Shown here: piece after piece, positions 1-64,000 of the stretch | How the letters are laid out: every line of letters begins with the position of its first letter | Numbering within the stretch: position 1 is the first letter of the stretch | Assembly: GCA_902785935.1 (NCBI GenBank) | Contig: CADAAN010000003.1 | Span: forward strand, 33,035-97,034 | DNA length: 64,000 nt | Reading direction: 5' to 3' | Source of the DNA: an uncultured Pseudomonadota bacterium | GTDB taxonomy: Bacteria; Pseudomonadota; Alphaproteobacteria; RF32; CAG-239 | Made by a program: the position numbers and the translations under genes | The notes under the pieces: model-generated | Seen by the model: the letters and a program-made list of their open reading frames with translations, nothing else | Databases searched by the model: none | What the model was told of the DNA's origin: nothing

Positions 1-158
1 AAGCGGAAAAATTTATTCCGGCTTTAAAAGAGATGATGGAAAATGATGAGCTTTATGAACAAAAAGCCGTCACTGCCATCAATTATGTACGCCAAACGCA
101 TAATGTTGAACGATTTATAAATGATTTACGAAATGTTATCTTAAAGGAAGGAAAATGA
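1..158 (+). CDS. 3' end of an upstream ORF; C-terminus reads ...AEKFIPALKEMMENDELYEQKAVTAINYVRQTHNVERFINDLRNVILKEGK*. Possibly a GT1-type glycosyltransferase C-terminus. The 5' end is off the window.
   Basis: Open frame 3 runs from the window edge to a TGA at 156-158 that overlaps the next ATG. The context is a glycosyltransferase cluster. Confidence 0.35.
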   Translation, partial: AEKFIPALKEMMENDELYEQKAVTAINYVRQTHNVERFINDLRNVILKEGK

Positions 159-1126
159 AAAAACAGCCTAAAGTATCAATTGTTATTCCTGTATATAATG
201 TGGAAGACTATATTCGTCAATGCATAGAAAGCGTTGTCAATCAGACATTAAAAGAGATTGAAATTATCATTGTTGATGATTGTTCTCCGGCAAATGAAGA
301 AACTATTATTCGTGAGTTTATGGCTCGCGATCCTCGAATTGTTTACATCAAAAATCAAAAAAATGTAGGATTAGGAGAGGCTAGAAATATAGGTTTTACA
401 CAAGCAACAGGAGAATATTACGGGTGTGTTGATAGTGATGATTTTGTTGACCATACAATGTTTGAAAAAATGTATATAAAAGCAAAGGATTTTGATTCAG
501 ATATTGTTATTTGCCGGATGCATAGGATAAATTGTCAGACAGATGATATAACAGACGATTCGTATATGAATAATCCTTCAAATGATTTAATCCTTCAAGC
601 GTTTGATAATAACGGGGCTGCGTATCTTCGTCTTTATAAACAGTCTTTCTTCAAAAAGCATATTAGGTATCCCCAAGGGGTTAAATATGAAGATATTGTT
701 CCTTTCTTTACGGGGTATTTAAATACAAGCCAAATAACTTTTGTTGATGAGCCCCTTTATTATTATAGACAAAACAGATTAGGGGCAATTACCAATAAAA
801 CACATACAAAAGATATTCTTATATTTTTAAATGAAGTCATTACGTTATTTAAAGAAAAGGGACTTTTTGAAAAATACAAACAACGTTTATGCTGTTATTG
901 TCCACAGGTTTATTATTGGTATAAAAATAAACCCAAGGAATTATACGATGGAATTCGAGAAATTATTTTAAAGGATTTTGGTAATGTTAAAACAAAAAAT
1001 AAAAGAGTTTTAATGTTTAGAAAATACACCTACGAAAAAAAACAAAAACGTAAAGATTTTTATGAAATTCTTTACAAAATTTTGCCTTGTGAAATGGTTA
1101 AGAAAAAAATGAAGTTATATCAATGA
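155..1126 (+). CDS. Family 2 glycosyltransferase
   Basis: N-terminal VSIVIPVYNVEDYI...DDCS, a typical GT2 DxD-type fold motif. 323 aa. Confidence 0.8.
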   Translation: MKKQPKVSIVIPVYNVEDYIRQCIESVVNQTLKEIEIIIVDDCSPANEETIIREFMARDPRIVYIKNQKNVGLGEARNIGFTQATGEYYGCVDSDDFVDHTMFEKMYIKAKDFDSDIVICRMHRINCQTDDITDDSYMNNPSNDLILQAFDNNGAAYLRLYKQSFFKKHIRYPQGVKYEDIVPFFTGYLNTSQITFVDEPLYYYRQNRLGAITNKTHTKDILIFLNEVITLFKEKGLFEKYKQRLCCYCPQVYYWYKNKPKELYDGIREIILKDFGNVKTKNKRVLMFRKYTYEKKQKRKDFYEILYKILPCEMVKKKMKLYQ

Positions 1127-1230
1127 AAAATAAGAGTTTTGTTTTCACCATCACGACGCCGACCTATAACAGAGTGCATTTGTTGCCGGCGCTTTTCAAG
1201 TCGTTCTTAAACCATACATCCCGATTTTAA
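1123..1230 (+). pseudogene. Remnant N-terminus of a GT2 glycosyltransferase (MKNKSFVFTITTPTYNRVHLLPALFKSFLNHTSRF*), truncated after 35 aa
   Basis: The ATG overlaps the stop of the preceding GT2 gene (ATGA). The peptide matches the canonical GT2 N-terminal motif (TPTYNR..LLP) and then hits a stop. Confidence 0.5.
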
Positions 1231-1268
1231 GGGATAGACTTCAAAAAAAATAACTCCGTTTCAGCTTA

Positions 1269-2201
1269 TCAAGCTTTAAGTATTTTCATATATTCCAAAT
1301 ATTTAAAAATACCGCAGGAAAAGGGCGAAAGCATGTTTTTATCCGCCAAATACCAAAGTTCTTTTTTAAAAGCCTGCGTCATTAAAGGCCGCACATCGTC
1401 CGGCGCTTTTTTGAGCCGCCTTAGTTGCGTACGAAGCAATTTCGGAAACAAATACTTGCGAATAACTTTCAAATCAGGCGTATTTTGATAAACGCCATAG
1501 GTGTATTTGACCACCTCAAAATAATCTTCAATTTGCTTGGCTGATGATTTTTGGTTTGAAATCGATGCCGGATTGATGGTATAAAAATAAAGCTTTTCCT
1601 GCATAATCGCCGTTTTCGGGTGCTTTTGCAAAACCGCAAACGTGTGCGGGCAATCTTCAAAATGAATACCTTTGATAAACGAAATATTTTCAACAATCGC
1701 ACGCTTATAAAGCTTTGTCCATACATTAAACGAAATGCGATATGCCCCCGTTTTAAAAGCATAGTCAAGCGGATTTTTGCTTATTTTTGCTTTAACTTTT
1801 GTGGCATCAATAACCGTCGGATGATAAGATATACCATCTGATTTTTGATAATCAAAACACACCATATCAACATCATCACGTGATGCTATCATCAAACAAA
1901 GCTCAAATGCCTGCGGATGCAAGGCATCATCAGAATCAAAAAAATAAACCCATTCGCCGCAAGCTTCTTTAAGTCCGACATTTCTTGCCATCGAAAGGCC
2001 TTGGTTTTCTTGGCTGATTATTTTGATGCGTGCATCTTTTGCACCATATTCTTCCAAAATTTTCAAACTGTTATCGAAAGAGCCGTCATTAACGCAAATC
2101 AGCTCAAAATCTTCAAATGTTTGGCTCAAAACTGATTTTAACGAACGTTTGAGGTATTTTTCAACATTATAAATCGGCATAACAACGGAAATTTTCGGCA
2201 T
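1269..2201 (-). CDS. Family 2 glycosyltransferase
   Basis: MPKISVVMPIYNVEKYLKRSLKSVLSQT...NDGS; 310 aa. Confidence 0.8.
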   Translation of the reverse strand: MPKISVVMPIYNVEKYLKRSLKSVLSQTFEDFELICVNDGSFDNSLKILEEYGAKDARIKIISQENQGLSMARNVGLKEACGEWVYFFDSDDALHPQAFELCLMIASRDDVDMVCFDYQKSDGISYHPTVIDATKVKAKISKNPLDYAFKTGAYRISFNVWTKLYKRAIVENISFIKGIHFEDCPHTFAVLQKHPKTAIMQEKLYFYTINPASISNQKSSAKQIEDYFEVVKYTYGVYQNTPDLKVIRKYLFPKLLRTQLRRLKKAPDDVRPLMTQAFKKELWYLADKNMLSPFSCGIFKYLEYMKILKA

Positions 2202-2825
2202 TCTATCTCTCCTGAAAGGTACACTCTAAATCAAGTATACAAAAAATTTTTTTCAAATGCCACAACAATTTTGACGATATCAAAAAAGAGAGGACATATA
2301 CACTCCTCTCTTTTTTCCCTTTTATTATGACCCATGTCATAATTCACCTCAAAAAAGGGACCTCTTTTGTCTGACATCAAAGATAAAAACCTTTTTCATT
2401 CGCATTTTTATCACCATCAGACACCTTGGATATATGCCTCATTTGGTATTTATCAAGATACATAAAACCAAAGTATATGTCCCGCTTGGTTTTGGCTTAA
2501 AAAAATTTGTTTACAATTTTAAATTTTTATGATACAGTCAATTCCAGATATTAAAGCTGGGGCTTTTTTATCAAGTGCTCAAAAAGGGCACGGGGCTTAC
2601 AACAGCCTTGATGATACGCAGTGAAGATAACACTGTTTTTGTGGTGTTGTTTTTTTTATTTTAAACAACGTTTATCCCGAAAAAGAGTCGGGGTACTGAT
2701 AATGAATGTACAAGGCATTATCCTAAAGATTATCGGAATCATTTCGTATCATATGATTGTTGTATACCCCGTCGCTCCTGAAAGACGCGACTTTTTTAAT
2801 TTTTAATAAAACCAGGAGAAACTTT

Positions 2826-3437
2826 ATGAAATATAGAAACGAATCAGGCAGAAGTATGGTTGAAATGCTCGGTATGCTGGCCGTTATCGGGGTGTTATCG
2901 GCGGGCGCACTCAAAGGTTACAGCGCCGCAATGTTTAAATACAAAATGAATCAAACGATTGACACGTATAATCAAGTCCTTCAACGCTTTATGGAATTAG
3001 AGCAAAAAGGCTGGAAAGAAGGTATTGAGATTTATGATGCCGAAGATTTAATCAAATACGGGCTTTTACCGGATTGTCAGGTAATAACAGATTCTTATGG
3101 AACAGAGGTTTGCAAACTTCCGATAGGAACATTGGGTATGGGTTTTTATGATAACGGTTCATATGTTTTGGGTGAATTTAGAATATATTTCACCGATTCA
3201 AAATCGTGTATTGCTTTTGCCTCTGCAGGATGGGAAAAGGCATCTCCGGTTGAATGGTGGAATAAACCGGCAGAAAATTATCAAGGCGGATTTATACAAG
3301 CAGGAAGCAAGGACATATACTGGCCTGCAGAAGGTATTACGGAAGTTAAAATGTCTGATATCATCGAGGGGTGCCAGATATGCGAAACAAACTTAGACAC
3401 TTGTTATTTTTATCATGTTATCAGAAATGAATTATAA
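2826..3437 (+). CDS. Type IV pilin-like or pseudopilin-like protein with a prepilin-type N-terminal cleavage/methylation motif
   Basis: AGGAGA RBS then ATG at 2826. MKYRNESG|RSMVEMLGMLAVIGVLSAGAL gives a G at -1 and an E at +5 of a class III signal peptide, followed by a hydrophobic helix. There is a C-terminal Cys pair (CQICETNLDTC). No pilus assembly genes are adjacent. Confidence 0.6.
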   Translation: MKYRNESGRSMVEMLGMLAVIGVLSAGALKGYSAAMFKYKMNQTIDTYNQVLQRFMELEQKGWKEGIEIYDAEDLIKYGLLPDCQVITDSYGTEVCKLPIGTLGMGFYDNGSYVLGEFRIYFTDSKSCIAFASAGWEKASPVEWWNKPAENYQGGFIQAGSKDIYWPAEGITEVKMSDIIEGCQICETNLDTCYFYHVIRNEL

Positions 3438-3458
3438 ATACTTTCACCGGTGGAGGAA

Positions 3459-3666
3459 GTGTACATAGACACACTCGATACAAGCCGCTGAAAAAACACG
3501 ATATTTGAGGCAAATAATAAGATTTTCCGCTTCAGGCGACAGGATCGTACATAGACACACTCGATACAAGCCGCTGAAAAAACACGATATTTGAGGCGGA
3601 TAATAAGAATTTTTGGCTCGGGCGACAGGAGTGTACATAAACGTACATGACCGAGCCCGAGCCAAA
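3459..3666. repeat. 86-bp intergenic tandem repeat in about 2.4 copies (gtacatagacacactcgatacaagccgctgaaaaaacacgatatttgaggc.aataataaga...), ending in a large inverted repeat
   Basis: Direct comparison of 3461-3546 with 3547-3632, plus a partial third copy from 3633. Confidence 0.7.
3611..3666. terminator. Bidirectional hairpin terminator between the pilin-like gene and fabG (stem TTTTTGGCTCGGGC / GCCCGAGCCAAAAA)
   Basis: 14-bp perfect inverted repeat flanked by A and T runs. Confidence 0.5.
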
Positions 3667-3702
3667 AATTCTGTATTTAGACGCCCAAAGAGCGTGTTTT
3701 TT

Positions 3703-4440
3703 CTATATCATGGCCATACCGCCGTTCACGTGTATCGTCTGCCCCGTAATATACGATGCCTCATCAGAAGCTAAAAAAGCAACAACATTCGCAATATCTT
3801 GGGCTTCACCCAAACGCGCTTCAGGAATTTTAGAAAGCAAATTGGCCTTCACGTCATCGGGCAAAACATCTGTCATCGGCGTACGGATAAAGCCCGGCGC
3901 AATAGAGTTGACCGTGATATTTCTTGAGCCGACTTCTTGCGCTAAACATTTATTCATCGCAATCATACCGGCTTTTGAGGCACTGTAATTAGCCTGCCCC
4001 GCATTGCCCATCACGCCGACAACAGACGCAATACCGATGATACGACCGAACCGACGCTTCATCATTCCTCGAATCACAGCTTTTGAAAGCTTAAAACCTG
4101 CGGATAAATTGACATCCAAAACAAGTTGCCAATCTTCATCAGACATACGCATAAACAGATTATCACGCGTCAAACCGGCATTGTTGACTAAAATATCAAT
4201 CTTACCGAATTTCGCCTCAACATCTGACACCAAATTTTTGATTTCATCGGCATTTGAAAGGTTGGCGACAAAACATTCAACACCATTTCCAAGCTCTGCC
4301 TTTAATTTTTCCATCCCTTGGGGGCGCATATCCGTTAAAGCAAGTTTGGCCCCTTGCGCATGAAGGGTACGTGCGATTTTATCACCTAAACCGCCAGAAG
4401 CACCGGTGATTAAAGCAACTTTATCTTTTAATTCAAACAT
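3703..4440 (-). CDS. fabG: 3-oxoacyl-[acyl-carrier-protein] reductase
   Basis: MFELKDKVALITGASGGLGDKIA... SDR fold with an NAG and YxxxK pattern; 245 aa. Confidence 0.9.
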   Translation of the reverse strand: MFELKDKVALITGASGGLGDKIARTLHAQGAKLALTDMRPQGMEKLKAELGNGVECFVANLSNADEIKNLVSDVEAKFGKIDILVNNAGLTRDNLFMRMSDEDWQLVLDVNLSAGFKLSKAVIRGMMKRRFGRIIGIASVVGVMGNAGQANYSASKAGMIAMNKCLAQEVGSRNITVNSIAPGFIRTPMTDVLPDDVKANLLSKIPEARLGEAQDIANVVAFLASDEASYITGQTIHVNGGMAMI

Positions 4441-4463
4441 ATTTTTTTCCTTTCAATATTGGG

Positions 4464-5408
4464 TTATAAATTATTTGCAAGCTCACTTATTTCATCAGGG
4501 GTATGTACAGCCGTTGCATAAATATTTTTATACGCACGCTTAAACATATTGGTCAAAACATTTGACGGACCGAGCTCAATGACATCCGTCACGGCATTTT
4601 CGCTCAAAAAATCCATCGTTTCACGCCATCTGACCGTCGAGGTGACTTGCAATGTTAAATTTTTAATAATTTCTTCTTTTTTGAGGACAGGCAAAGCAAC
4701 AACATTTTGCACAATTTTAATTTTTGCATCATTTGCAAAAACTTTTGATAAGGCTTTTGCCATCACCATTTGAGCCGGAGCCATCAACGGGCTGTGGAAA
4801 GGCGCACTTACATTTAAGAAAACAGCTTTTTTTGCCCCGAATTCAGGCGCAATCCGAGCGGCCTTTTCAAGCGCTTTAATATGCCCTGACAGCACAACCT
4901 GACCTGTCATATTGTCATTGGCACTTGAGCAAAAACAGTCTTCATCAGATGAGGCCTCAACAAGCCCCTCTACATCTTCAAACGACAGGCCTAAAACGGC
5001 AAGCATTGAACCTATACCTTCAGGCACGGCTTTTTGCATGGCATCGCCTCGAATACGCAATAATTTGGCCGTATCGGAAAGCGAAAAAACACCGCCGGCA
5101 CATGCGGCCGAATATTCTCCCAAAGAGTGCCCCGCCAAAAACGAAACTTTTTGAGAAAGTTTTATGCCAAACTCTTTTTCAAGCACTTTTAAGGTCGCAA
5201 TTGAAACAGCCATAATTGCCGGTTGCGCATTTGATGTCAATCTGAGCTCGGATTCCGTCCCGTTTGTCATTAAATCAAATAATTTTTGATTTAATGCATC
5301 ATCAACCTCATCGAAAACATCTTTGGCCGATCTGAAATTATCATAAAGTTCACGCCCCATACCGATATGTTGTGAACCTTGTCCGGGAAATACAAAAGCG
5401 TACTGCAT
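4464..5408 (-). CDS. fabD: Malonyl-CoA:ACP transacylase
   Basis: MQYAFVFPGQGSQHIGMG...GHSLGEYSA active-site motif; 314 aa. Confidence 0.9.
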   Translation of the reverse strand: MQYAFVFPGQGSQHIGMGRELYDNFRSAKDVFDEVDDALNQKLFDLMTNGTESELRLTSNAQPAIMAVSIATLKVLEKEFGIKLSQKVSFLAGHSLGEYSAACAGGVFSLSDTAKLLRIRGDAMQKAVPEGIGSMLAVLGLSFEDVEGLVEASSDEDCFCSSANDNMTGQVVLSGHIKALEKAARIAPEFGAKKAVFLNVSAPFHSPLMAPAQMVMAKALSKVFANDAKIKIVQNVVALPVLKKEEIIKNLTLQVTSTVRWRETMDFLSENAVTDVIELGPSNVLTNMFKRAYKNIYATAVHTPDEISELANNL

Positions 5409-5506
5409 TTTATCTTAAAAAAAACCTTTTTATTAATGATTTATTCGGAATTTAGAAGTATTTTAATAAAAAGTCAATTATATATCGTGAAATATCAAAA
5501 GGTAAA

Positions 5507-6329
5507 AATGCTGAACTTACAAAAAATATCCGTTGTCACGATTATCAACCCCGGCACACGCTTTTACGTTACCGCGGTAAAATCCTTTATGTATCAAACT
5601 TATAAAAATGCTGAATGGATTGTCATCGATAACAGCGGAAAAAATTTGATTAGTGCAAAATTTGCAAAATATGAACAAAAAGACGAGCGTATCAAATTTT
5701 TTGAAAATCCCATGGTTTTAAGTCACGATGAGGTTCTTAAACAAGCGTTTGATTTAGCTCAAGGATCATATATCGCATTTTTGGATCCTCAAGATTATTG
5801 GATTAATGATAAACTATCACGCCAAATCGGTTTTATGATGCGATTTGGTGCACCCTTGTCACATACATCGTATGCTTTCGGCGATGACAAATGTCACTTG
5901 CTCAACATCGGGTGTTATCACATTTCAGGCGATTTTAATCTGCTCAATTATAAAACAAAAAATCCTATTTGCATATCAACATTGATGCTCAACAAAGAGC
6001 GATCTCTTATTGATTTTGAAAAATATGAAGAAAGTGAAAATTCCGATTTAATGACATTTTTCTTAAAAAACGGCCTTATATCTGCCGGTTTGACAGACGT
6101 TATGACTTTATGTCGGCCTGTTTTTGATAAAAAAACTCAATCCAAAATCGATGGCCTTATTCGTGACCTTTTGCTTGCAAACCCCAATGATAAAACAACC
6201 GCTTTGCGCGTTGTTGAACACCATGCCTACAATGCCAAAAATGTTGATGGCTTAAAGCTTGACCCGAGTGTATGTATCGGTCACGAGGTTGTCACAAGTA
6301 TGAACAAATTACGCAATTTTAAGATATAA
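5507..6329 (+). CDS. Divergent glycosyltransferase-2-like protein
   Basis: ISVVTIINPGTRFYVTAVKSFMYQTYKNAEWIVIDNSG resembles a GT2 N-terminus. The start was chosen at the ATG after the fabD overlap. Confidence 0.4.
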
Positions 6330-6341
6330 CAGGTAAATTAA

Positions 6342-8606
6342 ATGGCAAAAAAAACAAAGAAAAAAGAAACAAAAATCAGCGCTTTTTTAAAAAGGCTGAC
6401 AGGCGTTTTACTGATTTTGGCGGCAATTGCATTTTATCTTGCAGTTGCAACCTATCACCCGTCAGATCCTAATTTGAACAACATCAAAGAAGGTGAAATT
6501 CAAAATCTTTTGGGGCTTTTCGGAGCCGATATAGCTCATATCAGTATTTATTTTTTGGGACTTGCCCCGGCTGTCTTTGTTTTGGCTTTTTTTGTATGGG
6601 GATATAAACTCATTCGTTATAAAACGATTTTGCTTCTTAAATGGCGAATTTTTGCATTCATATCAGGCATTTTAACATTATCACCTCTGTTTTCAATGAT
6701 TTCAAAAGCCTGTACAAAATGTGATTTTTTAAAGTTTAATTTAGGCGGTATTTTGGGTCAAAAAATTTTAGCGCTTTCAGGTTCTTTTCTTTCAAAAGGA
6801 CGGATTGAAGCCTACCGCGAGCCGATATCAGCAACCGTTTTTGCTCTTATCTTTATTGTTTCATTTAATTTGGCAATGGGCATCACTTTCAAAGACTGGT
6901 ATAATTTTATCAAAAAAATCGCTCAAAAAATATACATTGCCTTGGCATATACCTGGCTCGGCATTTATAAATTGTATTGCCTTGTCAGAGGTAAAAAACC
7001 GGCAAAAACCTCTAAAATCAAGATTGAGCCGAAATTAAACGCAAAGCCCAAAGCCGAAAAAGCAAAAGCAAAGGCAGGCTCAGGCAAAAATACGCCCTCT
7101 TTCGGCACAAAGGATTATCAATTTCCAAGCATTGATTTACTCTCTCGTCCGAAAGAAAAAAGTACAAACGAAGTCAGCCAAAAAGATTTGGATGCCACCG
7201 CACACTCGCTTGAAAGCGTCCTGCAGGAATTCGGCGTCAACGGCGAGATTGTGGCCGTGCGTCCGGGGCCTGTTGTTACGCTTTATGAATTTAAGCCGAT
7301 TGCCGGCACAAAAACCGCCCGTGTCATCGGACTTGCAGATGATATTGCGCGCTCGATGTGTGCTTTGTCTGTCAGAATTGCCGTTGTTCCCGGCACAGAT
7401 ACCATCGGTATTGAAATTCCGAACAAAAAACGTGAAACCGTTTGGTTTAGAGATTTGATTGAAGATGAAACATTTAAAAACTCAAAAAATACCTTAAATG
7501 TTGCTTTGGGTAAAGATATCGGCGGCCAAAACGTATATGCGGATTTGGCCAAGATGCCGCACCTTTTGGTTGCTGGTACAACGGGTTCGGGTAAATCCGT
7601 CGGTGTCAACTCGATGATTTTATCGCTTTTATATAAGATGACCCCTGAAGAATGCAAGATGATTATGATTGATCCGAAAATGCTTGAGTTTTCGATGTAC
7701 AACGACATTCCTCACCTTTTAACGCCGGTGATTACCGATCCGGCCAAGGCCGTCGTCGGCTTAAAATGGGCAGTCTGCGAAATGGAAAAACGTTATCGCA
7801 AAATATCTGACTTGCACGTACGCAATATTTTCGGTTACAACCAAAAGCTCAAAGAGCTCAAAGAAAGCGGTGAAAAAGTCATGAAGACCATTCAGGTCGG
7901 ATTTGATCCCGAAACGGGCAAACCGATTTATGAACAGCAGGAATTGGACACAACGCCGATGCCTTATATCGTCATTGTCGTTGATGAAGTCGCCGATTTG
8001 ATGATTATGGCCAAAAAAGAAGTTGAAGCCGCCATCCAACGTCTGGCTCAAAAAGCCCGCGCCGCCGGCATACACCTTATCATGGCAACGCAACGTCCGT
8101 CCGTTGATGTCATCACGGGTGTCATTAAGGCCAACTTCCCATCGCGTATCAGTTTTCAGGTCACCTCAAAATTTGACAGCATGACGATTTTGGGTGAAAA
8201 AGGCGCCGAACAACTTCTCGGCATGGGTGACATGCTCTTTATGTCCGCCGGTCTTAAACCTCAACGCGTGCACGGCAGCTTTGTCAAAGACAGTGAAGTT
8301 GAGGCCATTGCCGAGTTCTTAAAAACGCAAGGTGCGCCGGAATATATTGATGAAATCACCGAAGGCGAACTTGATACAAAAGATGCGGGGCCTGTGTTTG
8401 ATAGTACATCTATGAGCGGATCGGATGCGGATTTATACCGTCAGGCCGTTGAAATTGTGCGCAACGACAAAAAGGCCTCAACAAGTTATATTCAGCGTCG
8501 TCTGCGTATCGGCTATAACCGCGCGGCCGCTTTGATTGACAGGATGCAGGATGAAGGTATTGTCGGCCCTGCAGATCATGTCGGTCGCCGTGAGGTCATC
8601 GGCTAG
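6342..8606 (+). CDS. ftsK: DNA translocase FtsK
   Basis: N-terminal TM segments, a linker, a motor domain with GTTGSGKSV (Walker A) and IVVDEVADLM, and a C-terminal gamma domain. Confidence 0.9.
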   Translation: MAKKTKKKETKISAFLKRLTGVLLILAAIAFYLAVATYHPSDPNLNNIKEGEIQNLLGLFGADIAHISIYFLGLAPAVFVLAFFVWGYKLIRYKTILLLKWRIFAFISGILTLSPLFSMISKACTKCDFLKFNLGGILGQKILALSGSFLSKGRIEAYREPISATVFALIFIVSFNLAMGITFKDWYNFIKKIAQKIYIALAYTWLGIYKLYCLVRGKKPAKTSKIKIEPKLNAKPKAEKAKAKAGSGKNTPSFGTKDYQFPSIDLLSRPKEKSTNEVSQKDLDATAHSLESVLQEFGVNGEIVAVRPGPVVTLYEFKPIAGTKTARVIGLADDIARSMCALSVRIAVVPGTDTIGIEIPNKKRETVWFRDLIEDETFKNSKNTLNVALGKDIGGQNVYADLAKMPHLLVAGTTGSGKSVGVNSMILSLLYKMTPEECKMIMIDPKMLEFSMYNDIPHLLTPVITDPAKAVVGLKWAVCEMEKRYRKISDLHVRNIFGYNQKLKELKESGEKVMKTIQVGFDPETGKPIYEQQELDTTPMPYIVIVVDEVADLMIMAKKEVEAAIQRLAQKARAAGIHLIMATQRPSVDVITGVIKANFPSRISFQVTSKFDSMTILGEKGAEQLLGMGDMLFMSAGLKPQRVHGSFVKDSEVEAIAEFLKTQGAPEYIDEITEGELDTKDAGPVFDSTSMSGSDADLYRQAVEIVRNDKKASTSYIQRRLRIGYNRAAALIDRMQDEGIVGPADHVGRREVIG

Positions 8607-8634
8607 CAAAAAAAATATCAGCTTTGATAAAAAC

Positions 8635-9108
8635 TCACTCCCAATCGGCAAAATTAAAATTGGTGAGATTAATGACTGTTTTGTGCTTTTTGAGGGCATA
8701 TCTGACGGCGCAATAAGCTCCGCCGATACCGTCGACGTACGAAACGATAAAATCCGCACAATTAACCATATATTGATTGCGCGCGACAATGGCATAACGT
8801 CTTTTGCATCTTTCGACACTGATAGGATAGTCAAAAGTATCATATGGCGGCAAAGGCTTGTATTGCATAAGTTGTGAACCATAAGCCAAAATCAGCCATG
8901 TTCTGATGAAAGGATATTTTTCTTTCAAGTCACGCACAACAGTTCCGGCAATCACGTCAAAAGCGCCATGACCACCCACATAAAACGTATCGACCCCTTC
9001 TTTTTCAATCAAGACGGAAACGATTGTTTTCAATCTGTCAATCCATTCTTCCTGATAGCCCAGATTAAAAGGCTCCCTGTGACCGAAAAAAGCACAAACT
9101 TTTCCCAT
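8635..9108 (-). CDS. SLOG-fold YpsA/DUF1273-like protein
   Basis: CAFFGHREPF...YVGGHGAFDV (GGxGxD Rossmann-like motif) with overall YpsA-like length and pattern. Assignment is tentative. Confidence 0.4.
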   Translation of the reverse strand: MGKVCAFFGHREPFNLGYQEEWIDRLKTIVSVLIEKEGVDTFYVGGHGAFDVIAGTVVRDLKEKYPFIRTWLILAYGSQLMQYKPLPPYDTFDYPISVERCKRRYAIVARNQYMVNCADFIVSYVDGIGGAYCAVRYALKKHKTVINLTNFNFADWE

Positions 9109-9435
9109 TTTTTATTTCCCTGTAAATAAGATTAAAACAAAAAACCACCTCAAAAAGGCGGTCAGGGCGTTCAACAATCACACACTACAATGACTCTCAT
9201 GACCTTTAGGAAAAACCCTTGTACATTCGTCACAAGCACCCCGAACCATTTCTGTCGGGGATATAATTATTTTTGGCAGATATCCAACTGCCAGTAGCGT
9301 AAAGGTCGTTGAAAACCCCGCACCCTTTTCGGGCACTTGATAAAAAAACAAAAATTTTTCTACCCAATCTTATTATCATAAAAAAACAATCTCTTTGTCA
9401 AGAAAAATTTAGCCTCACCTCAATAAAAAAGCAAA

Positions 9436-9470
9436 CGGCTCTTTTAAAAAAGAGCCGCTTTATTTCATTT
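9436..9470. terminator. Hairpin plus T-run terminator downstream of the DUF378 gene
   Basis: cggctcttttaaaaaagagccg followed by a T-rich run on the minus strand. Confidence 0.5.
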
Positions 9471-9480
9471 TAAGTTTTCA

Positions 9481-9693
9481 TTATCTTTTTTCGATGACGA
9501 TTGTATCGGGCGCAAATTGTCCGTAAATCAACCAGATAGCGGACAATCCGGCCAAGATATAAACAATACGTGCCAAAATGCTCATATCGCCGAAAATCAT
9601 CCCGACCAAGTTAAAGTTAAATGCACCGACAAGACCCCAGTTTAAGCCGCCGATGATGGCAAGCCAAAGTGCTATTTTAGAAAGGTAATACAT
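9481..9693 (-). CDS. DUF378-family small membrane protein
   Basis: GLNWGLVGAFNFNLV motif and two TM helices; 70 aa. Confidence 0.7.
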   Translation of the reverse strand: MYYLSKIALWLAIIGGLNWGLVGAFNFNLVGMIFGDMSILARIVYILAGLSAIWLIYGQFAPDTIVIEKR

Positions 9694-9796
9694 ATATGCT
9701 TCTCCTTATAAAAATAAAAATGTTTCCTTTTTCAAGCATTTTTGATATATGCCTTGAATTTTGATTTTCAAGATAAGCACTTTAAAACAAAAGAAA

Positions 9797-9826
9797 CGGC
9801 ACCCGAGGGCGCCGTTTTTTTTATTG
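9797..9826. terminator. Bidirectional hairpin terminator (aacggcacccgagggcgccgtt) between the DUF378 gene and the large lipoprotein gene
   Basis: Inverted repeat with flanking A and T runs. Confidence 0.5.
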
Positions 9827-9896
9827 AAAAAATAACATGTTTCTTAGAGTGATAATCATAACGAAAACAATCAAACATTATGATTTGAACGCTCGA

Positions 9897-12800
9897 CTAT
9901 TTAAAGCGCTTGACAAGCTTGTTGTTGAAGTAGATGGTGCAAATGCCATCTTTGACTTCAATCTTGTATCCATTGACCTTGGAATTCTGTTCCGATTTGG
10001 ACCAGCCCCAAGTGTTCATGGATTTCTCCGTCAGGGAACGAACATTAGTACCATTGTCCTTATAAAGAACCTGGTTGCTCTTATCCTCAACGGTAGCAAG
10101 CTGCCAATTACCGCTCTTGTCGGTGTCATAGCCTGCGACGTAGTCAGCGTCGTAGTAGCTACGCTCGACATAGTTGGCGTTCTTGATGGCGTCGTCGCTC
10201 GGAAGGGCGACATTGTCATTGGCACCGGCAAAGGGGATATAAGCACCCTTATGCTCTTTGGTGACAACGGCAAGACCCTTGATCTTATCAAGGTGACCAT
10301 CTTTGTTGATGTACTTGGAACCATTCCAAGCAGCAGCAACGGCACGGACATCAACGGACAAGATCGTGCCCGGGACGATATCCTCCACCTCAACCTCGAC
10401 CAGAATCTGGCGCTTCACAGCGTCAGAAAGGTTGGCAATAACAGTACCATCAATAGAATATACGCCGTAGAAGTTCTCCTGATAATTGGAGGCTTCATAA
10501 GCGATACCGTTGACGGTCTTGTTACCGGCGGCCACAATGGCATCGGTGCTGTTAGACATAACCATCTGACCATTGAAGGTATGGGTATAATCCCCATCCT
10601 TATAGGTGATGGTCTGATCAAAACCAAAGTCAGCGACATTCGTCTCAGACTTGGCACCATTGCTCATGGTGCTGGTGATTTGACCTTTTTTATTGCTAAC
10701 AGTCCAGTAGCTGTTCGAGCTGCTGGAAGTGCTGCCGTTACGCTCACCGTTGTAGACGGTAGCAAACAGATTATTTGCAGCATACACATCGGTGCCTGCC
10801 TGAGCCGTCAGGAAATAGGCGGGGGTGAAGGGGTCCCTACGAACCTGAACCTTCACATCGTCGGTCACGTCATAGACGTACACAACGGCCTGCCCATTTT
10901 CTACCTTAGGCTCATGCGTGCGCACGGTCTCCGGGGTATAGGTACCAACCATGTTGCCCTCGATGGTGTAGGTGGTCGGGTTGCCAACGGCGGCCTTGGT
11001 CTGCACGCCATCGTCGGTGGAGAGGGTCACCTCGACCTGAGGGGTCAGGGTGACGTTGTTACCGGCAACGGCAGAAGCAACCATATCGACAGCCTTTACT
11101 GCATCGACGGAAGTCGTTGCAAGCGTTACGCCATCAATGCTGACCACTTCGTCCTTCTCTTCAAGACGCAGATATGCGGGTTTGCCTGCAACGTAACCGC
11201 GGAAGTTACGAGCTGTGACCTCATAGGTCTTGCCGTTTTCCTCGACGGTTTTTTTCGGCTCGTTGGCGGTTTCGCCAAAAGATGCCCAGGTGAAGTTGGC
11301 GTTCAGGCCTTCCTTGGTTGCCACGCCAAAGGTGGGCGTCACGGTCAGGGTGGCCGTGATGATCTTTTCCTGAGTATAAGTCTGCTCGGAACCGGCTTTT
11401 TTGACGCCGTTCACGTATTCAGCCTTTTTCACAGTATTCAGACCAGTGCCAACCAGGGTATTCCCGTTCACGTTTGCCGTGAAGGAATAGTCCTTGCTCT
11501 CAACCTTCGTCTCCACGGTGTCGTCGTGCTTGACGAGCACGTCGTAAGCCGTGGAGGCATCCTTCGTCACCTTCTTACCTTCACAGGCAAGAGTGGCGCG
11601 CGTGCTGTTCTTGTAAGCATACGCGTCATAGGTGACATTATTGACGCTCTTGGTGCCATGGGCGGTGGCGGCGACTTTGCCTTCCAGCTCCTCAAAGGAG
11701 ATGCTACACTTGACAGTTACGCTTGCACCATTGTAAGAAAGAGTGGTCTCCTTCTTATTCAGGGTCCAATCGTAAATGTTCTGGGTGCTTTCCTTCTTGT
11801 TGGAGAGGGTGTTCCGATAAGTATTGCCGGAAACACCATTGCTGGTGGTGGCAAAATCGGAAGCACTTGAGGCAATCAGGTCGCTGTGCTCGCGGCCGGC
11901 ATAGCTGTACACAAACTCGTCGTCCAAGGTCTTGGCCAAATACTCCGGCTTAAGGTTGGATTTCATGTAGAAGTCCACCTTTACATCAAAACCATTTTCC
12001 TTAGCGGTAATGGTCTTGACCTGGCGGGTATTCTCGAACACTTCCTCGACCTTTACCCGAATCTCACGACTAGAGGTGGCGGAAAGGTTGATGCTGGCGG
12101 TTTCATTTTTCCAAGTAGCGGTGTATACGGGAGCAATGCTTGCAACGTAGTCGCTCACATTGTAGTATACGCCGTTAATGGTCTGAAGACCTTTTGCAGT
12201 GATGTTCTGCTGAACACCATCGCAAACCAGCTTGCAGATAACAGTTTCGGTGCAATCCTTGTAGCTGTAGGTGATGCTTTCATCACCATACAGGCTAAAG
12301 GTGCTCACGAAGCCTTCGCCCTCATGTCCATTACTGGCAGAGGCATTGAAAGTCATGTTACCTGTTCCTTCAACCTTGGTGCCGGTGGTCTTGTAACCAT
12401 CGGTGGAAGCCAGTACATAGCCATAATTCTGACCCTGTGCAGTAGCCGTTCTTACGAAAGGCTTGCGATCCACTTCGATGATGCCGGAGAGGCTCCATTC
12501 CTCGCGGGTGACAAAAGCTCCCTTGATGGTCTGGTTTTCCTCAGACAGCTCAACCACCATCCAACGACGAATGAATTTGTCCTCAGGATCCGGGGCAACA
12601 AAGAACTTGAGGCTCAGGGTGTCCCTCACCTCAAACTTCTTGCTGGCCTGAGCCTCTTTGCCGGCCTTTACAAAATCGTTAACCACATTTGCCACCAGAG
12701 TATGGATGGCGATGTAGTTGTTGGTTTTGTAGTAACCGCCGTTGTCGGCGGCTACATTGGCCTTCACCAGCGTGTCTTTCACGCTGTGGCTCCAAGCAAC

Positions 12801-13346
12801 ATCCGGGAAGTCCTTTGCCAGGGAATCCTTGGCAAAGTGGGCGTCAGAAGAGCTGTAGGTCAGCTCAAAGTCAGCACCATATTTCCCATTCGAAAGCTTG
12901 GAAGCAAGAGCGCGGACACTCTGCGTTCCATACCAGTCACCGGAGTTCCAGGTGTTGGAAGCTTCCTTAACCTCGCTCTCGGCGTACTTGACACCGTCGA
13001 GCTCGGCCTCAGAAGAAACTTCCTTCTCCACTTTGGCACCACCCTTGACCTCGATGGGTCTGGTCATGGAAGAACCGTACAGGTCTTTTTCACCCGCGGT
13101 CTTCCATGTGTTAGTGGACTTGTACTCGTAGTTCACTACGAGGTCAATCCACTCCCATCCGTAGTGGTTTGTCTTTAGCAGGGTGTCGGTCTGGGGCTTC
13201 GGCTGTTCCGGAGCCTTACCAGGAACATAGCCATAAGCAGAGGTGTTATCCCCTGCCTCAGTCTTAGTCTCCAATTCCATTTTGTTGCAAGCAACCATCG
13301 CGGCCATCATCCCGATAGCGGCGATCACTTTAAAACTTTTTTTCAT
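9897..13346 (-). CDS. Large (1149 aa) predicted surface lipoprotein or adhesin-like protein. Thr/Val/Gly/Asn/Tyr-rich and beta-rich. Compositionally atypical (G+C-rich) relative to the surrounding genome.
   Basis: MKKSFKVIAAIGMMAAMVAC is a signal peptide with a lipobox-like Cys. It is a single uninterrupted ORF. The long antisense ORFs in the six-frame track are artefacts of the high G+C. Confidence 0.7.
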   Translation of the reverse strand: MKKSFKVIAAIGMMAAMVACNKMELETKTEAGDNTSAYGYVPGKAPEQPKPQTDTLLKTNHYGWEWIDLVVNYEYKSTNTWKTAGEKDLYGSSMTRPIEVKGGAKVEKEVSSEAELDGVKYAESEVKEASNTWNSGDWYGTQSVRALASKLSNGKYGADFELTYSSSDAHFAKDSLAKDFPDVAWSHSVKDTLVKANVAADNGGYYKTNNYIAIHTLVANVVNDFVKAGKEAQASKKFEVRDTLSLKFFVAPDPEDKFIRRWMVVELSEENQTIKGAFVTREEWSLSGIIEVDRKPFVRTATAQGQNYGYVLASTDGYKTTGTKVEGTGNMTFNASASNGHEGEGFVSTFSLYGDESITYSYKDCTETVICKLVCDGVQQNITAKGLQTINGVYYNVSDYVASIAPVYTATWKNETASINLSATSSREIRVKVEEVFENTRQVKTITAKENGFDVKVDFYMKSNLKPEYLAKTLDDEFVYSYAGREHSDLIASSASDFATTSNGVSGNTYRNTLSNKKESTQNIYDWTLNKKETTLSYNGASVTVKCSISFEELEGKVAATAHGTKSVNNVTYDAYAYKNSTRATLACEGKKVTKDASTAYDVLVKHDDTVETKVESKDYSFTANVNGNTLVGTGLNTVKKAEYVNGVKKAGSEQTYTQEKIITATLTVTPTFGVATKEGLNANFTWASFGETANEPKKTVEENGKTYEVTARNFRGYVAGKPAYLRLEEKDEVVSIDGVTLATTSVDAVKAVDMVASAVAGNNVTLTPQVEVTLSTDDGVQTKAAVGNPTTYTIEGNMVGTYTPETVRTHEPKVENGQAVVYVYDVTDDVKVQVRRDPFTPAYFLTAQAGTDVYAANNLFATVYNGERNGSTSSSSNSYWTVSNKKGQITSTMSNGAKSETNVADFGFDQTITYKDGDYTHTFNGQMVMSNSTDAIVAAGNKTVNGIAYEASNYQENFYGVYSIDGTVIANLSDAVKRQILVEVEVEDIVPGTILSVDVRAVAAAWNGSKYINKDGHLDKIKGLAVVTKEHKGAYIPFAGANDNVALPSDDAIKNANYVERSYYDADYVAGYDTDKSGNWQLATVEDKSNQVLYKDNGTNVRSLTEKSMNTWGWSKSEQNSKVNGYKIEVKDGICTIYFNNKLVKRFK

Positions 13347-13687
13347 AACGCGTTATTGTTTTTGTTTTACTTACTTATTATGACATCCAAACACAACCAT
13401 AGGGGCGCTTGGATGGAAAAGTCACATTATGATTAGGCACACCTTAAGAAACATGAAAAATTTTTCCATCTTTTTCATTTAATTCACATAAGCTTAGACC
13501 TAATCTCTATAATTCAGTCTTTAACATAGCACAATTTGAATCAAAAAACAAGCAAAAAAATGCACTTTTTTGATTTTTTTGTTTATTTTTTGTACAAAAT
13601 ACCGAAAATAAGTTCTAATGCACTGAAAATACGTATTTTTTTAGAAAATCCGTCCTATTATTTCAGCATCCGGCAAAAACGCTGATT

Positions 13688-15160
13688 TTAGCCGCCGATT
13701 TGCTCAGGCAAAGCCTCTTCATTGGCAAGATTGCCGAACTGCGCATATTGTCCGTTCCAAAAAAGTTTGACCGTACCGACCGGACCGTGACGCTGTTTGC
13801 CGATAATCACTTCCGCCAAATTAGCCGTTTCACGATCGCGTTTTTGCCATTCGGCAATGCGCTGTTGCAAGTGTTCTGCCGTTTCATTTTGCTTTTGTTT
13901 GGGCTCTTCGTTGTGGATATAATAATTTTCTCTAAAGACAAACATCACGACATCGGCATCTTGCTCAATAGACCCCGACTCGCGCAAATCCGACATCAGC
14001 GGCCGCTTATCGTCACGGCTTTCAACACCGCGGTTTAACTGCGAAAGCGCAATCACCGGCACATCAAGCTCTTTTGCCAAAATTTTCAGCCCGCGTGAAA
14101 TTTCGGACAATTCCTGCACACGATTGACTTCTCCGCGTCTTGAAGGGCCTGAAATCAATTGAATATAATCAATCACAATCAGCCCCAAACCTTTTGTGCG
14201 TTTTAAGCGCCTCGCCCGGGTGCGAATCGCGTTGATGGTCAGCCCCGGCGTATCATCGATATAAAGCGGAATATTTTCAAGCTCTCTTACGGCCGCAGCG
14301 ATTCGCGTAAATTCGGCATTATTGAGCTCACCGGTGCGCATATTTTGCCCCGGCGTTTGTGTCACGGTCGATAAAATACGCGACGCCAGCTCATCCGAGC
14401 TCATTTCAAGCGAAAAAAACGCCACGCCTTTGTCTTTTTTATCAATGCTTTTTTCGCGGCTCATAAATTCTGCCACATTATAGGCAATATTGGTTGCAAG
14501 CGCCGTTTTTCCCATGGCGGGACGGCCTGCAATGATAATCAGATTTGACTTTGTCAGCCCGCCCAAGCGCCTGTCCAAGCGCTCAAGCCCCGTCGGCAAA
14601 CCCGACAATTTATCATCGCGCTGAAAAGCCTGTTCAATATAGCCGAGCGTCGATGTCAACGCTTTTGAAAAATCGATAAAATCACTTTGCGCCTGCCCCT
14701 GATCCGCAAGATGAAACAAATTTTGTTCCGCCTCTTCAATCTGGTCATTGGCCGTCAAATCAGCCGATTCGGTCATCGCATTGTTAACGATTTTATAGCC
14801 CGTATCAATCAGCTCACGGCGCAAATATTTGTCATAAATAAACTGTCCGTAATACTCAACATTTGTCATCGGTGAAGCACTGTCCGCAAGCCGAACAAGA
14901 TAATTTATTCCGCCGACATCCGCAAGCGTACCCTGCTGTTCAAAATAGTTTTTTAAGGTAATGACATCAGCGGATCTGTCGTGCATAATGATATTTGAAA
15001 TCACCTCAAAAATTTTGGCATGCACCGGATCGGCAAAATGCTTCGGCTGTAAAAATTCAGCCACTTTTTCAAAAGCCTTGTTATTGGCAAGCAAGGCCCC
15101 GAGCAAAGCTTGCTCGGCTTCGATATTTTTAGGCAATTTATCTAAATCAGGTGTTTCCAT
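13688..15160 (-). CDS. dnaB: Replicative DNA helicase
   Basis: N-terminal IEAEQALLGALL... and a RecA-like domain with GRPAMGKTA Walker A; 490 aa. Confidence 0.9.
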   Translation of the reverse strand: METPDLDKLPKNIEAEQALLGALLANNKAFEKVAEFLQPKHFADPVHAKIFEVISNIIMHDRSADVITLKNYFEQQGTLADVGGINYLVRLADSASPMTNVEYYGQFIYDKYLRRELIDTGYKIVNNAMTESADLTANDQIEEAEQNLFHLADQGQAQSDFIDFSKALTSTLGYIEQAFQRDDKLSGLPTGLERLDRRLGGLTKSNLIIIAGRPAMGKTALATNIAYNVAEFMSREKSIDKKDKGVAFFSLEMSSDELASRILSTVTQTPGQNMRTGELNNAEFTRIAAAVRELENIPLYIDDTPGLTINAIRTRARRLKRTKGLGLIVIDYIQLISGPSRRGEVNRVQELSEISRGLKILAKELDVPVIALSQLNRGVESRDDKRPLMSDLRESGSIEQDADVVMFVFRENYYIHNEEPKQKQNETAEHLQQRIAEWQKRDRETANLAEVIIGKQRHGPVGTVKLFWNGQYAQFGNLANEEALPEQIGG

Positions 15161-15360
15161 TTTTCATCGCTCTTTCAAACAAAATTCGACATAAGGCTAT
15201 ATGTGCATCATTTTTATCGAAAATGCGCCTAAAAAATTTTTTTGCCTGTTAATAATGGGGATAATTTCTCAAAACCTGCCCTTGATACAACTTTACAGGT
15301 GCCCGATACTTGAATAAACTCTTGTAACACAGGCACGATTGAGGGGTTTATAAAAAAACA

Positions 15361-15723
15361 TCAGGCTTTTTTGAGTTCGCGCCGACCTAAAACAGCGTTG
15401 ATGTAATCAAAATTTTTAAAGGCACCGTATGCCGCATCAAAGCTTTTTTGATCAAGTGTATAAAAAACCTGATTTGCCATTTTTTTGATAGCACTGTCAA
15501 TGCGCGCAAAAGCCTCGTTATAATCTGCATTATAGCGATTTTTATCTTTTTTAGCCACCAGATTGTGATAAGCCGCAACGACTTTAACGGTTTCTTCAGC
15601 CGGATTTTGATAACCTTTTTTCTCAAAGTCATGCATAATTTGTGCCATCGTCATGTAGTAGCACTTGTTTGTTAAGATATTTCGCTGCATATGGTTATTT
15701 GAATTGATAATCATACCGACCAA
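15361..15723 (-). CDS. Hypothetical protein (120 aa)
   Basis: ORF only; no recognisable motif. Confidence 0.35.
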   Translation of the reverse strand: MVGMIINSNNHMQRNILTNKCYYMTMAQIMHDFEKKGYQNPAEETVKVVAAYHNLVAKKDKNRYNADYNEAFARIDSAIKKMANQVFYTLDQKSFDAAYGAFKNFDYINAVLGRRELKKA

Positions 15724-15792
15724 AACCTTTCCATAAAAAGATATATAGCATTTTTAACAAACATTTGCAAGCAAAAATTTGATTTTTTCAAA

Positions 15793-15845
15793 AGCATAAA
15801 AAAAGCCACCCTCGGTGGTTTTTTATGGCGTATCCGGCGAGGCTC
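15793..15845. repeat. Direct repeat of the tRNA-Arg 3' end (tggcgtatccggcgaggctc) together with its downstream terminator hairpin. The second copy of 15984-16038.
   Basis: About 53 of 55 nt are identical between 15793-15845 and 15984-16038. Confidence 0.7.
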
Positions 15846-16018
15846 TCTGCTCAAGTTTGTAAGGCGCTTTTTCCTGCGCTGTCGCTTGTCAAACCGCCAA
15901 ACAAACCCCCGCCTGACATCAAAAAACTTTCCACCGGAAACTTTTTTGAAAGTCAGCTTCTCAGTTCTCGCCTCGCGCCTTTGAAGCATAAAAAAACCAC
16001 CCTTCGGTGGTTTTTTTA

Positions 16019-16095
16019 TGGCGTATCCGGCGAGGCTCGAACTCGCAACCTTCGGCGTCGGAGGCCGACACTCTATCCAATTGAGCTACGGATAC
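16019..16095 (-). tRNA. tRNA-Arg (anticodon CCG), 77 nt, genome-encoded CCA
   Basis: Manual fold of GTATCCG/CGGATAC acceptor stem, anticodon stem TCGGC/GCCGA with loop CTCCGAC, T-arm GCGAG-TTCGAGC-CTCGC, 3' GCCA. Followed by a hairpin plus T-run terminator. Confidence 0.8.
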
Positions 16096-16241
16096 ATTTT
16101 CTTTTGCCTTTATAACACGTTTTTTTGACTTCGCCAGCTTTTTTTTCATTTTTTTAAATTATTTTGCTTGACATCTTCATAAAATGTTTGTATGTAATGG
16201 CAACAAAGTTGTTTTCTATTTGATATAAAAGGATTTTTAAA

Positions 16242-16523
16242 ATGGCTAAAAAATGTGATTTAACAGGCACCGGCGTTCAGAGCGGGAATAATGTCAGCCA
16301 CGCAAACAATCGTACACGCCGTCGCTTTATGCCCAATTTGCATGTTGTTTCTTTGCTTAGTGAAACATTGAACAAAGTTTTTAAGCTCAAGATTTGCACA
16401 AAAACTTTGCGTTCGATCGAGCACAATGGTGGTTTAGATTCTTATCTTGAAAATACGGCTTCTAAGAATTTGACACCTGAGGCAAAAGCAATCAAAAAAC
16501 AAATTGCAAAAAACAAAAAATAA
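16242..16523 (+). CDS. rpmB: 50S ribosomal protein L28
   Basis: MAKKCDLTGTGVQSGNNVSHANNRTRRRFMPNLH matches the L28 consensus. A TTGACA-17-TATGTA promoter lies upstream. Confidence 0.85.
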   Translation: MAKKCDLTGTGVQSGNNVSHANNRTRRRFMPNLHVVSLLSETLNKVFKLKICTKTLRSIEHNGGLDSYLENTASKNLTPEAKAIKKQIAKNKK

Positions 16524-16703
16524 ATAAACTGTTTTTTTTCAAATCAGCAGGGTCTTTGTTCCCTGCTTTTTTTTGCATATTAAAACATCTGTAATGCGAC
16601 AAGTATTTTTGCCCTCTTGATTATTTTGTAATCGCTCTTGAAATTAAAAAAAAATAAGTTAAAAAAGCCGTATTGTTTATTTTTTAAGGGATCTTTTTTT
16701 AAG

Positions 16704-18362
16704 ATGAATAACGAAAGTAAAAACCTTTATACCGCAATTGTTTTATCCGTGTTGATTATCTTCGGTGTCAATCACTTTTTTGCAAAACAAACAAGGCCTG
16801 TTGAGGCACAAAATGTACAAATTGAGCTTCCACAACAGGCACAGATGCCTGAAGTCAATGCGTATTTAGATTTAAAAGATGCTCTAAAAGCGCATAAGCG
16901 TGTCCATATCACAACACCTGATTTAAATGCTTCTGTCCGTCTTCAAGGCGCACAGATTGATTTTGCCTCATTGAACAAATATAAGCAAACGCTTGAACAA
17001 AACAGCCCCGATGTCACGCTTTTAAGCCCTGTCGGTACGCAAGCGCCTTATTTTGCTCAGTTTGGATTTCTCTCAATGGATAAAGAACTGAAATTGCCTG
17101 ATGAAAAAGCGTTTTGGTATGCATCAAAAGACAAATTAACCCCAAATGCGCCCTTAACACTTGTTTGGGACAATGCCGAGGGGCTTAAATTTACGCGCAC
17201 AATCTCAATTGATGAGCATTATCTGATGCAAATTCATGATAAGGTTGAAAACATGATGGGCAAGCCTGTTACGCTTTATCCTTATGGCCGTATTTATCGT
17301 GCTTTTGATGAAAAATATGCGCAAGAGCGCTCTGTTGTGCATGAGGGCATGACGGGTGTTATCAATGGAACGTTGAAAGAATTTACCTTAAAAGATGTCA
17401 AAGAAGGTTCTCCGAAATCTTTTTCTTCTCAAGAGGGATGGGCTGGTTTTTCGGACAGATATTGGTTTTCGGCCTTTATTTTGGACGATAATGAGGACAA
17501 TACGATTCAATTTTCCAAGACAGGCGATAAAAGTTATCAGGTTGATTATCGCAAATCACCGATAACGATTGAGCCGAACGGCGAAAAAAATACATCTGTA
17601 CGTTTTTTTGTCGGTGCCAAAGAAATCAAATTATTGGATAAATATACCAAACAAAACGGTATCAAAAAATTTGATTTAGCCGTCGATTTTGGCTGGTATT
17701 ACTTTTTGACAAAGCCGTTTTTCTATATTTTGGATTTTCTTTACAAAATCATCGGCAATATGGGCTGGGCGATTTTGCTTTTTGCCGCACTGTTAAGGCT
17801 TTTGATGTTCCCGATTGCAAGCAAATCGTTTGACAGTATGTCCAAAATGCGCAAGATTCAGCCGAAAGTTGTCGCTTTGCAAGCCATGTACCAAAATGAT
17901 AAAATCATGCTTCAGCAAAAGACGATGGAACTTTATAAAAAAGAAAAAATCAATCCGGCATCGGGGTGCTTGCCTGTTTTTATCCAGATACCGATTTTCT
18001 TTTCTTTGTATAAGGTTTTAAACATCGCCATCGAAATTCGTCATGCACCGTTTATCGGTTGGATTAAGGATTTATCCGCGCCTGACCCTCTGACAATATC
18101 CGTATGGTCACATATTCCGTTACCCTATATTTTAGATATCGGTGTGTGGCCGATTTTGATGGGGCTTACGATGTGGGTTCAGCAAAAGCTTAATCCGGCG
18201 CCGGCCAACAAAGATCAGGCCAGAATGTTTGCGATGATGCCGTTTATATTTACCTTGATGCTCGGGCATTTTGCCTCAGGTCTTGTGATTTACTGGACTT
18301 TAAGCAATATCTTGTCAATAGCTCAGCAAAAGGCAATTATGTACAAAAACGGGGTTAAATGA
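16704..18362 (+). CDS. yidC: Membrane protein insertase YidC
   Basis: N-terminal TM, a large periplasmic domain, and a C-terminal 5-TM core with conserved hydrophilic groove residues. The stop overlaps the engB start. Confidence 0.9.
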   Translation: MNNESKNLYTAIVLSVLIIFGVNHFFAKQTRPVEAQNVQIELPQQAQMPEVNAYLDLKDALKAHKRVHITTPDLNASVRLQGAQIDFASLNKYKQTLEQNSPDVTLLSPVGTQAPYFAQFGFLSMDKELKLPDEKAFWYASKDKLTPNAPLTLVWDNAEGLKFTRTISIDEHYLMQIHDKVENMMGKPVTLYPYGRIYRAFDEKYAQERSVVHEGMTGVINGTLKEFTLKDVKEGSPKSFSSQEGWAGFSDRYWFSAFILDDNEDNTIQFSKTGDKSYQVDYRKSPITIEPNGEKNTSVRFFVGAKEIKLLDKYTKQNGIKKFDLAVDFGWYYFLTKPFFYILDFLYKIIGNMGWAILLFAALLRLLMFPIASKSFDSMSKMRKIQPKVVALQAMYQNDKIMLQQKTMELYKKEKINPASGCLPVFIQIPIFFSLYKVLNIAIEIRHAPFIGWIKDLSAPDPLTISVWSHIPLPYILDIGVWPILMGLTMWVQQKLNPAPANKDQARMFAMMPFIFTLMLGHFASGLVIYWTLSNILSIAQQKAIMYKNGVK

Positions 18363-18982
18363 TGGAAAGTGCGCATCAAAATTCTGTTCAAAAGCTTTTT
18401 TCGGTGCCTCCGAAATTTATGCTTTCGGTTGCAAAACTTGAACAATTGCCGCCGGATGATAAAAACGAGGTCGCCTTTGCCGGTCGTTCAAATGTCGGTA
18501 AATCAAGTTTGATTAATGCGCTGTTTTTCAGAAAAGACGTGGCAAAAACATCATCGACTCCGGGGCGCACGCAGCAACTCAACTATTTTGATTTTTTGGG
18601 CAAGATGTACCTTGTCGATTTACCCGGCTATGGTTATGCCAAGGCTCCTATTGCCGAAGTTAAACGTTGGCAAAATGTTTTAACAACCTATTTAAAAGGC
18701 AGGGTCAATTTAAGGCGCGTTTTTTTGGCGATTGATAGCCGAATCGGGATTAAAGATACGGATGAAGAAATTTTTAAATTGCTTGACACGGCGGCCGTAC
18801 CTTATCAGATTGTTTTAACGAAAATTGATAAAATATCTGCCGTCGCGCTTGAAAAAATAAAAAAGCAAATACTTGAAAAATTAGAAACACATCCGGCAGC
18901 ATTCAATGAAATTTTAGCCACAAGTTCCGAAAAGAAAATCGGCCTTGATGATTTGCGCACACAGATCGCATCGTTTTTATAA
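18359..18982 (+). CDS. engB: Ribosome biogenesis GTP-binding protein EngB/YihA
   Basis: GRSNVGKSSLINAL G1 motif, DLPGYG, TKIDK. Confidence 0.85.
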   Translation: MMESAHQNSVQKLFSVPPKFMLSVAKLEQLPPDDKNEVAFAGRSNVGKSSLINALFFRKDVAKTSSTPGRTQQLNYFDFLGKMYLVDLPGYGYAKAPIAEVKRWQNVLTTYLKGRVNLRRVFLAIDSRIGIKDTDEEIFKLLDTAAVPYQIVLTKIDKISAVALEKIKKQILEKLETHPAAFNEILATSSEKKIGLDDLRTQIASFL

Positions 18983-18991
18983 AAAAATAAT

Positions 18992-19214
18992 TTGACAATA
19001 TACTCTATTTATGTGATAATCAAAGCGTAACCAAAATGGTTGCGGTGTCTAATTAACACATTTGTCGTATAGCTCCTTTAAAAGAGGAGTTTCTGAGATA
19101 AGTGCATTTTGCATCGAATAAAGAAGACTGTACGACAACAGTTAATTAGCTCCTCCGTTTTAGGTTATTTGAAACGGAATTTTTTTTAAAGTATGAAAAA
19201 ATAGGAGAATAAAT
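18992..19214 (+). promoter_or_regulatory. Promoter (TTGACA-17 bp-GATAAT) plus a conserved ~190-nt structured 5' leader shared with the paralogous gene at 36749-37612
   Basis: Position-by-position similarity to the reverse complement of 37613-37809. Hairpins (aaccaaaatggtt; ctcctttaaaagaggag) are conserved or covarying. Confidence 0.5.
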
Positions 19215-20007
19215 ATGAGAAAAAGTCAATTTATATTTGTATTAATGCTTAGCACAGCTTTAGGTTTAGCAAATGTTTATGCCGGCGGTTCGTGCGCACC
19301 TGATGGTGACACAACAAGCACATGCCATTGGGAAATTGAAAACAGAGTCCTGACAATTTCGGGTTCAGGTGCGATGGTGAATTATAGTTCACCATCTATG
19401 TATCCTTGGTATTCACAAAAAGATTCTTATACATCCGTTGTGGTTGAGGGAGCTAATGAAACAACAGGAACGACAGGTGTTACTTCAATCGCAAAAGTGG
19501 CATTTCGAGGCAACAACCTGACCTCGGTTGTGATTCCCGATTCTGTTACTTCAATCGGACTGGGTGCATTTTATAGCAACAACCTGACCTCGGTTGTGAT
19601 TCCGGATTCTGTTACTTCAATCGGAAGGATGGCATTTTGGGGTTCTCAAGCAACGGATTTAGTCTGCAGTGCCGAAAATTTGCAAAGATATTTGGGTGCA
19701 GCTGGCGCATTTGTAAATTCGGGCGACATTAACCTCTCTTGCACAACAGGCATTTGTAAATTCGGGCGACATTAACCTCTCTTGCACAACAGGTGATTGT
19801 CAAGCCGTTTTGGAAGCTTGGGATACAGCAAAAGGTACAAATTACGCATCGCGCGCAAAAACAATCCTGACAAATCAGGACGGAAGTAAGACAATTTACG
19901 ATTTGAGCGGAAATTTGCTCGGCTATAAAGGCAAGCGCATTTACACCGTTGAAGAGGCCAATCAAGTTGCAGGCAAAGTCAATTCGGTCAAGATAAGGTA
20001 TCGATGA
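19215..20007 (+). pseudogene. BspA-type leucine-rich-repeat secreted protein, disrupted by a frameshifting 43-bp tandem duplication
   Basis: Signal peptide, BspA-like LRRs (VVIPDSVTSIG... twice), a stop after the duplication, and the C-terminal conserved domain (KRIYTVEEANQVAGKVNSVKIRYR) continuing in another frame. Removing one 43-bp copy restores a 249-aa ORF. Confidence 0.65.
19708..19793. repeat. Perfect 43-bp tandem duplication (catttgtaaattcgggcgacattaacctctcttgcacaacagg x2) inside the LRR gene
   Basis: 19708-19750 is identical to 19751-19793. 43 is not a multiple of 3. Confidence 0.85.
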
Positions 20008-20010
20008 GGG

Positions 20011-20150
20011 TGAGATCCGCGGGACTTCGCCCGCGGATAACAATAAGGGACAGGTCGCCCGATGTGGGGCACGCCCGTTAATGACAGGATAAATGCGGGG
20101 CACGCCCGCAGATAACAAAGGAATACACCCGCGGACAACCATAGGGCTGT
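20011..20150. repeat. G+C-rich degenerate repeat cluster: a hairpin ccgcgggacttcgcccgcgg, ggggcacgcccg twice, and cccgcRgaYaacaa three times
   Basis: Seen by eye in an otherwise AT-rich intergenic region immediately 3' of the LRR pseudogene. Confidence 0.4.
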
Positions 20151-20274
20151 TTTGTTTCGTTCAATATAGGTCAAATCACTATTTTTTTAATCTTAAATGT
20201 GATTTTGTTGTTGCAATTTATTTTATTTGATTTATTAGTGTTTGGTATAAAGAACTAATATTTTGAGGATAAAT

Positions 20275-21858
20275 ATGAACGAATATCGTACACACACCTG
20301 CGGCGAGCTCCGCAGCACGGATGTCGGCAAAAGGGTTTTGCTTGCCGGCTGGATACATCGCAAACGCAATTTAGGCAATTTGTGCTTTGTTGATCTTCGA
20401 GATCATTACGGCATCACACAGTGCGTGTTCGATTCGTCCTCGGATTTGTTTGAAAAAATTCAAAACCTGCGTGTTGAGAGCGTCATCGGTGTTGAAGGTG
20501 AAGTCGTGATGCGTGAAAGCATCAATAAAAATATCAAAACGGGCGATATCGAAATCAAAGTGCAAAATCTTGTTGTGCATTCTGAAGCGGACCAAATACC
20601 TTTTCAGGTTGCATTTGAAGATGATTCGCCCGAAGAATTGCGCCTCAAATACCGCTTTTTGGATTTAAGACGTGAACGTGTTCACAACAATATTATGCTG
20701 CGCTCAAAAGTCATCAAACGTATGCGTGAACTCATGATTGAGCAAGGTTTTACAGAATATCAAACTCCGATTTTGACGGCCTCTTCTCCTGAAGGTGCGC
20801 GTGACTTTTTGGTGCCTTCGCGCATTAATCCGGGCAGATTTTACGCATTGCCCCAGGCGCCGCAACAATTCAAGCAACTTTTGATGGTTTCAGGCTTTGA
20901 TAAATATTTTCAGATTGCGCCGTGTTTCAGGGATGAAGATCCGCGTGCTGACCGTTCTCCGGGCGAATTTTACCAACTTGATATGGAGATGAGTTTTGCC
21001 ACCCAAGAAGATGTTTTTGCTGTCTTAGAATATACAATGGGTACGATTTTTGAAGAATTTTCAAACGGCAGAAAAGTTTCAAAAGCACCATTTATCCGCA
21101 TTCCGTTTAAAGAAGCGATGCTTAAATACGGCTCGGATAAACCAGATTTAAGAAATCCGCTTGTTATTCAAGACGCCACAGGGTTGTTTGGTCATTCGGG
21201 ATTTAGCGTTTATGATACAAAAGTTGCCGAGGGCGAAAAAATCAGAGCGATTGTTTTGCCTGCATGCGGTGACAAACCACGTTCATTTTTTGATAAATTT
21301 GACGCTTTTGCCAAAGAAAATAATATGGGCGGCATGGCCTATATCGCTTTTTCTTCAAACGGGGCAAAGGGTCTTGCAAAACTTTTTGATGAGGTCAAAT
21401 TGGCTGAAATCAAAAACAGCTTAAATATCAAAGACGGCGATGCCGTGCTTTTGATGGCGGGCAAAGAAAAAGTTTTGAACAAATTTGCGGGTCTTACACG
21501 CAACAAGGCCGGCGAAGCGCTTGATTTGTTTGAAAAAGATGCTTTCAAATTGTGCTGGATTGTTGATTTTCCGTTTTATGAAGAAAATGAAGAAACGGGT
21601 GCGGTTGAATTTTCACACAACCCGTTCTCAATGCCTCAAGGCGGTATGGACGCTTTATTAAACAAAAATCCGCTTGATATTTTGGCTTATCAATATGATA
21701 TGGTATGTAACGGGGTGGAATTAGCATCCGGTGCAGTACGCAATCACAGGCCAGAAATTATGTATAAAGCCTTTGAAATTGCAGGTTATGATCACAGCGT
21801 TGTGGACTTGATCGTACGGTTATGCTCCTTTTGGATGAGCCGATTATCAGAGATGTGA
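20275..21858 (+). CDS. aspS: Aspartate--tRNA ligase. The C-terminal motif-3 region ([23 protein letters not shown]...) is in the -1 frame and ends at 21971, so there is an apparent frameshift.
   Basis: N-terminal OB fold and class IIb catalytic core. Frame A stops at 21858, while the conserved GLDR...RDVI.FP C-terminus is readable only in another frame from about 21804. Confidence 0.75.
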
Positions 21859-22078
21859 TTATCTTCCCCTTAAACGGCAAGGCTCAGGATTTGTTGATGC
21901 AGGCTCCGAACACCGTTTCCGAGGAGCAGTTAAAAGAGCTTCATATTAAACTTGATTTAGAAGAAAAATAAAATTTCTTAAGTCATTACTTTGATGTCAT
22001 TTTATTTTTAGGCGCAAATGCCGAGAATTAAAAAAAGTTGTGTTTGCGCTTGAAAAGAGCATTAAAAAGGATATAAAA

Positions 22079-22900
22079 ATGCAAAAATTCAGCTTTCATA
22101 CGCATACTGTTTTTTCAGACGGCAAAAACAGTATTCAAGAGATGGTTGAAAAAGCAAAGCTGCTCGGCTTTGATAAAATCGGTATTTCAGATCACTTGAT
22201 TGTGCATAAAAACATCACTCAAACGCGTTCGTATGAAGAGCAAAAAAGAATCTATCACCAAAGTTTTGATGAAGTTGTCGCAGCGTGCAATAAACATGCC
22301 GAGGATATCAGAAAAGCACAAAAAACTTATGGTGTGAAGACTTTTGTGGGCTACGAGGTTGATTATTTTACATATAAAGGTTGGGAAGATGAATTAAGAG
22401 ATTTTTTAACAAAAATCGATTATGATTATATCATCAGCGGCAATCATTTTTTGATGAGTGAAGATGGTGAAAAAATCTTCGATATATGGCGCTTTAAAGA
22501 TTGTGACGACGCTCTCAAAGGAGATATAAAAACGTATATCAAACGCCATTTTGAAACACTTGCAAAAGCTGTTCGTTCAAATTTATTTATGTTTTTGGCG
22601 CATCCCGATTATGTGCAAAAAATTGAGGTTTATCGCGAGCAGGATTATCAAAGTGAAATCAATGCGTTGATTGACGCTTTAATGCAGACAAACACACCCT
22701 GCGAAATCAGCACAAAAGGCTTAAGAAAATTCGGGCATTTTTTTCCGTCAGATCATATTTTGCAAAAAATGCTTAAACAAAACATTGCCTTTATCATCAG
22801 TGATGACGCACACAACATTGATGAGCTTGGCATATATTTTGAAAAAGCAGAAGAACAACTTGCCTCGTTTGGCTGCAAAAAAAGGCTTATACCCGAATAG
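22079..22900 (+). CDS. PHP-domain phosphoesterase (HisJ-like histidinol-phosphatase family)
   Basis: FSFHTHTVFSDG...ISDH motifs of the PHP fold. Confidence 0.6.
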   Translation: MQKFSFHTHTVFSDGKNSIQEMVEKAKLLGFDKIGISDHLIVHKNITQTRSYEEQKRIYHQSFDEVVAACNKHAEDIRKAQKTYGVKTFVGYEVDYFTYKGWEDELRDFLTKIDYDYIISGNHFLMSEDGEKIFDIWRFKDCDDALKGDIKTYIKRHFETLAKAVRSNLFMFLAHPDYVQKIEVYREQDYQSEINALIDALMQTNTPCEISTKGLRKFGHFFPSDHILQKMLKQNIAFIISDDAHNIDELGIYFEKAEEQLASFGCKKRLIPE

Positions 22901-23023
22901 GCAGCCTTAATCCATCCGGTCAATTAAAAAATTATCAACCAAGGATTATATTGTTTTGAGCTTTGACGGGCATATATAAATGTCGGTATTTAACTTTAAT
23001 ATTCAAATAAAGGAGAAAAAAAG

Positions 23024-23143
23024 ATGGCTTGTAAATGTCCGTCATCAAAATCTGAAAAATCAAAGAGCTCAACCGTTCAATCCGAAAGAGAAGAACAATC
23101 TTCTTTAAAATCGGAAAACAGCTCTAAAAAAAGCACAAAATAA
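23024..23143 (+). CDS. Small hydrophilic ORF (39 aa, MACKCPSSKSEKSKSSTVQSEREEQSSLKSENSSKKSTK)
   Basis: Strong AAAGGAG RBS 7 nt upstream, followed by a terminator hairpin. It was not in the ORF track because it is under 60 aa. Confidence 0.3.
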   Translation: MACKCPSSKSEKSKSSTVQSEREEQSSLKSENSSKKSTK

Positions 23144-23168
23144 ATAATGATATAAAAAACAAAAAAAA

Positions 23169-23200
23169 TATCCCCTGATATGAAACGGGGATATTTTTTA
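23169..23200. terminator. Bidirectional terminator (atatcccc-N11-ggggatat with A and T runs)
   Basis: Perfect 8-bp stem, A-run upstream and T-run downstream. Confidence 0.6.
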
Positions 23201-23214
23201 TTGTTTCAAGAAAA

Positions 23215-23664
23215 CTATTTTTTCTTTGCTTCTTTTTTTGTTTCTTTGAGTTCAGAAGTGCAGTGCGGGCAACGCGTTGCATTGATTGAAATTTCAGAAA
23301 AACAATACGGGCAGGTTTTTGTTGTCGGCTCTGCTTTTTCTTCAGCTTTTTCTTTGGCAATCATCTTTTCTTGCAAAGTATTGATGGCTTTGATAAGCAA
23401 AAAGACGGCAAATGCAACAATCAAAAAGCTGATCAGCGCATTGATAAATGCACCGTATCTGATAGCGACATCATCCGTTAAGGCAAATTTGAGCTCAGAA
23501 AAATCAACTTTACCCAAAAGCAATCCGATCGGCGGCATCAAAACATCTTCGACGAGCGAATTGACGATTTTGCCGAAAGCAGCACCGATGATGATACCGA
23601 CAGCCATATCGATGACATTGCCGCGCATCGCAAACTTTTTGAATTCATTAAAAAAACTTTTCAT
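23215..23664 (-). CDS. mscL: Large-conductance mechanosensitive channel with a C-terminal Cys4 zinc-ribbon extension
   Basis: [34 protein letters not shown] is an MscL signature. The tail carries CPYC...CPHC. Confidence 0.85.
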
Positions 23665-23853
23665 AAGTAAATACTCCGATGATTAATTTTATAAACGATT
23701 ATAGTGATACGCTATTTGGTTAAAATAGTCAACATCTTATTTTGCAAAAATAGTCTTCAGATGCGCAAAATTTAAATTTTTGCCCTTGACAAATATTCTG
23801 ATTTGGATAAAATGAAAGAAAATTGATATTATGTTAAATTTAAAATTTTTAGT

Positions 23854-24399
23854 ATGGAGTTAAGTTATTATTCAGAAATCCGTCAGAAAGCAGATGCAAA
23901 AATTCCGACGGTGAACGATTTGACACCGGCAATCGTTAATCATCTTAAAAAAGCAACGGATGTCATCAAAAACGAAGGCAAAGAGGGCTTTAGGGCTTTT
24001 TACGAAGCTCATAAAAATGACTTTAATGGCTTTGCCTGGTTTGTCTATGACCACCGTGGTGTGTATGATCGTCAACGTTTTTTGTACAACTGGCAGACGC
24101 TGACCCCGTATGTTGAGGCAATTTTCAAACTTGGGCTCAAAGCCCCTCATCGTGAACGCTTTATTGAGTTGATCAATCGGTATGATTTGGTTATCTATGC
24201 CCTGGACGACAAGGATGTTGTGCGTTTTGCCCTGAGCAATTTAAACTTCTACATCGAAAGCAATATGTTTATCTCTACCGTTGAGGGGAAAAACTGCAGG
24301 CTTATCGAACAAATGTATGAAGAATTGAAAAAGTATGCCGATACGCCCTATTCGCCGCAATGGTGCCTTTATGTGGTATTGAAAAAATACCTTGACTAA
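23854..24399 (+). CDS. Hypothetical protein (181 aa)
   Basis: ORF with a TTGACA-17-GATAAAAT promoter upstream; no recognised domain. Confidence 0.45.
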   Translation: MELSYYSEIRQKADAKIPTVNDLTPAIVNHLKKATDVIKNEGKEGFRAFYEAHKNDFNGFAWFVYDHRGVYDRQRFLYNWQTLTPYVEAIFKLGLKAPHRERFIELINRYDLVIYALDDKDVVRFALSNLNFYIESNMFISTVEGKNCRLIEQMYEELKKYADTPYSPQWCLYVVLKKYLD

Positions 24400-24508
24400 A
24401 AAAACACCCCTTTATCTTTTGCGATAAAGGGGCTTGTTTTATGATATCAAAAAATAAAAATATATTTCCTTTATTGTTTTTTAAGAAAAACATTTATATA
24501 ATATTTTC

Positions 24509-24700
24509 AGCACTGAAAAGTGCGGGGCTTCTAAAAGTCTTACCATACACGGCAAAGGATATGTGCCGTAAAAATATATCCCCGATGATGGCTCGGGGAG
24601 CTTATAGCGTATGTTCAAGGATTTATCCTAAAGGTTATAAGAGTCAGCTCGTAATGATGATTGTTTTACTCTCCGACCGCTTTTTAAAGTGGTCTTTTTT
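24509..24700 (+). ncRNA. Candidate small RNA or cis-acting leader, copy 1 (predicted transcription start to terminator)
   Basis: -35 at 24474-24479, -10 at 24497-24502, hairpins gcac-tgaaaa-gtgc, cggca-N9-tgccg, ccccga-N7-tcgggg, terminator at 24675-24700. Confidence 0.35.
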
Positions 24701-24795
24701 CTTTAACCACAGTCTAAGGAGAATAAAATGATATCAAAAAATAAAAATCTGTTTCTTTTATTGTTTTTTAAGAAAAACATTTATATAATATTTTC

Positions 24796-24984
24796 AGCAC
24801 TGAAAAGTGCGGAGTTTCTAAAAGCTCTTAACTACTCGGCAAAGGATATGTGCCGTAAAAATATATCCCCGAATTTTTGGTCGGGGTGCTTTCAGCGTAT
24901 GTTCAAGGTTTTCCCAAAGGCTGAAAGGTCATTAGTAGTTATGATTTTTAGACTCTCCGACCGCTTTTTGAGTGGTCTTTTTTC
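24796..24984 (+). ncRNA. Candidate small RNA or leader, copy 2
   Basis: -35 at 24761-24766, -10 at 24784-24789. Same hairpins with loop changes (ccccga-atttttgg-tcgggg). Terminator at 24959-24984. Confidence 0.35.
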
Positions 24985-25078
24985 TTTAACCACAGTCTAA
25001 GGAGAATAAAATGACATCAAAAAATAAAAATTTGCTTCTTTTATTGTTTTTTAAGAAAAACATTTATATAATACTTTC

Positions 25079-25210
25079 AGCACTGAAAAGTGCGGGGCTT
25101 AAAACAGCCTTACCATACACGGCAAAGGATATATGCCGTAAAAATATATCCCCGATGATGGCTCGTATGATTTTTAGACTCTCCGACCGCTTTTTAAAGT
25201 GGTCTTTTTT
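25079..25210 (+). ncRNA. Candidate small RNA or leader, copy 3 (internally shortened), directly preceding the RBS of the 25238 gene
   Basis: -35 at 25044-25049, -10 at 25067-25072, terminator at 25185-25210. Confidence 0.35.
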
Positions 25211-25237
25211 CATTAATTTTAATGCGGGGAGAATAAA

Positions 25238-25627
25238 ATGATGTCATCACAAAATTGGTCGCTTAACGGGCTTATCAAATACACGGTAGAATATGAAAAA
25301 TACGAACCCATTCTTGATTATTATCTCAAAAAAAGTGTAGATTATTTGTCAGACAGCCAAAAAATCGATGTTATGCAACAAATTGCAAAAATCACTGATA
25401 ACCATATCTCTTTTGCCGGTATTTTGGCCTGTATCTATTTTAAAAACAGTGATAAAAATCCAAAAATTTGCCACCAAATAGAACAACTTGACGGTATGAA
25501 TAAGATATTAAAATACCTTAAAAAATACGTTTCACCAACGACATTTGATGAGGCAATCCAAAACATCGTGGAAGAAAAACTTTATGGTTATTTTCGAAAA
25601 ATAAAGCAAAAAACGTACCTTTTATAA
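25238..25627 (+). CDS. Hypothetical protein (129 aa) downstream of the triplicated leader
   Basis: GGAGA RBS. Its first ~20 nt resemble the start of each repeat unit. Confidence 0.5.
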   Translation: MMSSQNWSLNGLIKYTVEYEKYEPILDYYLKKSVDYLSDSQKIDVMQQIAKITDNHISFAGILACIYFKNSDKNPKICHQIEQLDGMNKILKYLKKYVSPTTFDEAIQNIVEEKLYGYFRKIKQKTYLL

Positions 25628-25728
25628 CTTTTTAAAAGCAATAAAACGGGGCGAAAGTCTTTTTACCTTTCAAAACACGGGTAAACGGACCTTCGCCCTG
25701 CAAATATGTACAAAAGTCGCCTTAACAC

Positions 25729-27492
25729 TTATTTATAAAGCGGGCGCTTTTGGTATTTTGTATGAAGCAAATGGTGCGACTTTTCATCACCCGGTTTGCC
25801 TAAATAATCAGCGTAGAGCTTTTGAATCGATTCGTTCTTGTGTGACAGTCTGTTTTGAGCACACTGATCTTCACAGTTCAAGCCTCTTGAACGCAATTTT
25901 CTGATTTCATCATTAATGCCCCAAGGCTTATCAAACGTTGCACCCATCACACGCGGTTGACCACCGCCGGCAATACATCCGCCGGGGCAAGCCATCACTT
26001 CAATAAAGTGATACGGCAATTCTCTGCCTTCAGCGATTGCCTTATTGATTTGTTCCATCACGGGTTCAACATTGCCGACGCCGTTGACAACAGCAATGCG
26101 CACTTTTGTCCCTTTAATATCAACTTCGGCAACCTTAACAGCTTCTAAACCTTCAATTGCGTGAAAATTGAGCTCACCCAATTCTTCACCCGTGATGAAG
26201 AAATAAGCCGATCTTAAAGCCGCCGTCATCACACCGCCGGTTACACCGAAAATCGTCGCCGCACCTGAATACTCACCCAAAGGATTGTCAGCAGGTTCTT
26301 CTTTCAAGTTCTTAAAGTTGATGCCGGCTTTTTTTATCATCTTGGCAAGCTCACGTGTCGTGATAACTTCATCAACATCCTGATATCCTGATGATGACAT
26401 TGTTTCATCACGTGCAATTTCCCACTTTTTGGCTGTGCAAGGCATGACTGATACAACTTTAACTTTTGCTGCATCAACACCGGCTTTTTGTGCCCAATAT
26501 GTTTTAGCTATTGCGCCAACCATTTCATGCGGCGATTTGCAAGATGACAAATTCGGGATATTTTCGGGATAATATTTTTCGAGATAGTCCACCCATGCCG
26601 GACAGCATGAAGTGAACATCGGTAAATTGTCGTTAGACGTAAAGCGTTTGATAAACTCTGATGCCTCTTCCATAATCGTTAAATCGGCGCCGAAGTTTGT
26701 GTCAAAAACCTTTGCAAAACCCAAACGACGCAATGCCGCATAAATTTTGCCCGTTAAATTTTCACCAAAATCAAAACCGAATTCTTCACCCAAAGCGACT
26801 CTGACAGCAGGTGCAATTTGCACCACAGTCGTCAATTCTTTATCGGCAAGCATGGCTTCAACCTTTGAGGTGTTGTCATAATCTGTAATAGCACCTGTCG
26901 GACAGTGCGCTGCGCATTGACCACATTTGATACACGGCGAATCGCCGAGTTTTGTATCATTTGCACCGGTGACTTTGGTTACAAAACCACGATTTAAGTA
27001 GCTTAAAGCCCACACATTTTGCACATTCTGACAAATGCTGACGCATCTGCCGCAAACAATACATTTTTGAGGGTCTAAAACAATGGCTTTTGTCGTGTCA
27101 TCTTTCGGCTCGGATGAAAGCATACGGATAATCTCGTTTTGGTCAATACCCATTTGCTCGCTCATGGCCTGCAATTCGCAAGAGCCGCTTCTTGAGCAGT
27201 TTAAGCAATCATTCGGATGATGGCTCAAAATCAGCTTCAAAACCGTCTTTCTGATTTCCTGTAACTCGGCATCGTTCGTGATGATTTCCATATTTTCGGA
27301 AACAGGCGTACAGCATGAACGCATAATTCTTCCGCCAACTTTAACGATACACATACCACATCCGGCACTTGGGTCAACATCGGGGTGTTTGCAAAGTGTC
27401 GGAATTTCTACCTGAACACTGCGCGCAGCGTCCAAAATGCTTGTGCCGGCAGGAACTTCAACATCCATATTATTGATTTTTAATTTAACCAT
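25729..27492 (-). CDS. hydA: [FeFe]-hydrogenase catalytic subunit (HydA/HndD type)
   Basis: N-terminal 2Fe-2S ferredoxin, 4Fe-4S Cys clusters, H-cluster motifs (TSCCPAW, MPCTAKK, CPGGCIAGGGQP). Confidence 0.85.
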   Translation of the reverse strand: MVKLKINNMDVEVPAGTSILDAARSVQVEIPTLCKHPDVDPSAGCGMCIVKVGGRIMRSCCTPVSENMEIITNDAELQEIRKTVLKLILSHHPNDCLNCSRSGSCELQAMSEQMGIDQNEIIRMLSSEPKDDTTKAIVLDPQKCIVCGRCVSICQNVQNVWALSYLNRGFVTKVTGANDTKLGDSPCIKCGQCAAHCPTGAITDYDNTSKVEAMLADKELTTVVQIAPAVRVALGEEFGFDFGENLTGKIYAALRRLGFAKVFDTNFGADLTIMEEASEFIKRFTSNDNLPMFTSCCPAWVDYLEKYYPENIPNLSSCKSPHEMVGAIAKTYWAQKAGVDAAKVKVVSVMPCTAKKWEIARDETMSSSGYQDVDEVITTRELAKMIKKAGINFKNLKEEPADNPLGEYSGAATIFGVTGGVMTAALRSAYFFITGEELGELNFHAIEGLEAVKVAEVDIKGTKVRIAVVNGVGNVEPVMEQINKAIAEGRELPYHFIEVMACPGGCIAGGGQPRVMGATFDKPWGINDEIRKLRSRGLNCEDQCAQNRLSHKNESIQKLYADYLGKPGDEKSHHLLHTKYQKRPLYK

Positions 27493-27504
27493 TTTAATTT
27501 TCTC

Positions 27505-29172
27505 CTATTCTTTACCGTCAAGCAATTTATTTTGATATTCTTCTTCATAAAAACGAAGCGTTGATAAAACCGGATTCGGCGCCGTTTGACCCAAACCGCA
27601 AAGCGACGCTTTTTGCATGGCAAACGCGATTTGCTTTAATTGTTCCAAATCTTTCTTTTTACCGCGACCGCGGTTGATTTTATCCAAGAGAACAAGCATT
27701 TGTTTGCCGCCGATACGACATGGCGCACATTTACCGCAAGATTCATCAACCGTAAAGTCAAGATAAAACTTTGCAAGCGAAACCATATCCGAGCTGTCAT
27801 CAATCACAATCATACCGCCGGAGCCCATAATTGAACCAAGTTTTTTGAGTTCTTCATAACAAACAGGCATATCCATATATTTTGCCGGAATCACACCGCC
27901 TGACGGACCGCCCGTTTGTACGGCTTTGAGCTTTTTGCCTTGAGGCACACCGCCGCCGATTTCGTTGACGATTTCATTGATTGTTGTACCCATCGGCACT
28001 TCAATAAGGCCTGAATGTTCAACTTGACCTGTTAAGGCAAAAACCTTTGTGCCCTTAGATGTTTCAGTCCCGAATGAGGCAAACCAATCAGCGCCTTTTA
28101 ATAAAATTTTAGAAACATTGGCAAGCGTTTCAACGTTGTTGACGCAAGAAGGTTTACCCCACAAGCCTTTGTTTGTCGGATACGGCGGACGCGGGCGCGG
28201 CGTACCTCTCGCCCCTTCGATGGAATGAATAAGTGCCGTTTCTTCACCGCAGACAAAAGCACCTGCACCAAGGCGGATGTCAACATTAAAGCTAAAGTCC
28301 GTGCCCATGATGTTGTTGCCTAAGAGTCTGTTTTTCTTGCAGGCCTGAATGGCTTTTTGCAACCTTTCAACCGCTAAAGGATATTCCGCCCTGACATAAA
28401 ACCAACCGGCTGTTGCGCCGATGGCATAGGCCGCAATCATCATACCTTCAATTACGGCATGCGGATCGCCTTCCAAAATCGAGCGATCCATATAAGCTCC
28501 CGGATCACCCTCATCACCGTTGCAGATAATAAATTTTTCATCAACGGTCGGGACTTTAGCGGCAAGTTCCCACTTCATACCGGTTGAAAAACCGCCGCCG
28601 CCTCTGCCGCGCAAGCCTGATTTTTTGATTTCTTCAACAACCTCTTGCGGCGTCATTGTTTTTAAGGCTTTTTCAAGTGCAAGATAACCGCCGCGCGCCA
28701 TATATTCTCTGATATCTTCAGGGTCAATGTGGCCGGCATTTTTCAAAACAACTTTTTCCTGTTTTTTGAAAAACGGCAGATCAAGCGATAAAACGTATTT
28801 TTGCAGATTTTCACAAACTTCAACATCATTATCCAAAGCCGGAATAACATATTCTTCCATAATTGCGCGAGTCGCATCTAAATCAATACGCTTGAAAAGC
28901 ACATCTTTTTTGCCTTTGATTTCAACTCTGATAAGCGGACCTTGTGCGCAAAGTCCCATGCAACCAGTGGCCACAATACGCACGCGCTCTTTCAAACCTT
29001 TTTCTTCTAAAATTTGTTCAATCAAAGCAATTAAATCATCACTGCCTGAAGATTTACAACCCGTAGAATGACAGCAATAAATATGCGCTTCATATTTTTC
29101 AATCTCGGCAAGTTTATCCTTAGCGATTTCGTGAATATCAAATCTTTTAGCAATTTCAGCCATATCAACCAT
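27505..29172 (-). CDS. hydB: NuoF-like flavoprotein subunit of a bifurcating hydrogenase (HydB/HndC type)
   Basis: GGGGFSTGMKWE FMN/NADH site, an N-terminal thioredoxin-like 2Fe-2S domain, and C-terminal 4Fe-4S Cys motifs. Confidence 0.85.
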   Translation of the reverse strand: MVDMAEIAKRFDIHEIAKDKLAEIEKYEAHIYCCHSTGCKSSGSDDLIALIEQILEEKGLKERVRIVATGCMGLCAQGPLIRVEIKGKKDVLFKRIDLDATRAIMEEYVIPALDNDVEVCENLQKYVLSLDLPFFKKQEKVVLKNAGHIDPEDIREYMARGGYLALEKALKTMTPQEVVEEIKKSGLRGRGGGGFSTGMKWELAAKVPTVDEKFIICNGDEGDPGAYMDRSILEGDPHAVIEGMMIAAYAIGATAGWFYVRAEYPLAVERLQKAIQACKKNRLLGNNIMGTDFSFNVDIRLGAGAFVCGEETALIHSIEGARGTPRPRPPYPTNKGLWGKPSCVNNVETLANVSKILLKGADWFASFGTETSKGTKVFALTGQVEHSGLIEVPMGTTINEIVNEIGGGVPQGKKLKAVQTGGPSGGVIPAKYMDMPVCYEELKKLGSIMGSGGMIVIDDSSDMVSLAKFYLDFTVDESCGKCAPCRIGGKQMLVLLDKINRGRGKKKDLEQLKQIAFAMQKASLCGLGQTAPNPVLSTLRFYEEEYQNKLLDGKE

Positions 29173-29175
29173 AAT

Positions 29176-29655
29176 CTAAGCCTCCTTAAAAACTTCACGC
29201 CATTCGTTTAAGATTTCGGGCACTTGTTCAGGCGTCATACGGCCGTAAGTTTTGCCGTTGACGACACAAACAGGTGCCAAACCGCAACAACCGACACAAC
29301 GCACACATTGCAAATGGAACATATGGTCAGGCGTCGATTCACCCTCTTTGATTTTAAGTTCTGATTTGAACTTTTCCAAAACTTTGTCATTGCCCTTCAA
29401 ATAACAAGCCGTACCCGTGCAAACGGAAATGACGGCCTTGCCGGGGGCGACAAGCTTAAAAAAGTTGTAAAACGTCAAAACTTCATAAATGCGTGCAAGC
29501 GGAATGCCCATTGTGGTGGCTAAATCCATCGCATCTTTCCAGTCAACATAACCTTTGACACCTTGAATTTCATGCAAAGCCATAATCAGTGAGCCGCGTT
29601 TTTTACGCCATTTATCACCAACCTGACAACCAAGACAAGTATCTTCACTCATCAT
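29176..29655 (-). CDS. hydC: NuoE-like 2Fe-2S subunit (HydC/HndA type)
   Basis: Thioredoxin-like ferredoxin with CTGTAC...CVRCVGCCGLAPV. Confidence 0.8.
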   Translation of the reverse strand: MMSEDTCLGCQVGDKWRKKRGSLIMALHEIQGVKGYVDWKDAMDLATTMGIPLARIYEVLTFYNFFKLVAPGKAVISVCTGTACYLKGNDKVLEKFKSELKIKEGESTPDHMFHLQCVRCVGCCGLAPVCVVNGKTYGRMTPEQVPEILNEWREVFKEA

Positions 29656-29917
29656 ATTCTCCTAAAATAAGCGGGTTTCATTTCTGCGCGCATTATACAA
29701 ACTTTTTTCATCAAATCAAGCGCATTTTAACAGATTTTCAGAGAATATTTGATATAGATTTTAGGTGATAGTCTATCCGATTTATGTTTTCATTTTATAA
29801 ATTGGGCGGAAATTTAAATGGAAAAAATATCATAAGAAGTAAAACAATAAAAATCATTGACAAAAAGTCAAATTTGTATTAATATACATATATAGTTGCA
29901 ATTCGAAGAGATAAGAA

Positions 29918-31405
29918 ATGGCAAATTTTTGGCAAAGAGGGCTTATTGCTTTGGGGTTGACGTCAGTTTTATCCGGCACACCTTCCCTTGCGGCGGAAAA
30001 AGAGCATCCCGAAAGCGAAAAAGATAAAGACAGGACTGAAACAACGGCAGACATTCCTGCATCAAAGCAATCTCTCATAAATGTTGAGAATTCTAATCTT
30101 CGTGTGTTTCATAAAACTTATAACCTGCGTGCATCGGACATGATTCCTGGAAAGCTTGATTCTCACTATATTCCGAGAAATGTTTGTCGGGGTGAACAGA
30201 TGGACAAATATTATCACAATGCTCATTACGATCCGGTAATGAATGTTATTGTCTTAAATCAGTATAAAATGAGCGATGCGGATGCGTTTAAAAGAGGGTT
30301 GGAAGATTTTACAAATAGGGCGAATATGCCCAAAGATTTGCAAAGTGCTCTTAATTCCTTTAATGCCGCTTTGCTGGATTCAAGGCTTGCAACACCGATA
30401 AAATCCGAAAACGGAAAAACCATCAAAGTTTATCAAGGTCCGACGGCCAAAACATTGTCTGATGTTGCGCATATCCTTTCTCAAAAGGGACAGTTCAAAC
30501 AAAAGGACGAGGAATGGTTGAATCGTGTTGCTTTTGAAACGGGGCTTAAATCGGCGATGTCTGTGCAGAATTATATTTCGGGCATAAACAAAGAGAATGC
30601 ATCTTTTAAAACCGTCGGGCATGAATTCGGGCACTATCAATTTCAACAAGTTATTGACCAGATGGAAAAAGAGGGAAAATTTATGGAAGATTTAACCCCG
30701 CAAGATCGGTTAACTTTGCATATTGCTGATGAAATGACACAATATATACATCATGATAAAGCAGACAAGACAACATCTGAGGCCATAACTGATTTCTGTG
30801 CAGATAAACAAAACAATTACTTTAACCATTACGAAGAGCCTGTTTTAGCGGAAACAATAGGTTCTGCCACGTACAGACAATGGTCAAAACAAAATATGAA
30901 TGTTGCAGAAGGTGCTGTTGACAGCAAAGCGCTTATACAAAAATCAGGAGCTTTCTTAGATGAGGTGCTTGAAAGAGTTTATGACAATAAAGAAGAATTA
31001 GCATTGGTTAAAAAAGAGTTAGAGAGTTATCAATCATCGCCGTCTTATAAAAATCTTTCAAATCAGTGGCGAAGCTTTGTAAATTCAACTTCGACGGAGG
31101 CCGTTGAAGCGGCTCAATATAGCCGCATCTCGCCGGAATATCTGACAAGCCTGCATAATACAAGAAAAAGCACTGATAAGGCGTCATCTATCGAAGGCGG
31201 TTTTTATAACAATCTGACGGACGCCACAAGCCTTTATCTGAAGACGATGCCTAATGAGGATAATTTAGCTCGTGCAAAAGCAAAACTTGCTCAAAGAGAA
31301 GCGTCAAATAGCGGTGAAAATGCTGTTGTGGCCCAAAACACACAAACAAACGCTACTTCACGTACTTTTGTCTTGAACCAAACATCGTTTGAACAATTGC
31401 GTTAA
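29918..31405 (+). CDS. Secreted protein with an HExxH zinc-metallopeptidase-like motif (VGHEFGHYQF)
   Basis: Signal peptide (MANFWQRGLIALGLTSVLSGTPSLAAEK) and HEFGH. No further family match was recognised. A TTGACA-17-TAATAT promoter lies at 29861-29889. Confidence 0.45.
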   Translation: MANFWQRGLIALGLTSVLSGTPSLAAEKEHPESEKDKDRTETTADIPASKQSLINVENSNLRVFHKTYNLRASDMIPGKLDSHYIPRNVCRGEQMDKYYHNAHYDPVMNVIVLNQYKMSDADAFKRGLEDFTNRANMPKDLQSALNSFNAALLDSRLATPIKSENGKTIKVYQGPTAKTLSDVAHILSQKGQFKQKDEEWLNRVAFETGLKSAMSVQNYISGINKENASFKTVGHEFGHYQFQQVIDQMEKEGKFMEDLTPQDRLTLHIADEMTQYIHHDKADKTTSEAITDFCADKQNNYFNHYEEPVLAETIGSATYRQWSKQNMNVAEGAVDSKALIQKSGAFLDEVLERVYDNKEELALVKKELESYQSSPSYKNLSNQWRSFVNSTSTEAVEAAQYSRISPEYLTSLHNTRKSTDKASSIEGGFYNNLTDATSLYLKTMPNEDNLARAKAKLAQREASNSGENAVVAQNTQTNATSRTFVLNQTSFEQLR

Positions 31406-31415
31406 ACTTTGCGAT

Positions 31416-32261
31416 TTATTTGATTTTTTTACGTTCTTCTTTTTTCAAAAGTTCTAGATCGCGTGAGGTTGCGATACGATTTAGAACGGTCTTGATGGCA
31501 ATATCAATGCCTTTGCCTTCACTGTAATCTGCAGGCAAAGCAAAATCAACGCGATTGTCTTTAAGCATTTGTATGGCCTTGCGTTTTTTGTGGCTTTTGG
31601 GTTTATATACAGCGATTGCCGTGCCGTTTCGCGCTTTGACCATCTTCATTGACGGAATATCAGTTAACCCATCACCGAAATAAACGATTCGGGTATACGG
31701 AATACGACGATTTTCATCGGGGATATATTCATTAACCGCCTTATCATCAAGCTTTTTTAAGCCTTTGTTGATTTTAGATAAATATTGAATTTTGGCCTGA
31801 TAATTGACAACGCGCGCCGGCCAAACGGGAAAACCGTTTTCATCAAAAGCAAAAGCACAACCGGCCACTTCCTTAAAATACGGGCGAATGGAACAACCCT
31901 CAATAATTTCTTCATACCCCGAAGAAATGATATAATGCTCGATATCCAAATCAAGATATTGCCCATACTTGTTGATACGGTCAAACCACGTTTCAACCCC
32001 TTCATAATATTCGATATTCTTACCGCATTCTTTTAAAACTTCAAAACTGAGGCAAATATTTTTTTCACGTGCCATTTTTGTAAAATAGTACATACTGCCC
32101 GTGACCTGATCGGCATGATTGTCAACAGACCAAGCATTGGCCTTTTTCCAAAATGTTTCAGGCTTCAAACCGAGCTTTGGTATCAGCAGATAATCCTGCA
32201 TATAGGTCGTACTTAACGTTTCATCAAAATCATAAATAAAGGCAACTTTTGTTTTTTTCAT
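31416..32261 (-). CDS. HAD-superfamily hydrolase
   Basis: FIYDFDETL (motif I DxD) and YFGDGLTD (motif IV). Confidence 0.6.
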   Translation of the reverse strand: MKKTKVAFIYDFDETLSTTYMQDYLLIPKLGLKPETFWKKANAWSVDNHADQVTGSMYYFTKMAREKNICLSFEVLKECGKNIEYYEGVETWFDRINKYGQYLDLDIEHYIISSGYEEIIEGCSIRPYFKEVAGCAFAFDENGFPVWPARVVNYQAKIQYLSKINKGLKKLDDKAVNEYIPDENRRIPYTRIVYFGDGLTDIPSMKMVKARNGTAIAVYKPKSHKKRKAIQMLKDNRVDFALPADYSEGKGIDIAIKTVLNRIATSRDLELLKKEERKKIK

Positions 32262-32328
32262 TTTTCTTCTCTTTGAGTGCTTTTGACTGTATTTAACATA
32301 AGTCGTATAGGTTAATATTTGTTGAAAA

Positions 32329-33834
32329 TTATGATTTAATCATCTTAAAGCAGGTGACCAAAAAAAGGATTAAGCCCATCACGATGGCGATGGCATTTCC
32401 GCCGATATGGGCATAAATTGTTGAAACGCTTAATTTTTGGGGCAAATTAACATCTAAAACGCCTCTTTCGTTAAGGCCTAAAAATGTTTTTATCTGTCCG
32501 AAAGGATTTATCACCGCACTGATGCCGTTGTTTGCCGCGCGTACAATCGTGACGCCTTCTTCTATTGCGCGCATTTTGGCAGCAAGCAAATGCTGATACG
32601 GGCCAAAGCTCTTGCCATACCATCCGTCGTTACTCAAAACAATCAAAAATTGAGGCTTATCACGTCTATTGATGACTTCATCCGGAAAAATGACCTCATA
32701 ACAAATCAATGCACCGAATTTCGGAAGCCCCGTAAGTTCTATCGTTTTATATTTTTCGCCTTGTGCAAAATCAGCCATTTGGTTGGCTATCGGACTGACC
32801 CACGAGGGCAAAAATTTTCGAAACGGAATATATTCACCAAACGGCACCAAATGATTTTTATCATAAAATGCAACCGTTTGCCCCTCATCGTCAATCACGG
32901 ACATAGAATTATAAAGCGCATCATTTTGTTCATCATAGCGCAGCAAGCCCGTCATCAGATAACCGTTTTTCGGAACAGCTTTTTTTATCAACATTTGATA
33001 ATAAGCCGAATCGGCGGGATTAAAAGCTGTCGCCGTTTCGCCCCAAAGGACAAATCGCACATTTTCAGCCCCGTCTTTTCGGCTGAGGTTGATATAATCC
33101 ATCAGATTGTCTTCCAAAGACTCCTGATCCCATTTTAAGGTTTGCGCAATGCTCGGCTGCACAATGCGCACGGCAATATCCGAAGGTTTATCGTCATTTT
33201 TTAAGCGATACATGCCAAATGCCGTCATCAATGCGCTTATCAAAAGAAAAACCGCCACGGCGCTGATATATTTTTTTTGAATACCGGCATAAAGACAAAG
33301 CACCATAATTATCATCAAAAATGACAAGCCGTATGTGCCGACAATGCTTGCGCTTTGAAGCAAAATATCTGAAAAACCGAACATTGTGCCAATCATATTC
33401 CACGCAAATCCGGTCAGCAAAAAACATCGCACATATTCCATCAAAACAATGATGCTTGCAAAGCTCAAAATTTTGCACCATGGGGTTGTATTTTTTAAAA
33501 AATGCCATACCATAAAAGGCAAAATCAAAAACAGCGCAAAAAATGCCCCCGGCGCCACAAGCGCAAACGGATAAAGCCAGCCGAATGTCACAAAATCAAC
33601 AAGCAAGGCGTTGGCAATCCAATAAAATCCGCCGCAAAAAAATCCAAAACCGAAGACATAACCGATTTTGGCCGCCTGTTTTAAATCTTGAGCCTCGTCA
33701 CAAATCAAAAGCGCAAACAACAAGAAAAGTGCGAAAACAGGCACGGCATATACGGGCGCAAATCCGAAAGACGCCAAAATTCCCGCGATAAAAAGTGCTG
33801 TTTTTTGATGTTTGATTTTGCTTAATTGAAGCAT
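32329..33834 (-). CDS. lnt: Apolipoprotein N-acyltransferase
   Basis: Multi-TM N-terminus plus a CN-hydrolase domain (WGETA...LICYEVIFP). Confidence 0.85.
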   Translation of the reverse strand: MLQLSKIKHQKTALFIAGILASFGFAPVYAVPVFALFLLFALLICDEAQDLKQAAKIGYVFGFGFFCGGFYWIANALLVDFVTFGWLYPFALVAPGAFFALFLILPFMVWHFLKNTTPWCKILSFASIIVLMEYVRCFLLTGFAWNMIGTMFGFSDILLQSASIVGTYGLSFLMIIMVLCLYAGIQKKYISAVAVFLLISALMTAFGMYRLKNDDKPSDIAVRIVQPSIAQTLKWDQESLEDNLMDYINLSRKDGAENVRFVLWGETATAFNPADSAYYQMLIKKAVPKNGYLMTGLLRYDEQNDALYNSMSVIDDEGQTVAFYDKNHLVPFGEYIPFRKFLPSWVSPIANQMADFAQGEKYKTIELTGLPKFGALICYEVIFPDEVINRRDKPQFLIVLSNDGWYGKSFGPYQHLLAAKMRAIEEGVTIVRAANNGISAVINPFGQIKTFLGLNERGVLDVNLPQKLSVSTIYAHIGGNAIAIVMGLILFLVTCFKMIKS

Positions 33835-33837
33835 TTT

Positions 33838-34353
33838 TTATTCCTGATACGGATTTTCGATTTGAAGCTTTTTTAAGATTTCAATCTCAAGCGATTCCAT
33901 CTCTAATCGCTCGGCCTCAATCATATGGTCATAACCCAAAATGTGCAACATGCCGTGTACCCATAAATGGCAAAAATGAGATTTGAGGTCAATTTCAAGC
34001 TCTTGAGCCTCTTTTAAAAGCGTTTCAAACGCAACAATCACATCGCCGAGTTCAACATCATTTTCATTTTCAAGCATTGTTTCAAAAAACGGGTCATCAA
34101 TATTTGCAAACGAGAGCACGTTTGTCGGCTTATCAAGTCCGCGAAACTCTTTATTTAAGGCTTGCACGGTCTGGTTATCACTTAACGCCAGATTAAGCAA
34201 AAAATCTTTGTTTAAATTCAAAAAATCAACTTTTGGCAAAACAACGCTTAAAAGAGCATCTTTACAAGCGACAATAAGCGCTTCATCAATACCGTTTTTG
34301 ATAAAGCGCTCATCTTGAACATCAATCAAAATATCAAATCGACGCATCGTCAT
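33838..34353 (-). CDS. ybeY: Endoribonuclease YbeY
   Basis: HLWVHGMLHILGYDH metal-binding motif. The start was chosen at MTMRRFDIL, overlapping the end of phoH. Confidence 0.8.
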   Translation of the reverse strand: MTMRRFDILIDVQDERFIKNGIDEALIVACKDALLSVVLPKVDFLNLNKDFLLNLALSDNQTVQALNKEFRGLDKPTNVLSFANIDDPFFETMLENENDVELGDVIVAFETLLKEAQELEIDLKSHFCHLWVHGMLHILGYDHMIEAERLEMESLEIEILKKLQIENPYQE

Positions 34354-35362
34354 CTTCTTGCATACGTTTGACTTTTTCATCATAAATTCGGTTGAAGTGC
34401 TTGCTTTTTTCTTCATACGCCTGAACAATTTTTGCCACCAACCCGTGACGCACGACATCTGTCGAGCTGAATGTCACCGAGGTAATGTTGTCCACCTTTT
34501 TTAAGGTATCAAGCGCATCCCGAAGCCCTGACACGACACCGCGAGGTAAATCTACCTGACTCAAGTCACCGTTGACGACCATGCGCGAATTTTCACCCAA
34601 ACGGGTTAAAAACATCTTCATTTGCATCGGGGTTGTATTCTGTGCTTCATCTAATATCACAAATGCGTTTGAAAGCGTACGCCCGCGCATAAAGGCAAGC
34701 GGCGCAATCTCAATTTCACCGATGGAAAGCTTTTTATCAACCGTTTCAGCCGGAAGCATCTCATATAAGGCATCATACAAAGGTCTTAAATAAGGATCGA
34801 CCTTATCCTTCAAATCACCCGGCAAAAAGCCCAAATTTTCACCCGCCTCAACCGCCGGACGCGACAAGATAATCTTATCGACCGCACCTTCAAGCATCAT
34901 TGAAACGGCCAAAGCCACGGCTAAATACGTTTTACCCGTACCGGCGGGGCCAAGTCCGAAAACAAGCTCATTTTTAAGCATGGCTTCGATATATTTTGCC
35001 TGTGTTGCCGAACGCGGATAAATATAGCGTTTTTTTGTTTTCAAAACAATTTCGTTAAAGTTTTGTAAATCCTTTTCGTTTGTACCGCCGCAAATCCGAA
35101 TGGCGGCATTGACTTCCTGCTCGCCGATATCAATATTTTTGCTTGCTTTGTCATAAAGCACCATAATTGCGGTTTTTGCATTTTCGATTTCCGTAGCACC
35201 GCCTTTGATGGTGATTTGATTGCCAAAACTCAAAATCTCAACGCCCAAACTTTTTTCAATCAGCTTCAAGTTTGCATCGTTGATACCGACCAATTTTTGT
35301 ATCAATTGATTATTGTATAATTCAAAATTTAACTCAGCCATTTTTAATAACCTCCCCTTCAA
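34334..35362 (-). CDS. phoH: PhoH-like ATPase
   Basis: GPAGTGKTYLAVA Walker A, an N-terminal KH-like region, and position between miaB and ybeY. Confidence 0.85.
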   Translation of the reverse strand: MKGRLLKMAELNFELYNNQLIQKLVGINDANLKLIEKSLGVEILSFGNQITIKGGATEIENAKTAIMVLYDKASKNIDIGEQEVNAAIRICGGTNEKDLQNFNEIVLKTKKRYIYPRSATQAKYIEAMLKNELVFGLGPAGTGKTYLAVALAVSMMLEGAVDKIILSRPAVEAGENLGFLPGDLKDKVDPYLRPLYDALYEMLPAETVDKKLSIGEIEIAPLAFMRGRTLSNAFVILDEAQNTTPMQMKMFLTRLGENSRMVVNGDLSQVDLPRGVVSGLRDALDTLKKVDNITSVTFSSTDVVRHGLVAKIVQAYEEKSKHFNRIYDEKVKRMQEDDDASI

Positions 35363-36674
35363 GAGAATTTGTTGTTGCGCTTAAGATTTTAACTTGTTTG
35401 ATTTTGCCAAGCATATCAGAACTACCCAAAGCATGCACATTTTGCATGTAAGGTGTGCGTCCGATAAATTGCCCCTTATGACGTCCGAGGTTTTCAAACA
35501 AAACATCAAACGTCTTTCCGACGCATTTTTGATTGAAAGCGTCTTGCAAGGCAAAAAGTTTTGTTTGCAGTACATCAAGCCGTTCTTTTTTGACTTTTTC
35601 AGGCACTTGTCCGTCCATTGTCGCCGCCGGTGTGCCGGGACGCTTACTGTATTTGAACGAAAAAGCCTGAATATAACCGATTTTATCAACCAAATCGAGC
35701 GTTTGTTCAAAATCCGCATCCGTCTCACAAGGAAATCCGACAATAAAATCTGATGACATCTCAAGCTTAGGATTTGCATCCTTGAGTTTTTGCACAACTT
35801 CAATATAAGTTTCACGCGTGTGACGTCTGTTCATTGCTTTTAAGATTTTGTTTGAACCCGATTGTACCGGCAAATGTAAATACGGCATCAAAATATCGAT
35901 ATTTTTGTGGCAAGCTATCAACTCATCATTGACATCGGCCGGATATGAAGTCGTATATCTCAAGCGCTTTAAGCCGTCAAGTTCTGCCATTTTATTTAAA
36001 AGATAGGCCAAATTGCGCTCAACACCTTTTTCATCTTCACCGTGATAAGAGTTGACGTTTTGTCCCAAAAGATTGATTTCAAGCGTGCCTGTTTCAATGA
36101 GCCTTTTAGCCTCGGCAATCACGTCCGCAACAGGCCTTGAATATTCAACACCGCGCGTATATGGCACGACACAGTATGTGCAAAAATTATTGCATCCTTC
36201 CTGAATGGCCAAGAAAGAACACCCGCCCAAAGCTTTATTTTCAGGCAAAAAGTCAAACTTTGATTCGGCCGGAAAATCCGTATCCACAATGCCGGCAGTT
36301 TTTTTTGCCTTAATATCATTTAAAATTTGAGGAAGTCTGTGATATGTCAGTGGCCCGAATGCAAAATCAACAAACGGCGCCCGTTTTAAAATTTCCGTAT
36401 CTTCAGCCTGTACAACGCAACCTGCAACGCCGATGATTGTGCTGAAGCCTTTTTCCAAACGCTCATTTTTGATGATAAGCGCACGACCTAAATCCGAAAA
36501 AAGCTTTTCGGCTGCTTTTTCTCTGATGTGACAGGTATTAAAAAGCACCAAATCAGCGTCCGATTGTTTGTCCGCCTTTTGATATCCCATATCTTCAAGC
36601 ATCATCGCCATACGCTGAGAATCATAAACATTCATCTGACAGCCGTAAGTTTTGATAAAATATTTTTCTTCCAT
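35334..36674 (-). CDS. miaB: tRNA-2-methylthio-N6-dimethylallyladenosine synthase
   Basis: MEEKYFIKTYGCQMNVYDSQ (MTTase N-terminus) and a radical-SAM CxxxCxxC. Confidence 0.9.
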   Translation of the reverse strand: MEEKYFIKTYGCQMNVYDSQRMAMMLEDMGYQKADKQSDADLVLFNTCHIREKAAEKLFSDLGRALIIKNERLEKGFSTIIGVAGCVVQAEDTEILKRAPFVDFAFGPLTYHRLPQILNDIKAKKTAGIVDTDFPAESKFDFLPENKALGGCSFLAIQEGCNNFCTYCVVPYTRGVEYSRPVADVIAEAKRLIETGTLEINLLGQNVNSYHGEDEKGVERNLAYLLNKMAELDGLKRLRYTTSYPADVNDELIACHKNIDILMPYLHLPVQSGSNKILKAMNRRHTRETYIEVVQKLKDANPKLEMSSDFIVGFPCETDADFEQTLDLVDKIGYIQAFSFKYSKRPGTPAATMDGQVPEKVKKERLDVLQTKLFALQDAFNQKCVGKTFDVLFENLGRHKGQFIGRTPYMQNVHALGSSDMLGKIKQVKILSATTNSLEGEVIKNG

Positions 36675-36748
36675 AGCTTTTTATTTTATTTGTTATTTTT
36701 GAGCTATGTTATGCCAAAACAAAGTCTTTTTCAAATGTTTTTTTATGT

Positions 36749-37612
36749 TTATCGATATTTTATCTTAAAGGAATTAACCTCACCCGCCACAAAATTTGCC
36801 TCATCGATGGTGTAGATACGCTTTTTGATATAGTTCGGTGTGCCGATGTCATTTGCTTTTGCATACCACCTGCCTTGATAAAACACATTTCCGTCTGCAG
36901 TTTTTTGATAGGTTACGAGCTCAACGTTTTTATCGGTGTCTTGCAAAAAGGAAATTGCTGCCTTGCACTGAGCTTTAAGATTTTCGGCACAATATAATTT
37001 TTTAAGATTAATCACGCTGGAACCACGAAAAGCCTCATTTGAAATATATGTCACATTTTCAGGTATCACCAATTCTTCTGGTGTGAGAGGAAGTGTATCA
37101 GAGCCGATAAGTGTCAAAGATGAGGGAAGAAGAGAAAAATCCGGATTATTTCTGTAAGAAGCTAAAGCAAAATTTTCAAGTGTTGTTAATCCATCCGGAA
37201 TATTGATTTTTTCTAAGTTTCCAATATTTGCAAAAGCTTCTGCTCTGATGACTTTTAAGCTTTTTGGCAAAGAAACTTCCGAGATGGCATACATATCTTC
37301 AAAGGCATGTGCTCCGACAGATGTCATTCCTTCTTCAATAACAACATTATTTACTCTGCCTATTATTTGCGATTGAGCCCACGGCGCGGGGTTTGAGGTT
37401 GGAAGGCCATATAAACCATCATATCTAAAAGTATATGCTTTCATTTCACCTGTGCCGGAGATTGTCAATGTTGAACCTTCAAATGTTGCCGTGCACGAAC
37501 CCGTTGAATTTTCAGGTGTGCAATCCCATACGCATTTTCCTTGTTCATCACAGTCCGCCATTGCAACAATCGGCAACAAAAGAAACCCTGAAGTCAAAGA
37601 TATTTTTTTCAT
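36749..37612 (-). CDS. BspA-type leucine-rich-repeat secreted protein, an intact paralog of 19215-20007 with the same conserved C-terminal domain
   Basis: Signal peptide MKKISLTSGFLLLPIVAMA, a Cys-rich stretch, LRRs, and C-terminal KRIYTIDEANFVAGEVNSFKIKYR. Confidence 0.7.
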   Translation of the reverse strand: MKKISLTSGFLLLPIVAMADCDEQGKCVWDCTPENSTGSCTATFEGSTLTISGTGEMKAYTFRYDGLYGLPTSNPAPWAQSQIIGRVNNVVIEEGMTSVGAHAFEDMYAISEVSLPKSLKVIRAEAFANIGNLEKINIPDGLTTLENFALASYRNNPDFSLLPSSLTLIGSDTLPLTPEELVIPENVTYISNEAFRGSSVINLKKLYCAENLKAQCKAAISFLQDTDKNVELVTYQKTADGNVFYQGRWYAKANDIGTPNYIKKRIYTIDEANFVAGEVNSFKIKYR

Positions 37613-37809
37613 ATTTTTTCTCCAAAAATTAAAAAAATCACTTTAGAAAAATCCAAAGTGGGAGCTATCAAACTGTAACTGTACAGACAAACTTATTCGC
37701 CACAAATGTGCTTATCTCGTTTACTCCCTATAAGGAGTTATACAGTTAAGGATGTTTGATAGACACCGCAACCATTTTGGTTACACCTTGATTATCTCAT
37801 AATACAAAT
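37613..37809 (-). promoter_or_regulatory. Promoter (TTGACA-17-GATAAT on the minus strand) plus a conserved 5' leader homologous to 18992-19214
   Basis: The reverse complement aligns along its length with the leader of the paralog. Confidence 0.5.
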
Positions 37810-37964
37810 CGATTGTCAACAAAAAAATCCAAAGTGAAATTATGTGATATTTTTATTATAGGACAAATCAAACAGACACTTGATTTTACGCGCAAAAACG
37901 CAAAATGTTTCACGTGAAACATTTTAACATTCCACGCAAAGTTCACACATTACAAATACAGATT

Positions 37965-39320
37965 TTAATCTTTTGAGCGATATGGGTTATCTGATTTGCG
38001 CACAGCGATACGAACAGGAACACCTTTTAAATCAAACGTATCGCGCAAGCTGTTTGTCAAATATCTTAAATATGATTCGGGCAAGCCTTCCGGATTGCTT
38101 GAAAAGATATAAAATGACGGCGGACGCGTTTTAGCCTGCGTGATATATTTAAGCTTAATTCTGCGTTTGTTTTTGCCGAGCGGCGGCTGATTTTGTTCTA
38201 AGACATCGGCAAACCATTGATTGAGCGGCGCTGTCGCAATGCGTTTGTTCCACCGCTGATAAACCCTCAAAACCGCATTCATCAATTTATCAAGCCCTTC
38301 TTTTTTCAAGGCTGAAATCGTCACCGTTTCAACCCCCGAAATCTGTGTCAAAGATGTCTGAAGCTTATCGTTGAGTTTTTGAATTGTCTGCTGACGCTTT
38401 GCAATATCCCATTTATTGACGGCAATCACAAGGGCCCGCCCTTCGTCAATCACCTTTCGTGCAATGGTTAAATCCTGCTTATCCAATACCGCATCAGCGT
38501 CAAGCACCAAAACCACAACCTGTGCCATAAATGCTGCATGTTTTGTTGATGCTGCCGACATTTTTTCTAAGCTGTCGGTGATTTTGCTTTGCCTTCTTAA
38601 ACCGGCTGTATCAACCAAATTGATGGTATGACCTTTATATTGCCAGCTTGTCTTTATTGCATCGCGCGTAATACCTGCCTCAGGGCCGGTTAACATACGA
38701 TTTTGACCCAAAAGCGCATTAACAAGTGTTGATTTTCCGACGTTCGGTCGGCCAACAACCGCTAAATCAATCGGACGATTTTCGTCATCTTGAGCATTTT
38801 CATCAGCATCAAAATTCTGAGATTCTTTTTTATCAAACTCTGAAAGTGATGTATACAAATCTTCCAAACCGAGTCCGTGTTCGGCCGAAAAAGGTATCGG
38901 CTCACCGAGACCAAGCTTATAGGCCTCAAAAACAGCATCTTCCTGTGCTTTACCTTCGCACTTGTTTGCAAGCAAAATCACAGGCTTTCCGCTTTGGCGC
39001 ACAAGTGCGGCAAAAACTTCATCATAAGGGTGCAAACCGGCACGGGCGTCAATCATAAAAAGACAAACATCCGCATCATTAATAGCTGTTTGTGTTTGCT
39101 CGTACATCCGTCTTTCGATGCTGTTTTCATCACCCTCTTCAAAACCTGCCGTATCAATCAGGCAAAGATTGATACCCCTGAAATCAGCCAAAACCTCGCG
39201 TCTGTCGCGCGTCACCCCCGGTGTATCATGCACAAGTGCAATTTTGCGACCCGCCAAGCGATTAAACAATGTCGACTTTCCGACATTTGCGCGTCCGATT
39301 ATTGCAACTTTTAAGCCCAT
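37965..39320 (-). CDS. der: GTPase Der (EngA), tandem G domains
   Basis: GRANVGKSTLFN and GRPNVGKSTLVN, two G1 motifs, plus a KH-like C-terminus. Confidence 0.9.
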   Translation of the reverse strand: MGLKVAIIGRANVGKSTLFNRLAGRKIALVHDTPGVTRDRREVLADFRGINLCLIDTAGFEEGDENSIERRMYEQTQTAINDADVCLFMIDARAGLHPYDEVFAALVRQSGKPVILLANKCEGKAQEDAVFEAYKLGLGEPIPFSAEHGLGLEDLYTSLSEFDKKESQNFDADENAQDDENRPIDLAVVGRPNVGKSTLVNALLGQNRMLTGPEAGITRDAIKTSWQYKGHTINLVDTAGLRRQSKITDSLEKMSAASTKHAAFMAQVVVLVLDADAVLDKQDLTIARKVIDEGRALVIAVNKWDIAKRQQTIQKLNDKLQTSLTQISGVETVTISALKKEGLDKLMNAVLRVYQRWNKRIATAPLNQWFADVLEQNQPPLGKNKRRIKLKYITQAKTRPPSFYIFSSNPEGLPESYLRYLTNSLRDTFDLKGVPVRIAVRKSDNPYRSKD

Positions 39321-39329
39321 CTTATCCCC

Positions 39330-40649
39330 TTATTTGTAAACCAACAATTTGGCGTTGTCTGTTGTAAAAACGATATTTTTTTGCGCCACAATCGGTGCAA
39401 AGGATAAGTCTTCATTTGTGTTGATTTCAGCTTCTAAAGTGCCATTTTGCGCTTTGAAAAGATAAATCATACCATTTGAAGCCGTTATCATCAATTTGCC
39501 GCCGACCAAAAGAGGACCACTTAAGATAATTTCTGCACGTTCTTTTCGTTTAAGCTTTTCAAGCACATCAACCTGCCAAAGAATCGTGCCGTCATTTTGA
39601 TTAAGTGCGACAAGTGTTTGAGCATCACTTATAAGATAAATCACCTCTTGATCAACAATTGGTGTTTGAGATCCGGAGATATAACGGCGCCATAAAATAT
39701 CACCACTTGTCAAATCAATGGCACTGGTGTTGGTCGGACCTACAGATATCACCATTTTTTTATCAATCACCGGTGATGCTTTGAGCGAATTAATGCCCGT
39801 TGAGGCACCAAAGTCAGATACTTGTGCCATATCTACCGACCAAACAGGATAACCGATTCGCGCATTAAAGGCCGTTAATTCACCATTTGAAAAGGCCGTG
39901 ATATAAGTTTCGCTTTCTTGATCATAAGCACCGCTTGCACCGCCTGCTAAGACAGTATCTTCACTGCTGACACTGTATTGCCAAATTTCAGAACCGTCAG
40001 CAACGTTTAAGGCATAAAGATGATTGTCAATCGTAAGCACAAAAAGTTTATCCCTTGCCAAGGTAGGTGAGGTGCGAATCGGCGTAGCCAAATCTTTGCG
40101 CCAAATCACATCACCGTTTAAGCCGTCAAGTGCAAAAACACCTCCAAAACCCGTCAAGGCATAAATTCTGCCCTTTCCTGCCGCCAAACCTGCCCCGTTT
40201 GAGGTGCTTTCGGCATCGTTTTTGTTCAGCGATTTAAGTTTTTGCTTAAAAACACGTTCACCATTTTTCAAATCAAAGGCATAAATCGTACCTTCGACAT
40301 TTTGCATATAAAGCAAATTGTTGTCAATCACGGGATGTGCCAAAATCAAATTTTGCTTTGATGCACCATGTTCAAACGACACACGATACACCTCTTCCAT
40401 ATTTTTGGACACTTTGATATTGCCGATGCGATGCGCCTCATTTCCACCGATTTGATAATATCCTTGAATGTCTTGAGGCTCTGAAATCTTAATGACACCT
40501 TTAGCCTTTGTTTGTGCTAACGCATCATCTTTTGCTTCTATTATAGACAATCTTTCACCTTGAGGCAGTTTTTTGTCGCTTGAAAACAGCGAGCAGGCGG
40601 TCATTAAAACCGCCGTTCCTGCAAGTAATATGTGTTTGAAATTTGGCAT
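39330..40649 (-). CDS. bamB: BamB-like PQQ-repeat outer-membrane lipoprotein
   Basis: Lipoprotein signal (LMTAC), beta-propeller repeats, and yfgM-bamB-der synteny. Confidence 0.75.
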   Translation of the reverse strand: MPNFKHILLAGTAVLMTACSLFSSDKKLPQGERLSIIEAKDDALAQTKAKGVIKISEPQDIQGYYQIGGNEAHRIGNIKVSKNMEEVYRVSFEHGASKQNLILAHPVIDNNLLYMQNVEGTIYAFDLKNGERVFKQKLKSLNKNDAESTSNGAGLAAGKGRIYALTGFGGVFALDGLNGDVIWRKDLATPIRTSPTLARDKLFVLTIDNHLYALNVADGSEIWQYSVSSEDTVLAGGASGAYDQESETYITAFSNGELTAFNARIGYPVWSVDMAQVSDFGASTGINSLKASPVIDKKMVISVGPTNTSAIDLTSGDILWRRYISGSQTPIVDQEVIYLISDAQTLVALNQNDGTILWQVDVLEKLKRKERAEIILSGPLLVGGKLMITASNGMIYLFKAQNGTLEAEINTNEDLSFAPIVAQKNIVFTTDNAKLLVYK

Positions 40650-40655
40650 TTATCG

Positions 40656-41438
40656 TTACCTTTCGGGGGTAATATCCGAAATTGCCGACATCATATCTTG
40701 AATACGCGTACGAAATTCATCGGATGTACGACTGTCTTGCAAAATTTCCTGATAAAGTTCACGCGCTTTTTCGCCTTGTCCGTCTTGAATAGCAGATAAA
40801 GCTAAATATTCTTTAGCAATCGGAGCCCATGCATCATCTGAAGCGATAACAGGTGTCAAAAGCACTTCAATTTCAGAAAATGATGCTGTATCAACTTTGC
40901 GTGCGGCCAGTTTAACCGATGCTAAATTGCGTACGCGAGGATTCAATTCATCATTCGCGGCAAGCGATTCAAGCATATTAAGCGCATCTTCGTCTTTGCC
41001 TTCATCAAACAGGACATCTGCAATTTGGATACGTGCAAGTTCGCTGTAAATACCATAATTTCCGGAAGCAACTTTTTCAAGCGCGGCAAGTGTTTGTTCA
41101 GGCGTTGAAGCAGAATTAGCCGCCAAATAAGTATCCGTTTTTGCTTTAAATTGATTGTTGCGCCAGTTTTTAATCGTTTCAAAACTGACCGTCGCACTTA
41201 AAACAATGGCAACAAATAAAATGATAAATAAACCGTATTTATTAAAAAATGCCTTAAAATTATCATTTTTGACTTCATCATCAACTTCCATAATAAAAGC
41301 ATCTACGGCTGCATCATCAACCATCGGTTTAATCTCTTTTTTTGGACGAGCTGAAGATTTTGCTTTTACATCAACTTTTTTGACTGAGGTTGATGCTTTT
41401 TGAGTGGTTTTTTTATTTTTTTGAACTTGTTTTGCCAT
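40656..41438 (-). CDS. YfgM-like membrane-anchored TPR protein
   Basis: Lys-rich N-terminus, a single TM, a TPR-like C-terminus, and position upstream of bamB. Confidence 0.6.
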   Translation of the reverse strand: MAKQVQKNKKTTQKASTSVKKVDVKAKSSARPKKEIKPMVDDAAVDAFIMEVDDEVKNDNFKAFFNKYGLFIILFVAIVLSATVSFETIKNWRNNQFKAKTDTYLAANSASTPEQTLAALEKVASGNYGIYSELARIQIADVLFDEGKDEDALNMLESLAANDELNPRVRNLASVKLAARKVDTASFSEIEVLLTPVIASDDAWAPIAKEYLALSAIQDGQGEKARELYQEILQDSRTSDEFRTRIQDMMSAISDITPER

Positions 41439-41507
41439 ATTTTTTTCCTTTTTAAGTATTTAAGTTTAAATCTAATATAAAACAATTTTTGAATTTATCA
41501 ATCAATT

Positions 41508-42758
41508 TTATTGAGTTATTTCACCGGCCAAAAATCCTCTGATCCAACGTAGGTCATCAACATGCAGTTTATTAAACACAACAACCACGTTTTTATTGGT
41601 CAATAAATTGATGGCATAGCGATCCGTCGTCGGCGTATAAGATATATCAATTCCCTTGAGTTTTGTATACGGAATAATGTTATCCTGATACGAAATACCG
41701 AGAATTTTTCGAAAAACAATGATTTTGCCGTTGTGTATTAACAAGATATCCCGCATCGTTAAATTGATGTAAGCAAAAATCACAAGCACAATCAAGACAG
41801 TATAAAATGCCAGTATCAAATAAGTCGGTAAGTAAAGCATTAAAATATTATGATTGTACGCTGCATAGCAAAAAAGTGCACCCATCAGAACAATAACGGC
41901 AACATTTAAGTTTGAATAAAAGTCATAAATCGGATGACGCATTTTAATCATTTTTTTATCTTTTTTTTGCTTAACGATAAAATCCTGAGAATGTGTTTTG
42001 TTTGATAAAAAGTTTGGGGGTAAATGCCAGCTTTTGACCACATCAACATAAGATTTTTCCATATCCTGAACGCTGTGCGAAACCATCCCTTTGTCAGAAA
42101 TGTGAATGGGCGGCAAACAAAATTCAACCGCATATTTGCGCCATAGATTACGTACCTTTTTAGGACTGGTTGAAATATAAAGTGGTACAATTTTTGACGG
42201 ATCTTCATGATAAAGTTCAATAATAAACTTGTTTTTTGTAAAAATTCCGTACTGACAGAATTTAAGTCTTAAACGCACACCTTTGTAATTGGCCAGCTTT
42301 TCTTCAAACGTATGAGCATGACCTAAAAACGGAAAATCTTGTACAGAAATGTTAATACCGTCAAAGCTGATAACCTTAAAACGCAAATCAAAAAAGGTTG
42401 ATGCTAAAATCAGTCCTGCGCCCAGTATCAATAATATCATCCCGAATGTTTCGGTTGACACCAAAGTATAGGGCTTAATCATTGATCCGGAAGCTATCGT
42501 ATCAAGATCTGTTGTACCGGAAAGCGTCCCGCTTGTAAGCAAATAAAAACCGCATACGAAAAAGAGTACCCCGAAAATAAAGCCGAAAAATAAGATAAGC
42601 GGCGAAAATCTGTTTGTACTTTTGGCAGGAACAGTATCTGTATTTAAGTAGAATTTTTGCCCGTAATGCTCACGAAAAGAATGTTTCATGTATATTTCCT
42701 TAAACGATAAATGAAAAACGTTTTGCCTTACTATACAAGATTTAAAAAAAAGATGCAC
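41508..42758 (-). CDS. Hypothetical polytopic membrane protein
   Basis: Several TM segments and no recognised domain. The start is uncertain; an alternative is MKHSF. Confidence 0.4.
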   Translation of the reverse strand: MHLFFKSCIVRQNVFHLSFKEIYMKHSFREHYGQKFYLNTDTVPAKSTNRFSPLILFFGFIFGVLFFVCGFYLLTSGTLSGTTDLDTIASGSMIKPYTLVSTETFGMILLILGAGLILASTFFDLRFKVISFDGINISVQDFPFLGHAHTFEEKLANYKGVRLRLKFCQYGIFTKNKFIIELYHEDPSKIVPLYISTSPKKVRNLWRKYAVEFCLPPIHISDKGMVSHSVQDMEKSYVDVVKSWHLPPNFLSNKTHSQDFIVKQKKDKKMIKMRHPIYDFYSNLNVAVIVLMGALFCYAAYNHNILMLYLPTYLILAFYTVLIVLVIFAYINLTMRDILLIHNGKIIVFRKILGISYQDNIIPYTKLKGIDISYTPTTDRYAINLLTNKNVVVVFNKLHVDDLRWIRGFLAGEITQ

Positions 42759-42839
42759 CTGTTTTTTTCATTTTAATAAAAATTTTAATGATTATTGTTA
42801 ATATTTGAGCAAGACAGGTTATAAAAAGAGGCATGGCGC

Positions 42840-44495
42840 ATGTTATTTTTGAGTTTTTTTAATGAACTGACATCATTTTTATTTGGGATATCAGCACTTG
42901 CATTTTTGGGTTTTGCAACTTTTTTTACTCCGAAAAGTAAGATATCAACGGGTTTGAAAGAATTTTTTTTCGGACTTTTGATTTATTTTATGACAGCAGG
43001 TTTTGTAAGTCAGTACGCTTTTTTCATTTCAACCGGTGTTTCTATTGAGGTTTTGACAACCCTAAAACTTTTGATGATGGTATGCGTAACGATTTTGTTT
43101 TTGATGGCATCATCCGAAATTTTATTACAACAAAAGTTATCCTTAACGATTATCTTTGTTTTTATTTCATGCGGCGTTTTGCTCAGTCTTTATACGGTAT
43201 TTATTGCAAAAAGCGAACAAATGTATATCAACGTCGGCACCGTTTTGCCTTTAATCGGCTTTTTATACCTTTTTTTAAGTTTTATATCACAAACTAACTT
43301 AAAAAAACATACGGGACATATCTTAGCGGCGCTTGCTGTTTTTGGTTTTATTGAGCAAATCGGTCTTTATTTGTTTTTAGGCATTCCGACTAATTTTATT
43401 TTTACGCTCGGGCTGATTTTAATACTATCCGCTTCTTACTTTATGATAGCCATGCATTTTTTAAATGAAGAAAAAGCATTGACCGAGGAAAATCTGATTA
43501 AAACACAGCAAGATATTGAAGATATTATTCAGCTGTCGCCGTTTCCGATTTTGATTTCAAAATTAACCGACGATTCTATTGTTTTTGCCAACCACAATGC
43601 TTTGAAGCTTTTTGAGCTCAATTTAGCGGAACTTTCGCGTTATCATTTCAAAGATTTATTTGTTGATGCCGACAATCGGAAACTGCTTTTTGAAAAGCTT
43701 GAGCATTTGGCAAAGGTGCAGGATTTTGAAATATTGGTCAAAACAGCCATCGGTGAAACACCTTTTTGGCTTATGGTTTCAGCCAACACAATCAGCTATC
43801 AGGGCAGTATGGCGCTTTATTGTGCATTTCAGGATATTACGGCACGAAAATTGCGCGAAAATGCCTTGCTTAATCAGGTCAATCATGATCCCTTAACGGC
43901 GATTTATAACAGGCGATATTTTGAAAAAAATGTTAAGACGAAAATCGATCAAGCCCACAAATTCTCTCAAAATTTTGCCATTTTGATGATTGACGCGGAT
44001 TATTTCAAAAACATCAACGATCAATTCGGCCATAAAACAGGCGACAAAGTTTTAATCGAACTGGCACATACGCTTGAACGCTCATTGAGGCCGGATGATA
44101 TTGTTGCGCGATACGGCGGTGAAGAATTTGTCGTGTTTTTAAACAATGTTACGGCCGACATCGCTCAGATGGTTGCACTCAGATTAAAAGATGCCGTCTC
44201 AAGCGCCGTCGTTTACAGTGAAAACGGCACACCTGTAACGTGGACGGTCAGTATCGGCGTCGCCCCGTCGGGGATTTCTGATGATGTCGGTGTAATGATT
44301 AAAATGGCTGATGATGCCATGTATTATGCCAAAGAGCAAGGCCGCAATCGCGTAGAACTTTACAAGCCGCAAATTGCACAGGGTCTTGCCTCAAAACAGC
44401 CTCAAAAAGAACAAGTTCACCCTGTTTTTGCTCGCGAAGAAGAAGAAGAAATTTCGCTCCTCGACGGGATTGAAACAAGCCATATGGAGGAATAA
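42840..44495 (+). CDS. Membrane sensor diguanylate cyclase (multi-TM N-terminus, PAS, GGDEF)
   Basis: RYGGEEF active-site motif. PAS-like region around FPILISKL... Confidence 0.8.
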   Translation: MLFLSFFNELTSFLFGISALAFLGFATFFTPKSKISTGLKEFFFGLLIYFMTAGFVSQYAFFISTGVSIEVLTTLKLLMMVCVTILFLMASSEILLQQKLSLTIIFVFISCGVLLSLYTVFIAKSEQMYINVGTVLPLIGFLYLFLSFISQTNLKKHTGHILAALAVFGFIEQIGLYLFLGIPTNFIFTLGLILILSASYFMIAMHFLNEEKALTEENLIKTQQDIEDIIQLSPFPILISKLTDDSIVFANHNALKLFELNLAELSRYHFKDLFVDADNRKLLFEKLEHLAKVQDFEILVKTAIGETPFWLMVSANTISYQGSMALYCAFQDITARKLRENALLNQVNHDPLTAIYNRRYFEKNVKTKIDQAHKFSQNFAILMIDADYFKNINDQFGHKTGDKVLIELAHTLERSLRPDDIVARYGGEEFVVFLNNVTADIAQMVALRLKDAVSSAVVYSENGTPVTWTVSIGVAPSGISDDVGVMIKMADDAMYYAKEQGRNRVELYKPQIAQGLASKQPQKEQVHPVFAREEEEEISLLDGIETSHMEE

Positions 44496-44496
44496 A

Positions 44497-45639
44497 ATGG
44501 GTTGTGCCTTAAATCAAAATTGCGGCGGATGCCGCTTCAGAGATTTATCTTTAAGCGACTATCAAAAACAAAAGAAAAATGTTGTTTTATCAATTTTAGA
44601 ACAGAATTTAGGCTCGCTTGAGGATATTTTTGAAACGCCGATTTTTATATCGGACGGGTTCAGAAGACGCGCGGCATTTGCCTTTCATCTTCAAAAAAAC
44701 AAGCTCATATTCGGATTTAACGAAAATCAAAGTCACCGTATTGTCGATATTCAAAACTGTTTGATGTTAACCCCGAAAATCAATCAAAATCTTGAAAATT
44801 TTCGTGCATTTTTAGCGCGTTTATGTACCATTGCCGTTACAAAAAAACTTAAAGGCAAAAAGTTTGCAAGCGAGCAAATTTTAGACGGCGATTTGCTCGT
44901 GACAGAAGCGCAAAACGGACTTGATGTCGTGTTAGAGGCAGACATTGCACTTTCATACAACCATCGCACGGAAATTGCCGACTTTATGGCTCAAAACGAT
45001 GATATTATTCGTTTTTCATATCGTTTGAAGCATATGCAAACAGCTGAAACAATCGTGCAAAAATCAGCGCCGTTTATTGATATTGCAGAAAGACGCGTTT
45101 TGATTTCGCCCGGAGATTTTTTACAAGCCTCGAAAGAGGGCGAAAAGGCCTTGATTGACACAGCTTTGAGATATATCGGCAATACGAGGGGCAAAATGGC
45201 GGATTTATTTTGCGGTATAGGCACGTTTTCATACGCGCTCAGCAATCTCGAAAAAAGCAAAATTTTGGCCGCTGATATCAGTCCGTCGCTTTTAGAGGGT
45301 TTTCAAAAATCCGTTCATACGCAAATGATTCAAAATATCGAAATTAAACAAAAAAATCTCTTTTTATATCCGTTTGAGGCTTCCGAACTTGAAAATTTTG
45401 ATGTCATTTTGTTTGACCCACCGCGTGCCGGTGCGCTTGAACAAGTCAGAAAAATTGCCCGAATCGAAGAAGGTAAAAAGCCAAAAAAAATCATCGCCGT
45501 TTCATGCAATGTCGGCACGTTTTGCCGTGATGCAAAAGTTTTGATTGAAGCCGGTTTTGTCTTGAAAAAAATCACGTTTGTCGATCAATTTGTATATTCA
45601 GATCACAGCGAAGTCGTGGCTTTGTTTGAAAAAGATTGA
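44497..45639 (+). CDS. RumA/RlmD-family SAM-dependent RNA (uracil-5) methyltransferase
   Basis: N-terminal Cys cluster CALNQNCGGCRF, and FDPPRAG motif IV. The ATG lies 2 nt after the GGDEF gene's stop. Confidence 0.65.
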   Translation: MGCALNQNCGGCRFRDLSLSDYQKQKKNVVLSILEQNLGSLEDIFETPIFISDGFRRRAAFAFHLQKNKLIFGFNENQSHRIVDIQNCLMLTPKINQNLENFRAFLARLCTIAVTKKLKGKKFASEQILDGDLLVTEAQNGLDVVLEADIALSYNHRTEIADFMAQNDDIIRFSYRLKHMQTAETIVQKSAPFIDIAERRVLISPGDFLQASKEGEKALIDTALRYIGNTRGKMADLFCGIGTFSYALSNLEKSKILAADISPSLLEGFQKSVHTQMIQNIEIKQKNLFLYPFEASELENFDVILFDPPRAGALEQVRKIARIEEGKKPKKIIAVSCNVGTFCRDAKVLIEAGFVLKKITFVDQFVYSDHSEVVALFEKD

Positions 45640-45724
45640 AAAAATTCTTGACAAATTTAGTTAATTTGTGTAGACTAAGAATCTCAAAGAAAGTTTTTTG
45701 TATAATCATCATAAAATTATTTAA

Positions 45725-46610
45725 TATGAAGAAGTTGATTCAAAAAGATCAAACGATTTATGCGTTTGAAAACGGCAAGCTGAGAGAACTCGGAAATGCC
45801 GTTAAGATGGAACCCGTCAGTGTCGGTATTTATAATATCGGTCATGACGTGTATCTCTTGGATGGTAACGTGCTTGAGCTTGTTGCCGCACAAGCATTTG
45901 CCTGCAAAATTGTCAGGTATGAACCCGCTAAATCCGAAACCGTGAGGGATTTGAGTTACAAGCTCCTGTGTCATCCCAAAGATTACGGAGAGCCTTCGCA
46001 AAAGCTGCTTGATGCTTATCAAGAGCTTATCAGCCGAAAAGATGAAGGTTGCACACTGCCTGATGAGGCTGTTTGCATTTTGAGCGGCGCCATGCACGGC
46101 GGTGACATCACAAACCTTTACATCGCCAAGGGTGAGCATAAAGGCTTTGTAAGCAAAAGTGAGCTTATCGAGGTCGGTTTGCCCTCCGAGCGTGCTTTTA
46201 TCTACAAAGGTATGGTCTATGCCCCTGACGGATACCTTAACTTCAGGCGCTGTGCCCTTGAGCCTTTGCTTAAAGCAAAGAGCTATATGATTTTCTGGGC
46301 AGGTCGCCATAACACACTCCTTTTTGCCTTAGTGCAAAAAGACACAAAGGCGGAACTTGTGCGCTTAGGCCCCGTTATTGAAACGGTGGTCACAAGTGTC
46401 GGCAACCTGATTGTGACGGAAGACGATGATGACAGATACGCCATTTATCGCTTGGGTGAAAGGCTTGAAAAAGTCATATCATTTGAGGGATTCGGCGGCA
46501 ATTGGGACATTGATGCTTCAACGGGCGATGTTTACGTTATGGTCGGCCCGCGCGTCAAGCAAAGGTATGTCTTCAGCAGAGGTCGATACACCTTGTCGGA
46601 TACTGACTAG
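45725..46610 (+). CDS. Hypothetical protein (295 aa), slightly G+C-richer than its neighbours
   Basis: ORF with a TTGACA-17-TAGACT promoter at 45647-45675 and a hairpin terminator at 46622-46648. Confidence 0.45.
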
Positions 46611-46689
46611 TGCTTTATTTTACCCCCGATTTGATGTCGGGGGTTTAATTTTATCAATTTATCTTTATATAAATAAAAGGAGAAAAAAA

Positions 46690-47625
46690 ATGGCAGAATA
46701 CATTGCAAATTTAATCATTATCGGCTCCGGTCCGGCGGGTTATACGGCCGGTATCTATGCGGCACGTGCCGGATTGGAGCCGGTGATGATTTCGGGTTTT
46801 GATGTCGGCGGACAACTGACAATGACGGCAAGTGTCGAAAATTTTCCGGGCTATACGAGAGCCGTCACCGGCACCGAACTGATGAGCAGGATGCACGAGC
46901 AAGCCTTAAATTTCGGCGTTAAAATCATCAATGATAAAGTCACGGAAGTTGATTTAAGCACGCGTCCGTTTGTTTTAAGCACCGAAAACGGCAATTGTTG
47001 TAAAACAAAAAGTTTGATTATTTCAACCGGTGCATCGGCAAAATGGCTCAATATCGAAACTGAAAAACAATACATCGGCAGAGGCATTTCAACCTGTGCC
47101 ACCTGTGACGGATTTTTTTACAAAAATCAACCGGTGGCAATTGTCGGCGGCGGTAATTCTGCGGCTCAGGAAGCACTTTATCTGACAAATTTTGCAAGCA
47201 AAGTTTATCTTATTCACCGGCGGGATTTGTTGCGGGCAGATTCTATTTTGCAACAACGTTTGTTTACAAACACAAAGATTGAAATTGTTTGGAACAGCGT
47301 TGTCGAAGAATTTATCGGCGGTCAAAATATTTCAGGCATCAAAATTAAAAACGTTTTGACCGACGAGCGAAAATCAATTGATGTCGCCGGCGTATTTTTG
47401 GCCATCGGACACAAACCCAATACGGAACTATTTAAAAAATACATTGCGCTTGATGAAGACGGTTATATCATTACAAAACCAAAAAGCACGGCTACAAATG
47501 TTGAGGGCGTTTTTGCCGCAGGTGACGTGCAGGATAAAATTTATCGTCAGGCCGTTGTGGCCGTAGGAACGGGCGCCATGGCTGCCATTGAAGCTCAGCG
47601 CTATCTTTCATCAAAAGAAACGTGA
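46690..47625 (+). CDS. trxB: Thioredoxin reductase
   Basis: IIGSGPAGYTAGIYAAR FAD site, CATC redox-active motif, GGGNSA NADPH site. AAAGGAG RBS. Confidence 0.9.
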   Translation: MAEYIANLIIIGSGPAGYTAGIYAARAGLEPVMISGFDVGGQLTMTASVENFPGYTRAVTGTELMSRMHEQALNFGVKIINDKVTEVDLSTRPFVLSTENGNCCKTKSLIISTGASAKWLNIETEKQYIGRGISTCATCDGFFYKNQPVAIVGGGNSAAQEALYLTNFASKVYLIHRRDLLRADSILQQRLFTNTKIEIVWNSVVEEFIGGQNISGIKIKNVLTDERKSIDVAGVFLAIGHKPNTELFKKYIALDEDGYIITKPKSTATNVEGVFAAGDVQDKIYRQAVVAVGTGAMAAIEAQRYLSSKET

Positions 47626-47734
47626 TCGAAATATATGACATGTTTTTTAAAGGTAAGGTATTGACACAGGCTCCTTTTTATTGTATCTTGCGATTCTAAA
47701 ATTATTATCAACCCAGTAAGGAAAATTAAAAAAA

Positions 47735-48700
47735 ATGGTAAATGTTAATGAAAATAATGCCTACAAAAGGGGGCAGGAACTTTTAGATGCCGGTATGTAT
47801 CGTGAAGCGATTGAGCATTTTGATACAGCTATCAGAGAGCAGCCGGATTCTTGGAAGGCAATTAATTCAAAGGGTTTTGCTTATCAAAAGATGAGTAAAT
47901 ACACCGAGGCGGTGGAATGTTTTGATAAGGCGCTTCAAATTAATCCGAAATCTGTTGAGGTCTTAAACAACAAGGGCGTAACGCTTTCAATGCGCGGTCT
48001 TTACAAAGAAGCAATCGAATGCTTTGAAACGGCCTACAAAACAGATCCGACATCACTTGAAGCCTTAAACGGCAAGGCAATTGCATTGCAACATTTGTTT
48101 ATGTTCAAAGAGGCATTGGATGTTTTGGAACAGGCTATTAAAATTGATCCGAAACATGCTCAAACCCTTTTAAGCATCGCAGTCACGCTTCAAAAATTGA
48201 AGCAATACGACCGCTCGATTGCGTTTTTCAAAAAGGTATTATCTTCAGATAAAGGCAATGTCAAGGCATGGAATGGTATCGGTGTCACCTATCAGCTGAT
48301 GGGGGACAACGAATCGGCTTTGAAATGTTTTACAAGAATTTTGAATTTGAACAGCTCTGAAATTCAAGCATGGATTTCCATCGGCTTTGTTTATCAGAAA
48401 CAGTTTAAATTTAAGGACGCTTTAAAATGCTACAAGAAGGCACAGACTTTTGTCGGCGGCAGATATCACCACAAACTTTATGACGGTTTGGCATCATGTT
48501 TGACCAAGCTTTCGGAGTTTGATCAGGCGATTGAAGTGTACAAACAGATTTTTCAGCATGAAGAAGGCAAGAAAAAATGGGATGCACAACGCTCGATTAA
48601 GTTTGTTAACAAATTAAAGCGTAAAAAAGCCATCGGGATTCTGCCCGATATCATGGCCGGTGCGCCGGCGGAAGGTTCTTCCGACGATGAAACGGCTTAA
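47735..48700 (+). CDS. Tetratricopeptide-repeat protein
   Basis: About 8 tandem 34-aa TPR units (AW.N.G..Y....Y.EA...F..A). Confidence 0.7.
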   Translation: MVNVNENNAYKRGQELLDAGMYREAIEHFDTAIREQPDSWKAINSKGFAYQKMSKYTEAVECFDKALQINPKSVEVLNNKGVTLSMRGLYKEAIECFETAYKTDPTSLEALNGKAIALQHLFMFKEALDVLEQAIKIDPKHAQTLLSIAVTLQKLKQYDRSIAFFKKVLSSDKGNVKAWNGIGVTYQLMGDNESALKCFTRILNLNSSEIQAWISIGFVYQKQFKFKDALKCYKKAQTFVGGRYHHKLYDGLASCLTKLSEFDQAIEVYKQIFQHEEGKKKWDAQRSIKFVNKLKRKKAIGILPDIMAGAPAEGSSDDETA

Positions 48701-48919
48701 AAAAACTAAAATCAAATTTATTTTTTCATAACTCCTACGACGCCATGGTATTTTCCGTGGCGTTTTTTGGTGTTTTGGTTTATTTTTCGTTGACAAGCCG
48801 TTTTTTTTATATTATATTGCGCCTTACTTCCGAGAATGCGGATTGAATAAATCCCGTCGTAGATTGATGTTTATGACTATCGGGACAATAATTTTAACAA
48901 AACAAAAAGGAAAAATTTT

Positions 48920-64000: not shown

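Follow-up and report, generated by a model that had tools for sequence, protein, structure and literature searches.

The gene occupying positions 9897..13346 (minus strand) of the window, by which we mean the whole 64,000-nucleotide stretch of DNA analysed here, is markedly richer in G+C than its surroundings, and this raises the question of whether it was acquired from elsewhere, as a first-pass annotation had proposed, or is a native gene with a codon set of its own. The reading that we favour, with moderate confidence, is the latter: a lineage-restricted, very highly expressed and recombining major lipoprotein gene, whose codons would be kept by selection and not inherited from a donor.

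The ORF encodes 1149 amino acids (the exact protein is on record as P0001) and has a G+C content of 0.513 and a GC3 of 0.632; its neighbours are the genes for DnaB, a DUF378 protein, a SLOG-like protein and FtsK. The N-terminus, MKKSFKVIAAIGMMAAMVAC followed by NK, combines a charged n-region with a hydrophobic core and a lipobox-type Cys20, and the signal peptide and lipobox (MKKSFKVIAAIGMMAAMVA-C20) lie at 13287..13346 on the minus strand. The lipobox was judged by eye against a PROSITE-type rule, and a Cys in the equivalent context is kept by all of the homologs compared, both close and distant. The enzymes of lipoprotein maturation are encoded on the same scaffold, namely Lgt (PF01790) and Lnt (window 32329-33834, PF20154/PF00795). 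As read from its sequence the product is a large lipoprotein precursor, with acylation and membrane location predicted, and it is probably exposed on the cell surface. T, V, A, K, S, G and N are abundant in the protein, which is predicted to be all-beta and gives no match in Pfam and NCBIfam searches, in agreement with the earlier description of an 1149-residue protein with a lipoprotein signal, a beta-type product and no recognisable enzymatic motif.

The compositional anomaly is real, and is almost entirely confined to third codon positions. GC1 (0.504) and GC2 (0.403) are ordinary, with the excess sitting at GC3, which averages 0.384 (sd 0.058, maximum 0.511) over 66 further genes on the 107-kb scaffold, placing the lipoprotein gene at z = 4.26. 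The remaining window ORFs range from 0.225 to 0.54, the highest being that at 45717-46310, whose 197-residue translation is not protein-like and has no family match, and by a codon-usage likeness score the lipoprotein gene falls far outside all 47 other window ORFs. Windowed G+C changes in steps at the ORF boundaries, from 0.25-0.37 upstream to 0.45-0.55 inside and 0.36-0.24 downstream, which bears out the proposal of a G+C-rich gene with AT-rich flanks. The further proposal that GGC, GCC, GTC, ACC and GAC dominate holds insofar as codon usage is atypical, but the gene is not simply G+C-rich: GGT, GCT, GTT and CGT are still frequent, GCG (0.03, compared to 0.20) and TCG (0.03, compared to 0.19) are strongly avoided, and A makes up 9% of third positions, compared to 26%. 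At the third position C is much commoner than G for Ala, Thr, Gly, Ser and Arg, but CTG is far ahead of CTC. The preferred codons (ACC, CAG, AAG, GAG, CTG, ATC, AGC/TCC, GCC/GCT, GGT/GGC and CGT/CGC) form a set that we take to resemble the classical optimal codons of Proteobacteria, and the preferences for AAG, GAG, CAG, CTG, ACC and ATC are presumably also like those of Prevotella. The avoidance of GCG, TCG and A-ending codons is predicted neither by a G+C-rich donor nor by biased gene conversion.

The near absence of stops on the antisense strand is likewise as described, with ORFs of 677 aa (9837-11870, plus strand) and 430 aa (11886-13178, plus strand). The only codons that place stops in the codon-aligned antisense frame are TTA, CTA and TCA, of which the gene has 0, 1 and 1, respectively; because A-ending codons are generally avoided, the antisense ORFs are an arithmetic by-product. 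The same frame has no stop in one homolog (L007) and a single stop in another (L008), and is not kept open in the distant members L018 and L020, which have 13 TCA codons each.

The codon set extends well beyond this one gene. It is shared with relatives having just 20-30% protein identity, in hosts whose own bias runs the other way, and the family genes of L008, L015, L016 and L019 have GC3 values of 0.60-0.66 compared to 0.25-0.48 for their neighbours. The window gene and that of L008 have a dS of 1.7, which is saturated, and yet are equal in GC3, so that the set appears to be an equilibrium and not a relic. The trait is not universal in the family, as the excess is weak or absent in the P0026 subfamily (0.47 in L021, with neighbours at 0.39-0.45, and 0.51 in L023, with neighbours at 0.44-0.53). 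On this scaffold, the genes for ribosomal proteins L25 and L28, an OMP beta-barrel, a class II aldolase and HydABC lack the set (GC3 0.32-0.47); a genome-wide gradient of translational selection is thus not visible in the available ~85 kb, and selection would have to be all but limited to the lipoprotein gene. A small OMP-like gene adjoining the L015 homolog has the same type of promoter and a raised GC3 (0.58), and its homolog adjoining the L020 gene is also raised (0.57).

Where the family occurs bears on a foreign origin. A profile search of 1.84 billion representative proteins returned just 52 representative matches; none of these is a Bacteroidetes or G+C-rich donor homolog, and neither the 1.84 billion representatives nor 5.8 billion clusters yielded a homolog from beyond the lineage. 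All 12 distinct readable contexts (the window, L008 and L015-L023, L021/L022 being a single context) are AT-rich genomes. We take the synteny of four contigs (L018, L021/L022 and L023) to be alphaproteobacterial in type, the neighbours in two contexts are 62-87% identical to the window FtsK, FabD, FabG, YidC and EngB, which makes these two close relatives of the organism of the window, and one family member carries the NCBI source label 'Alphaproteobacteria bacterium'. The site of the P0026 subfamily is conserved in L018, L021 and L023, in the order nuoN-birA-rnj-ldcA-[gene]-hydrogenase-murF-nrdR-nusB-def-hfq-hflX, and the close relatives (window, L008, L019 and L020) occupy different chromosomal sites. 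The family consists of uncharacterised lipoproteins, large and variable, from gut and rumen Alphaproteobacteria. That the window, which derives from a metagenome scaffold, joins a foreign fragment to alphaproteobacterial DNA through an assembly or binning artefact is a negligible prospect, since the same order of DnaB, gene and DUF378 recurs in an independent Logan assembly (L002), and many independent contigs, as long as 282 kb, hold homologs in similar surroundings.

Acquisition of the ORF from a genome of about 50% G+C, such as a rumen Bacteroidales, with donor codons retained and the promoter alone being host-like, is a more serious alternative, and one that we nonetheless regard as quite unlikely. 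The gene is an extreme outlier from the host codon distribution that the ribosomal protein genes do not join, it has no Shine-Dalgarno sequence where 22 of 38 window genes do, its codon preferences are presumably Prevotella-like, and its close relatives are found at different sites, all of which a transfer would accommodate. Against this are the lack of homologs outside the lineage in the two collections searched, the AT-rich genomes of all readable contexts, several with what we take to be alphaproteobacterial-type synteny, the syntenic placement of one subfamily across species, and the persistence of the codon set at saturated synonymous sites. Moreover, AT-rich UTRs travel with the ORF, and there is no integrase, transposase or above-chance flanking direct repeat at the gene borders; the tRNA at 16022-16095 is 2.7 kb away, beyond DnaB. 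The probable horizontal acquisition that had been proposed is therefore not supported, with homologs found throughout the same lineage, in AT-rich relatives, and the gene is probably not a recent foreign import. The gene resembles a genomic island in its atypical composition and in the sharp change at its boundaries, but these boundaries are the start and stop codons instead of att sites, mobility genes are lacking, and homologs are confined to the host lineage. The description of the protein as Bacteroidetes-style has a real basis: no Shine-Dalgarno sequence precedes the gene, its leader is A-rich, and some relatives carry S-C-[DE] lipoboxes. These traits, however, belong to a family inside the Alphaproteobacteria. 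An ancient transfer into the alphaproteobacterial hosts of the family may have occurred. We note that the Shine-Dalgarno-less start, A-rich leader and Prevotella-like codons are traces that an old Bacteroidetes origin would also leave.

Alleles of the gene are mosaics. The L009 protein is 98% identical to that of the window over alignment columns 180-420 and 46-63% identical over most of the second half, and among six alleles, which come from different samples and are not one clone, block-wise identity to the window protein varies from 29% to 98%. We take this to be the reshuffling of alleles by recombination that an exposed, variable surface protein would be expected to undergo. A second possible source for the composition is GC-biased gene conversion, in which frequent segmental recombination between alleles or with silent copies drives third positions to G or C. 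A precedent is the vls lipoprotein system of Borrelia, which has 47% G+C in a genome of 24-29% (PMC5995427), and the subfamilies with the highest GC3 are those in which mosaicism is seen. We consider this rather unlikely, as GCG, TCG and ACG are depleted although they end in G, whether C or G is preferred depends on the codon family, and the excess stops at the start and stop codons, where conversion tracts should spill into the conserved UTRs; the non-homologous OMP-like neighbours are also raised in GC3. The comparison with vlsE/Vmp is informative in both directions. Inverted repeats are found near the vls expression site as they are near this gene, both show segmental mosaic variation among alleles, both are lipoprotein genes far richer in G+C than an AT-rich genome, and VlsE is surface-exposed as the window lipoprotein would be. 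Two differences from vls also count against gene conversion: the window holds no silent-cassette array or paralog (tblastn with family proteins matches the gene alone in the window and flanking scaffold parts), and there is no GC skew (about 0 over the gene, and between -0.025 and +0.011 over 10-13 kb). The gene differs further in that its G+C excess depends on the codon, NCG codons being avoided, and in having no sequence similarity to vls.

The sequences bracketing the ORF are as characteristic of the family as the ORF itself, and all of those described here are on the minus strand. A putative sigma-70 promoter at 13523..13552 has the -35 sequence CTTGTT (13552-13547), a 17-nt spacer and an extended -10, TGTGCTATGTT (13533-13523), with transcription predicted to start at ~13516; we infer this assignment from CTTG and TG-n-TA-nnn-T, which are invariant in seven aligned upstream regions, including one from an unrelated neighbouring gene, and from the transcript-like contigs described below, all of which begin downstream of it; the site itself falls below the threshold of a generic promoter scan. 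Upstream of the -35 is an A/T-rich tract (TTTTGTACAAAAAATAAAC..., 13553..13599) that is conserved with L008 and L017 and is a candidate UP-like element. The 5′UTR of ~170 nt contains a family-specific motif (13436..13484; core TTTTTCATGTTTCTTAAGG, 13442-13460) that occurs once in the window and, in the fetched loci, solely upstream of family genes. The translation initiation region (13341..13373) is A-rich and has no Shine-Dalgarno sequence. The 3′UTR runs for ~80 nt before a predicted intrinsic terminator at 9784..9817 (AAACGGCGCCCTCGGGTGCCGTTT followed by a T-run), and the same type of hairpin follows the homologs. Whereas the neighbouring genes differ from species to species, these AT-rich UTRs are conserved together with the ORF. 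The suggestion that the gene is host-adapted only at its promoter stands as regards a host-type promoter, but not as regards a foreign gene adapted there alone.

The 5′ and 3′ UTRs are complementary to each other across the family. The 5′ motif forms one arm of a predicted outer long-range helix, the other arm being provided by a 3′UTR core (CTCTAAGAAACATGTTATTTTTTC, 9826..9849) complementary to the 5′ core, and the segment directly past the stop codon (9853..9885) is complementary to the initiation region. The latter segment could either form a local hairpin (loop TTTGATTGTTTT) or pair with the 5′UTR, whether at the start-codon region (repeat I1) or, as the co-fold predicts, at an upstream copy, TAATCATAATG. 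Duplex energies relative to shuffles have z = -4 to -9 in 7 of 9 loci, and the lipoprotein gene, at -47.5, lies further out than any other of the 47 window genes (mean -25.4, sd 6.1). Co-folding gains 9-26 kcal/mol with 22-51 intermolecular pairs, and cognate inner arms mostly pair better than non-cognate ones. The outer helix is 86% paired, compared to 37-55% when slid, with 2 of its 17 pairs being compensatory; 11-13 of 500 shuffles reach the observed score (five sequences, from about five independent lineages). Pairing at the RNA level probably closes the ends of the mRNA, protecting or regulating the message, although antisense duplex energies equal the sense energies in some loci, and this comparison does not place the pairing in RNA over DNA.

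Complementary flanks could also be DNA recombination sites for on/off inversion of the gene cassette. The imperfect inverted repeats (25-31 nt, with the conserved core CATGTTTCT) adjoin the ORF on both sides, leaving the promoter outside the pair, and both the strength of the antisense duplexes and the open antisense frames of several homologs would suit such a switch. It is nevertheless very improbable: the gene has the same orientation to its promoter and 5′UTR in 14 of 14 fetched loci with a 5′ flank, with no inverted variant and no recombinase gene nearby, and the complementarity both far exceeds the core site and seems to co-vary, neither of which a recombinase site needs. The antisense frames are explained by avoidance of A-ending codons and are not kept open in the distant members.

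As to expression, six independent contigs from six samples (L003-L007 and L009) carry the lipoprotein gene alone, each beginning downstream of the -10 and extending no further than the ascending arm of the terminator stem; in two JGI assemblies the ends are within 13 and 17 nt of each other. By contrast, a Logan contig from the rumen-microbiome run ERR3275101 continues into DnaB and DUF378. Because their limits agree with the predicted ends of the transcript, the six contigs resemble assembled transcripts, in which case the samples would be metatranscriptomes, and we infer from the contig boundaries that the gene is very highly expressed.

A native, highly expressed gene accommodates these features as follows. 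The host would be an anaerobic rumen alphaproteobacterium, in which the gene would be a self-contained monocistronic unit of strong promoter, ~170-nt 5′UTR, A-rich start lacking a Shine-Dalgarno sequence, 3.45-kb ORF, and ~80-nt 3′UTR with terminator. Heavy translation, or properties of the mRNA, would lead selection to maintain the preferred codon set, UTR pairing would close the mRNA ends and protect or regulate the message, recombination would reshuffle alleles of the exposed protein, and a conserved C-terminal domain would bind or anchor.

No other part of the family is shared as widely as this domain (residues ~987-1149; 9900..10388, minus strand), with HMM matches clustering at profile positions 950-1150. 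Its AF2 model has a pLDDT of 93.6 and matches nothing among solved structures or BFVD structures, and no match to the domain was found in IMG/VR contigs. The same domain, of ~165 residues, also ends two phage-fibre-like proteins, P0055, which has PHROG tail and tail-fibre matches, and P0053, which matches Head_fiber_dimeric with 39 bits. Their C-terminal position in these proteins is that of the distal, receptor-binding domains of phage tail and head fibres, with the phage origin of both proteins being assigned from their N-terminal domains only. The domain is probably a binding or anchoring module. A bolder proposal, which we put forward tentatively, is that the locus represents an undescribed kind of bacterial expression cassette for a hypervariable major surface lipoprotein of Alphaproteobacteria from gut and rumen, combining a panhandle mRNA, a Shine-Dalgarno-less start, private codons and a new-fold domain. 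The co-evolving UTRs, including the start-codon region, would close the mRNA into the panhandle, and the codon set would be private to the ORF, with the rest of the genome, including the ribosomal protein genes, lacking it. If so, phages have placed the same new-fold domain at their fibre tips, which would suggest a shared ligand, for example the cell's own surface glycan.

Two groups of known systems offer comparisons with the native gene that we favour. First, base pairing between 5′ and 3′ UTRs is known in the bacterial mRNAs of Staphylococcus aureus icaR (PMC3868564) and Bacillus subtilis hbs (PMC5737220), and, as there, the complementary segments lie in both UTRs of one mRNA and include the translation initiation region, such that an effect on translation or ribonuclease access is likely by analogy; a gene for RNase J is present in related loci of the lineage. 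The predicted pairing differs in being far longer (22-51 pairs), in spanning an ORF of 3.4-4 kb, and in its apparent conservation with compensatory change across a protein family. Secondly, there are the S-layer genes, of which rsaA gives the most abundant mRNA in Caulobacter (PMC12828775). The window product is a lipoprotein, whereas S-layer genes encode lattice proteins secreted by type I or type II systems, the 1149-residue protein has no similarity to any S-layer family in Pfam or NCBIfam and its C-terminal domain no structural match, and its codon bias is absent from the ribosomal protein genes seen. Nonetheless, like Caulobacter rsaA and Lactobacillus slpA, the locus encodes a single large, secreted, structural protein from a putatively strong and dedicated promoter, with a long 5′UTR, a monocistronic message running to a strong terminator, and a codon bias far above that of its neighbours.

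The open reading frame at 9897–13346 on the minus strand exists as first described, encoding 1149 amino acid residues, and its status as a compositional outlier is both correct and statistically strong. Its G+C content is 0.513 and its GC3 is 0.632, with ordinary GC1 and GC2 values, and the 66 other genes of the scaffold have a mean GC3 of 0.384 (sd 0.058, maximum 0.511), placing it at z = 4.26. A 1-kb profile runs at about 0.40 in the window vs. 0.51–0.53 at 10–13 kb; the flanks are AT-rich (0.24–0.37 G+C), and the steps up and down fall at the start codon and the stop codon. Both antisense ORFs reported by the first-pass annotation (677 and 430 amino acids) were found, but are rejected as real genes; only TTA, CTA and TCA give codon-aligned antisense stops, and these codons are nearly absent from the gene (0, 1 and 1 occurrences, respectively), which makes both antisense frames a by-product. 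A 197-aa ORF without a family match (45717–46310, minus strand) ranks second in the window by GC3 (0.54); its translation resembles an artefact of non-coding or antisense sequence, and it is not to be counted as a second outlier.

A sharp outlier in G+C content and codon usage within AT-rich flanks is the textbook signature of horizontal transfer, and the gene had been taken for a probable horizontal acquisition, host-adapted only at its promoter. This was not borne out by the distribution of its relatives. The window is part of a 107-kb metagenome scaffold (ENA STEW19-1 scaffold_366; run ERR3275101 of the same data set was used in a rumen-virome study), whose gene content, including YidC with a periplasmic domain beside EngB, miaB-phoH-ybeY-lnt, YfgM-BamB-Der, DksA, SspB and HydABC, points to a diderm, anaerobic host of the proteobacterial type. 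A related metagenome-assembled genome is named 'uncultured proteobacterium RUG11221', the source of one family member is given by NCBI as 'Alphaproteobacteria bacterium', and related loci carry nuoN-birA-RNase J and hfq-hflX, which we take to be alphaproteobacterial gene order. Close relatives of the window protein number only six among 5.8 billion clusters, and a word-indexed search with a 16-sequence profile found nothing beyond them. When 1.84 billion representatives were searched with a profile, 52 proteins scored E ≤ 1e-3. Almost all are lipoprotein-like, 600–1300 residues long and without a Pfam domain, and they have in common repeated beta modules and, above all, the C-terminal domain; the subfamily of one distant member, searched from that member, contains more than 75 clusters.

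Genomic context could be read for L008, L015–L020 and L021–L023, and several patterns emerge. First, the genomes are AT-rich in every case, and the neighbors of the family genes in L019 and L020 are 62–87% identical to YidC, EngB, FtsK, FabD and FabG of the window. Secondly, the family gene lies at one conserved chromosomal site in L018, L021 and L023, and the more distant L019 and L020 genes adjoin EngB and FabG, which is the neighborhood of the window gene at other positions; the sites within the window subfamily differ, being DnaB/DUF378 in the window vs. SecY and an OMP-like gene in L008. Thirdly, no mobility genes were seen at any of the sites read. Homologues thus run through the same lineage, in related AT-rich hosts, which is a distribution that the first-pass annotation had itself named as refuting its reading, and horizontal transfer is less likely than a native origin. 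Leucine-rich-repeat proteins of the LRR_5 type also recur in this lineage (window 19215–19775 and 36749–37612; L008 164–832), with 34–38% identity between those of the window and RUG11221. An outlier of the opposite type is a glycosyltransferase/epimerase cluster at 155–1126 and in the scaffold part beyond the window start (L013 2984–10004), with an unusually low GC3 of 0.22–0.36; this has the look of a surface-polysaccharide locus and is, arguably, more likely than the window gene to be exchanged between strains.

The G+C excess of the window gene is codon-specific, and is not a general G+C shift. Third-position A falls from 26% to 9% and third-position C rises from 19% to 39%; CAG (0.96), ACC (0.62), AAG (0.70) and CTG (0.46, from 0.07) are favored, GCG (0.20 to 0.03), TCG (0.19 to 0.03) and ACG (0.34 to 0.15) are avoided, and GGT, GCT, GTT and CGT remain common. 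GC-biased gene conversion could in principle raise third-position G+C, but the codon-family-specific form of the excess speaks against it. Relatives at only 20–30% identity have nearly the same codon set in hosts of opposite bias, as for example in L015, where host genes have a GC3 of 0.25–0.41, and the window and L008 genes have the same GC3 at a saturated synonymous divergence (dS 1.7). Because the set is shared by distant relatives and synonymous sites are saturated, it is better regarded as an actively maintained equilibrium than as the fading trace of a donor. Two observations qualify this view. The only highly expressed candidates located on the scaffold (L25, L28, a class II aldolase, HydABC and an OMP) all lack the codon set, and the GC3 excess is weak or absent in the subfamily at the conserved chromosomal site (P0026). 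GC3 is raised, at 0.57–0.58, in a small OMP-like partner gene beside each of the L015 and L020 relatives. It thus appears that selection targets the window gene and, more weakly, these partners, and not the genome at large.

When the regions upstream of seven genes, taken from different loci, are aligned, a putative promoter emerges, at 13552–13523 (minus strand) in the window. It consists of an A/T-rich tract, a −35 element with an invariant CTTG, about 17 nt of spacer and an extended −10 element TG-n-TAnnnT. The conserved −35 and −10 elements are of the sigma-70 type, and a Bacteroidetes-type promoter is rejected. A clear intrinsic terminator lies at 9817–9784 (minus strand). A Shine-Dalgarno sequence is absent from the start region of every family member read; one is present in 22 of 38 window genes, including the aldolase and HydABC. 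This gene stands alone on each of six contigs from six samples. The five that reach the 5′UTR core begin some 15 to 55 nt past the predicted start of transcription, the more truncated L007 begins about 40 nt ahead of the start codon, and all six stop no later than the ascending arm of the terminator stem. Their lengths of 3570–3721 nt (for alleles of 1139–1159 aa) fit a predicted mRNA of about 3.7 kb, and the ends of one allele present in two JGI assemblies differ by only 13 and 17 nt; in contrast, a Logan contig from run ERR3275101 extends into the adjacent genes. We infer that the six contigs are assembled transcripts, which would imply high expression. A conserved ATG in the 5′UTR core opens a mini-ORF at 13422–13454 (minus strand; MFLKVCLIIM-stop) that reads MFLLVCL-stop in L003 and L008; it is missing from L015 and L020, and so may be a chance product of the conserved motif. 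An Rfam search of the 3′UTR and terminator gave nothing above the gathering score, the sub-threshold match to the STnc50 sRNA family (9783–9866, minus strand; 31 bits vs. a gathering score of 55, E 0.017) being probably driven by the terminator, although a 3′UTR-derived small RNA is conceivable.

The N-terminus of the product is a lipoprotein signal peptide, as the first-pass annotation claimed, and both Lgt and Lnt are encoded on the scaffold. The window protein has no match in Pfam, NCBIfam or PHROGs, ten distant relatives have none in Pfam, and BLASTP comparison of the window protein with itself detects no internal repeats; a duplicated module is present in L008-type relatives. The close alleles are block mosaics whose identity to the window protein switches between about 30–60% and 90–98% along the alignment, pointing to recombination among diverged alleles, and their dN/dS is about 0.3. 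A full-length AlphaFold2 model from six sequences has a pLDDT of 31; the C-terminal domain of about 165 aa, the sole part that could be modelled, has a pLDDT of 93.6 and no significant structural match in PDB or BFVD. The same domain occurs on short non-lipoprotein proteins (P0053, P0055, P0043, P0044 and P0036) with phage-fibre-like N-termini, including an Mtd_N-like motif, a head-fibre dimeric domain and PEGA repeats. Because it forms the C-terminal end of both P0055 (with tail and tail-fibre matches in PHROGs) and P0053 (with the head-fibre dimeric domain), a role as a binding module is suggested; no IMG/VR contig was found to carry it.

In three loci the lipoprotein gene is immediately followed by a gene for a signal-peptide protein of 230–290 aa (L015 13619–14482, L020 10685–11437 and L023 12492–13184; compare L008 7241–8161). 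Those of L015 and L020 are homologous (E 5e-8) and that of L023 is similar by eye; our guess is that they are beta-barrel outer-membrane proteins. The L015 small gene has the same promoter type as the family gene, and the small protein may be a partner or anchor of the lipoprotein; there is no such gene beside the window gene. Elsewhere in the window, a large ORF of about 1000 aa with an uncertain start (50864–53941, minus strand; 993 aa as called on the scaffold) has no Pfam match; it is rich in Lys and Glu, its central segment is hydrophobic and it contains a Pro-rich linker.

The best-supported reading is that the lipoprotein gene is native and highly expressed, that it recombines, that its codon set is under selection and that its mRNA ends pair with each other; its product is probably a surface protein. 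Composition-based island finders would misfile such a gene, since it is a sharp outlier with AT-rich flanks that is most likely native, and it is a clean cautionary case for calling horizontal transfer from composition. If this reading is true, the protein is probably the dominant surface protein of a poorly known, uncultured group of gut and rumen Alphaproteobacteria, and therefore a likely target in phage and host interaction. Three items are testable: a codon set private to one gene in a genome with otherwise little codon selection, a confidently modelled domain without a solved structural relative, and mRNA-end pairing that co-varies across a whole bacterial gene family.

The predicted pairing arises from two nested inverted repeats that directly flank the ORF, an inner one (13343–13373 with 9853–9883) and an outer one (13440–13464 with 9827–9851). 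RNAduplex energies of the 5′ and 3′ flanks depart from those of shuffled sequences (z = −4 to −9) in the window, L009, L006, L003, L008, L015 and L016; L018 and L020 show no such departure. Among 47 window genes, this one has the most extreme value. Co-folding of the UTRs gains 9–26 kcal/mol over separate folding, with 22–51 intermolecular pairs, and in L015 and L016 nearly all of the 5′UTR between the core motif and the start codon pairs with the 3′UTR. The UTR core is conserved and family-specific (5′ TTTTTCATGTTTCTTA, 3′ TAAGAAACATG); the inner arms vary by clade with complementarity retained, and cognate arms mostly outscore non-cognate ones. The outer helix is 86% paired vs. 37–55% when slid, and contains two compensatory pairs among only five distinct sequences. 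Comparison of sense and antisense pairing does not tell RNA and DNA action apart; no inverted arrangement was seen at any locus examined. To our knowledge, just a few examples of pairing between bacterial mRNA ends are known, each of a single gene. By analogy with the 5′UTR–3′UTR pairing known for icaR (PMC3868564) and hbs (PMC5737220), we favor an mRNA panhandle here, which would protect or regulate a message that is both long and in heavy use.

Follow-up and report, generated by a model that had tools for sequence, protein, structure and literature searches.

The window, that is the whole stretch of 64,000 nt of DNA that was analysed, belongs to a cattle-rumen scaffold and carries two genes for LRR_5 proteins preceded by similar leaders, here called copy A (18992-19188, + strand) and copy B (37819-37631, − strand). 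Each leader starts at a near-consensus sigma-70 promoter of the form TTGACA-17-(TG)nGATAAT, with 11/12 consensus positions and an extended −10 element. The copy A promoter (18992-19020, +) comprises the −35 hexamer TTGACA at 18992-18997, TG at 19012-19013 and the −10 hexamer GATAAT at 19015-19020; that of copy B (37791-37819, −) has TTGACA at 37819-37814 and GATAAT at 37796-37791. A previous sequence-only reading of the window had reported TTGACA-17-GATAAT followed by an alignable leader in front of both genes, and this is confirmed, as the copies can be aligned from the −35 hexamer through AGCTCC. The 64-kb window contains precisely two occurrences of a 25-mer of the 5' hairpin (GTAACCAAAATGGTTGCGGTGTCTA), against zero expected.

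Behind each promoter lies a structured RNA core (19023-19153, +, in copy A; 37661-37788, −, in copy B) and, directly 3' of its closing helix P1, an intrinsic terminator, a feature absent from the earlier reading. The copy A terminator (19154-19187, +) is formed by a stem-loop at 19154-19178 and a T tract of eight residues at 19180-19187; in copy B (37631-37660, −) the stem-loop covers 37660-37639 and the tract of seven T residues 37637-37631, with dG −13.1 for both. The Shine-Dalgarno sequence (SD) and the ATG follow the T tract at a distance of 26 nt in copy A and 17 nt in copy B. Thus arranged, the gene behind copy A (19204-19775, +) has its SD GGAG at 19204-19207, its ATG at 19215 and an LRR_5 ORF extending to 19775. 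The gene behind copy B (36749-37623, −), with SD GGAG at 37623-37620 and ATG at 37612, encodes a secreted LRR_5 protein of 287 aa (BspA-type, PF13306, E = 2.6e-20), with homologs in metagenome-assembled genomes (MAGs) of uncultured Alphaproteobacteria.

The LRR_5 gene of copy A is split into a 186-aa N-terminal ORF (19215-19775, +) and a 65-aa piece in another frame (19810-20007, +), the latter carrying the conserved C-terminus of the LRR_5 family (KRIYTVEEANQVAGKVNSVKIRYR). It appears to be a frameshifted pseudogene or to reflect an assembly error. A conserved C-terminal motif of ~25 aa, KRIYT[IV][DE]EA...x[IL]RY[RK], is found in nearly all leader-associated LRR_5 proteins, for example at 36749-36830 (−) in the window and at loci L001, L008, L011-L014, L051 and L060. 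It has no Pfam match and is missing from the pilin-like proteins described below; it may be a sorting or anchoring signal.

Conserved RNA core and its relatives

Folded individually, the two copies adopt a common shape of ~135 nt, in which a 5' hairpin (P0) is followed by two long-range closing helices (P1 and P2) and by the three-way junction that bears P3 and P4. The minimum free energy (MFE) is −54.7 kcal/mol for copy A (z = −6.7; covariance-model scores 158.7 and 138.9 bits) and −54.2 kcal/mol for copy B (z = −6.4; 150.5 and 131.3 bits), with z-scores computed against dinucleotide shuffles. P0 (19027-19043, + in copy A; 37784-37768, − in copy B) has the sequence GUAACCA-AAA-UGGUUGC. P1 pairs 19044-19057 with 19141-19153 in copy A (CTAATTAAC/GTTAATTAG, also given as CUAAUUAAC/GUUAAUUAG) and 37767-37754 with 37673-37661 in copy B (CTATCAAAC/GTTTGATAG, also given as CUAUCAAAC/GUUUGAUAG). 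P2 is GTCGTA/TACGAC in copy A (19064-19072 with 19128-19136, +) and ACTGTA/TACAGT in copy B (−). P3, of the form RCUCC...GGAGU with a variable loop, spans 19072-19090 (+) in copy A, its 5' arm being 19072-19078, and 37738-37723 (−) in copy B, where the architecture is the same. P4 (19091-19125, + in copy A) contains the conserved internal loop GAnAUAAG/CGAAUAA, represented in copy A by GAGATAAG (19095-19102) and CGAATAA (19115-19121). In the MFE folds of both copies, CUCC and GGAG are sequestered within helices and do not appear in loops. All elements of the earlier description are recovered, namely the hairpin aaccaaaatggtt (= P0), the blocks cgaataa, ctgtac, cagtt and agctcc, and a second hairpin (= P3), but the fold as a whole is larger than these two hairpins, being a long-range multi-helix domain that includes P1, P2 and P4.

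Similarity between the copies is confined to the promoter (77% identity) and the RNA core (73%). It falls to 57% in the terminator, 54% in the spacer and 50-54% in the coding sequence, and to 48% over the 200 nt upstream of the −35 hexamer, where shuffled sequences give 50%. Given flanks at shuffle level and LRR_5 proteins only 24% identical to each other, the similarity does not run into the flanks. Uniform extension into the surrounding DNA had been named as the mark of a recent segmental duplication; with flanks and coding sequences at shuffle-level identity, such a duplication is ruled out. A palindrome upstream of copy B resembles the terminator of the der gene. Comparison of the two copies alone already reveals 12 compensatory pairs among 41 predicted, both sides being changed with pairing kept, for instance in P1.

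A covariance model built from copies A and B matched further copies upstream of LRR_5 genes in related contigs. This family, here called type I, comprises 22 matches, two of them cut off, and thus 20 distinct full-length copies, all from a narrow clade of related rumen Alphaproteobacteria MAGs and therefore not independent sequences. A strict pattern scan with one genome per species returned 12 loci in three rumen MAGs; one of these, RGIG5118, holds ten type I copies once the second matches on L013 and L018 are added to its pattern-scan loci. In each of the 20 copies, a sigma-70-like promoter stops ~5-8 nt short of the structured RNA, and the leader stands directly upstream of, and co-oriented with, the next gene. 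Most of these genes encode secreted LRR_5 proteins with signal peptides and two encode type IV prepilin-like proteins; another three are either cut off or without assignment. No type I leader accompanies the more distant LRR_5 homologs at L052 and L061-L066, and a scan of viral contigs gave 0 matches. Within the loci sampled, the family looks restricted to a narrow clade. A divergent relative (L060:11336-11512, 19.3 bits) has the same architecture, including the terminator, upstream of a 400-aa LRR_5 gene on a different rumen contig.

Known RNA families do not account for these leaders. Scanning the whole window against Rfam 15 at gathering thresholds yielded tRNA only. At E <= 10, the best matches of copies A and B were PyrR (23.8 bits for a threshold of 54) and nqrA-II (23.3 for 55), inconsistent between the copies, and the other type I members showed no consistent Rfam 15 matches. 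Literature searches on leaders of BspA/LRR_5 genes, riboswitches and rumen RNA motifs found no description of such a motif. The type I leader is a previously uncatalogued structured RNA that belongs to no Rfam 15 family.

Covariation over the type I alignment is strong. Of all cells at the 42 predicted pairs, 96% are paired, and double changes occur at 25 of these pairs; none of 500 shuffles reaches any of the observed measures, and sliding the partners by 1-3 columns lowers pairing to 37-45%. Together with these controls, the covariation indicates that the RNA structure is under selection. The earlier proposal of a functional cis-regulatory 5'-UTR, for which covariation in further copies had been suggested as a check, therefore gains from both sides, conservation being limited to promoter and RNA and compensatory changes being found first in the two copies and then in 20. 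The shared 5' region is supported as a functional structured RNA and not as a leftover of duplication. An opposite view would deny any RNA function and see in these leaders the 5' regions of paralogous surface-protein genes made alike through gene conversion or a recent duplication, after the manner of antigenic-variation families. Such an origin would suit a multicopy leader upstream of paralogous surface proteins, yet it is hardly credible, since conservation ends at the −35 hexamer and at the terminator, the coding sequences are at shuffle level, the helices change in sequence and still pair, and the leader also precedes non-homologous pilin-like genes.

A second structured leader, type II, was found before LRR_5 genes that lack type I. 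It is ~215-240 nt long, has its own promoter and terminator, and belongs to no Rfam family; 67 pairs are predicted, with 32 compensatory among seven sequences. Window copies are located at 2568-2797 (+), 9130-9343 (−), 24510-24705 (+) and 24797-24988 (+), with a fragment at 25165-25210 (+), and others at L001:9561-9797, L005:4430-4663, L007:8180-8418, L052:9740-9983, L054:9750-9974 and 15549-15784(−), and L061:2328-2550. Their neighbours in the window are a pilin-like gene at ~2826-3437, a 157-aa ORF (8635-9108, −) and, behind a tandem array, 25238-25627. The array (24441-25241, +) consists of three repeats of ~285 nt, each with a type II leader or fragment. A similar mechanical ORF (MISKNKN.FLLLFFKKNIYIIFSALKSA...) overlaps each of them, probably as a spurious reading of the repeated promoter and leader. 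Type IV prepilin-like N-termini (GRSMVEMLGVLAI[IV]G[IV]LSAGAL) are found in the window gene at 2826-3437 (+), which has a type II leader, and in the genes downstream of the type I leaders at L016 and L017; the Pfam N_methyl score of these proteins, 17.3 bits, is below the threshold of 21.2.

Both types share a P0 hairpin, a GCGGRG...CYCC closing helix, a terminator, the same classes of downstream genes (LRR_5 and pilin-like) and, as predicted, a competition between the 3' arm of an internal hairpin and the tail. They differ in the core, which in type II is about 100 nt longer, with another sequence and other helices. The type I covariance model detects the 5' module of type II weakly (25.9 bits).

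Terminator and alternative helices

An intrinsic terminator is present in all 20 type I copies, with a stem of 8-11 bp, dG from −9 to −16 kcal/mol and 7-9 U residues. The distance from the U tract to the start codon is 17-35 nt in most copies, which leaves no room for a separate promoter, so that the gene can be expressed only by readthrough. Since the element ends in an intrinsic terminator, control is most likely exerted over transcription readthrough.

The same features bear on a post-transcriptional role, in which the leader would be an mRNA stabiliser, a translational regulator or a thermometer and the hairpin with its U tract would be leaky or incidental. An SD-like GGAG and two anti-SD-like CUCC blocks could indeed meet the real SD 40-60 nt downstream, and a thermosensor was among the options of the earlier reading. 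However, a canonical terminator separates structure and SD in every type I copy, and the SD of the LRR_5 gene is not sequestered in the MFE folds. A post-transcriptional element is thus very unlikely, and the thermosensor option has to be given little weight for the same two reasons; the rumen, besides, is thermally constant. A leader peptide was rejected after inspection by eye, the copies checked having no start codon at a suitable distance after the internal GGAG.

Nucleotides of the core can pair in two other ways that involve the terminator. The first, called ALT, joins the 3' arm of P3 to the tail of P1. In copy A, the arm GAGGAGT (19084-19090, +) has as partners either the P3 5' arm (19072-19078) or the tail GCTCCTC (19149-19155), and the ALT duplex (−11.9 kcal/mol) takes in 2 nt of the terminator arm. 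The sequence-only reading had drawn attention to this GAGGAG/CTCCTC pairing as attenuator-like, rightly in that the pairing covaries; its placement of CTCCTC near the ribosome-binding site is to be corrected, the motif lying where P1 ends on its 3' side and the terminator stem begins. Covariation was assessed by anchoring each copy on GGAGU in the P3 3' arm and on the last RCUCC at the P1 3' end. With X1 defined as the base preceding GGAG and Y1 as the one following CUCC, the two form a pair in all but one of the 20 copies (GC 10, AU 8, GU 1, other 1), and no shuffle scored as high among 500, nor among 5000 in a separate run. Inside P3, the partner of X1 gives U-A or U-G and is mismatched in four copies, with no covariation. 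Y1 opens the terminator stem or adjoins it. Over the family, ALT covers 1-6 nt of the terminator arm (mean 2.2), with a duplex energy of about −12.7 kcal/mol, compared with −7.8 for the P3 hairpin. Enforcing it in full-length transcripts costs 3-18 kcal/mol over the MFE.

ALT recurs outside type I proper. The divergent relative (L060:11336-11484) keeps it with a different sequence, GACUGGAAG:CUUCCAGUC, as 10 bp of −18.3 kcal/mol that reach 4 nt into the terminator. Type II leaders show the same three-strand arrangement in a much stronger form that covers more of the terminator arm: the 3' arm of the internal hairpin, GUCGGGGAG, pairs with the tail ACUCYCCGACCGC well into the terminator 5' arm, over 9-14 bp and with −16 to −22 kcal/mol. 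These helices covary as well (GGGGAG:CUCCCC, GGGGUG:CACCCC and GGGGUA:UACCCC).

The second alternative, AT, connects P0 with the terminator. The terminator 5' arm is unusually conserved (CC[GA]UUUUG or CC[AG]CUUUG) and complementary, in a single register, to the P0 nucleotides CCRAAAYGG; in copy A, CCGTTTTA (19155-19162, +) is complementary to CAAAATGG (19032-19039, +). Across the copies, 88% of cells are paired, against 17-57% when slid, and the mean duplex energy is −8.3 kcal/mol, against −3.8 for shuffled arms. Covariation is weak (32 of 500 shuffles equal it) because both strands are conserved. AT would extend P1 coaxially and excludes both the P0 hairpin and the terminator. For transcripts ending before the terminator 3' arm, seven of the 20 copies have the core with AT as their MFE fold; in three more, this fold is no more than 0.5 kcal/mol away from the MFE, and in the rest it lies 2-8 kcal/mol above it; for copy A, the AT-enforced fold at this stage is within 0.5 kcal/mol of the MFE. 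Pairing is poor in the L014 copy, and at L060 a P0-like strand is complementary to the terminator arm through another sequence (GGAAAGC:GCUUUCU). A helix between the 5' GCGGUG and the terminator arm was set aside, its 4-bp matches with wobbles being too weak and inconsistent. On this sequence evidence, ALT appears more secure than AT, which is plausible but less so. The ground state of the full-length RNA is always core, P0 and terminator, so that any switch would have to be kinetic or effector-driven.

In another reading, the leader would bind a specialised protein, such as a NusG paralog, as with LoaP, or RNA polymerase itself, as with put and EAR. It would then serve processive or factor-dependent antitermination by recruiting a factor or modifying the polymerase, which would read through the adjacent terminator with no small molecule involved. 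Regulators of this kind (RfaH, LoaP, UpxY and EAR) control operons for surface structures, and here too the genes encode surface structures, and every copy has its terminator directly behind the conserved, structured leader. Even with no ligand, the core has a very high thermodynamic stability, and its loop GAnAUAAG/CGAAUAA could, from its sequence, form tandem non-canonical pairs of a type often bound by proteins. Antitermination of this sort is nevertheless unlikely: processivity is not needed for a single terminator adjoining the leader, the covarying ALT helix and the P0:terminator complementarity point to local helix competition, no Rfam antitermination element matches, and no candidate protein was found.

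Promoter, structured RNA and terminator also make a discrete unit that could be a gene of its own, encoding a trans-acting sRNA present in several copies upstream of surface-protein genes and using, for example, its CUCC motifs on target SDs. Multicopy sRNAs with C/U-rich motifs, such as LhrC in Listeria, control envelope proteins, and the strength of promoter and terminator, the presence of ten or more copies per genome and the invariance of the CUCC and GGAG motifs would fit such a role. Against it, no type I copy among the 20 had the position and orientation independent of a gene that an independent sRNA gene should show, and the type II copies, ~15 in number, likewise stand mostly co-oriented and directly upstream of a gene; the short spacer of most type I copies offers no space for another promoter of that gene, CUCC and GGAG are both hidden within helices, and the alternative helices involve the terminator itself. 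An sRNA gene is accordingly quite improbable.

Transcription attenuation as the preferred reading

We consider type I most probably to be a cis-acting transcription-attenuation leader, riboswitch-like in layout, with a probability of roughly two in three that draws on sequence and predicted structure. As in riboswitches, the 5'-UTR contains a conserved structured domain with covariation. The strong sigma-70 promoter would start an RNA of about 160 nt, of which the first ~135 nt would fold into a sensor domain made of P0, the closing helices P1/P2 and the three-way junction with P3/P4 and conserved internal loops. The default outcome would be termination at the terminator directly 3' of this domain. 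We infer that the alternative helices, whose complementarity is described above, act as a switch between two sets of structures. One choice would oppose the P0 hairpin and the terminator to AT, in which CCRAAAYGG of P0 pairs with the terminator arm CC[GA][UC]UUUG as an extension of P1. The other would oppose P3 and the base of P1 to ALT, in which xGGAGU, from the 3' side of P3, pairs with RCUCCy in the tail of P1, the helix continuing into the first terminator bases. A small molecule or an RNA-binding protein would serve as effector, reading the conserved junction and internal loops and biasing the choice of helices, thereby setting readthrough into the adhesin or pilin gene, so that the whole set of leader-bearing surface-protein genes may be switched together. 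What kind of molecule acts as effector, and whether it raises or lowers readthrough, are likewise matters of inference.

A bolder extension, which must be called doubtful, is that types I and II are new riboswitches, either two separate classes or two forms of a single class, with an unusual platform in common. On this platform, the terminator region would be contested by a hairpin located 5' of the aptamer and by an internal one, and the whole adhesin and pilin repertoire of an uncultured lineage of rumen Alphaproteobacteria, with ten or more genes per genome, would answer to one or two signals of small-molecule nature, for instance a second messenger or a metabolite from host or rumen.

If attenuation by these leaders is indeed at work, an uncultured rumen lineage controls a large family of BspA-type adhesin-like proteins, and its pilins, by leader RNA and not by DNA-binding regulators alone, with one reusable RNA module copied before ten or more genes. 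Type I would then be an orphan candidate for a riboswitch or attenuator, combining strong covariation and a clear terminator platform with an unusual association, namely with surface proteins rather than with metabolism or transport. The identity of its effector would reveal the signal that decides on adhesin display, and types I and II would offer a natural experiment on the grafting of different sensor cores onto one expression platform.

Comparison with known systems

Several leader classes share individual traits with type I. T-box leaders, which have a stem I with specifier loop and a conserved T-box antiterminator sequence and precede aminoacyl-tRNA-related genes, were rejected, as copies A and B gave no T-box match at E <= 10 and the gene context is unrelated. 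ANTAR elements consist of two tandem hexaloop hairpins and RAT is an imperfect hairpin of ~29 nt, both overlapping the 5' arm of a terminator. By inspection of the fold, only the long-range P1 adjoins the terminator in type I, and the P0 loop has 3-5 nt; ANTAR and RAT were therefore set aside.

The PyrR attenuator (RF00515) provides a closer parallel, with three layers that would correspond to an anti-antiterminator (P3/P0), an antiterminator (ALT/AT) and the terminator. PyrR is the best, although sub-threshold, Rfam match of copy A, owing to the CUCC...GGAG hairpin and the terminator. The scores (23.8 and 17.1 bits) stay far from the gathering value of 54, the loop consensus is absent, and the genes are of the LRR_5 type and not of pyrimidine metabolism.

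Structured leaders lying beside a terminator and before cell-surface genes are also known from the LoaP leader hairpin, EAR and HK022 put. LoaP, EAR and put bring about processive readthrough of distant terminators in long operons. Type I differs in serving single genes with one adjacent terminator, and it has no Rfam match in sequence or structure to these elements.

RNA leaders that control collagen-binding, adhesin or pilus genes through termination are further exemplified by c-di-GMP riboswitches, one of which lies upstream of the adhesin gene cbpA in B. thuringiensis, as reported (PMC7423583). Copies A and B, unlike these, have another architecture and match neither c-di-GMP-I nor c-di-GMP-II at E <= 10.

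The terminating purine riboswitches are likewise among the systems close in layout. The adenine-responsive ON switch of pbuE has an aptamer with a three-way junction followed by an intrinsic terminator. Type I resembles it in lying in a 5'-UTR behind a promoter, in its multi-helix domain closed by P1 around a three-way junction, in its covarying helices with conserved junction and loop nucleotides, in the terminator directly 3' of P1 and, as predicted, in mutually exclusive helices that share terminator nucleotides. It departs from the purine riboswitches in having no Rfam match and in the length and stability of P1 and P2, which are unusual for a ligand-gated helix. In type I, the candidate antiterminator strand is P0, located 5' of the aptamer, and not the 3' strand of the aptamer itself. 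Finally, type I leaders number ten or more per genome and always precede paralogous genes for surface proteins, never a metabolic or transport gene.

Follow-up and report, generated by a model that had tools for sequence, protein, structure and literature searches.

Features of the Locus

The stretch of DNA analysed in this study, referred to here as the window, comprises 64,000 nt of a 99,294-bp MAG contig of an uncultured rumen alphaproteobacterium, and its features are listed in Table 1. An LRR gene of the BspA type within it is interrupted by two adjacent copies of a 43-bp unit. The copies are identical at 43 of 43 bases (19708–19750 and 19751–19793), as the original prediction had stated, and TRF reports them at 19707–19793 with a period of 43, 2.0 copies, 100% matches and a score of 174. 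Beyond the unit, the identity continues for a single base (G) on the left side and stops at once on the right. This is the sole perfect tandem repeat of more than 10 nt found by TRF within the 64-kb window, and a perfect 43-nt tandem repeat in 64 kb cannot have originated by chance; the observation itself is thus confirmed as real and far beyond chance expectation.

The two open reading frames on either side of the duplication were recovered where they had been placed previously (19215–19775, 186 aa; 19810–20007, 65 aa). The perfect repeat lies inside the ORF and shifts its frame, and exact loss of one copy restores the ORF, giving a product of 249 aa. The same protein, residue for residue, is present as P0241 in two other assemblies of the strain. 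This fused protein is also collinear with the paralog encoded on the minus strand at 36749–37612 (tblastn, E = 1e-15), including the CSAENLQ/YCAENLK segment and the C-terminal KRIYT..YR tag, as had been proposed. It matches Pfam LRR_5 with E = 2.3e-13 and scores 50.6 bits; the paralog scores 73 bits, and both clear the gathering cut-off of 27.7. The match to LRR_5 and the identity with P0241 bear out the structural claim made originally, namely that a BspA-type LRR gene, intact in other respects, is put out of frame by the duplication. Elsewhere in the gene there is no further defect, and the duplication site sits in the segment that is most conserved among paralogs. No standing tract of 1–9-nt units was seen in the gene, in which TRF shows only the two copies of 43 nt and the in-frame 66-nt LRR repeat.

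Judged by eye, the N-terminus of this putative secreted protein resembles a signal peptide (MRKSQFIFVLMLSTALGLANVYA). In NCBIfam, the match to adhesin_HupY fell far under the cut-off (31 vs. 1250 bits), and all adhesin-like matches were below threshold. The window genes resemble BspA-type LRR proteins (Pfam LRR_5, PF13306; Tannerella forsythia BspA) in their LRR_5 match, signal peptide and variable repeat number, but the proteins described here are much shorter (249–403 aa), and they possess a family-specific Cys-rich C-terminal region and a C-terminal tag of ∼24 aa.

The tag, KRIYT[IV][DE]EA..V....N....[IL][RK]Y[RK], was observed at 19933–20004 (plus strand), 36752–36823 (minus strand) and 58025–58096 (plus strand) of the window, and at approximately 3600–3740 of contig L007. 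It forms the C-terminus of the LRR family proteins, of a YD-repeat-like protein in UBA3773, and of a 67-aa ORF whose N-terminus is unrelated. Neither the tag nor the 67-aa ORF is represented by a model in Pfam or NCBIfam. This ORF, which carries the tag only, could be a remnant or else a small tagged protein. The tag may be a sorting or anchoring signal.

Immediately beyond the interrupted gene is a G+C-rich intergenic island, which had also been reported previously and is real, with a GC content of 59% compared with 40% for the window, and several short hairpins. The island is identical in the other, one-copy assemblies of the strain and is therefore unrelated to the duplication. In a sister contig of 94% identity (L019), it is partly kept with a different repeat content. 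Its predicted fold is not unusually stable (z = −1.3). A dispersed repeat was considered and rejected, as the motif has six matches in the window against 1.7 expected, and the close matches are the copies in the island only.

Elsewhere in the window, a putative lipoprotein of 1149 aa (MKKSFKVIAAIGMMAAMVAC...) is encoded on the minus strand at 9837–13346, with no match in Pfam or NCBIfam, and two antisense ORFs of unusual length (677 and 430 aa) overlap it on the plus strand. A tandem repeat of 86 bp (2.1 copies, 90% identity) occurs at 3461–3639, in an intergenic or short-ORF region.

Table 1. Features of the window and of related contigs, with positions counted from the first nucleotide of the window unless a contig is named.
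Feature	Position	Strand	Details
A9 homopolymer	16646–16654	+	A10 in both other assemblies; fourth window-private indel
Promoter-like site	18992–19020	+	TTGACA-17-GATAAT, 11/12, with TG; kept in front of family genes
Structured 5' leader RNA, ∼165 nt	19027–19190	+	Ends in a terminator-like hairpin (19154–19178) and T-run
Truncated ORF, 186 aa	19215–19775	+	Public protein P0010; putative signal peptide, N-terminal Cys-containing region, frameshifted tail ICKFGRH
LRR units of 66 bp	19478–19638	+	2.4 copies, in frame; TRF period 66
Copy 1 of the 43-bp unit	19708–19750	+	CATTTGTAAATTCGGGCGACATTAACCTCTCTTGCACAACAGG; codes for ..AFVNSGDINLSCTTG.. in the LRR protein
Copy 2 of the 43-bp unit	19751–19793	+	Identical to copy 1; seen only in the window contig
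Copy 1/copy 2 junction			CTCTTGCACAACAGGCATTTGTAAATTCGGG
Single-copy junctions			GCAGCTGGCGCATTTGTAAATTC and TTGCACAACAGGTGATTGTCAAGCC
Out-of-frame gene remainder	19741–20007	+	C-terminal 88 aa including the tag KRIYTVEEANQVAGKVNSVKIRYR; tblastn frame +1; ORF finder gives 19810–20007
G+C-rich intergenic island	20011–20150	+	3–4 imperfect repeats of ∼25–31 nt, each with a short GC hairpin (e.g., ATCCGCGGG/CCCGCGGAT)
Private 70-nt deletion junction in aspS	21807/21808	+	Gene at 20275–21971; junction sequence GCGTTGTGGACTTGATCGTACGG
283-bp tandem array	24441–25165		2.5 copies, 88% identity; paralogous small ORFs (∼90–96 aa, MISKNKN...)
Private 60-nt deletion junction	25164/25165	+	End of the 283-bp tandem array; junction sequence GATGATGGCTCGTATGATTTTTAGAC
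Intact paralog, 287 aa	36749–37612	−	LRR_5; same leader and same C-terminal tag as the 249-aa gene
Second leader copy	37621–37784	−	Upstream of the paralog
439-aa protein	39330–40649		
67-aa ORF with only the C-terminal tag	57896–58099	+	KRIYTIDEANAVAGKTNTFSIRYR
Leader copies outside the window	L001:5807–5975; L002:551–719; L003:2073–2241; L003:7000–7170		

The LRR Family in Public Collections

A search among 5.8 billion proteins returned many relatives of the LRR protein, originating from MAGs of uncultured Alphaproteobacteria. The nearest of these share 59–84% identity with it and differ mostly in their count of 22-aa LRR units, of which there are about two in the window allele, at least three in the relatives and many more in P0001 (403 aa), the longest relative retrieved. 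Variation in the family is mainly in LRR repeat copy number. The relatives occupy several different genomic contexts and therefore represent a multi-copy paralog family, which is fast-evolving. The truncated 186-aa product (P0010), present in both NCBI and ENA, was located on one contig, that of 99,294 bp. Among retrievable contigs, exact look-ups with P0010, EngB and the 439-aa protein (39330–40649) gave no hit.

A recurrence of the duplication was sought in proteins P0001–P0009 and P0011 and in contigs L001–L004, L026 and L027, and none was found, all of them being single-copy. Each of the relatives possessing the C-terminal region of the window protein has exactly one copy of AFVNSGDINLSCTTGDC, and in contig L004, the DNA of which is identical around the site, there is one copy of the unit. 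A scan of JGI metagenomes with the conserved core of the 43-bp unit revealed two loci only, with one match each.

Searching with EngB against contigs of species-representative genomes retrieved other species only, at ≤83% identity. These relatives, from RUG, RGIG and UBA MAGs, put the organism among rumen Alphaproteobacteria. In L006, the one relative whose locus covers aspS, engB is followed by this gene in opposite orientation, and no LRR gene separates the two. There is likewise no LRR gene after engB in L005, and the scan gave a single LRR-related match, the C-terminal tag upstream of yidC in L007.

Promoter and Leader RNA

The LRR genes are preceded by a structured leader, which, in the six distinct copies found, follows a strong promoter-like site and precedes the start codon, each copy belonging to a BspA-type LRR gene. 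The six comprise two from the window, one each from L001 and L002, and two from L003; L004, in which just the 3' end of the leader is present, and L027, which repeats one of the L003 copies, were left out of the set, and no leader was present at L026. In each leader an invariant 5' hairpin of 21 nt (GTAACCAAAATGGTTGCGGTG) is accompanied by a multi-stem junction and by a hairpin resembling a terminator. From the six sequences, RNAalifold predicted 54 pairs, and compensatory changes were seen in 16. Across the alignment 91.9% of cells were paired, compared with 38–49% when partners were slid, and the observed covariation was reached in none of 500 shuffles. An Rfam search gave no match to the leader, the highest-scoring family, PyrR, reaching 23.8 bits where its gathering score is 54. 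The leader may be an undescribed riboswitch-like attenuator, and it is the most interesting thing near the duplication.

Comparison With Independent Assemblies of the Same Strain

Two further assemblies of the strain were available for comparison. The first is scaffold_366, an ENA scaffold of 107,257 bp (ERZ28613383, STEW19-1_SAMEA5383944), which was compared as four overlapping pieces (L018, L020, L022, and L024). The second is an independent MEGAHIT assembly (ENA ERZ27280375), represented by contigs L023 (k141_1391528) and L021. Over up to 51 kb, scaffold_366 is 99.9–100% identical to window positions 9216–60680, and it possesses a single 43-bp copy (pieces L018 and L022) and a 249-aa LRR gene equal to the predicted fusion (P0241). 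L023, spanning 9216–21803 of the window, has one copy and the same 249-aa gene. The duplication is thus absent from both independent assemblies (scaffold_366 and k141_1391528), each of which is at least 99.97% identical to the window. In a collection of 15 billion proteins, the one-copy product P0241 occurs on two contigs and the truncated product on one.

Between scaffold_366 and the window, the differences amount to two SNPs, a further six SNPs in a cluster (25951–25990), the A9/A10 homopolymer, the 43-nt duplication, and deletions of 70 and 60 nt. Where the two references overlap, every SNP position of the window agrees with one or other of them, so the window has no private substitutions (0 private SNPs), and its private indels number four (A9/A10, +43, −70, and −60). 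The three large events fall within 5.5 kb, and the blocks of 2,058 and 3,358 nt between them are 100.000% identical to scaffold_366. No further structural difference from the other assemblies was found in the compared stretches 9216–19706 and 25165–60680. At all three junctions microhomology is ≤1 nt, and there are no Ns between the two copies or at the deletion junctions of the window.

The six clustered SNPs, which fall in a 40-nt stretch of the [FeFe]-hydrogenase-like gene, set the window and L021 apart from scaffold_366. A cluster of this kind amid 51 kb of near-identical sequence suggests a small recombination patch or a strain variant.

The 70-nt deletion lies 2,058 nt downstream of the duplication, in aspS, and was recognised by comparison with Thermus thermophilus AspRS and the L006 ortholog, against which the window is short by 70 nt. 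It removes ..KFGGMINAFHYGAPPHAG.. and shifts the frame just before motif 3, so that the GAPPHxG/motif-3 region of this class II aspartyl-tRNA synthetase is lost and the enzyme truncated. A search with the N-terminal part of the enzyme found the truncated AspRS (527 aa, P0121) on the same 99,294-bp contig, and an intact AspRS of 588 aa, 100% identical over the query, on scaffold_366. Given the role of motif 3 in class II synthetases, the deletion would be expected to abolish an essential enzyme and, if real, to be lethal.

A further 3,358 nt beyond the aspS deletion lies the 60-nt deletion, 431 nt from the start of L021. The loss, at 25165 relative to the two other assemblies, is in-frame within one small ORF, and L021 (window positions 24734–41405), which like scaffold_366 retains these 60 nt, otherwise matches the window at 100.000% over 16,241 nt. 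The point at which L023 branches into the aspS allele of another strain (21803/4) is exactly where the 70-nt deletion begins, and L021 starts in the tandem array; both deletion sites are natural contig break points, at which assemblers break. The duplication site is internal to both of the other contigs rather than at a contig end. A cycle in a de Bruijn graph was considered as a cause of the duplication and ruled out, as the flanks of the 43-bp unit share no k-mer and only 1 nt.

Origin of the Duplication

The most likely origin of the 43-bp duplication is an artefact of assembly, not a genetic on/off switch. We estimate a probability of about 0.6 that the second copy is not in the genome of the organism and instead reflects a local assembly error in the 99,294-bp contig. 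Four neighbouring contigs would have been joined end to end, at inferred joins of which the first would have left a 43-nt overlap unmerged, producing the perfect tandem duplication, and the next two would have left gaps of 70 and 60 nt unfilled, producing apparent deletions. The true gene would then encode an intact, secreted BspA-type LRR protein of 249 aa, expressed from the conserved promoter and structured leader. Four abutted contigs offer the simplest single cause for all three large events. The presence of private indels without private SNPs, together with a destroyed aspS, clustered on a single contig, fits an assembly error better than it does biology.

Errors of this type are known from scaffold joins in MAGs. 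Chen et al. (2020) (Genome Res; PMC7111523) described duplicated sequence at joins where an overlap had been left unmerged in IDBA-UD and CLC assemblies, suspected that local assembly errors are commonest in assemblies made with IDBA-UD, and noted that such errors corrupt gene sequences. Single rumen samples were assembled with IDBA-UD by Stewart et al. (2019) (PMC6785717), and scaffold_366 is a re-assembly of one sample from that study. The window resembles the errors in PMC7111523 in that an unmerged overlap would yield the duplicate and in that wrong protein sequences spread into databases. The published errors cluster at repeats and strain-variable regions, and those proposed here are private to one assembly and lie beside join-like defects. 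In that paper, however, the duplicate flanks an inserted run of Ns, whereas the window junctions are free of Ns. This speaks against an artefact, as does the position of the duplication site in the interior of the contigs of both other assemblies; 43 or 44 would also be unusual as a de Bruijn k or k−1. Furthermore, a real polymorphism or phase variation would likewise yield near-identical genomes with one and two copies.

A real event is possible but rather unlikely in our assessment, namely a very recent, one-off slipped-strand or replication error that inactivated one member of a redundant LRR surface-protein family and was not programmed to revert, leaving a young pseudogene or a neutral loss-of-function allele. 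Bacteria are known to form tandem duplications spontaneously even where microhomology is slight. The copies are 100% identical and the gene is otherwise undamaged, so any real event must be recent. Loss of one member should be tolerable in a family that is large and turning over, as is seen in the occurrence of paralogs in different contexts, the variable LRR copy number and the tag-only ORF, a possible remnant, at 57896–58099. Against this, the duplication is private to a contig that has no private SNPs but shows two more large private indels close by, one of them the implausible deletion in aspS, and if the other two events are artefacts then a third anomaly in the same 5.5 kb is most likely an artefact too.

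The original prediction had gone further and raised the prospect of phase variation, in which the two-copy state would be the OFF position of a reversible switch, the 43-bp copy being formed and precisely excised by slipped misalignment or recombination. We consider this highly improbable. The unit is not a multiple of three in length and the repeat is perfect, so that exact excision restores the gene; both states occur in genomes with fewer than 10 SNPs between them over 51 kb, and the target, predicted to be secreted or surface-located, belongs to a hypervariable family. In the simple sequence repeat (SSR) contingency loci of Haemophilus, Neisseria and Campylobacter, surface proteins are switched ON and OFF by frameshifts through changes in repeat copy number. 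The proposed switch would share this principle of frameshifting through copy-number change, but those loci hold standing tracts of many units of 1–9 nt, whereas the 43-nt unit is present twice here and singly in all relatives, with no pre-existing repeat tract. Only 1 nt of microhomology was available to promote the duplication.

A closer precedent for a switch is capsule phase variation in the pneumococcus, in which cap3A, cap8E and tts undergo spontaneous tandem duplication (Waite et al., 2001, Mol Microbiol 42:1223; Waite et al., 2003, Microbiology 149:497; both as cited in PMC4022640). As far as that citation describes it, the cap3A type resembles the window in that a perfect tandem duplication of tens of bases, not a multiple of three, lies in an ORF and turns off a gene for a surface structure, and in that precise excision would restore the gene. 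By the same account, two-way switching was shown in culture in the pneumococcus and duplications recur at many positions in the genes, whereas the window offers one instance on one contig with no recurrence among ∼12 relatives, either at the duplication site or elsewhere in the family. The alleles and paralogs examined (P0001–P0009, P0011, L001–L004, L026, and L027) are all one-copy. The claim of an on/off switch is thus unsupported, since ∼12 other alleles or paralogs are without the duplication and the two-copy state is found in a single contig, accompanied by two other private structural defects of artefact-like appearance within 5.5 kb.

Implications

It is very doubtful that the one- and two-copy alleles are both real and interconvert, such that a rumen alphaproteobacterium would be toggling a BspA-type LRR protein. 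If this were true, the mechanism known from the pneumococcal capsule would be found to operate in a Gram-negative gut commensal as well, and on a family of protein adhesins, and if the duplication were real and heterogeneous it would be a rare case of duplication-based switching outside the pneumococcus.

An assembly artefact, the preferred reading, carries a caution, as a perfect tandem duplication in a MAG contig can look like a textbook candidate for phase variation. Truncated proteins from this contig are already in public collections, in the form of the 186-aa LRR fragment (P0010) and the 527-aa AspRS fragment (P0121), and independent assemblies of the same strain reveal the intact forms of both. 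The pattern of private indels without private SNPs, clustered at breakpoints, offers a cheap test by which assembly errors can be told from real pseudogenes or switches.

Follow-up and report, generated by a model that had tools for sequence, protein, structure and literature searches.

The window analysed here, i.e. the whole stretch of 64,000 nucleotides, belongs to a contig assembled from metagenomic DNA of an uncultured alphaproteobacterium of the rumen. It carries on its forward strand aspS, the gene for the aspartate--tRNA ligase (AspRS), which is normally a single-copy and essential gene. As written in the window, the aspS open reading frame runs from the ATG at 20275 to a TGA at 21856-21858 and encodes a protein of 527 aa (P0001). 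The gene is made up of two parts which do not belong to the same reading frame. The 5' block (20275..21807, +) comprises codons 1-511 of a bacterial-type AspRS and encodes the anticodon-binding (OB) domain, motifs 1 and 2 within the catalytic core, and the GAD insertion. The 3' block (21808..21971, +) begins with the second base of codon V535 and continues through D536, the motif-3 arginine, which is R537 in the numbering of the intact protein, and the C-terminus to the true stop codon; its frame is shifted by 1 nt relative to the 5' block. A second aspS was not found within the 64-kb window.

The truncated protein is easily recognised as an AspRS. In the Pfam search all three expected domains were matched (PF01336, OB; PF00152, class II core; PF02938, GAD), and the 527-aa frame passed both curated AspRS cut-offs, with 666.8 bits for the NCBIfam profile NF001750 (cut-off 443) and 514.5 bits for TIGR00459 (cut-off 373.85). 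The NF001750 match was, however, divided: the first piece of the gene covered profile positions 2-511 and the second piece positions 537-588, which means that about 25 profile positions are gone, and not one base. A continuous in-frame PPHxG...G(L/V/I)DR motif-3 region is thus absent from the aspS of the window, as profile positions 512-536 are gone and the remainder lies in another frame.

A protein search with the window AspRS recovered P0001 itself, found on one contig only, and P0002, an intact AspRS of 588 aa which has the PPHxG...G(L/V/I)DR region in frame and is 100 % identical to P0001 in the part common to both. P0002 is encoded on scaffold_366, a 107-kb contig of the ENA assembly ERZ28613383. 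The 5' block was 100 % identical to residues 1-511 of P0002 (tblastn), and the DNA of the 3' block was 100 % identical to positions 11604-11767 of the corresponding scaffold_366 locus (L001). P0002 aligned end to end with the AspRS enzymes of Thermus thermophilus (PDB 1EFW, 6HHV) and Escherichia coli (1C0A, 1EQR), with E values of about 1e-140 to 1e-126, and shares with these bacterial-type (class IIb) enzymes the OB, catalytic and GAD domains. Based on the alignment with 6HHV/1EFW, the residues missing from the window, 512-534, correspond to residues 507-529 of the T. thermophilus AspRS, directly before the motif-3 LDR. Compared to the T. thermophilus and E. coli enzymes, the window gene lacks this segment and has its motif-3 arginine out of frame, a difference which we ascribe to the assembly and not to the organism.

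The region in question is well conserved. Among the 120 best homologues, KFG..PPHxG..GxDR was kept in 119, the sole exception being the window's own protein. The scan of GTDB representatives with the intact protein as query gave relatives at 84 % identity or less only. The closest species representatives were RGIG3474 (84 %) and RUG10918 (79 %), both MAGs of rumen or gut Alphaproteobacteria, and aspS was continuous in all of them.

DNA alignment with scaffold_366, as part of the comparison of the whole window, showed that 70 nt (AGCAAGTTCGGCGGTATGATTAATGCTTTCCATTACGGCGCACCGCCGCACGCAGGTGCTGCTCCGGGTG) are absent at exactly 21807|21808 (21807..21808, +), with identical flanks on both sides. The missing 70 nt span codons S512-G534 together with one base, the first, of V535, and with them the PPHxG stretch and the beginning of motif 3 are lost. 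As 70 = 3 x 23 + 1, the two blocks are left with a frame offset of one base, and the missing segment creates a tail of 16 out-of-frame residues with the premature TGA at its end (21808..21858, +). No microhomology was present at 21807|21808, and a search for the missing 70 nt elsewhere in the window gave nothing beyond chance matches, none of them longer than 13 nt. No RNA element accounts for the break, since Rfam and tRNA scans of the window gave tRNA-Arg(CCG) only. In class II synthetases motif 3 and its arginine are required for ATP binding, and thus an AspRS encoded as in the window should be inactive.

The original prediction, made from the window alone, had correctly described what can be read there: the aspS frame ends at 21858, the conserved C-terminus is open in the -1 frame as far as 21971, and the -1 frame contains a TGA at 21789. 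From this it had placed the frame switch within 21792-21803, a position which has to be replaced by that of the 70-nt gap once the intact allele is aligned. Its reading of AGYDHSV as a degenerate PPHGG stretch was mistaken, as AGYDHSV is native and identical in P0002, where PPHAG lies downstream of it; it is this PPHAG that is absent from the window. Similarly, 'CGLDR' does not represent motif 3: CGL arises by chance where the translation crosses the junction, and the true protein reads ...APGVDR.

In order to compare the whole window, 77 kb of scaffold_366 were rebuilt from five overlapping loci. Scaffold_366 was collinear with all 64,000 bases of the window, at 99.98 % identity. The small differences were 9 SNPs and a single change in length, A9/A10, of a poly-A run. 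Structural differences were only three, all within 5.4 kb (19.7-25.2 kb): 43 nt more, 70 nt less and 60 nt less in the window, with 0-1 nt of microhomology at the three junctions. In the remaining 58.6 kb of the window there was no structural difference. Relative to scaffold_366 the window is therefore composed of four blocks, 1-19750, 19750-21807, 21808-25165 and 25165-64000. At all three sites scaffold_366 is intact and its sequence is biologically coherent. The A9/A10 change is the sole single-base indel between the two sequences in 64 kb and is located at position 16655, in an intergenic poly-A upstream of yidC, with A9 in the window and A10 in scaffold_366.

The first of the neighbouring joins is a perfect 43-nt tandem duplication (GCATTTGTAAATTCGGGCGACATTAACCTCTCTTGCACAACAG x2; 19707..19792, +), for which the tandem repeat finder reported 2.0 copies at 100 % identity and which was also seen in the alignment. 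The unit occurs as a single copy both in scaffold_366 and in a 42-kb MEGAHIT contig described below (L012). The duplication causes a frameshift in an LRR_5 gene just upstream of aspS, which encodes 186 aa in the window compared to 249 aa in scaffold_366. The 43 nt probably represent a contig overlap which was left untrimmed. The A+T-rich spacer upstream of aspS contains a cluster of G+C-rich hairpins (20015-20145), CCGCGGG-ACTTCG-CCCGCGG and, twice and 31 nt apart, GGGGCACGCCCG. This 12-mer has no other occurrence in the window; the fold z-score of the hairpins was only -1.9 and they had no Rfam match.

The other neighbouring join is a junction (25164..25165, +) lacking 60 nt that are found in scaffold_366, as seen in the alignment, in the blastn blocks and in the structure of the tandem array at this site. 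The array (24441-25165; L001 14237-15097) consists of three copies of a 283-nt unit with approximately 88 % identity, and the 60-nt gap falls in the third copy, at the end of the array. Each copy carries an ORF of 76-96 aa starting with M(I/T)SKNKN...LLFFKKNIYII, and no Pfam or Rfam match was obtained for the unit ORFs.

Other assemblies were inspected at the same points. The MEGAHIT contig L012 (ERZ27280375 k141_1391528) has the same sequence as the window as far as 21803, and its last 139 nt (13400-13538) then carry a different aspS allele, with 26 mismatches and an intact frame. The identity of this tail was 81 % with the local strain and 84 % with L094, a relative at 98 %. The tail being the allele of L094 was considered and rejected, as the identity was only 84 %; judged by these identities the tail derives from another relative. 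A second contig of the same assembly (L003; MEGAHIT, 3192 nt) begins with 61 foreign bases (1-61), which were not found in the window or in the other loci, and its match then begins inside the 70-nt segment. A contig from Logan (L004; ERR3275101, 2701 nt) starts inside the 70-nt segment as well; the Logan contigs of this run were 100 % identical to scaffold_366. Since the other end of both L003 and L004 falls within the 283-nt array or at its start, they correspond to the window block 21808-25165. The breaks or switches in these three contigs indicate that the aspS site is a meeting place in the assembly graph for sequences of related strains or species. L003 and L012 are themselves public MEGAHIT contigs with chimeric ends at the aspS motif-3 region. 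In scans of JGI metagenomes neither the deletion junction nor the intact allele was matched.

Traces of a further allele were seen a short distance downstream. Six of the 9 SNPs are located within 40 nt (25951-25990), in a [FeFe]-hydrogenase-like gene (25729-27492, - strand), and all six are synonymous third-position changes, while in the 38 kb around this patch there was only one other SNP compared to scaffold_366. The six positions represent the allele of another strain, acquired via recombination or via haplotype switching by the assembler, and show that alleles are mixed in the same neighbourhood.

Taken together, the break in aspS is very probably a local assembly or scaffolding error, made where related strains tangle the assembly graph. 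The organism's real aspS would be intact and encode a bacterial-type AspRS of 588 aa. We infer that it was the assembler or scaffolder which made the joins, with no support from reads. The four collinear pieces would have been joined with their ends unresolved, so that one join kept a 43-nt overlap twice and the other two lost 70 and 60 nt, the gaps being closed to zero. The 70-nt loss would hit the PPHxG/motif-3 region, where related co-occurring strains or species may tangle the graph and where the contigs of short-read assemblers end or change to another allele. The frameshift and the 527-aa P0001 would accordingly be artefacts of the join and not a property of the cell. This interpretation is supported by the intact twin, by the clustering of the three joins and by the contig ends of other assemblies at the same spots. 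The site also coincides with ambiguity in the graph, as seen from the allele switch of L012 at 21803/21804, the ends of L003 and L004, and the 283-nt array. Among the possibilities raised by the original prediction, a sequencing or assembly indel is thus in part borne out: an assembly indel is the favoured class of explanation, but its size and position, 70 nt at 21807|21808, are other than was expected.

Errors of this kind have been described for metagenome assemblies, including unsupported local consensus, overlaps kept twice where scaffolds are joined, and repeats with wrong content (Chen et al. 2020, PMC7111523). Within 5.4 kb the window has one instance of each type. It differs from the scaffold errors of that study in that no Ns mark the joins, none being present anywhere in the window, a point which speaks against scaffold joins, and the likeness is drawn here from sequence comparison. 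Such errors are known to put incorrect protein-coding sequences into databases (Chen, Anantharaman, Shaiber, Eren and Banfield 2020, PMC7111523).

It is also conceivable, though unlikely, that the 70-bp deletion is a real allele, i.e. that aspS is inactivated in the sampled strain or in part of the cells and that the assembler has reproduced this variant faithfully. The window contig is an independent assembly, 9 SNPs away from scaffold_366, De Bruijn assemblers normally require reads that bridge a junction, and strain heterogeneity is present at the aspS site. However, with S512-G534 removed and R537 out of frame the enzyme should have no activity, and aspS is normally both essential and single-copy, with no other copy visible in the window. 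In addition, two more clean indels, one of them gene-breaking, lie within 5.4 kb of sequence which is otherwise 99.98 % identical, other assemblies have contig ends or repeats at all three sites, and every other assembly carries the intact allele. A decaying gene backed up by another copy, which had been proposed in the original prediction, is not needed to explain the data, since the gene is intact in another assembly of the same population, with 99.98 % identity. A stronger form of the real deletion, in which a rumen strain or a sizeable subpopulation has a dead aspS as its only visible copy and survives by means of an unseen second AspRS or another supply of Asp-tRNA, would further take the 43-nt duplication and the 60-nt deletion as the outcome of a local burst of illegitimate recombination. 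We regard this as highly improbable.

A single-base sequencing or consensus error would agree with the frame offset of one base, but one inserted base would leave the protein without profile positions 512-536, and such an error is refuted by the alignment with the intact allele. A 1-nt indel, for which the original prediction had proposed to look, does not restore a full-length protein either, since 23 conserved codons and one base are missing.

Programmed frameshifts are found in the bacterial genes prfB (+1) and dnaX (-1), and as in these genes the conserved parts of a single protein are divided between two frames in the window. Programmed -1 ribosomal frameshifting or recoding, which would join both frames into a functional AspRS, has nothing more in its favour than the conserved C-terminus being open in the -1 frame, and it is refuted: unlike in prfB and dnaX there is no slippery site, no XXXYYYZ heptamer being present at 21770-21815, TGA codons close both the -1 frame (21789) and the 0 frame (21856), the split arrangement is not conserved, as aspS is continuous in the closest relatives, and the 23 conserved codons, including PPHAG, are physically missing and no change of frame supplies them. 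The frameshift mechanism put forward in the original prediction fails for the same reasons.

The break in aspS is thus almost certainly no feature of the organism, and it does not point to new biology. The local assembly error matters in practice, as the truncated 527-aa 'AspRS' and the truncated LRR protein from the window contig are already in public protein collections, and aspS could wrongly be scored as a pseudogene when the completeness of this MAG is estimated or its metabolism inferred. Where conserved catalytic motifs are common to co-occurring relatives, metagenome assemblers lose tens of bases or insert them twice, which then looks like a frameshift.

Some other features were observed in the window. 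An 86-nt tandem repeat (3461-3639; 2.1 copies, 90 % identity) is intergenic. An ORF of 1149 aa on the - strand (9897-13346) has no Pfam domain on record, and is overlapped on the opposite strand by two long open frames, 9837-11870 and 11886-13178. The tRNA-Arg(CCG) gene, the sole RNA gene detected in the window, is located at 16019-16095 on the - strand.

Follow-up and report, generated by a model that had tools for sequence, protein, structure and literature searches.

The three tandem units that precede a 129-aa ORF in the window (the whole 64-kb stretch of DNA that was analysed, 64,000 nucleotides) are, in our reading, copies of a conserved structured 5′ leader of about 200 to 250 nt, triplicated here, which would gate read-through into the gene by alternating between two folds. 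We put the probability of this reading at roughly 70%. A riboswitch-like on/off switch is its most likely mode of action, and the leader family is best read as a new one, absent from Rfam 15.

Tandem Repeats Finder reports a single tandem array at 24441-25165 with a period of 283, 2.5 copies and 88% matches. The three aligned units have a mean column identity of 84%, and their core 17- to 21-mers each occur exactly three times in the window, compared with 0 to 0.14 occurrences expected by chance. The repeat finder, the unit alignment and the k-mer counts thus confirm the three head-to-tail units of about 285 bp that had been described for this locus. Each unit contains a promoter-like site, about 190 nt of structured RNA, an intrinsic terminator, and an RBS with an ATG (Table 1). 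From 5′ to 3′, the element consists of helices H1 and H2, a multi-helix core closed by P3, the 3′ strand of the pseudoknot PK1, the sequence ACUCUCC, the terminator and, about 25 to 30 nt past the latter, the RBS and start codon. The core comprises H3 (with a GGAUAU loop), an optional hairpin, the near-invariant H4 (UCCCCGA...UCGGGGAGCUU) and H5, while PK1 is formed by the strand after P3 and the loop of H2.

Table 1. Copies of the leader element and associated features, in window positions.
Feature	Position	Strand	Basis
Fifth family copy, more diverged	2567..2798	+	nhmmer E = 2.8e-18; covariance model 112 bits
Fourth family copy	9136..9344	-	blastn; covariance model 156 bits
Bidirectional terminator-like hairpin	24407..24432	.	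found on both strands in terminator scan
Unit 1, complete copy	24441..24727	+	covariance-model match 24502-24701, 162 bits
Unit 1 promoter-like site	-35 24474-24479, -10 24497-24502	+	read from sequence
Unit 1 RNA	~24510 to 24700	+	helices mapped by hand from family alignment A4
Unit 1 H1	24510-24514:24519-24523	+	family alignment A4
Unit 1 H2	24524-24528:24537-24541	+	family alignment A4
Unit 1 pseudoknot PK1	24531-24536:24663-24668	+	family alignment A4
Unit 1 H3, loop GGAUAU	24550-24554:24564-24568	+	family alignment A4
Unit 1 H4	24580-24585:24593-24598	+	family alignment A4
Unit 1 H5	24601-24608:24633-24641	+	family alignment A4
Unit 1 CUCUCC	24669-24674	+	
Unit 1 terminator	24675-24694 + T6	+	
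Unit 1 RBS AGGAG	24717-24721	+	
Unit 2, complete copy	24728..25010	+	covariance-model match 24789-24984, 158 bits
Unit 2 promoter-like site	-35 24761-24766, -10 24784-24789	+	
Unit 2 RNA	~24797 to 24983	+	
Unit 2 terminator	24959-24977 + T6	+	
Unit 2 RBS	25000-25004	+	
Unit 3, truncated, gene-proximal copy	25011..25237	+	covariance-model match 25072-25211, 74 bits
Unit 3 promoter-like site	-35 25044-25049, -10 25067-25072	+	
Unit 3 terminator	25185-25204 + T6	+	
Unit 3 RBS GGGGAG	25226-25231	+	
Downstream 129-aa ORF	25238..25627	+	ORF list

The 5′ boundary of the array is the bidirectional hairpin, which also closes an upstream 181-aa ORF (23854-24399). Among the units, the closing helix P3 is best formed in unit 2 (AACUACU:AGUAGUU). 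The third unit had been taken to be like the others, but it carries a 60-nt deletion with its junction at 25165/25166 and has lost the 3′ arm of H4, all of H5 and the 3′ strand of P3; its score is less than half that of units 1 and 2 (74 versus 158-162 bits), and nhmmer reports it as two separate pieces. It retains H1, H2, H3, the 3′ strand of PK1, CUCUCC and the terminator. The 129-aa ORF that follows shows no N-terminal signal-like segment, and neither it nor the 181-aa neighbour gave anything above the curated cut-offs in Pfam and NCBIfam or any match in PADLOC and PHROGs. Judging from the sequence, this ORF can be transcribed only by read-through of the unit terminators. A homologue of it lies 3′ of the array in every sister locus (L001, L002, L004, L005 and L104), and in L001 the array and the gene have been kept together although the genomic context differs. 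Sister strains carry two or three units in differing orders (three in L002), which supports the earlier proposal of amplification by unequal crossing-over, and human-gut relatives have independent arrays of four (L041) and three (L047) copies. Thus, the whole module of promoter, leader, terminator, RBS and ATG would have been triplicated before the 129-aa gene by unequal crossing-over, and the gene-proximal copy would afterwards have lost its sensor core. Since unit 3 lacks the presumed sensor, the 129-aa gene may no longer be regulated by the element in this strain.

In every unit, TTGTTT, a 17-nt spacer and TATAAT can be read directly, with TATAAT about 7 nt 5′ of H1, and transcripts may therefore start within the array. 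The description of these sites as near-consensus sigma70 promoters holds for the −10 element, which is perfect, but is generous for the −35 element, which matches TTGACA at only three of six positions and for that reason was missed by the promoter scan. The clean intrinsic terminator attributed to each unit was recovered by the terminator scan as three hairpins, each followed by T6, and the scanned region contained 11 terminator-like sites compared with 2.4 expected. The RNA segments of units 1, 2 and 3 also fold better than their shuffled versions (z = −2.4, −6.6 and −3.4, respectively). In the L041 array, the spacer between units contains a TTGACT-17-TAAAAT promoter, with neither RBS nor ATG.

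The element belongs to a sizeable family. The covariance model (R1) finds five copies in the window, namely units 1 to 3 and two elsewhere, and about 180 further members outside it, in gut and rumen alphaproteobacterial MAGs and in metagenomes. A 21-base pattern taken from H4 gave 98 matching stretches in species-representative genomes, where a rough calculation from the pattern length and the collection size predicts about one by chance; nearly all of them fall in MAGs of gut or rumen Alphaproteobacteria, and a single genome often contains several. A match in Fischerella (L006), in which similarity is absent outside the pattern, was treated as a chance match. A second, independent pattern anchored in the 3′ part gave 63 additional metagenome loci. 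With default filters, R1 matched 120 times in the H4-pattern set and 64 times in the 3′-pattern set, with a top score of 234 bits. Conservation of the element extends over about 100 species-level genomes, and the H4 pattern had zero matches in the viral contigs scanned, so that we see no phage link.

The two remaining copies in the window stand before quite different genes. The minus-strand copy shares 73% identity with unit 2, the differences including compensatory changes in H1, H3 and H5, and is accompanied by a TTGACA promoter-like site (9401-9396). It lies upstream of a 157-aa gene (9108-8635, minus strand) classed as YpsA/SLOG-like from its MGKxCxFFGHR start; Pfam YpsA was matched by five of the 68 downstream proteins scanned, a count that is not broken down by member. 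In the more diverged plus-strand copy, H4 reads CCCGA/UCGGG and the H3 loop is GAUAA, which pairs with UUAUC; this copy precedes a type IV pilin-like gene with its ATG at 2827 and the N-terminus GRSMVEMLGMLAVIG.

Covariation, measured on a MAFFT alignment of 68 members with slid partners and 500 shuffles as controls, strongly supports the fold of the family. Paired cells make up 93.1% of the total, compared with 40-46% when partners are slid, and of the pairs in its ten helices, 38 show compensatory change. Double-change cells number 561, as against 87-146 in the slid controls, and the observed values were reached by none of the 500 shuffles. All six pairs of PK1 and all seven of P3 covary, and H4 is near-invariant in 61 of the 64 members found by the pattern that left it free. 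The element thus contains a conserved, structured, sensor-like domain whose helices covary. A second pseudoknot, between the GGAUAU loop of H3 and AUAUCC, is possible, with pairing supported by a few informative variants; we regard it as tentative because these variants are so few, the target is nearly invariant and the pairing would overlap the two outer pairs of H4.

Compensatory helix changes and the scarcity of protein relatives also uphold the view, put forward in the preliminary description, that the units function as RNA and do not encode the predicted “MISKNKN...” proteins. One argument used there is nevertheless wrong: the indels, said not to be multiples of three, amount to a net +3 between units 1 and 2 and to an in-frame 60-nt deletion in unit 3. 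As these sums are multiples of three, all three ORFs (96, 90 and 76 aa) remain open, and the frame argument against coding fails as stated, though its conclusion holds. Open frames, indels that preserve them overall, and the overlap of ORF1 and ORF3 with the next ATG as ATGA are what one would expect of real paralogous genes for small proteins, translationally coupled through these overlaps. However, a search of 5.8 billion protein clusters gave only seven relatives, which are ORF2 and ORF3 of the window itself and five from sister arrays, and the unit ORFs match nothing in Pfam or NCBIfam. A frame without stops over at least 90% of the element exists in only nine of 68 members, and neither the fourth nor the fifth copy of the window contains a long open frame. 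Furthermore, substitutions compensate one another within RNA helices, ORF1 has its ATG 5′ of the promoter of its unit, and the terminator hairpin itself makes up the C-terminal end of each ORF. Neither frame nor protein sequence is conserved among homologues, and the protein reading of the units, to which we give almost no weight, is effectively refuted.

The position of the element is as regular as its fold. A same-strand ORF preceded by an SD follows 94 of the 110 members, with its start at a median of 23 nt (IQR 18-27) past the element, a distance that leaves no room for a separate promoter, and in 104 of the 110 matches at least six U are found within 10 nt after the terminator stem. The preliminary description had proposed either an array of sRNA genes or a leader of the riboswitch or attenuator type; that pair of options is supported, and the tight ORF spacing favours the leader. 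The downstream genes encode glycosyltransferases, autotransporters, outer-membrane proteins, pilins, lipoproteins and nucleases, as well as YpsA/SLOG proteins, a methylase and Bor, a very heterogeneous set that points to no single metabolite.

The terminator has a rival in a conserved alternative helix. When transcripts were truncated ahead of the terminator's 3′ arm and folded with a partition function, CUCCG paired with GGAG+C (pair probabilities, summed over the 68 sequences, of about 42-51), and the 5′ arm of the terminator paired with the 3′ arm of H1. The resulting antiterminator, with strands GGUGCGGAG and CUCCGACC, is 85.8% paired, compared with 45-63% for slid partners. Its mean energy of −12.9 kcal/mol equals that of the terminator stem (−12.5) and is better than those of permuted partners (p ~0.009) and shuffles (−9.4). 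Mutually exclusive structures are therefore found directly before the ORF, with weak antiterminator-specific covariation: a three-way table at the shared GGAG position gave only a modest association, and conserved complementarity, for which there could be a different cause, makes up much of the signal. Pairing of GGAG with CUCC as a simple replacement for H2 was rejected; because H2 itself covaries, this pairing is taken as an alternative fold and not as the ground state. The 9-mer before the terminator scored −6.25 kcal/mol against its cognate SD and −4.5 kcal/mol against control SDs (p = 3e-11), although the control set is imperfect. A conserved alternative helix that would sequester both the 5′ arm of the terminator and CUCUCC indicates a two-state attenuator.

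The family, its fold, the terminator, the close coupling to the following ORFs and the conserved alternative complementarity are observed; how the RNA would switch, in which direction it would regulate and what kind of signal it would respond to belong to a model that we infer. In this model, the leader would gate read-through into the gene by alternating between these folds. In fold A, H1, H2, PK1 and the terminator would be formed and transcription would stop, and on those transcripts that read through, the free CUCUCC would mask the SD. In fold B, the 3′ arm of H1 and GGAG would pair with CUCC and the 5′ arm of the terminator, forming a helix that could stack on PK1, with the terminator blocked and the SD freed. 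The multi-helix core is the presumed sensor of a ligand or factor. As each unit of the array has its own promoter-like site, the upstream copies would add little to cis control of the gene, and such per-unit promoters fit trans-RNA dosage or neutral duplication better than a pseudo-cooperative switch.

That fit brings up the main alternative to a leader acting in cis, which is that each unit is an independent gene for a terminated, trans-acting RNA of about 200 nt, expression by read-through being secondary; the exposed CUCUCC could then serve as an anti-SD seed, or the RNA could titrate a protein. The presence in each unit of its own TATAAT and a strong terminator, the repeated and independent origin of arrays of two to four units, and the L041 spacer, whose promoter without RBS or ATG would suit gene dosage, all agree with this idea, as does the C/U-rich ACUCUCC, which in fold A lies unpaired directly before the terminator, a trait of many seed regions. 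Nevertheless, the spacing to the ORF is much more regular than free-standing sRNA genes would show, and a conserved helix that competes with the terminator also speaks against them. The element's constant placement ahead of start codons suggests some role in cis at the very least, and we consider the trans-acting array, which would be compatible with such a role, unlikely, if still deserving of attention. We think it much less probable that the element is a miniature mobile repeat, similar to a Correia element or MITE, that spread a promoter and a terminator without any specific RNA function. Several copies per genome, five of them within these 64 kb, frequent local amplification and accessory neighbours such as the methylase, nucleases and Bor would be in keeping with mobility. 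On the other hand, copies from the same genome have diverged to 73% identity and less and yet keep all helices through compensatory changes, they stand in one orientation and at a set distance from the downstream start codon, and both the conservation across species-level genomes and the lack of matches in viral contigs speak against such spread.

The order of RNA repeats, terminator and small protein gene, together with the joint retention of array and gene in L001, also bears a superficial similarity to a type III toxin-antitoxin module, in which the repeats would be an antitoxin array neutralising the 129-aa protein. However, single copies of this RNA also precede glycosyltransferase, autotransporter, pilin and other genes, and the units are 283 bp long with their own promoter and terminator, unlike repeats of about 36 nt that share a transcript. 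PADLOC gave no match to the 129-aa protein, and Pfam none at the curated cut-off; we found neither short repeats within one transcript nor a gene for a toxin endoribonuclease of a known family, and we regard this explanation as highly improbable.

Returning to the two-fold leader, a more ambitious version of it can be proposed, in which the family is a new class of true riboswitch that senses a second messenger or envelope-related metabolite and controls a regulon of surface and accessory genes, with the pseudoknot acting as a toehold for the strand from the 5′ end and the terminated product perhaps used in trans. Such use would explain the recurrent arrays of two to four copies. We offer this version tentatively, as clearly less likely than not. 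If it is true, PK1 would let the 5′-end strand invade and disable the terminator and the anti-SD together, which would make for an unusual platform. Metagenome bins are almost the only source on the gut and rumen Alphaproteobacteria that carry the element, and, to our knowledge, nothing is known about the regulation of their cell surface. A leader that recurs before surface genes would mark out a regulon, together with a signal that controls the face these bacteria turn to their host. RNA biology would gain an orphan riboswitch candidate that is well supported, with about 180 representatives outside the window and an explicit two-state model, and for annotation, the finding means that the “hypothetical proteins” called across these arrays should become ncRNA or regulatory features.

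That no nameable RNA family fits the units, as had been remarked earlier, agrees with Rfam 15, which gave no match to the element in the window, in the repeat region or in the canonical members; its families include c-di-GMP-I and -II, T-box, cobalamin, EAR and alphaproteobacterial sRNAs. At the gathering threshold, the window contains one tRNA only; with E ≤ 10, the best E-value in the region 24300-25700 was 0.085 and all scores were far below gathering, and nothing relevant was found in L007. Among eighteen canonical loci, only tRNA, 6S and rpsB were matched, elsewhere in the loci. In the literature searched, we did not find a description of such a motif in gut Alphaproteobacteria.

Several known systems nonetheless resemble parts of this arrangement. 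Riboswitches arranged in doublets and triplets, with a terminator for each, have been described (PMC9481103, PMC4759541), and Bc3-5 of Bacillus thuringiensis is a triple-tandem c-di-GMP-I riboswitch inside a single 5′-UTR (PMC4759541). Our arrays likewise place two to four similar structured leader units in series before one ORF, each with a terminator, and at least two complete terminator-bearing units are found before one ORF in the window and in L041, L047 and L002. Unlike in Bc3-5, each unit here has a promoter-like site, and the proximal unit of the window is truncated. The c-di-GMP riboswitch classes control pilin, adhesin and exopolysaccharide genes, targets that resemble the downstream gene set described here, but the fold matches neither c-di-GMP-I nor c-di-GMP-II, nor any other Rfam family. 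Surface-polysaccharide and virulence operons are also subject to processive antitermination, by the EAR RNA of Bacillales and by RfaH/ops, LoaP and UpxY, which act on distal terminators or through a NusG paralogue on a short DNA or RNA signal. In common with these, our leader stands at the start of polysaccharide, pilus, adhesin and horizontally acquired surface genes, but its terminator is built into the element, and EAR is absent from the matches of the Rfam scan.

Tandem sRNA arrays, such as NsiR1 in Nostoc, LhrC1-5 in Listeria and CcsR1-4 in Rhodobacter, resemble the present one in that each of the repeated units brings its own promoter and terminator and has a single-stranded C/U-rich stretch close to the 3′ end. 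In contrast, members of our family are usually single, have a fixed orientation immediately before a start codon, and greatly exceed typical base-pairing sRNAs in size and in the intricacy of their fold. ToxI antitoxin arrays also combine tandem RNA repeats, a terminator and a small protein gene, but the size and organisation of the repeats differ, and our RNA fronts unrelated genes, with no match to a toxin family. Classical riboswitches of the terminator/antiterminator type and T-box leaders resemble the element in several ways: an intrinsic terminator follows a conserved, sensor-like domain with a pseudoknot, the 5′ arm of that terminator is also used by a competing helix, several copies occur per genome, and a start codon is close by. 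T-box and specifier features, as well as any Rfam match, are absent from the element, and the genes it precedes are surface or accessory genes, unlike the metabolic and aminoacyl-tRNA genes of the classical riboswitches and T-boxes. Finally, the competing strand of terminator/antiterminator riboswitches comes from the 3′ side of the aptamer, whereas here it is provided by the extreme 5′ end of the element, that is, by the 3′ arm of H1 together with GGAG.

The three head-to-tail promoter, RNA, terminator and RBS-ATG units of the preliminary description are present as a single array (period 283, 88% matches in Tandem Repeats Finder) with a mean column identity of 84% in a three-way alignment, and their core motifs occur exactly three times each in the 64-kb window, against about zero expected. 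The clean intrinsic terminator was listed by a terminator scan in every unit. Of the claimed near-consensus sigma70 promoter, the perfect -10 hexamer and the 17-nt spacer stand, but the -35 element matches the consensus at only three of six positions, and for this reason the sites are absent from the automatic promoter scan. The third unit is present but incomplete: the three-way alignment shows an in-frame 60-nt deletion that takes away a large share of the structure. This gene-proximal unit lacks hairpins H4 and H5 and the 3′ strand of the core-closing helix P3. Still present are H1, H2, the H2-loop pseudoknot PK1, CUCUCC and the terminator; the unit is probably a remnant without a sensor. 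Each duplicated module starts just past one ATG, takes in the promoter, the RNA, the terminator and the RBS, and closes with the next ATG; because the module boundaries fall at ATGs, a start codon ends every unit and "MISKNKN..." genes are called. These ORFs (96, 90 and 76 aa) are all open and the indels between units preserve the frame overall, contrary to the earlier statement that indels are not multiples of three. The ATG of ORF1 (24441-24443) precedes the promoter of unit 1, so ORF1 is off that unit's transcript; the other starts lie at 24728, 25011 and 25238, and translation of ORF2 and ORF3 would need read-through transcripts. A ribosome on either would pass through the RNA and the terminator of the following unit, and translation could thereby become coupled to read-through.

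Coordinates and properties of the element, its relatives and other features (L numbers, fetched loci outside the window; bits, covariance-model score; z, fold of the structured segment against shuffled sequence)
Feature	Locus	Positions	Strand	Details
Unit 1	window	24441-24727	+	162 bits; z = -2.4
Unit 2	window	24728-25010	+	158 bits; z = -6.6
Unit 3, truncated	window	25011-25237	+	74 bits; z = -3.4
Promoter-like site	each unit			TTGTTT, 17-nt spacer, TATAAT (sequence reading)
Structured segment	each unit			~190 nt; folds better than shuffled
Terminator hairpin	all three units			GACCGC/GUGGUC, then T6 (terminator scan)
Unit 3′ end	each unit			AGGAG, then ATG (sequence reading)
Further copy	window	9136-9344	-	156 bits
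Diverged copy	window	2567-2798	+	112 bits
MscL homologue	window	23215-23664	-	Pfam E = 5e-43
Lipoprotein-like ORF	window	9897-13346	-	1149 aa
G+C-rich stretch	window	10001-14000		G+C 47-52%
Array	L041	6150-7374	-	four copies, period ~328 nt, before 191-aa lipoprotein gene
Array	L047	4669-5552	+	three copies, before 191-aa lipoprotein gene
Diverged leader copy	L001	1472-1691	+	121 bits; before RHS-like 317-aa gene
Two-unit array and 129-aa gene	L001	5776-6290	+	between uvrB and def, not beside hydrogenase operon
Cut leader	L083	3199-3377		
Complete leader	L095	4961-5194		
Hairpin P0	L007	2460-2480		
Weak match	L040	3823-4030	-	covariance model
Weak match	L098	6418-6622	-	covariance model
Weak match	L087	7070-7235	-	covariance model
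Weak match	L054	1309-1521	+	covariance model
Weak match	L041	7486-7682	+	covariance model

The BLASTN check proposed earlier, run with one unit, returned a fourth copy (73% identity; 9136-9344, minus strand) before an unrelated gene, with no ORF through it. In species-representative genomes, a 21-base pattern taken from the hairpin with the highest conservation matched 98 stretches, against about one expected by chance on our own rough estimate from pattern length and collection size, and several genomes had more than one match. Nearly all were metagenome-assembled genomes (MAGs) of "uncultured Alphaproteobacteria" from the gut of humans, ruminants, rabbits and mice; among the recurring names were Acetobacter sp. 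CAG:977, Proteobacteria bacterium CAG:495 and Azospirillum sp. UMGS63, which we take to be names of the RF32 group. The same pattern had zero matches in viral contigs, and with an independent second pattern, anchored in the 3′ part, another 63 loci were retrieved from metagenomes of human gut and rumen. Trained on 68 members, a covariance model found five copies in the window, and 120 and 64 matches in the first and second sets of fetched loci. The family is backed by about 180 representatives beyond the window, strong covariation and a testable mechanism, and it is almost certainly a conserved family of structured RNAs. Contigs filed as "Bacteroidaceae bacterium" (L014, L067) and "[Ruminococcus] gnavus" (L092) carry the motif yet have alphaproteobacteria-like neighbouring genes, and their filing is probably mis-binning or contamination.

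The RNA function first claimed from covariation-like hairpins is borne out by a plain MAFFT alignment (A4) of 68 non-redundant members, on which the proposed 61 pairs in 10 helices were tested. Standard pairs fill 93.1% of cells, against 40-46% with the 3′ partners slid by one to three columns; 38 pairs change on both sides, double-change cells number 561 against 87-146 in slid controls, and none of 500 shuffles reached the observed values. From 5′ to 3′, the RNA comprises H1, H2, the P3-enclosed core, the PK1 strand, ACUCUCC, the terminator hairpin and a U-tract. The long-range helix P3 covaries at all seven pairs, and PK1, in which the H2 loop pairs with the strand after P3, at all six. P3 encloses H3 (with the loop AGGAUAU), a variable hairpin that is optional and missing in the window's units, H4 (UCCCCGA...UCGGGGAGCUU) and H5, which has a further hairpin inside it. 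Even the set retrieved by the pattern that does not include H4 shows this hairpin as near-invariant (61 of 64), with one compensatory variant, CCCCAA/UUGGGG. A candidate second pseudoknot would join the H3 loop GGAUAU to AUAUCC just 5′ of H4; informative variants are few (the window copy at 2567 has GAUAA with UUAUC; others have short loops, with the unpaired part of the target drifting), and we leave it tentative because the pairing overlaps the two outer H4 pairs. In many members (for instance L007, L036 and L068 in alignments A3 and A4), an extra hairpin, P0 (e.g., GCAGG...CCUGC), immediately precedes H1. The window's units have no P0, as only about 7 nt separate their -10 box from H1; the RNA 5′ end may thus vary between members. 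Weak covariance-model matches (27-52 bits) keep the outer platform, consisting of H1, H2 with a loop that complements a UUCUGAAC-type strand further downstream, AUCC and the terminator, around a different internal core, and may be a sister family with a common expression platform and another sensor.

At least six U follow the terminator stem within 10 nt in 104 of 110 strong matches, and 94 of the 110 precede a same-strand ORF (at least 60 aa) with a Shine-Dalgarno (SD) sequence before its start, which lies a median of 23 nt (IQR 18-27) past the model end. This leaves no room for another promoter, and the downstream genes would therefore be expressed only by read-through. The two readings offered initially, an sRNA array or a riboswitch/attenuator leader, are supported, and we put the probability of a cis-acting leader gating read-through at roughly 0.7-0.75. 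A Pfam scan of 68 downstream proteins (the window's 129-aa ORF first, plus 67 non-redundant family-member proteins) identified, among others, six family-2 glycosyltransferases, five YpsA/SLOG proteins, three each of autotransporters, RgpF, outer-membrane beta-barrels (plus Opacity- and OmpA-like proteins) and Staphylococcal-nuclease homologues, two each of PilS/bundlin-type pilins and XRE regulators, and single cases of WbsX, GT8, epimerase, DNA methylase, PLD nuclease, Bor and a Chlamydia-PMP repeat protein. About half of the 68 (35) have a signal-peptide-like N-terminus as judged by a crude heuristic. Together, these classes and N-termini point to a regulon of cell-surface, envelope and accessory genes, which by analogy recalls second-messenger or envelope-status control, a lead and not a result. 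At L083, a leader cut directly after H4 is fused almost straight to the start of a lipoprotein gene that at L095 lies downstream of a complete leader; L083 has naturally lost H5, P3′, PK1 and the terminator, and its gene should be constitutive. Elsewhere in the window, the MscL homologue has a C-terminal zinc-ribbon-like CxxC...CxxC extension (weak DZR and UPF0547 matches), and the 1149-aa lipoprotein-like ORF falls within the G+C-rich stretch (about 40% G+C elsewhere in the window), which has long shadow ORFs on the opposite strand and may have been acquired horizontally.

In folds of the 68 transcripts that stop just short of the terminator 3′ arm, CUCCG and the GGAG+C on the 5′ side of H2 pair with each other (pair probabilities summing to about 42-51 across the 68 sequences), and the terminator 5′ arm pairs with the H1 3′ arm. 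This alternative long helix is collinear with PK1, and 85.8% of it is paired, against 45-63% for slid partners; at a mean duplex energy of -12.9 kcal/mol it matches the terminator stem (-12.5) and surpasses both permuted partners (-12.4 ± 0.2, p ~0.009) and shuffles (-9.4). Covariation specific to it is modest only. Two mutually exclusive folds are therefore proposed: fold A (H1, H2, PK1 and terminator) would be off, and fold B, an antiterminator using up the H1 3′ arm, GGAG, CUCC and the terminator 5′ arm, would be on, with PK1 common to both and a possible toehold for strand invasion. CUCUCC is complementary to the downstream gene's SD (-6.25 kcal/mol for cognate against -4.5 for control SD regions, p = 3e-11, the control being imperfect), so that fold A would also mask translation on read-through transcripts. 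The core inside P3, whose loops and junctions are highly conserved, would be the presumed sensor; that the element is a small-molecule riboswitch is possible, at somewhat under even odds.

A protein-coding reading of the units fails, in keeping with the earlier argument against "MISKNKN..." proteins: no ORF is conserved through the element, a stop-free frame spans at least 90% of it in only 9 of 68 members, and a set of 5.8 billion clusters contains only seven relatives of the putative proteins, two being the window's own ORF2 and ORF3 and five coming from rumen-type metagenome sister loci. Specific tests also go against a MITE-like and a type III toxin-antitoxin reading. The promoter-like site in every unit weakens a checkpoint logic and leaves room for a terminated RNA that would act in trans, with copy number as dosage. 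Sister loci have two to three units before the 129-aa ORF homologue, once in a different genomic neighbourhood, and sister strains have two or three in differing orders. The arrays at L041 and L047, from human-gut (Hadza) MAGs, are independent of the window's; one L041 spacer inspected has a TTGACT-17-TAAAAT promoter without RBS or ATG. Independent arrays and sister-strain variation thus indicate that unequal crossing-over between modules, as already suggested, is recurrent, and the array at a different site in the metagenome contig L001, which also has a diverged leader copy, indicates that the leader and its gene travel as one module.

The preliminary description could name no matching family; likewise, neither the window's units nor canonical members match anything in Rfam 15, even at E <= 10, and a full-text literature search of incomplete coverage found no described motif of this kind; the element belongs to no catalogued class. 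Riboswitches are known to occur as doublets and triplets in which each copy has its own terminator, and such arrangements respond more steeply (PMC9481103; PMC4759541). The arrayed element is similar to such tandem riboswitches, but each window unit has its own promoter-like site. As proposed, it would work like a terminator/antiterminator riboswitch or attenuator and would thus be a structured cis-regulatory leader RNA.

Follow-up and report, generated by a model that had tools for sequence, protein, structure and literature searches.

A conserved C-terminal peptide tag on BspA-type leucine-rich repeat proteins of ruminant-gut Alphaproteobacteria

Exported repeat proteins of ruminant-gut Alphaproteobacteria, most of them of the BspA-type leucine-rich repeat (LRR) family, share a C-terminal tail of 24–25 residues. 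The tail is real and previously undescribed; in kind it belongs with the C-terminal tags on exported proteins, and its carriers belong with the BspA-like LRR family. It stands strictly at the C-terminus, is selected as a peptide, occurs on different scaffolds, and has last four residues that are specific to the genome. We propose, with confidence evenly balanced for and against, that it is an autonomous address label, whose free C-terminus is recognized by an envelope partner encoded in the same genome, probably for retention at the cell surface.

Results

Three copies of the tail in one window

The window analyzed here is a stretch of DNA of 64,000 nucleotides. A six-frame fuzzy scan with the motif KRIYT[IV][DE]EANxVAGxxNxxxI[KR]YR found exactly three copies in it. 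The preliminary description had reported a near-identical module in three places, always at the extreme C-terminus of BspA-type LRR proteins. Both statements are borne out: the tails share 17–18 of 24 residues pairwise, and a stop codon follows directly in all three. The coordinates given there for the copies differ from those given here solely by taking in the stop codon.

Copy 1 (36752–36823, minus strand; KRIYTIDEANFVAGEVNSFKIKYR) forms residues 264–287 of the 287-residue product of an intact gene at 36749–37612 on the minus strand, with its stop codon at 36749–36751. The order of the protein is signal peptide, Cys-rich N-terminus, BspA-type LRR solenoid, β-hairpin region and C-terminal tag. 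The predicted Sec signal peptide (37556–37612, minus strand; MKKISLTSGFLLLPIVAMA), as read from the sequence, contains no lipobox and would be cleaved after AMA. The open reading frame (ORF) matches the Pfam family LRR_5 (PF13306) with an E-value of 2.6e-20 and a score of 73 bits, against a cutoff of 27.7; the matched residues, 87–199, correspond to 37016–37354 on the minus strand and are modeled by AF2 with pLDDT above 90. The best PDB folds found by Foldseek for the cargo are the BspA-like LRR proteins 4h09 and 4fs7, TpLRR (6mlx) and PcpA (4cp6). Both the LRR_5 match and the solenoid fold mark the body as a genuine BspA-type LRR protein. A protein identical to the copy 1 product exists in public assemblies (P0002). 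The gene is adjoined by der/bamB and miaB, and an LRR gene occupies the same position (L015) in the metagenome-assembled genome (MAG) RUG11221.

Copy 2 (19933–20004, plus strand; KRIYTVEEANQVAGKVNSVKIRYR), located by the fuzzy scan and codon comparison, closes a second cargo gene, an LRR_5 paralog of 249 residues at 19215–20007 on the plus strand, which is split by a frameshift into two ORFs in the window. The cause of the frameshift is a perfect 43-bp tandem duplication of two units (19708–19793, plus strand), in which 19708–19750 equals 19751–19793. Removal of one unit restores a 249-residue protein with signal peptide, LRR_5 region and tail. The public contig used for comparison, ENA STEW19-1_SAMEA5383944_METAG-scaffold_366, contains the window and is 99.98–100% identical to it, yet is free of the duplication and encodes exactly the reconstructed LRR_5 gene, intact (L055:3382–4131). 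We therefore rejected the reading of copy 2 as a separate 65-residue ORF; it is the end of the frameshifted gene. The window also has a 70-bp gap and a 59-bp gap; these and the duplication are candidate variants.

Copy 3 (58025–58096, plus strand; KRIYTIDEANAVAGKTNTFSIRYR), located in the same way, lies in a tail-only ORF of 57 codons (57926–58099, plus strand; beginning MAMVDLENANHPIEYKNKSYASVDDLLKGKHMPKRIYT) between a ybjN-like gene and ybgC. This ORF had been presented as a stand-alone version of the module; it is not evidence for an independent tag protein. The ORF resembles full-length relatives only in their last 56 residues, with 80–84% identity. It has no signal peptide, no LRR region lies upstream, and it is not called as a gene in the annotation of the ENA contig. 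In a JGI contig the ORF is syntenic and differs at 21 of 174 nucleotides; in the same strain the flanking genes differ at 7 of 825 (lgt) and 10 of 489 (ybjN) nucleotides. The copy 3 ORF is what is left of a cargo gene at its 3' end, and not a proven gene in itself.

The peptide, not the DNA, is conserved

Against the 17–18 identical residues out of 24, each pair of window tails shares 48–52 of 72 bases. In each pair, 8–9 of the identical residues are encoded by different codons, and the DNA likeness stops at the stop codon. Across the larger set of tails described below, the invariant or near-invariant residues (R, I, Y, T, E, A, N, I/L and Y) use two to six synonymous codons, and the last 72 nucleotides of the tails within one genome have a mean identity of only 57–66%, no two copies being identical. 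Because residues match while codons differ, and because DNA likeness ends at the stop codon, the conservation is at the level of the peptide and is neither a DNA repeat nor chance; selection acts on the peptide. A DNA repeat or terminator was rejected on the same grounds, with third codon positions varying freely.

Distribution and database status

To survey genomes, we used the tail alignment as the query against one genome per GTDB species. The scan returned 50 loci from only five MAGs, all of them ruminant-gut Alphaproteobacteria: RUG11221, RGIG5118, RGIG10106, RGIG9974 and Reindeer_2_mag_112. Within these loci 67 ORFs end in the tail, at least 44 of them in RUG11221 alone. An exhaustive HMMER search, run with a profile of 46 positions on 1.84 billion cluster representatives, matched 531 clusters at E ≤ 1e-3, of which 193 reached E ≤ 1e-10. 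Among 241 million JGI metagenome records there are 132 confirmed loci, and the 80 listed come from about nine projects. The 58-residue tail used as query in the first homology search retrieved one fragment only, the genome scan with the whole protein as query retrieved nothing, and the plasmid search gave no match for the locus. The tail is abundant, yet narrow in phylogeny and ecology.

No Pfam-A or NCBIfam r20 family covers the tail when the tail-bearing ORFs are scanned at E ≤ 1; only LRR families were matched. Among PDB sequences, the sole match of the tail profile was to ribosomal protein L1 (KIYTIDEA, E-value 1.4) and is due to chance, and we found no paper on this tail in the literature searched. 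In public annotation the carriers appear as 'leucine-rich repeat domain-containing protein [Alphaproteobacteria bacterium]'. The preliminary description could assign the module to no known family and allowed that it might still match a described domain or be found nowhere else. No such domain was matched in Pfam, NCBIfam or PDB sequences, and the 67 copies in five species genomes, the 531 clusters and the 132 metagenome loci place the tail well beyond the window.

Anatomy of the tail

The tag occurs in two variants, one of 24 residues (...VAGxxNxVxIxYR) and one of 25 residues (...V[AS]KPTGNT[FV]x[IL]xY[KR]); IYTIDEANFVAGEVNSFK is an example of a C-terminal peptide of the tagged proteins. Its first half consists of a short strand, RIYT[IV], followed by a two-turn helix, [DE]EAxxV[AS]G. 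The second half consists of a turn with an invariant Asn and an amphipathic strand, x-V/F-x-I/L-[KR]-Y-[KR]-COOH. Along this terminal strand, hydrophobic residues at positions -6 (V/F), -4 (I/L) and -2 (Y) alternate with polar or basic residues at -7, -5, -3 and -1.

The position of the tail is almost without exception. In all 71 six-frame occurrences in the window and the genome loci, the stop codon falls 8–12 codons past the core. The same terminal position is found in 223 of 224 occurrences in proteins, the lone exception being a truncated fragment, so that the tail is C-terminal in 294 of 295 occurrences overall. The 143 new top matches listed from the exhaustive search all end in [IVL]-[RKT]-Y-[RK], with Arg as the last residue in 106 and Lys in 37.

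We examined the full-length protein in an AF2 model based on a 49-sequence alignment (mean pLDDT 86; models were built from database homologs). Confidence exceeds 90 in the LRR solenoid and in the β-hairpin region that follows, and then drops across the tag, with pLDDT values of 74, 66 and 51. Helix is predicted for DEANFVAG only, the last 11 residues have no confident structure, and the last strand is unpaired. The last 60 residues folded alone give the same picture (pLDDT 76). The model hints that the tag is not packed on its cargo; low AF2 confidence for an invariant segment of 24 residues is weak evidence of flexibility.

Cargo bodies and their export

LRR_5 is present in 53 of the 57 full-length carriers from the genome loci and in 125 of the 143 new search matches, some of which are fragments. 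The same tail is also found on other bodies: an RHS-repeat protein (L040:3742–4605; E-value 5e-11), a TPR/SNAP-like protein (L018:5841–6752; E-value 1e-7) and YD-like repeat proteins (P0199, P0211, P0225, L058, L133 and L136). Several further carriers, among them L037:6935–7966 and P0234, have no Pfam match in the body. Given this variety of bodies, the polar residues conserved in the tail cannot serve to contact a single type of body.

Most carriers have the start of an exported protein: in 108 of 124 full-length members the N-terminus has the make-up of a signal peptide, a basic n-region and then a hydrophobic run, and none of those shown has a lipobox. The cargo genes stand singly among housekeeping genes. 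Clustering of the ORFs in the 50 loci recovered housekeeping genes only, and no other neighbor recurs beside the cargo genes. No machinery for the dedicated export or attachment pathway that had been envisaged for the tag was identified among the genes beside its cargo in these 50 loci.

The last four residues follow the genome

Genome assignments here depend on MAG binning, and by these assignments the tails of RUG11221 end in I-K-Y-R, with I at -4 in 44 of 44 and R last in 41 of 44, and those of RGIG5118 end in L-R-Y-K, with L at -4 in 13 of 16, R at -3 in 15 of 16 and K last in all 16. The exceptions include three RUG11221 tails that end in K. GC bias was rejected as the source of the K/R switch; both genomes have a GC content of 40%, and where one has K at -3 and R at -1 the other has them the other way round. 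Gene conversion was rejected as well, as one ending residue is encoded by up to six codons within one genome. Because codons and DNA vary and no copies are identical, the genome-specific ending appears to be held by selection on each gene. Shared ancestry of paralogs could account for part of the pattern.

Comparison of the bodies gives a different picture. For 10 of 15 RGIG5118 bodies, the best body match is in RUG11221. In the most extreme pair, L026:9344–10243 from RGIG5118 and L011:90–986 from RUG11221, identity between the proteins reaches 93% over about 270 residues; the first 120 residues are identical, and the DNA is 100% identical over 300 nucleotides. Homology starts about 8 nucleotides upstream of the start codon and stops at KRIYT, and the flanks are unrelated. 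The tails, VEEATKLSKKTGNTFKLKYK in L026 and IDEANAVAGEKNRVSIKYR in L011, are each of their own genome's type. Here the body has moved between species and the tail has stayed of the resident type; the clear case is this single pair. Retention of the resident tail after exchange of the body is expected if all tails must fit one genome-encoded reader. Frequent 3' remnants, which include window copy 3, L021:5875–6024, L003:1893–1967 and short tail-only ORFs, are also consistent with exchange of bodies onto resident tails.

Discussion

A proposed model for tail recognition

The preliminary description proposed a sorting, secretion or anchoring tag. The part of this proposal that concerns a tag is strengthened by the non-LRR bodies and by endings that track the host genome, as would be expected of a tag with a common reader; on the side of export or attachment, no machinery was identified beside the cargo genes in the 50 loci. 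We suggest the following scheme. Repeat cargo, mostly of the BspA-type LRR family, would be exported by Sec through an ordinary cleavable signal peptide and would fold in the envelope, with which the conserved Cys pairs are consistent. One genome-encoded envelope partner would then bind the exposed tail. By analogy, the alternating strand, the invariant penultimate Tyr and the free C-terminus suggest β-strand augmentation combined with carboxylate binding, and the partner may accordingly recognize the terminal strand along with three further features: the Tyr at -2, the basic residue at -1 and the free carboxylate. For known domains that read a carboxylate, PDZ among them, a basic terminal residue would be an unusual ligand, and this counts against the scheme. 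The most likely outcome would be that the cargo is kept or displayed at the cell surface.

The partner, its binding mode and anchoring as the outcome are what we infer from these patterns. We favor anchoring because tail-less LRR_5 relatives from other phyla carry SLH (PF00395), dockerin (PF00404) or hydrophobic membrane anchors at the same C-terminal position, and because the structural neighbors, such as PcpA and TpLRR, are surface proteins. A bolder version of the proposal, which we put forward only tentatively and consider less probable than the address label itself, is that these elements make up a new envelope sorting or anchoring system: a reader of the 24-residue peptide, including its last four residues, would serve at least 40 cargo proteins per genome, and bodies would be shuffled onto resident tags. 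If so, shuffling of bodies between paralogs, and even between species, onto reader-matched tags would constitute a cassette system for varying the cell surface.

Other explanations for the conserved tail

The tag might instead be an export signal, by which folded cargo, after Sec, is passed to an outer-membrane translocon, the tag perhaps being removed like the T9SS CTDs. We consider this unlikely, though it shares much of the evidence with the address label: terminal position, portability and genome-matched endings fit a shared reader equally well, and processing might take place at the dibasic K-K/R stretch found just before the tag in most copies. On the other side, no translocon gene was seen near any cargo gene in the 50 loci, and a tag of only 24–25 residues without a fold of its own is unlike known outer-membrane export domains. 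The data cannot separate an export-signal role, possibly with cleavage, from anchoring.

A purely structural element, either a C-terminal cap or an oligomerization strand (as in strand-swapped dimers), would have no role in sorting. Its β-α-β layout does resemble a repeat unit, dimerization often proceeds through C-terminal strands, and the hairpin region upstream packs confidently on the solenoid in the AF2 model. The tail itself, however, is left unpacked on the body in that model, and it recurs on unrelated scaffolds (LRR, YD/RHS-like and TPR-like). A cap has no need to lie right at the end of the chain, as the tail does in 294 of 295 occurrences, and a switch from IKYR to LRYK by genome is not expected when the body is 93% identical. 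These observations make a structural role decidedly improbable.

Could the conserved 3' end be a homology arm for recombination, through which body cassettes are exchanged among paralogs or strains so that the set of surface proteins varies, with conservation of the peptide secondary? The common 3' remnants listed above are in keeping with this, as are the L011/L026 homology, which stops at the tag, and the copy 3 remnant, which differs by 12% between two strains when its flanks differ by at most 2%. The tails are nevertheless a poor recombination substrate: their DNA is 57–66% identical within a genome, synonymous variation is free, and there are no identical pairs. Free synonymous variation is the opposite of what a function at the DNA level would leave, and recombination is better seen as occurring around a tag that is maintained at the protein level. 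We regard the homology arm as very unlikely. Recent paralog identity or chance, without a function of the tail's own, is scarcely credible and can be considered refuted: the three window copies do belong to one paralogous family, but their bodies are 24–45% identical against 71–75% for their tails, and the tail is found in five species genomes, 531 clusters and on different scaffolds.

Implications

From sequence alone, the surface proteins of a bacterium are listed most reliably by their C-terminal sorting tags, and the LPXTG, T9SS CTD and PEP-CTERM tags have each brought a secretion or anchoring machine to light. The proteins that bear the tag described here are probably the chief means by which an uncultured rumen lineage interacts with its host or with partners; one genome has at least 44 of their genes. 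As a peptide ligand, the tag is of a tractable size. The IKYR and LRYK endings, together with a near-identical body that carries either, constitute a natural experiment through which a reader could be identified by co-variation. If such a reader exists, diderm bacteria would have a novel means of addressing folded proteins in the periplasm.

Comparison with known C-terminal signals

Anchors on BspA-type LRR proteins of other phyla, namely SLH domains, dockerins, membrane anchors and the choline-binding repeats of pneumococcal PcpA, a choline-anchored surface protein, occupy the same place, C-terminal to an exported LRR_5 solenoid, and follow the same logic, in which a variable binding body is joined to a shared attachment module. 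Those anchors are folded domains or repeats of 40–200 residues, or transmembrane segments, and have known ligands, whereas the tag is a peptide of 24–25 residues with no predicted autonomous fold, in a diderm alphaproteobacterium.

T9SS CTDs, LPXTG signals and β-signals were the likenesses drawn in the preliminary description. They are analogies only, as the tail fails the defining features of each. The T9SS CTD (Por_Secre_tail), which is found in Bacteroidota and tags the BspA of Tannerella, is likewise a portable C-terminal tag with many Sec-exported cargos per genome. It is a β-sandwich of about 70–100 residues. The tag has a quarter of that length, at 24–25 residues, and no confident fold; it is alphaproteobacterial, and no match to the CTD profiles TIGR04183 and PF18962 was obtained at E ≤ 1. 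The LPXTG/sortase, PEP-CTERM/exosortase and GlyGly-CTERM/rhombosortase signals are also located at the extreme C-terminus and are common to many exported proteins per genome. Such tripartite sorting signals join a short motif to a hydrophobic transmembrane helix and a basic cluster, and they co-evolve with a dedicated processing enzyme. We rejected a signal of this type, as the tails contain no hydrophobic run and match no NCBIfam CTERM family.

Braun lipoprotein Lpp, an envelope protein that ends in ...YRK, resembles the tag in that a tripeptide of basic and aromatic residues forms its free C-terminus. Lpp is cross-linked to peptidoglycan through its terminal Lys by an L,D-transpeptidase. Cross-linking of this type was rejected for the tag: Lys is last in only 37 of 143 proteins, RUG11221 has Arg there in 41 of 44, and the carriers are not lipoproteins. 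A type I secretion C-terminal signal was likewise rejected, given the typical N-terminal signal peptide of 108 of 124 full-length members; type I substrates lack a Sec signal peptide and leave straight from the cytoplasm.

The terminal strand invites two further comparisons. The C-terminal strand of chaperone-usher pilins has a penultimate Tyr and alternating hydrophobic residues; FimA, for example, ends in ...TFKVQYQ. The tag shares only this strand logic with them, and assignment as a pilin subunit was rejected, as the carrier bodies are LRR solenoids or YD/TPR repeats and have no incomplete Ig-like pilin fold of the kind that donor-strand complementation completes. With the β-signal of outer-membrane proteins, recognized by BAM, the tag shares alternating hydrophobic residues in the last ten or so positions (-6, -4 and -2), as well as an aromatic residue at the penultimate position before a free C-terminus. 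The terminal aromatic residue of that signal is absent, Arg or Lys being last in all 143 proteins, and the cargo is an LRR solenoid with no β-barrel, which argues against a β-signal. Nor is the tag a copy of the clade's own signal: in the outer-membrane proteins of these bacteria the last residue is F or Y (...GVRYYF and ...NFQYKF).

Probable recombination and repeat variation in the LRR gene family

The body of one LRR gene is common to two different species-level MAGs, at locus L011 in RUG11221 (82-940) and locus L026 in RGIG5118 (9335-10194). The two bodies are 93% identical at the DNA level, with 100% identity across 300 nt. Their tails are different, and the DNA on either side shows no relationship. 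The pattern points to a recent transfer or recombination between species that involved the body only.

The tail-only ORF of the window, a 57-codon 3' remnant of a cargo gene (57926-58099, plus strand), has a counterpart in a JGI contig (L053, 1668-1841), where the gene order lgt, ybjN, ORF, ybgC is the same. Between the two copies of the ORF 21 of 174 nt differ, corresponding to 12 synonymous codons and 6 residue changes; the flanking genes differ by 0.8-2%, and the intergenic DNA is nearly identical. The difference within the ORF looks like a recombination patch that came from another paralog.

The second LRR gene (19215-20007, plus strand) is frameshifted by a perfect 43-bp tandem duplication at 19708-19793. 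The public ENA contig containing this region (STEW19-1_SAMEA5383944_METAG-scaffold_366), otherwise 99.98-100% identical to the window, does not have the duplication, and the LRR gene there is intact and encodes 249 residues. The duplication may reflect genuine variation, a difference in assembly or an artefact in the window sequence. The same gene contains an in-frame tandem repeat of 66 bp in 2.4 copies (19478-19638). This repeat consists of duplicated LRR units, with NNLTSVVIPDSVTSIG occurring twice, and shows that repeat number changes within the LRR family. Immediately 3' of the gene is a G+C-rich stretch (20010-20130) in a genome of 40% GC. Within this stretch are short inverted repeats (CCGCGGG...CCCGCGG) as well as several occurrences of a GGGGCACGCCCG motif; terminator-like matches here are on the minus strand only.

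Two further differences separate the window from the ENA contig. Within aspS (ORF 20263-21858), 70 bp of the ENA contig are missing at 21807/21808, and AspS is therefore a 531-residue ORF in the window, compared with 588 residues in the public gene call. A tandem repeat with a 283-bp unit (2.5 copies, 88% matches) occupies 24441-25165, and 59 bp of the ENA contig are absent at its 3' end, at ~25165. Small ORFs overlapping this repeat have no family matches.

Envelope-type proteins and metabolism genes

A predicted lipoprotein of 1149 residues, MKKSFKVIAAIGMMAAMVAC... (9897-13346, minus strand), and a signal-peptide protein of 495 residues (29918-31405, plus strand) have no match in Pfam or NCBIfam. 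They are lineage-specific envelope proteins of unassigned role, and could be candidates for the hypothetical envelope partner that reads the C-terminal tag of the exported LRR proteins. A 203-residue ORF (2826-3437, plus strand), also without a family match, begins with a segment similar to the leader of a prepilin or pseudopilin (…GRSMVEMLGMLAVIGVLS…) and is isolated amid fatty-acid synthesis and glycosyltransferase genes.

On the minus strand, the products of a gene cluster at 25729-29655 are a large protein similar to [FeFe]-hydrogenase (Fe_hyd_lg_C) and subunits that resemble NuoF and NuoE, which suggests a hydrogen-producing or electron-bifurcating anaerobic metabolism in this alphaproteobacterium.
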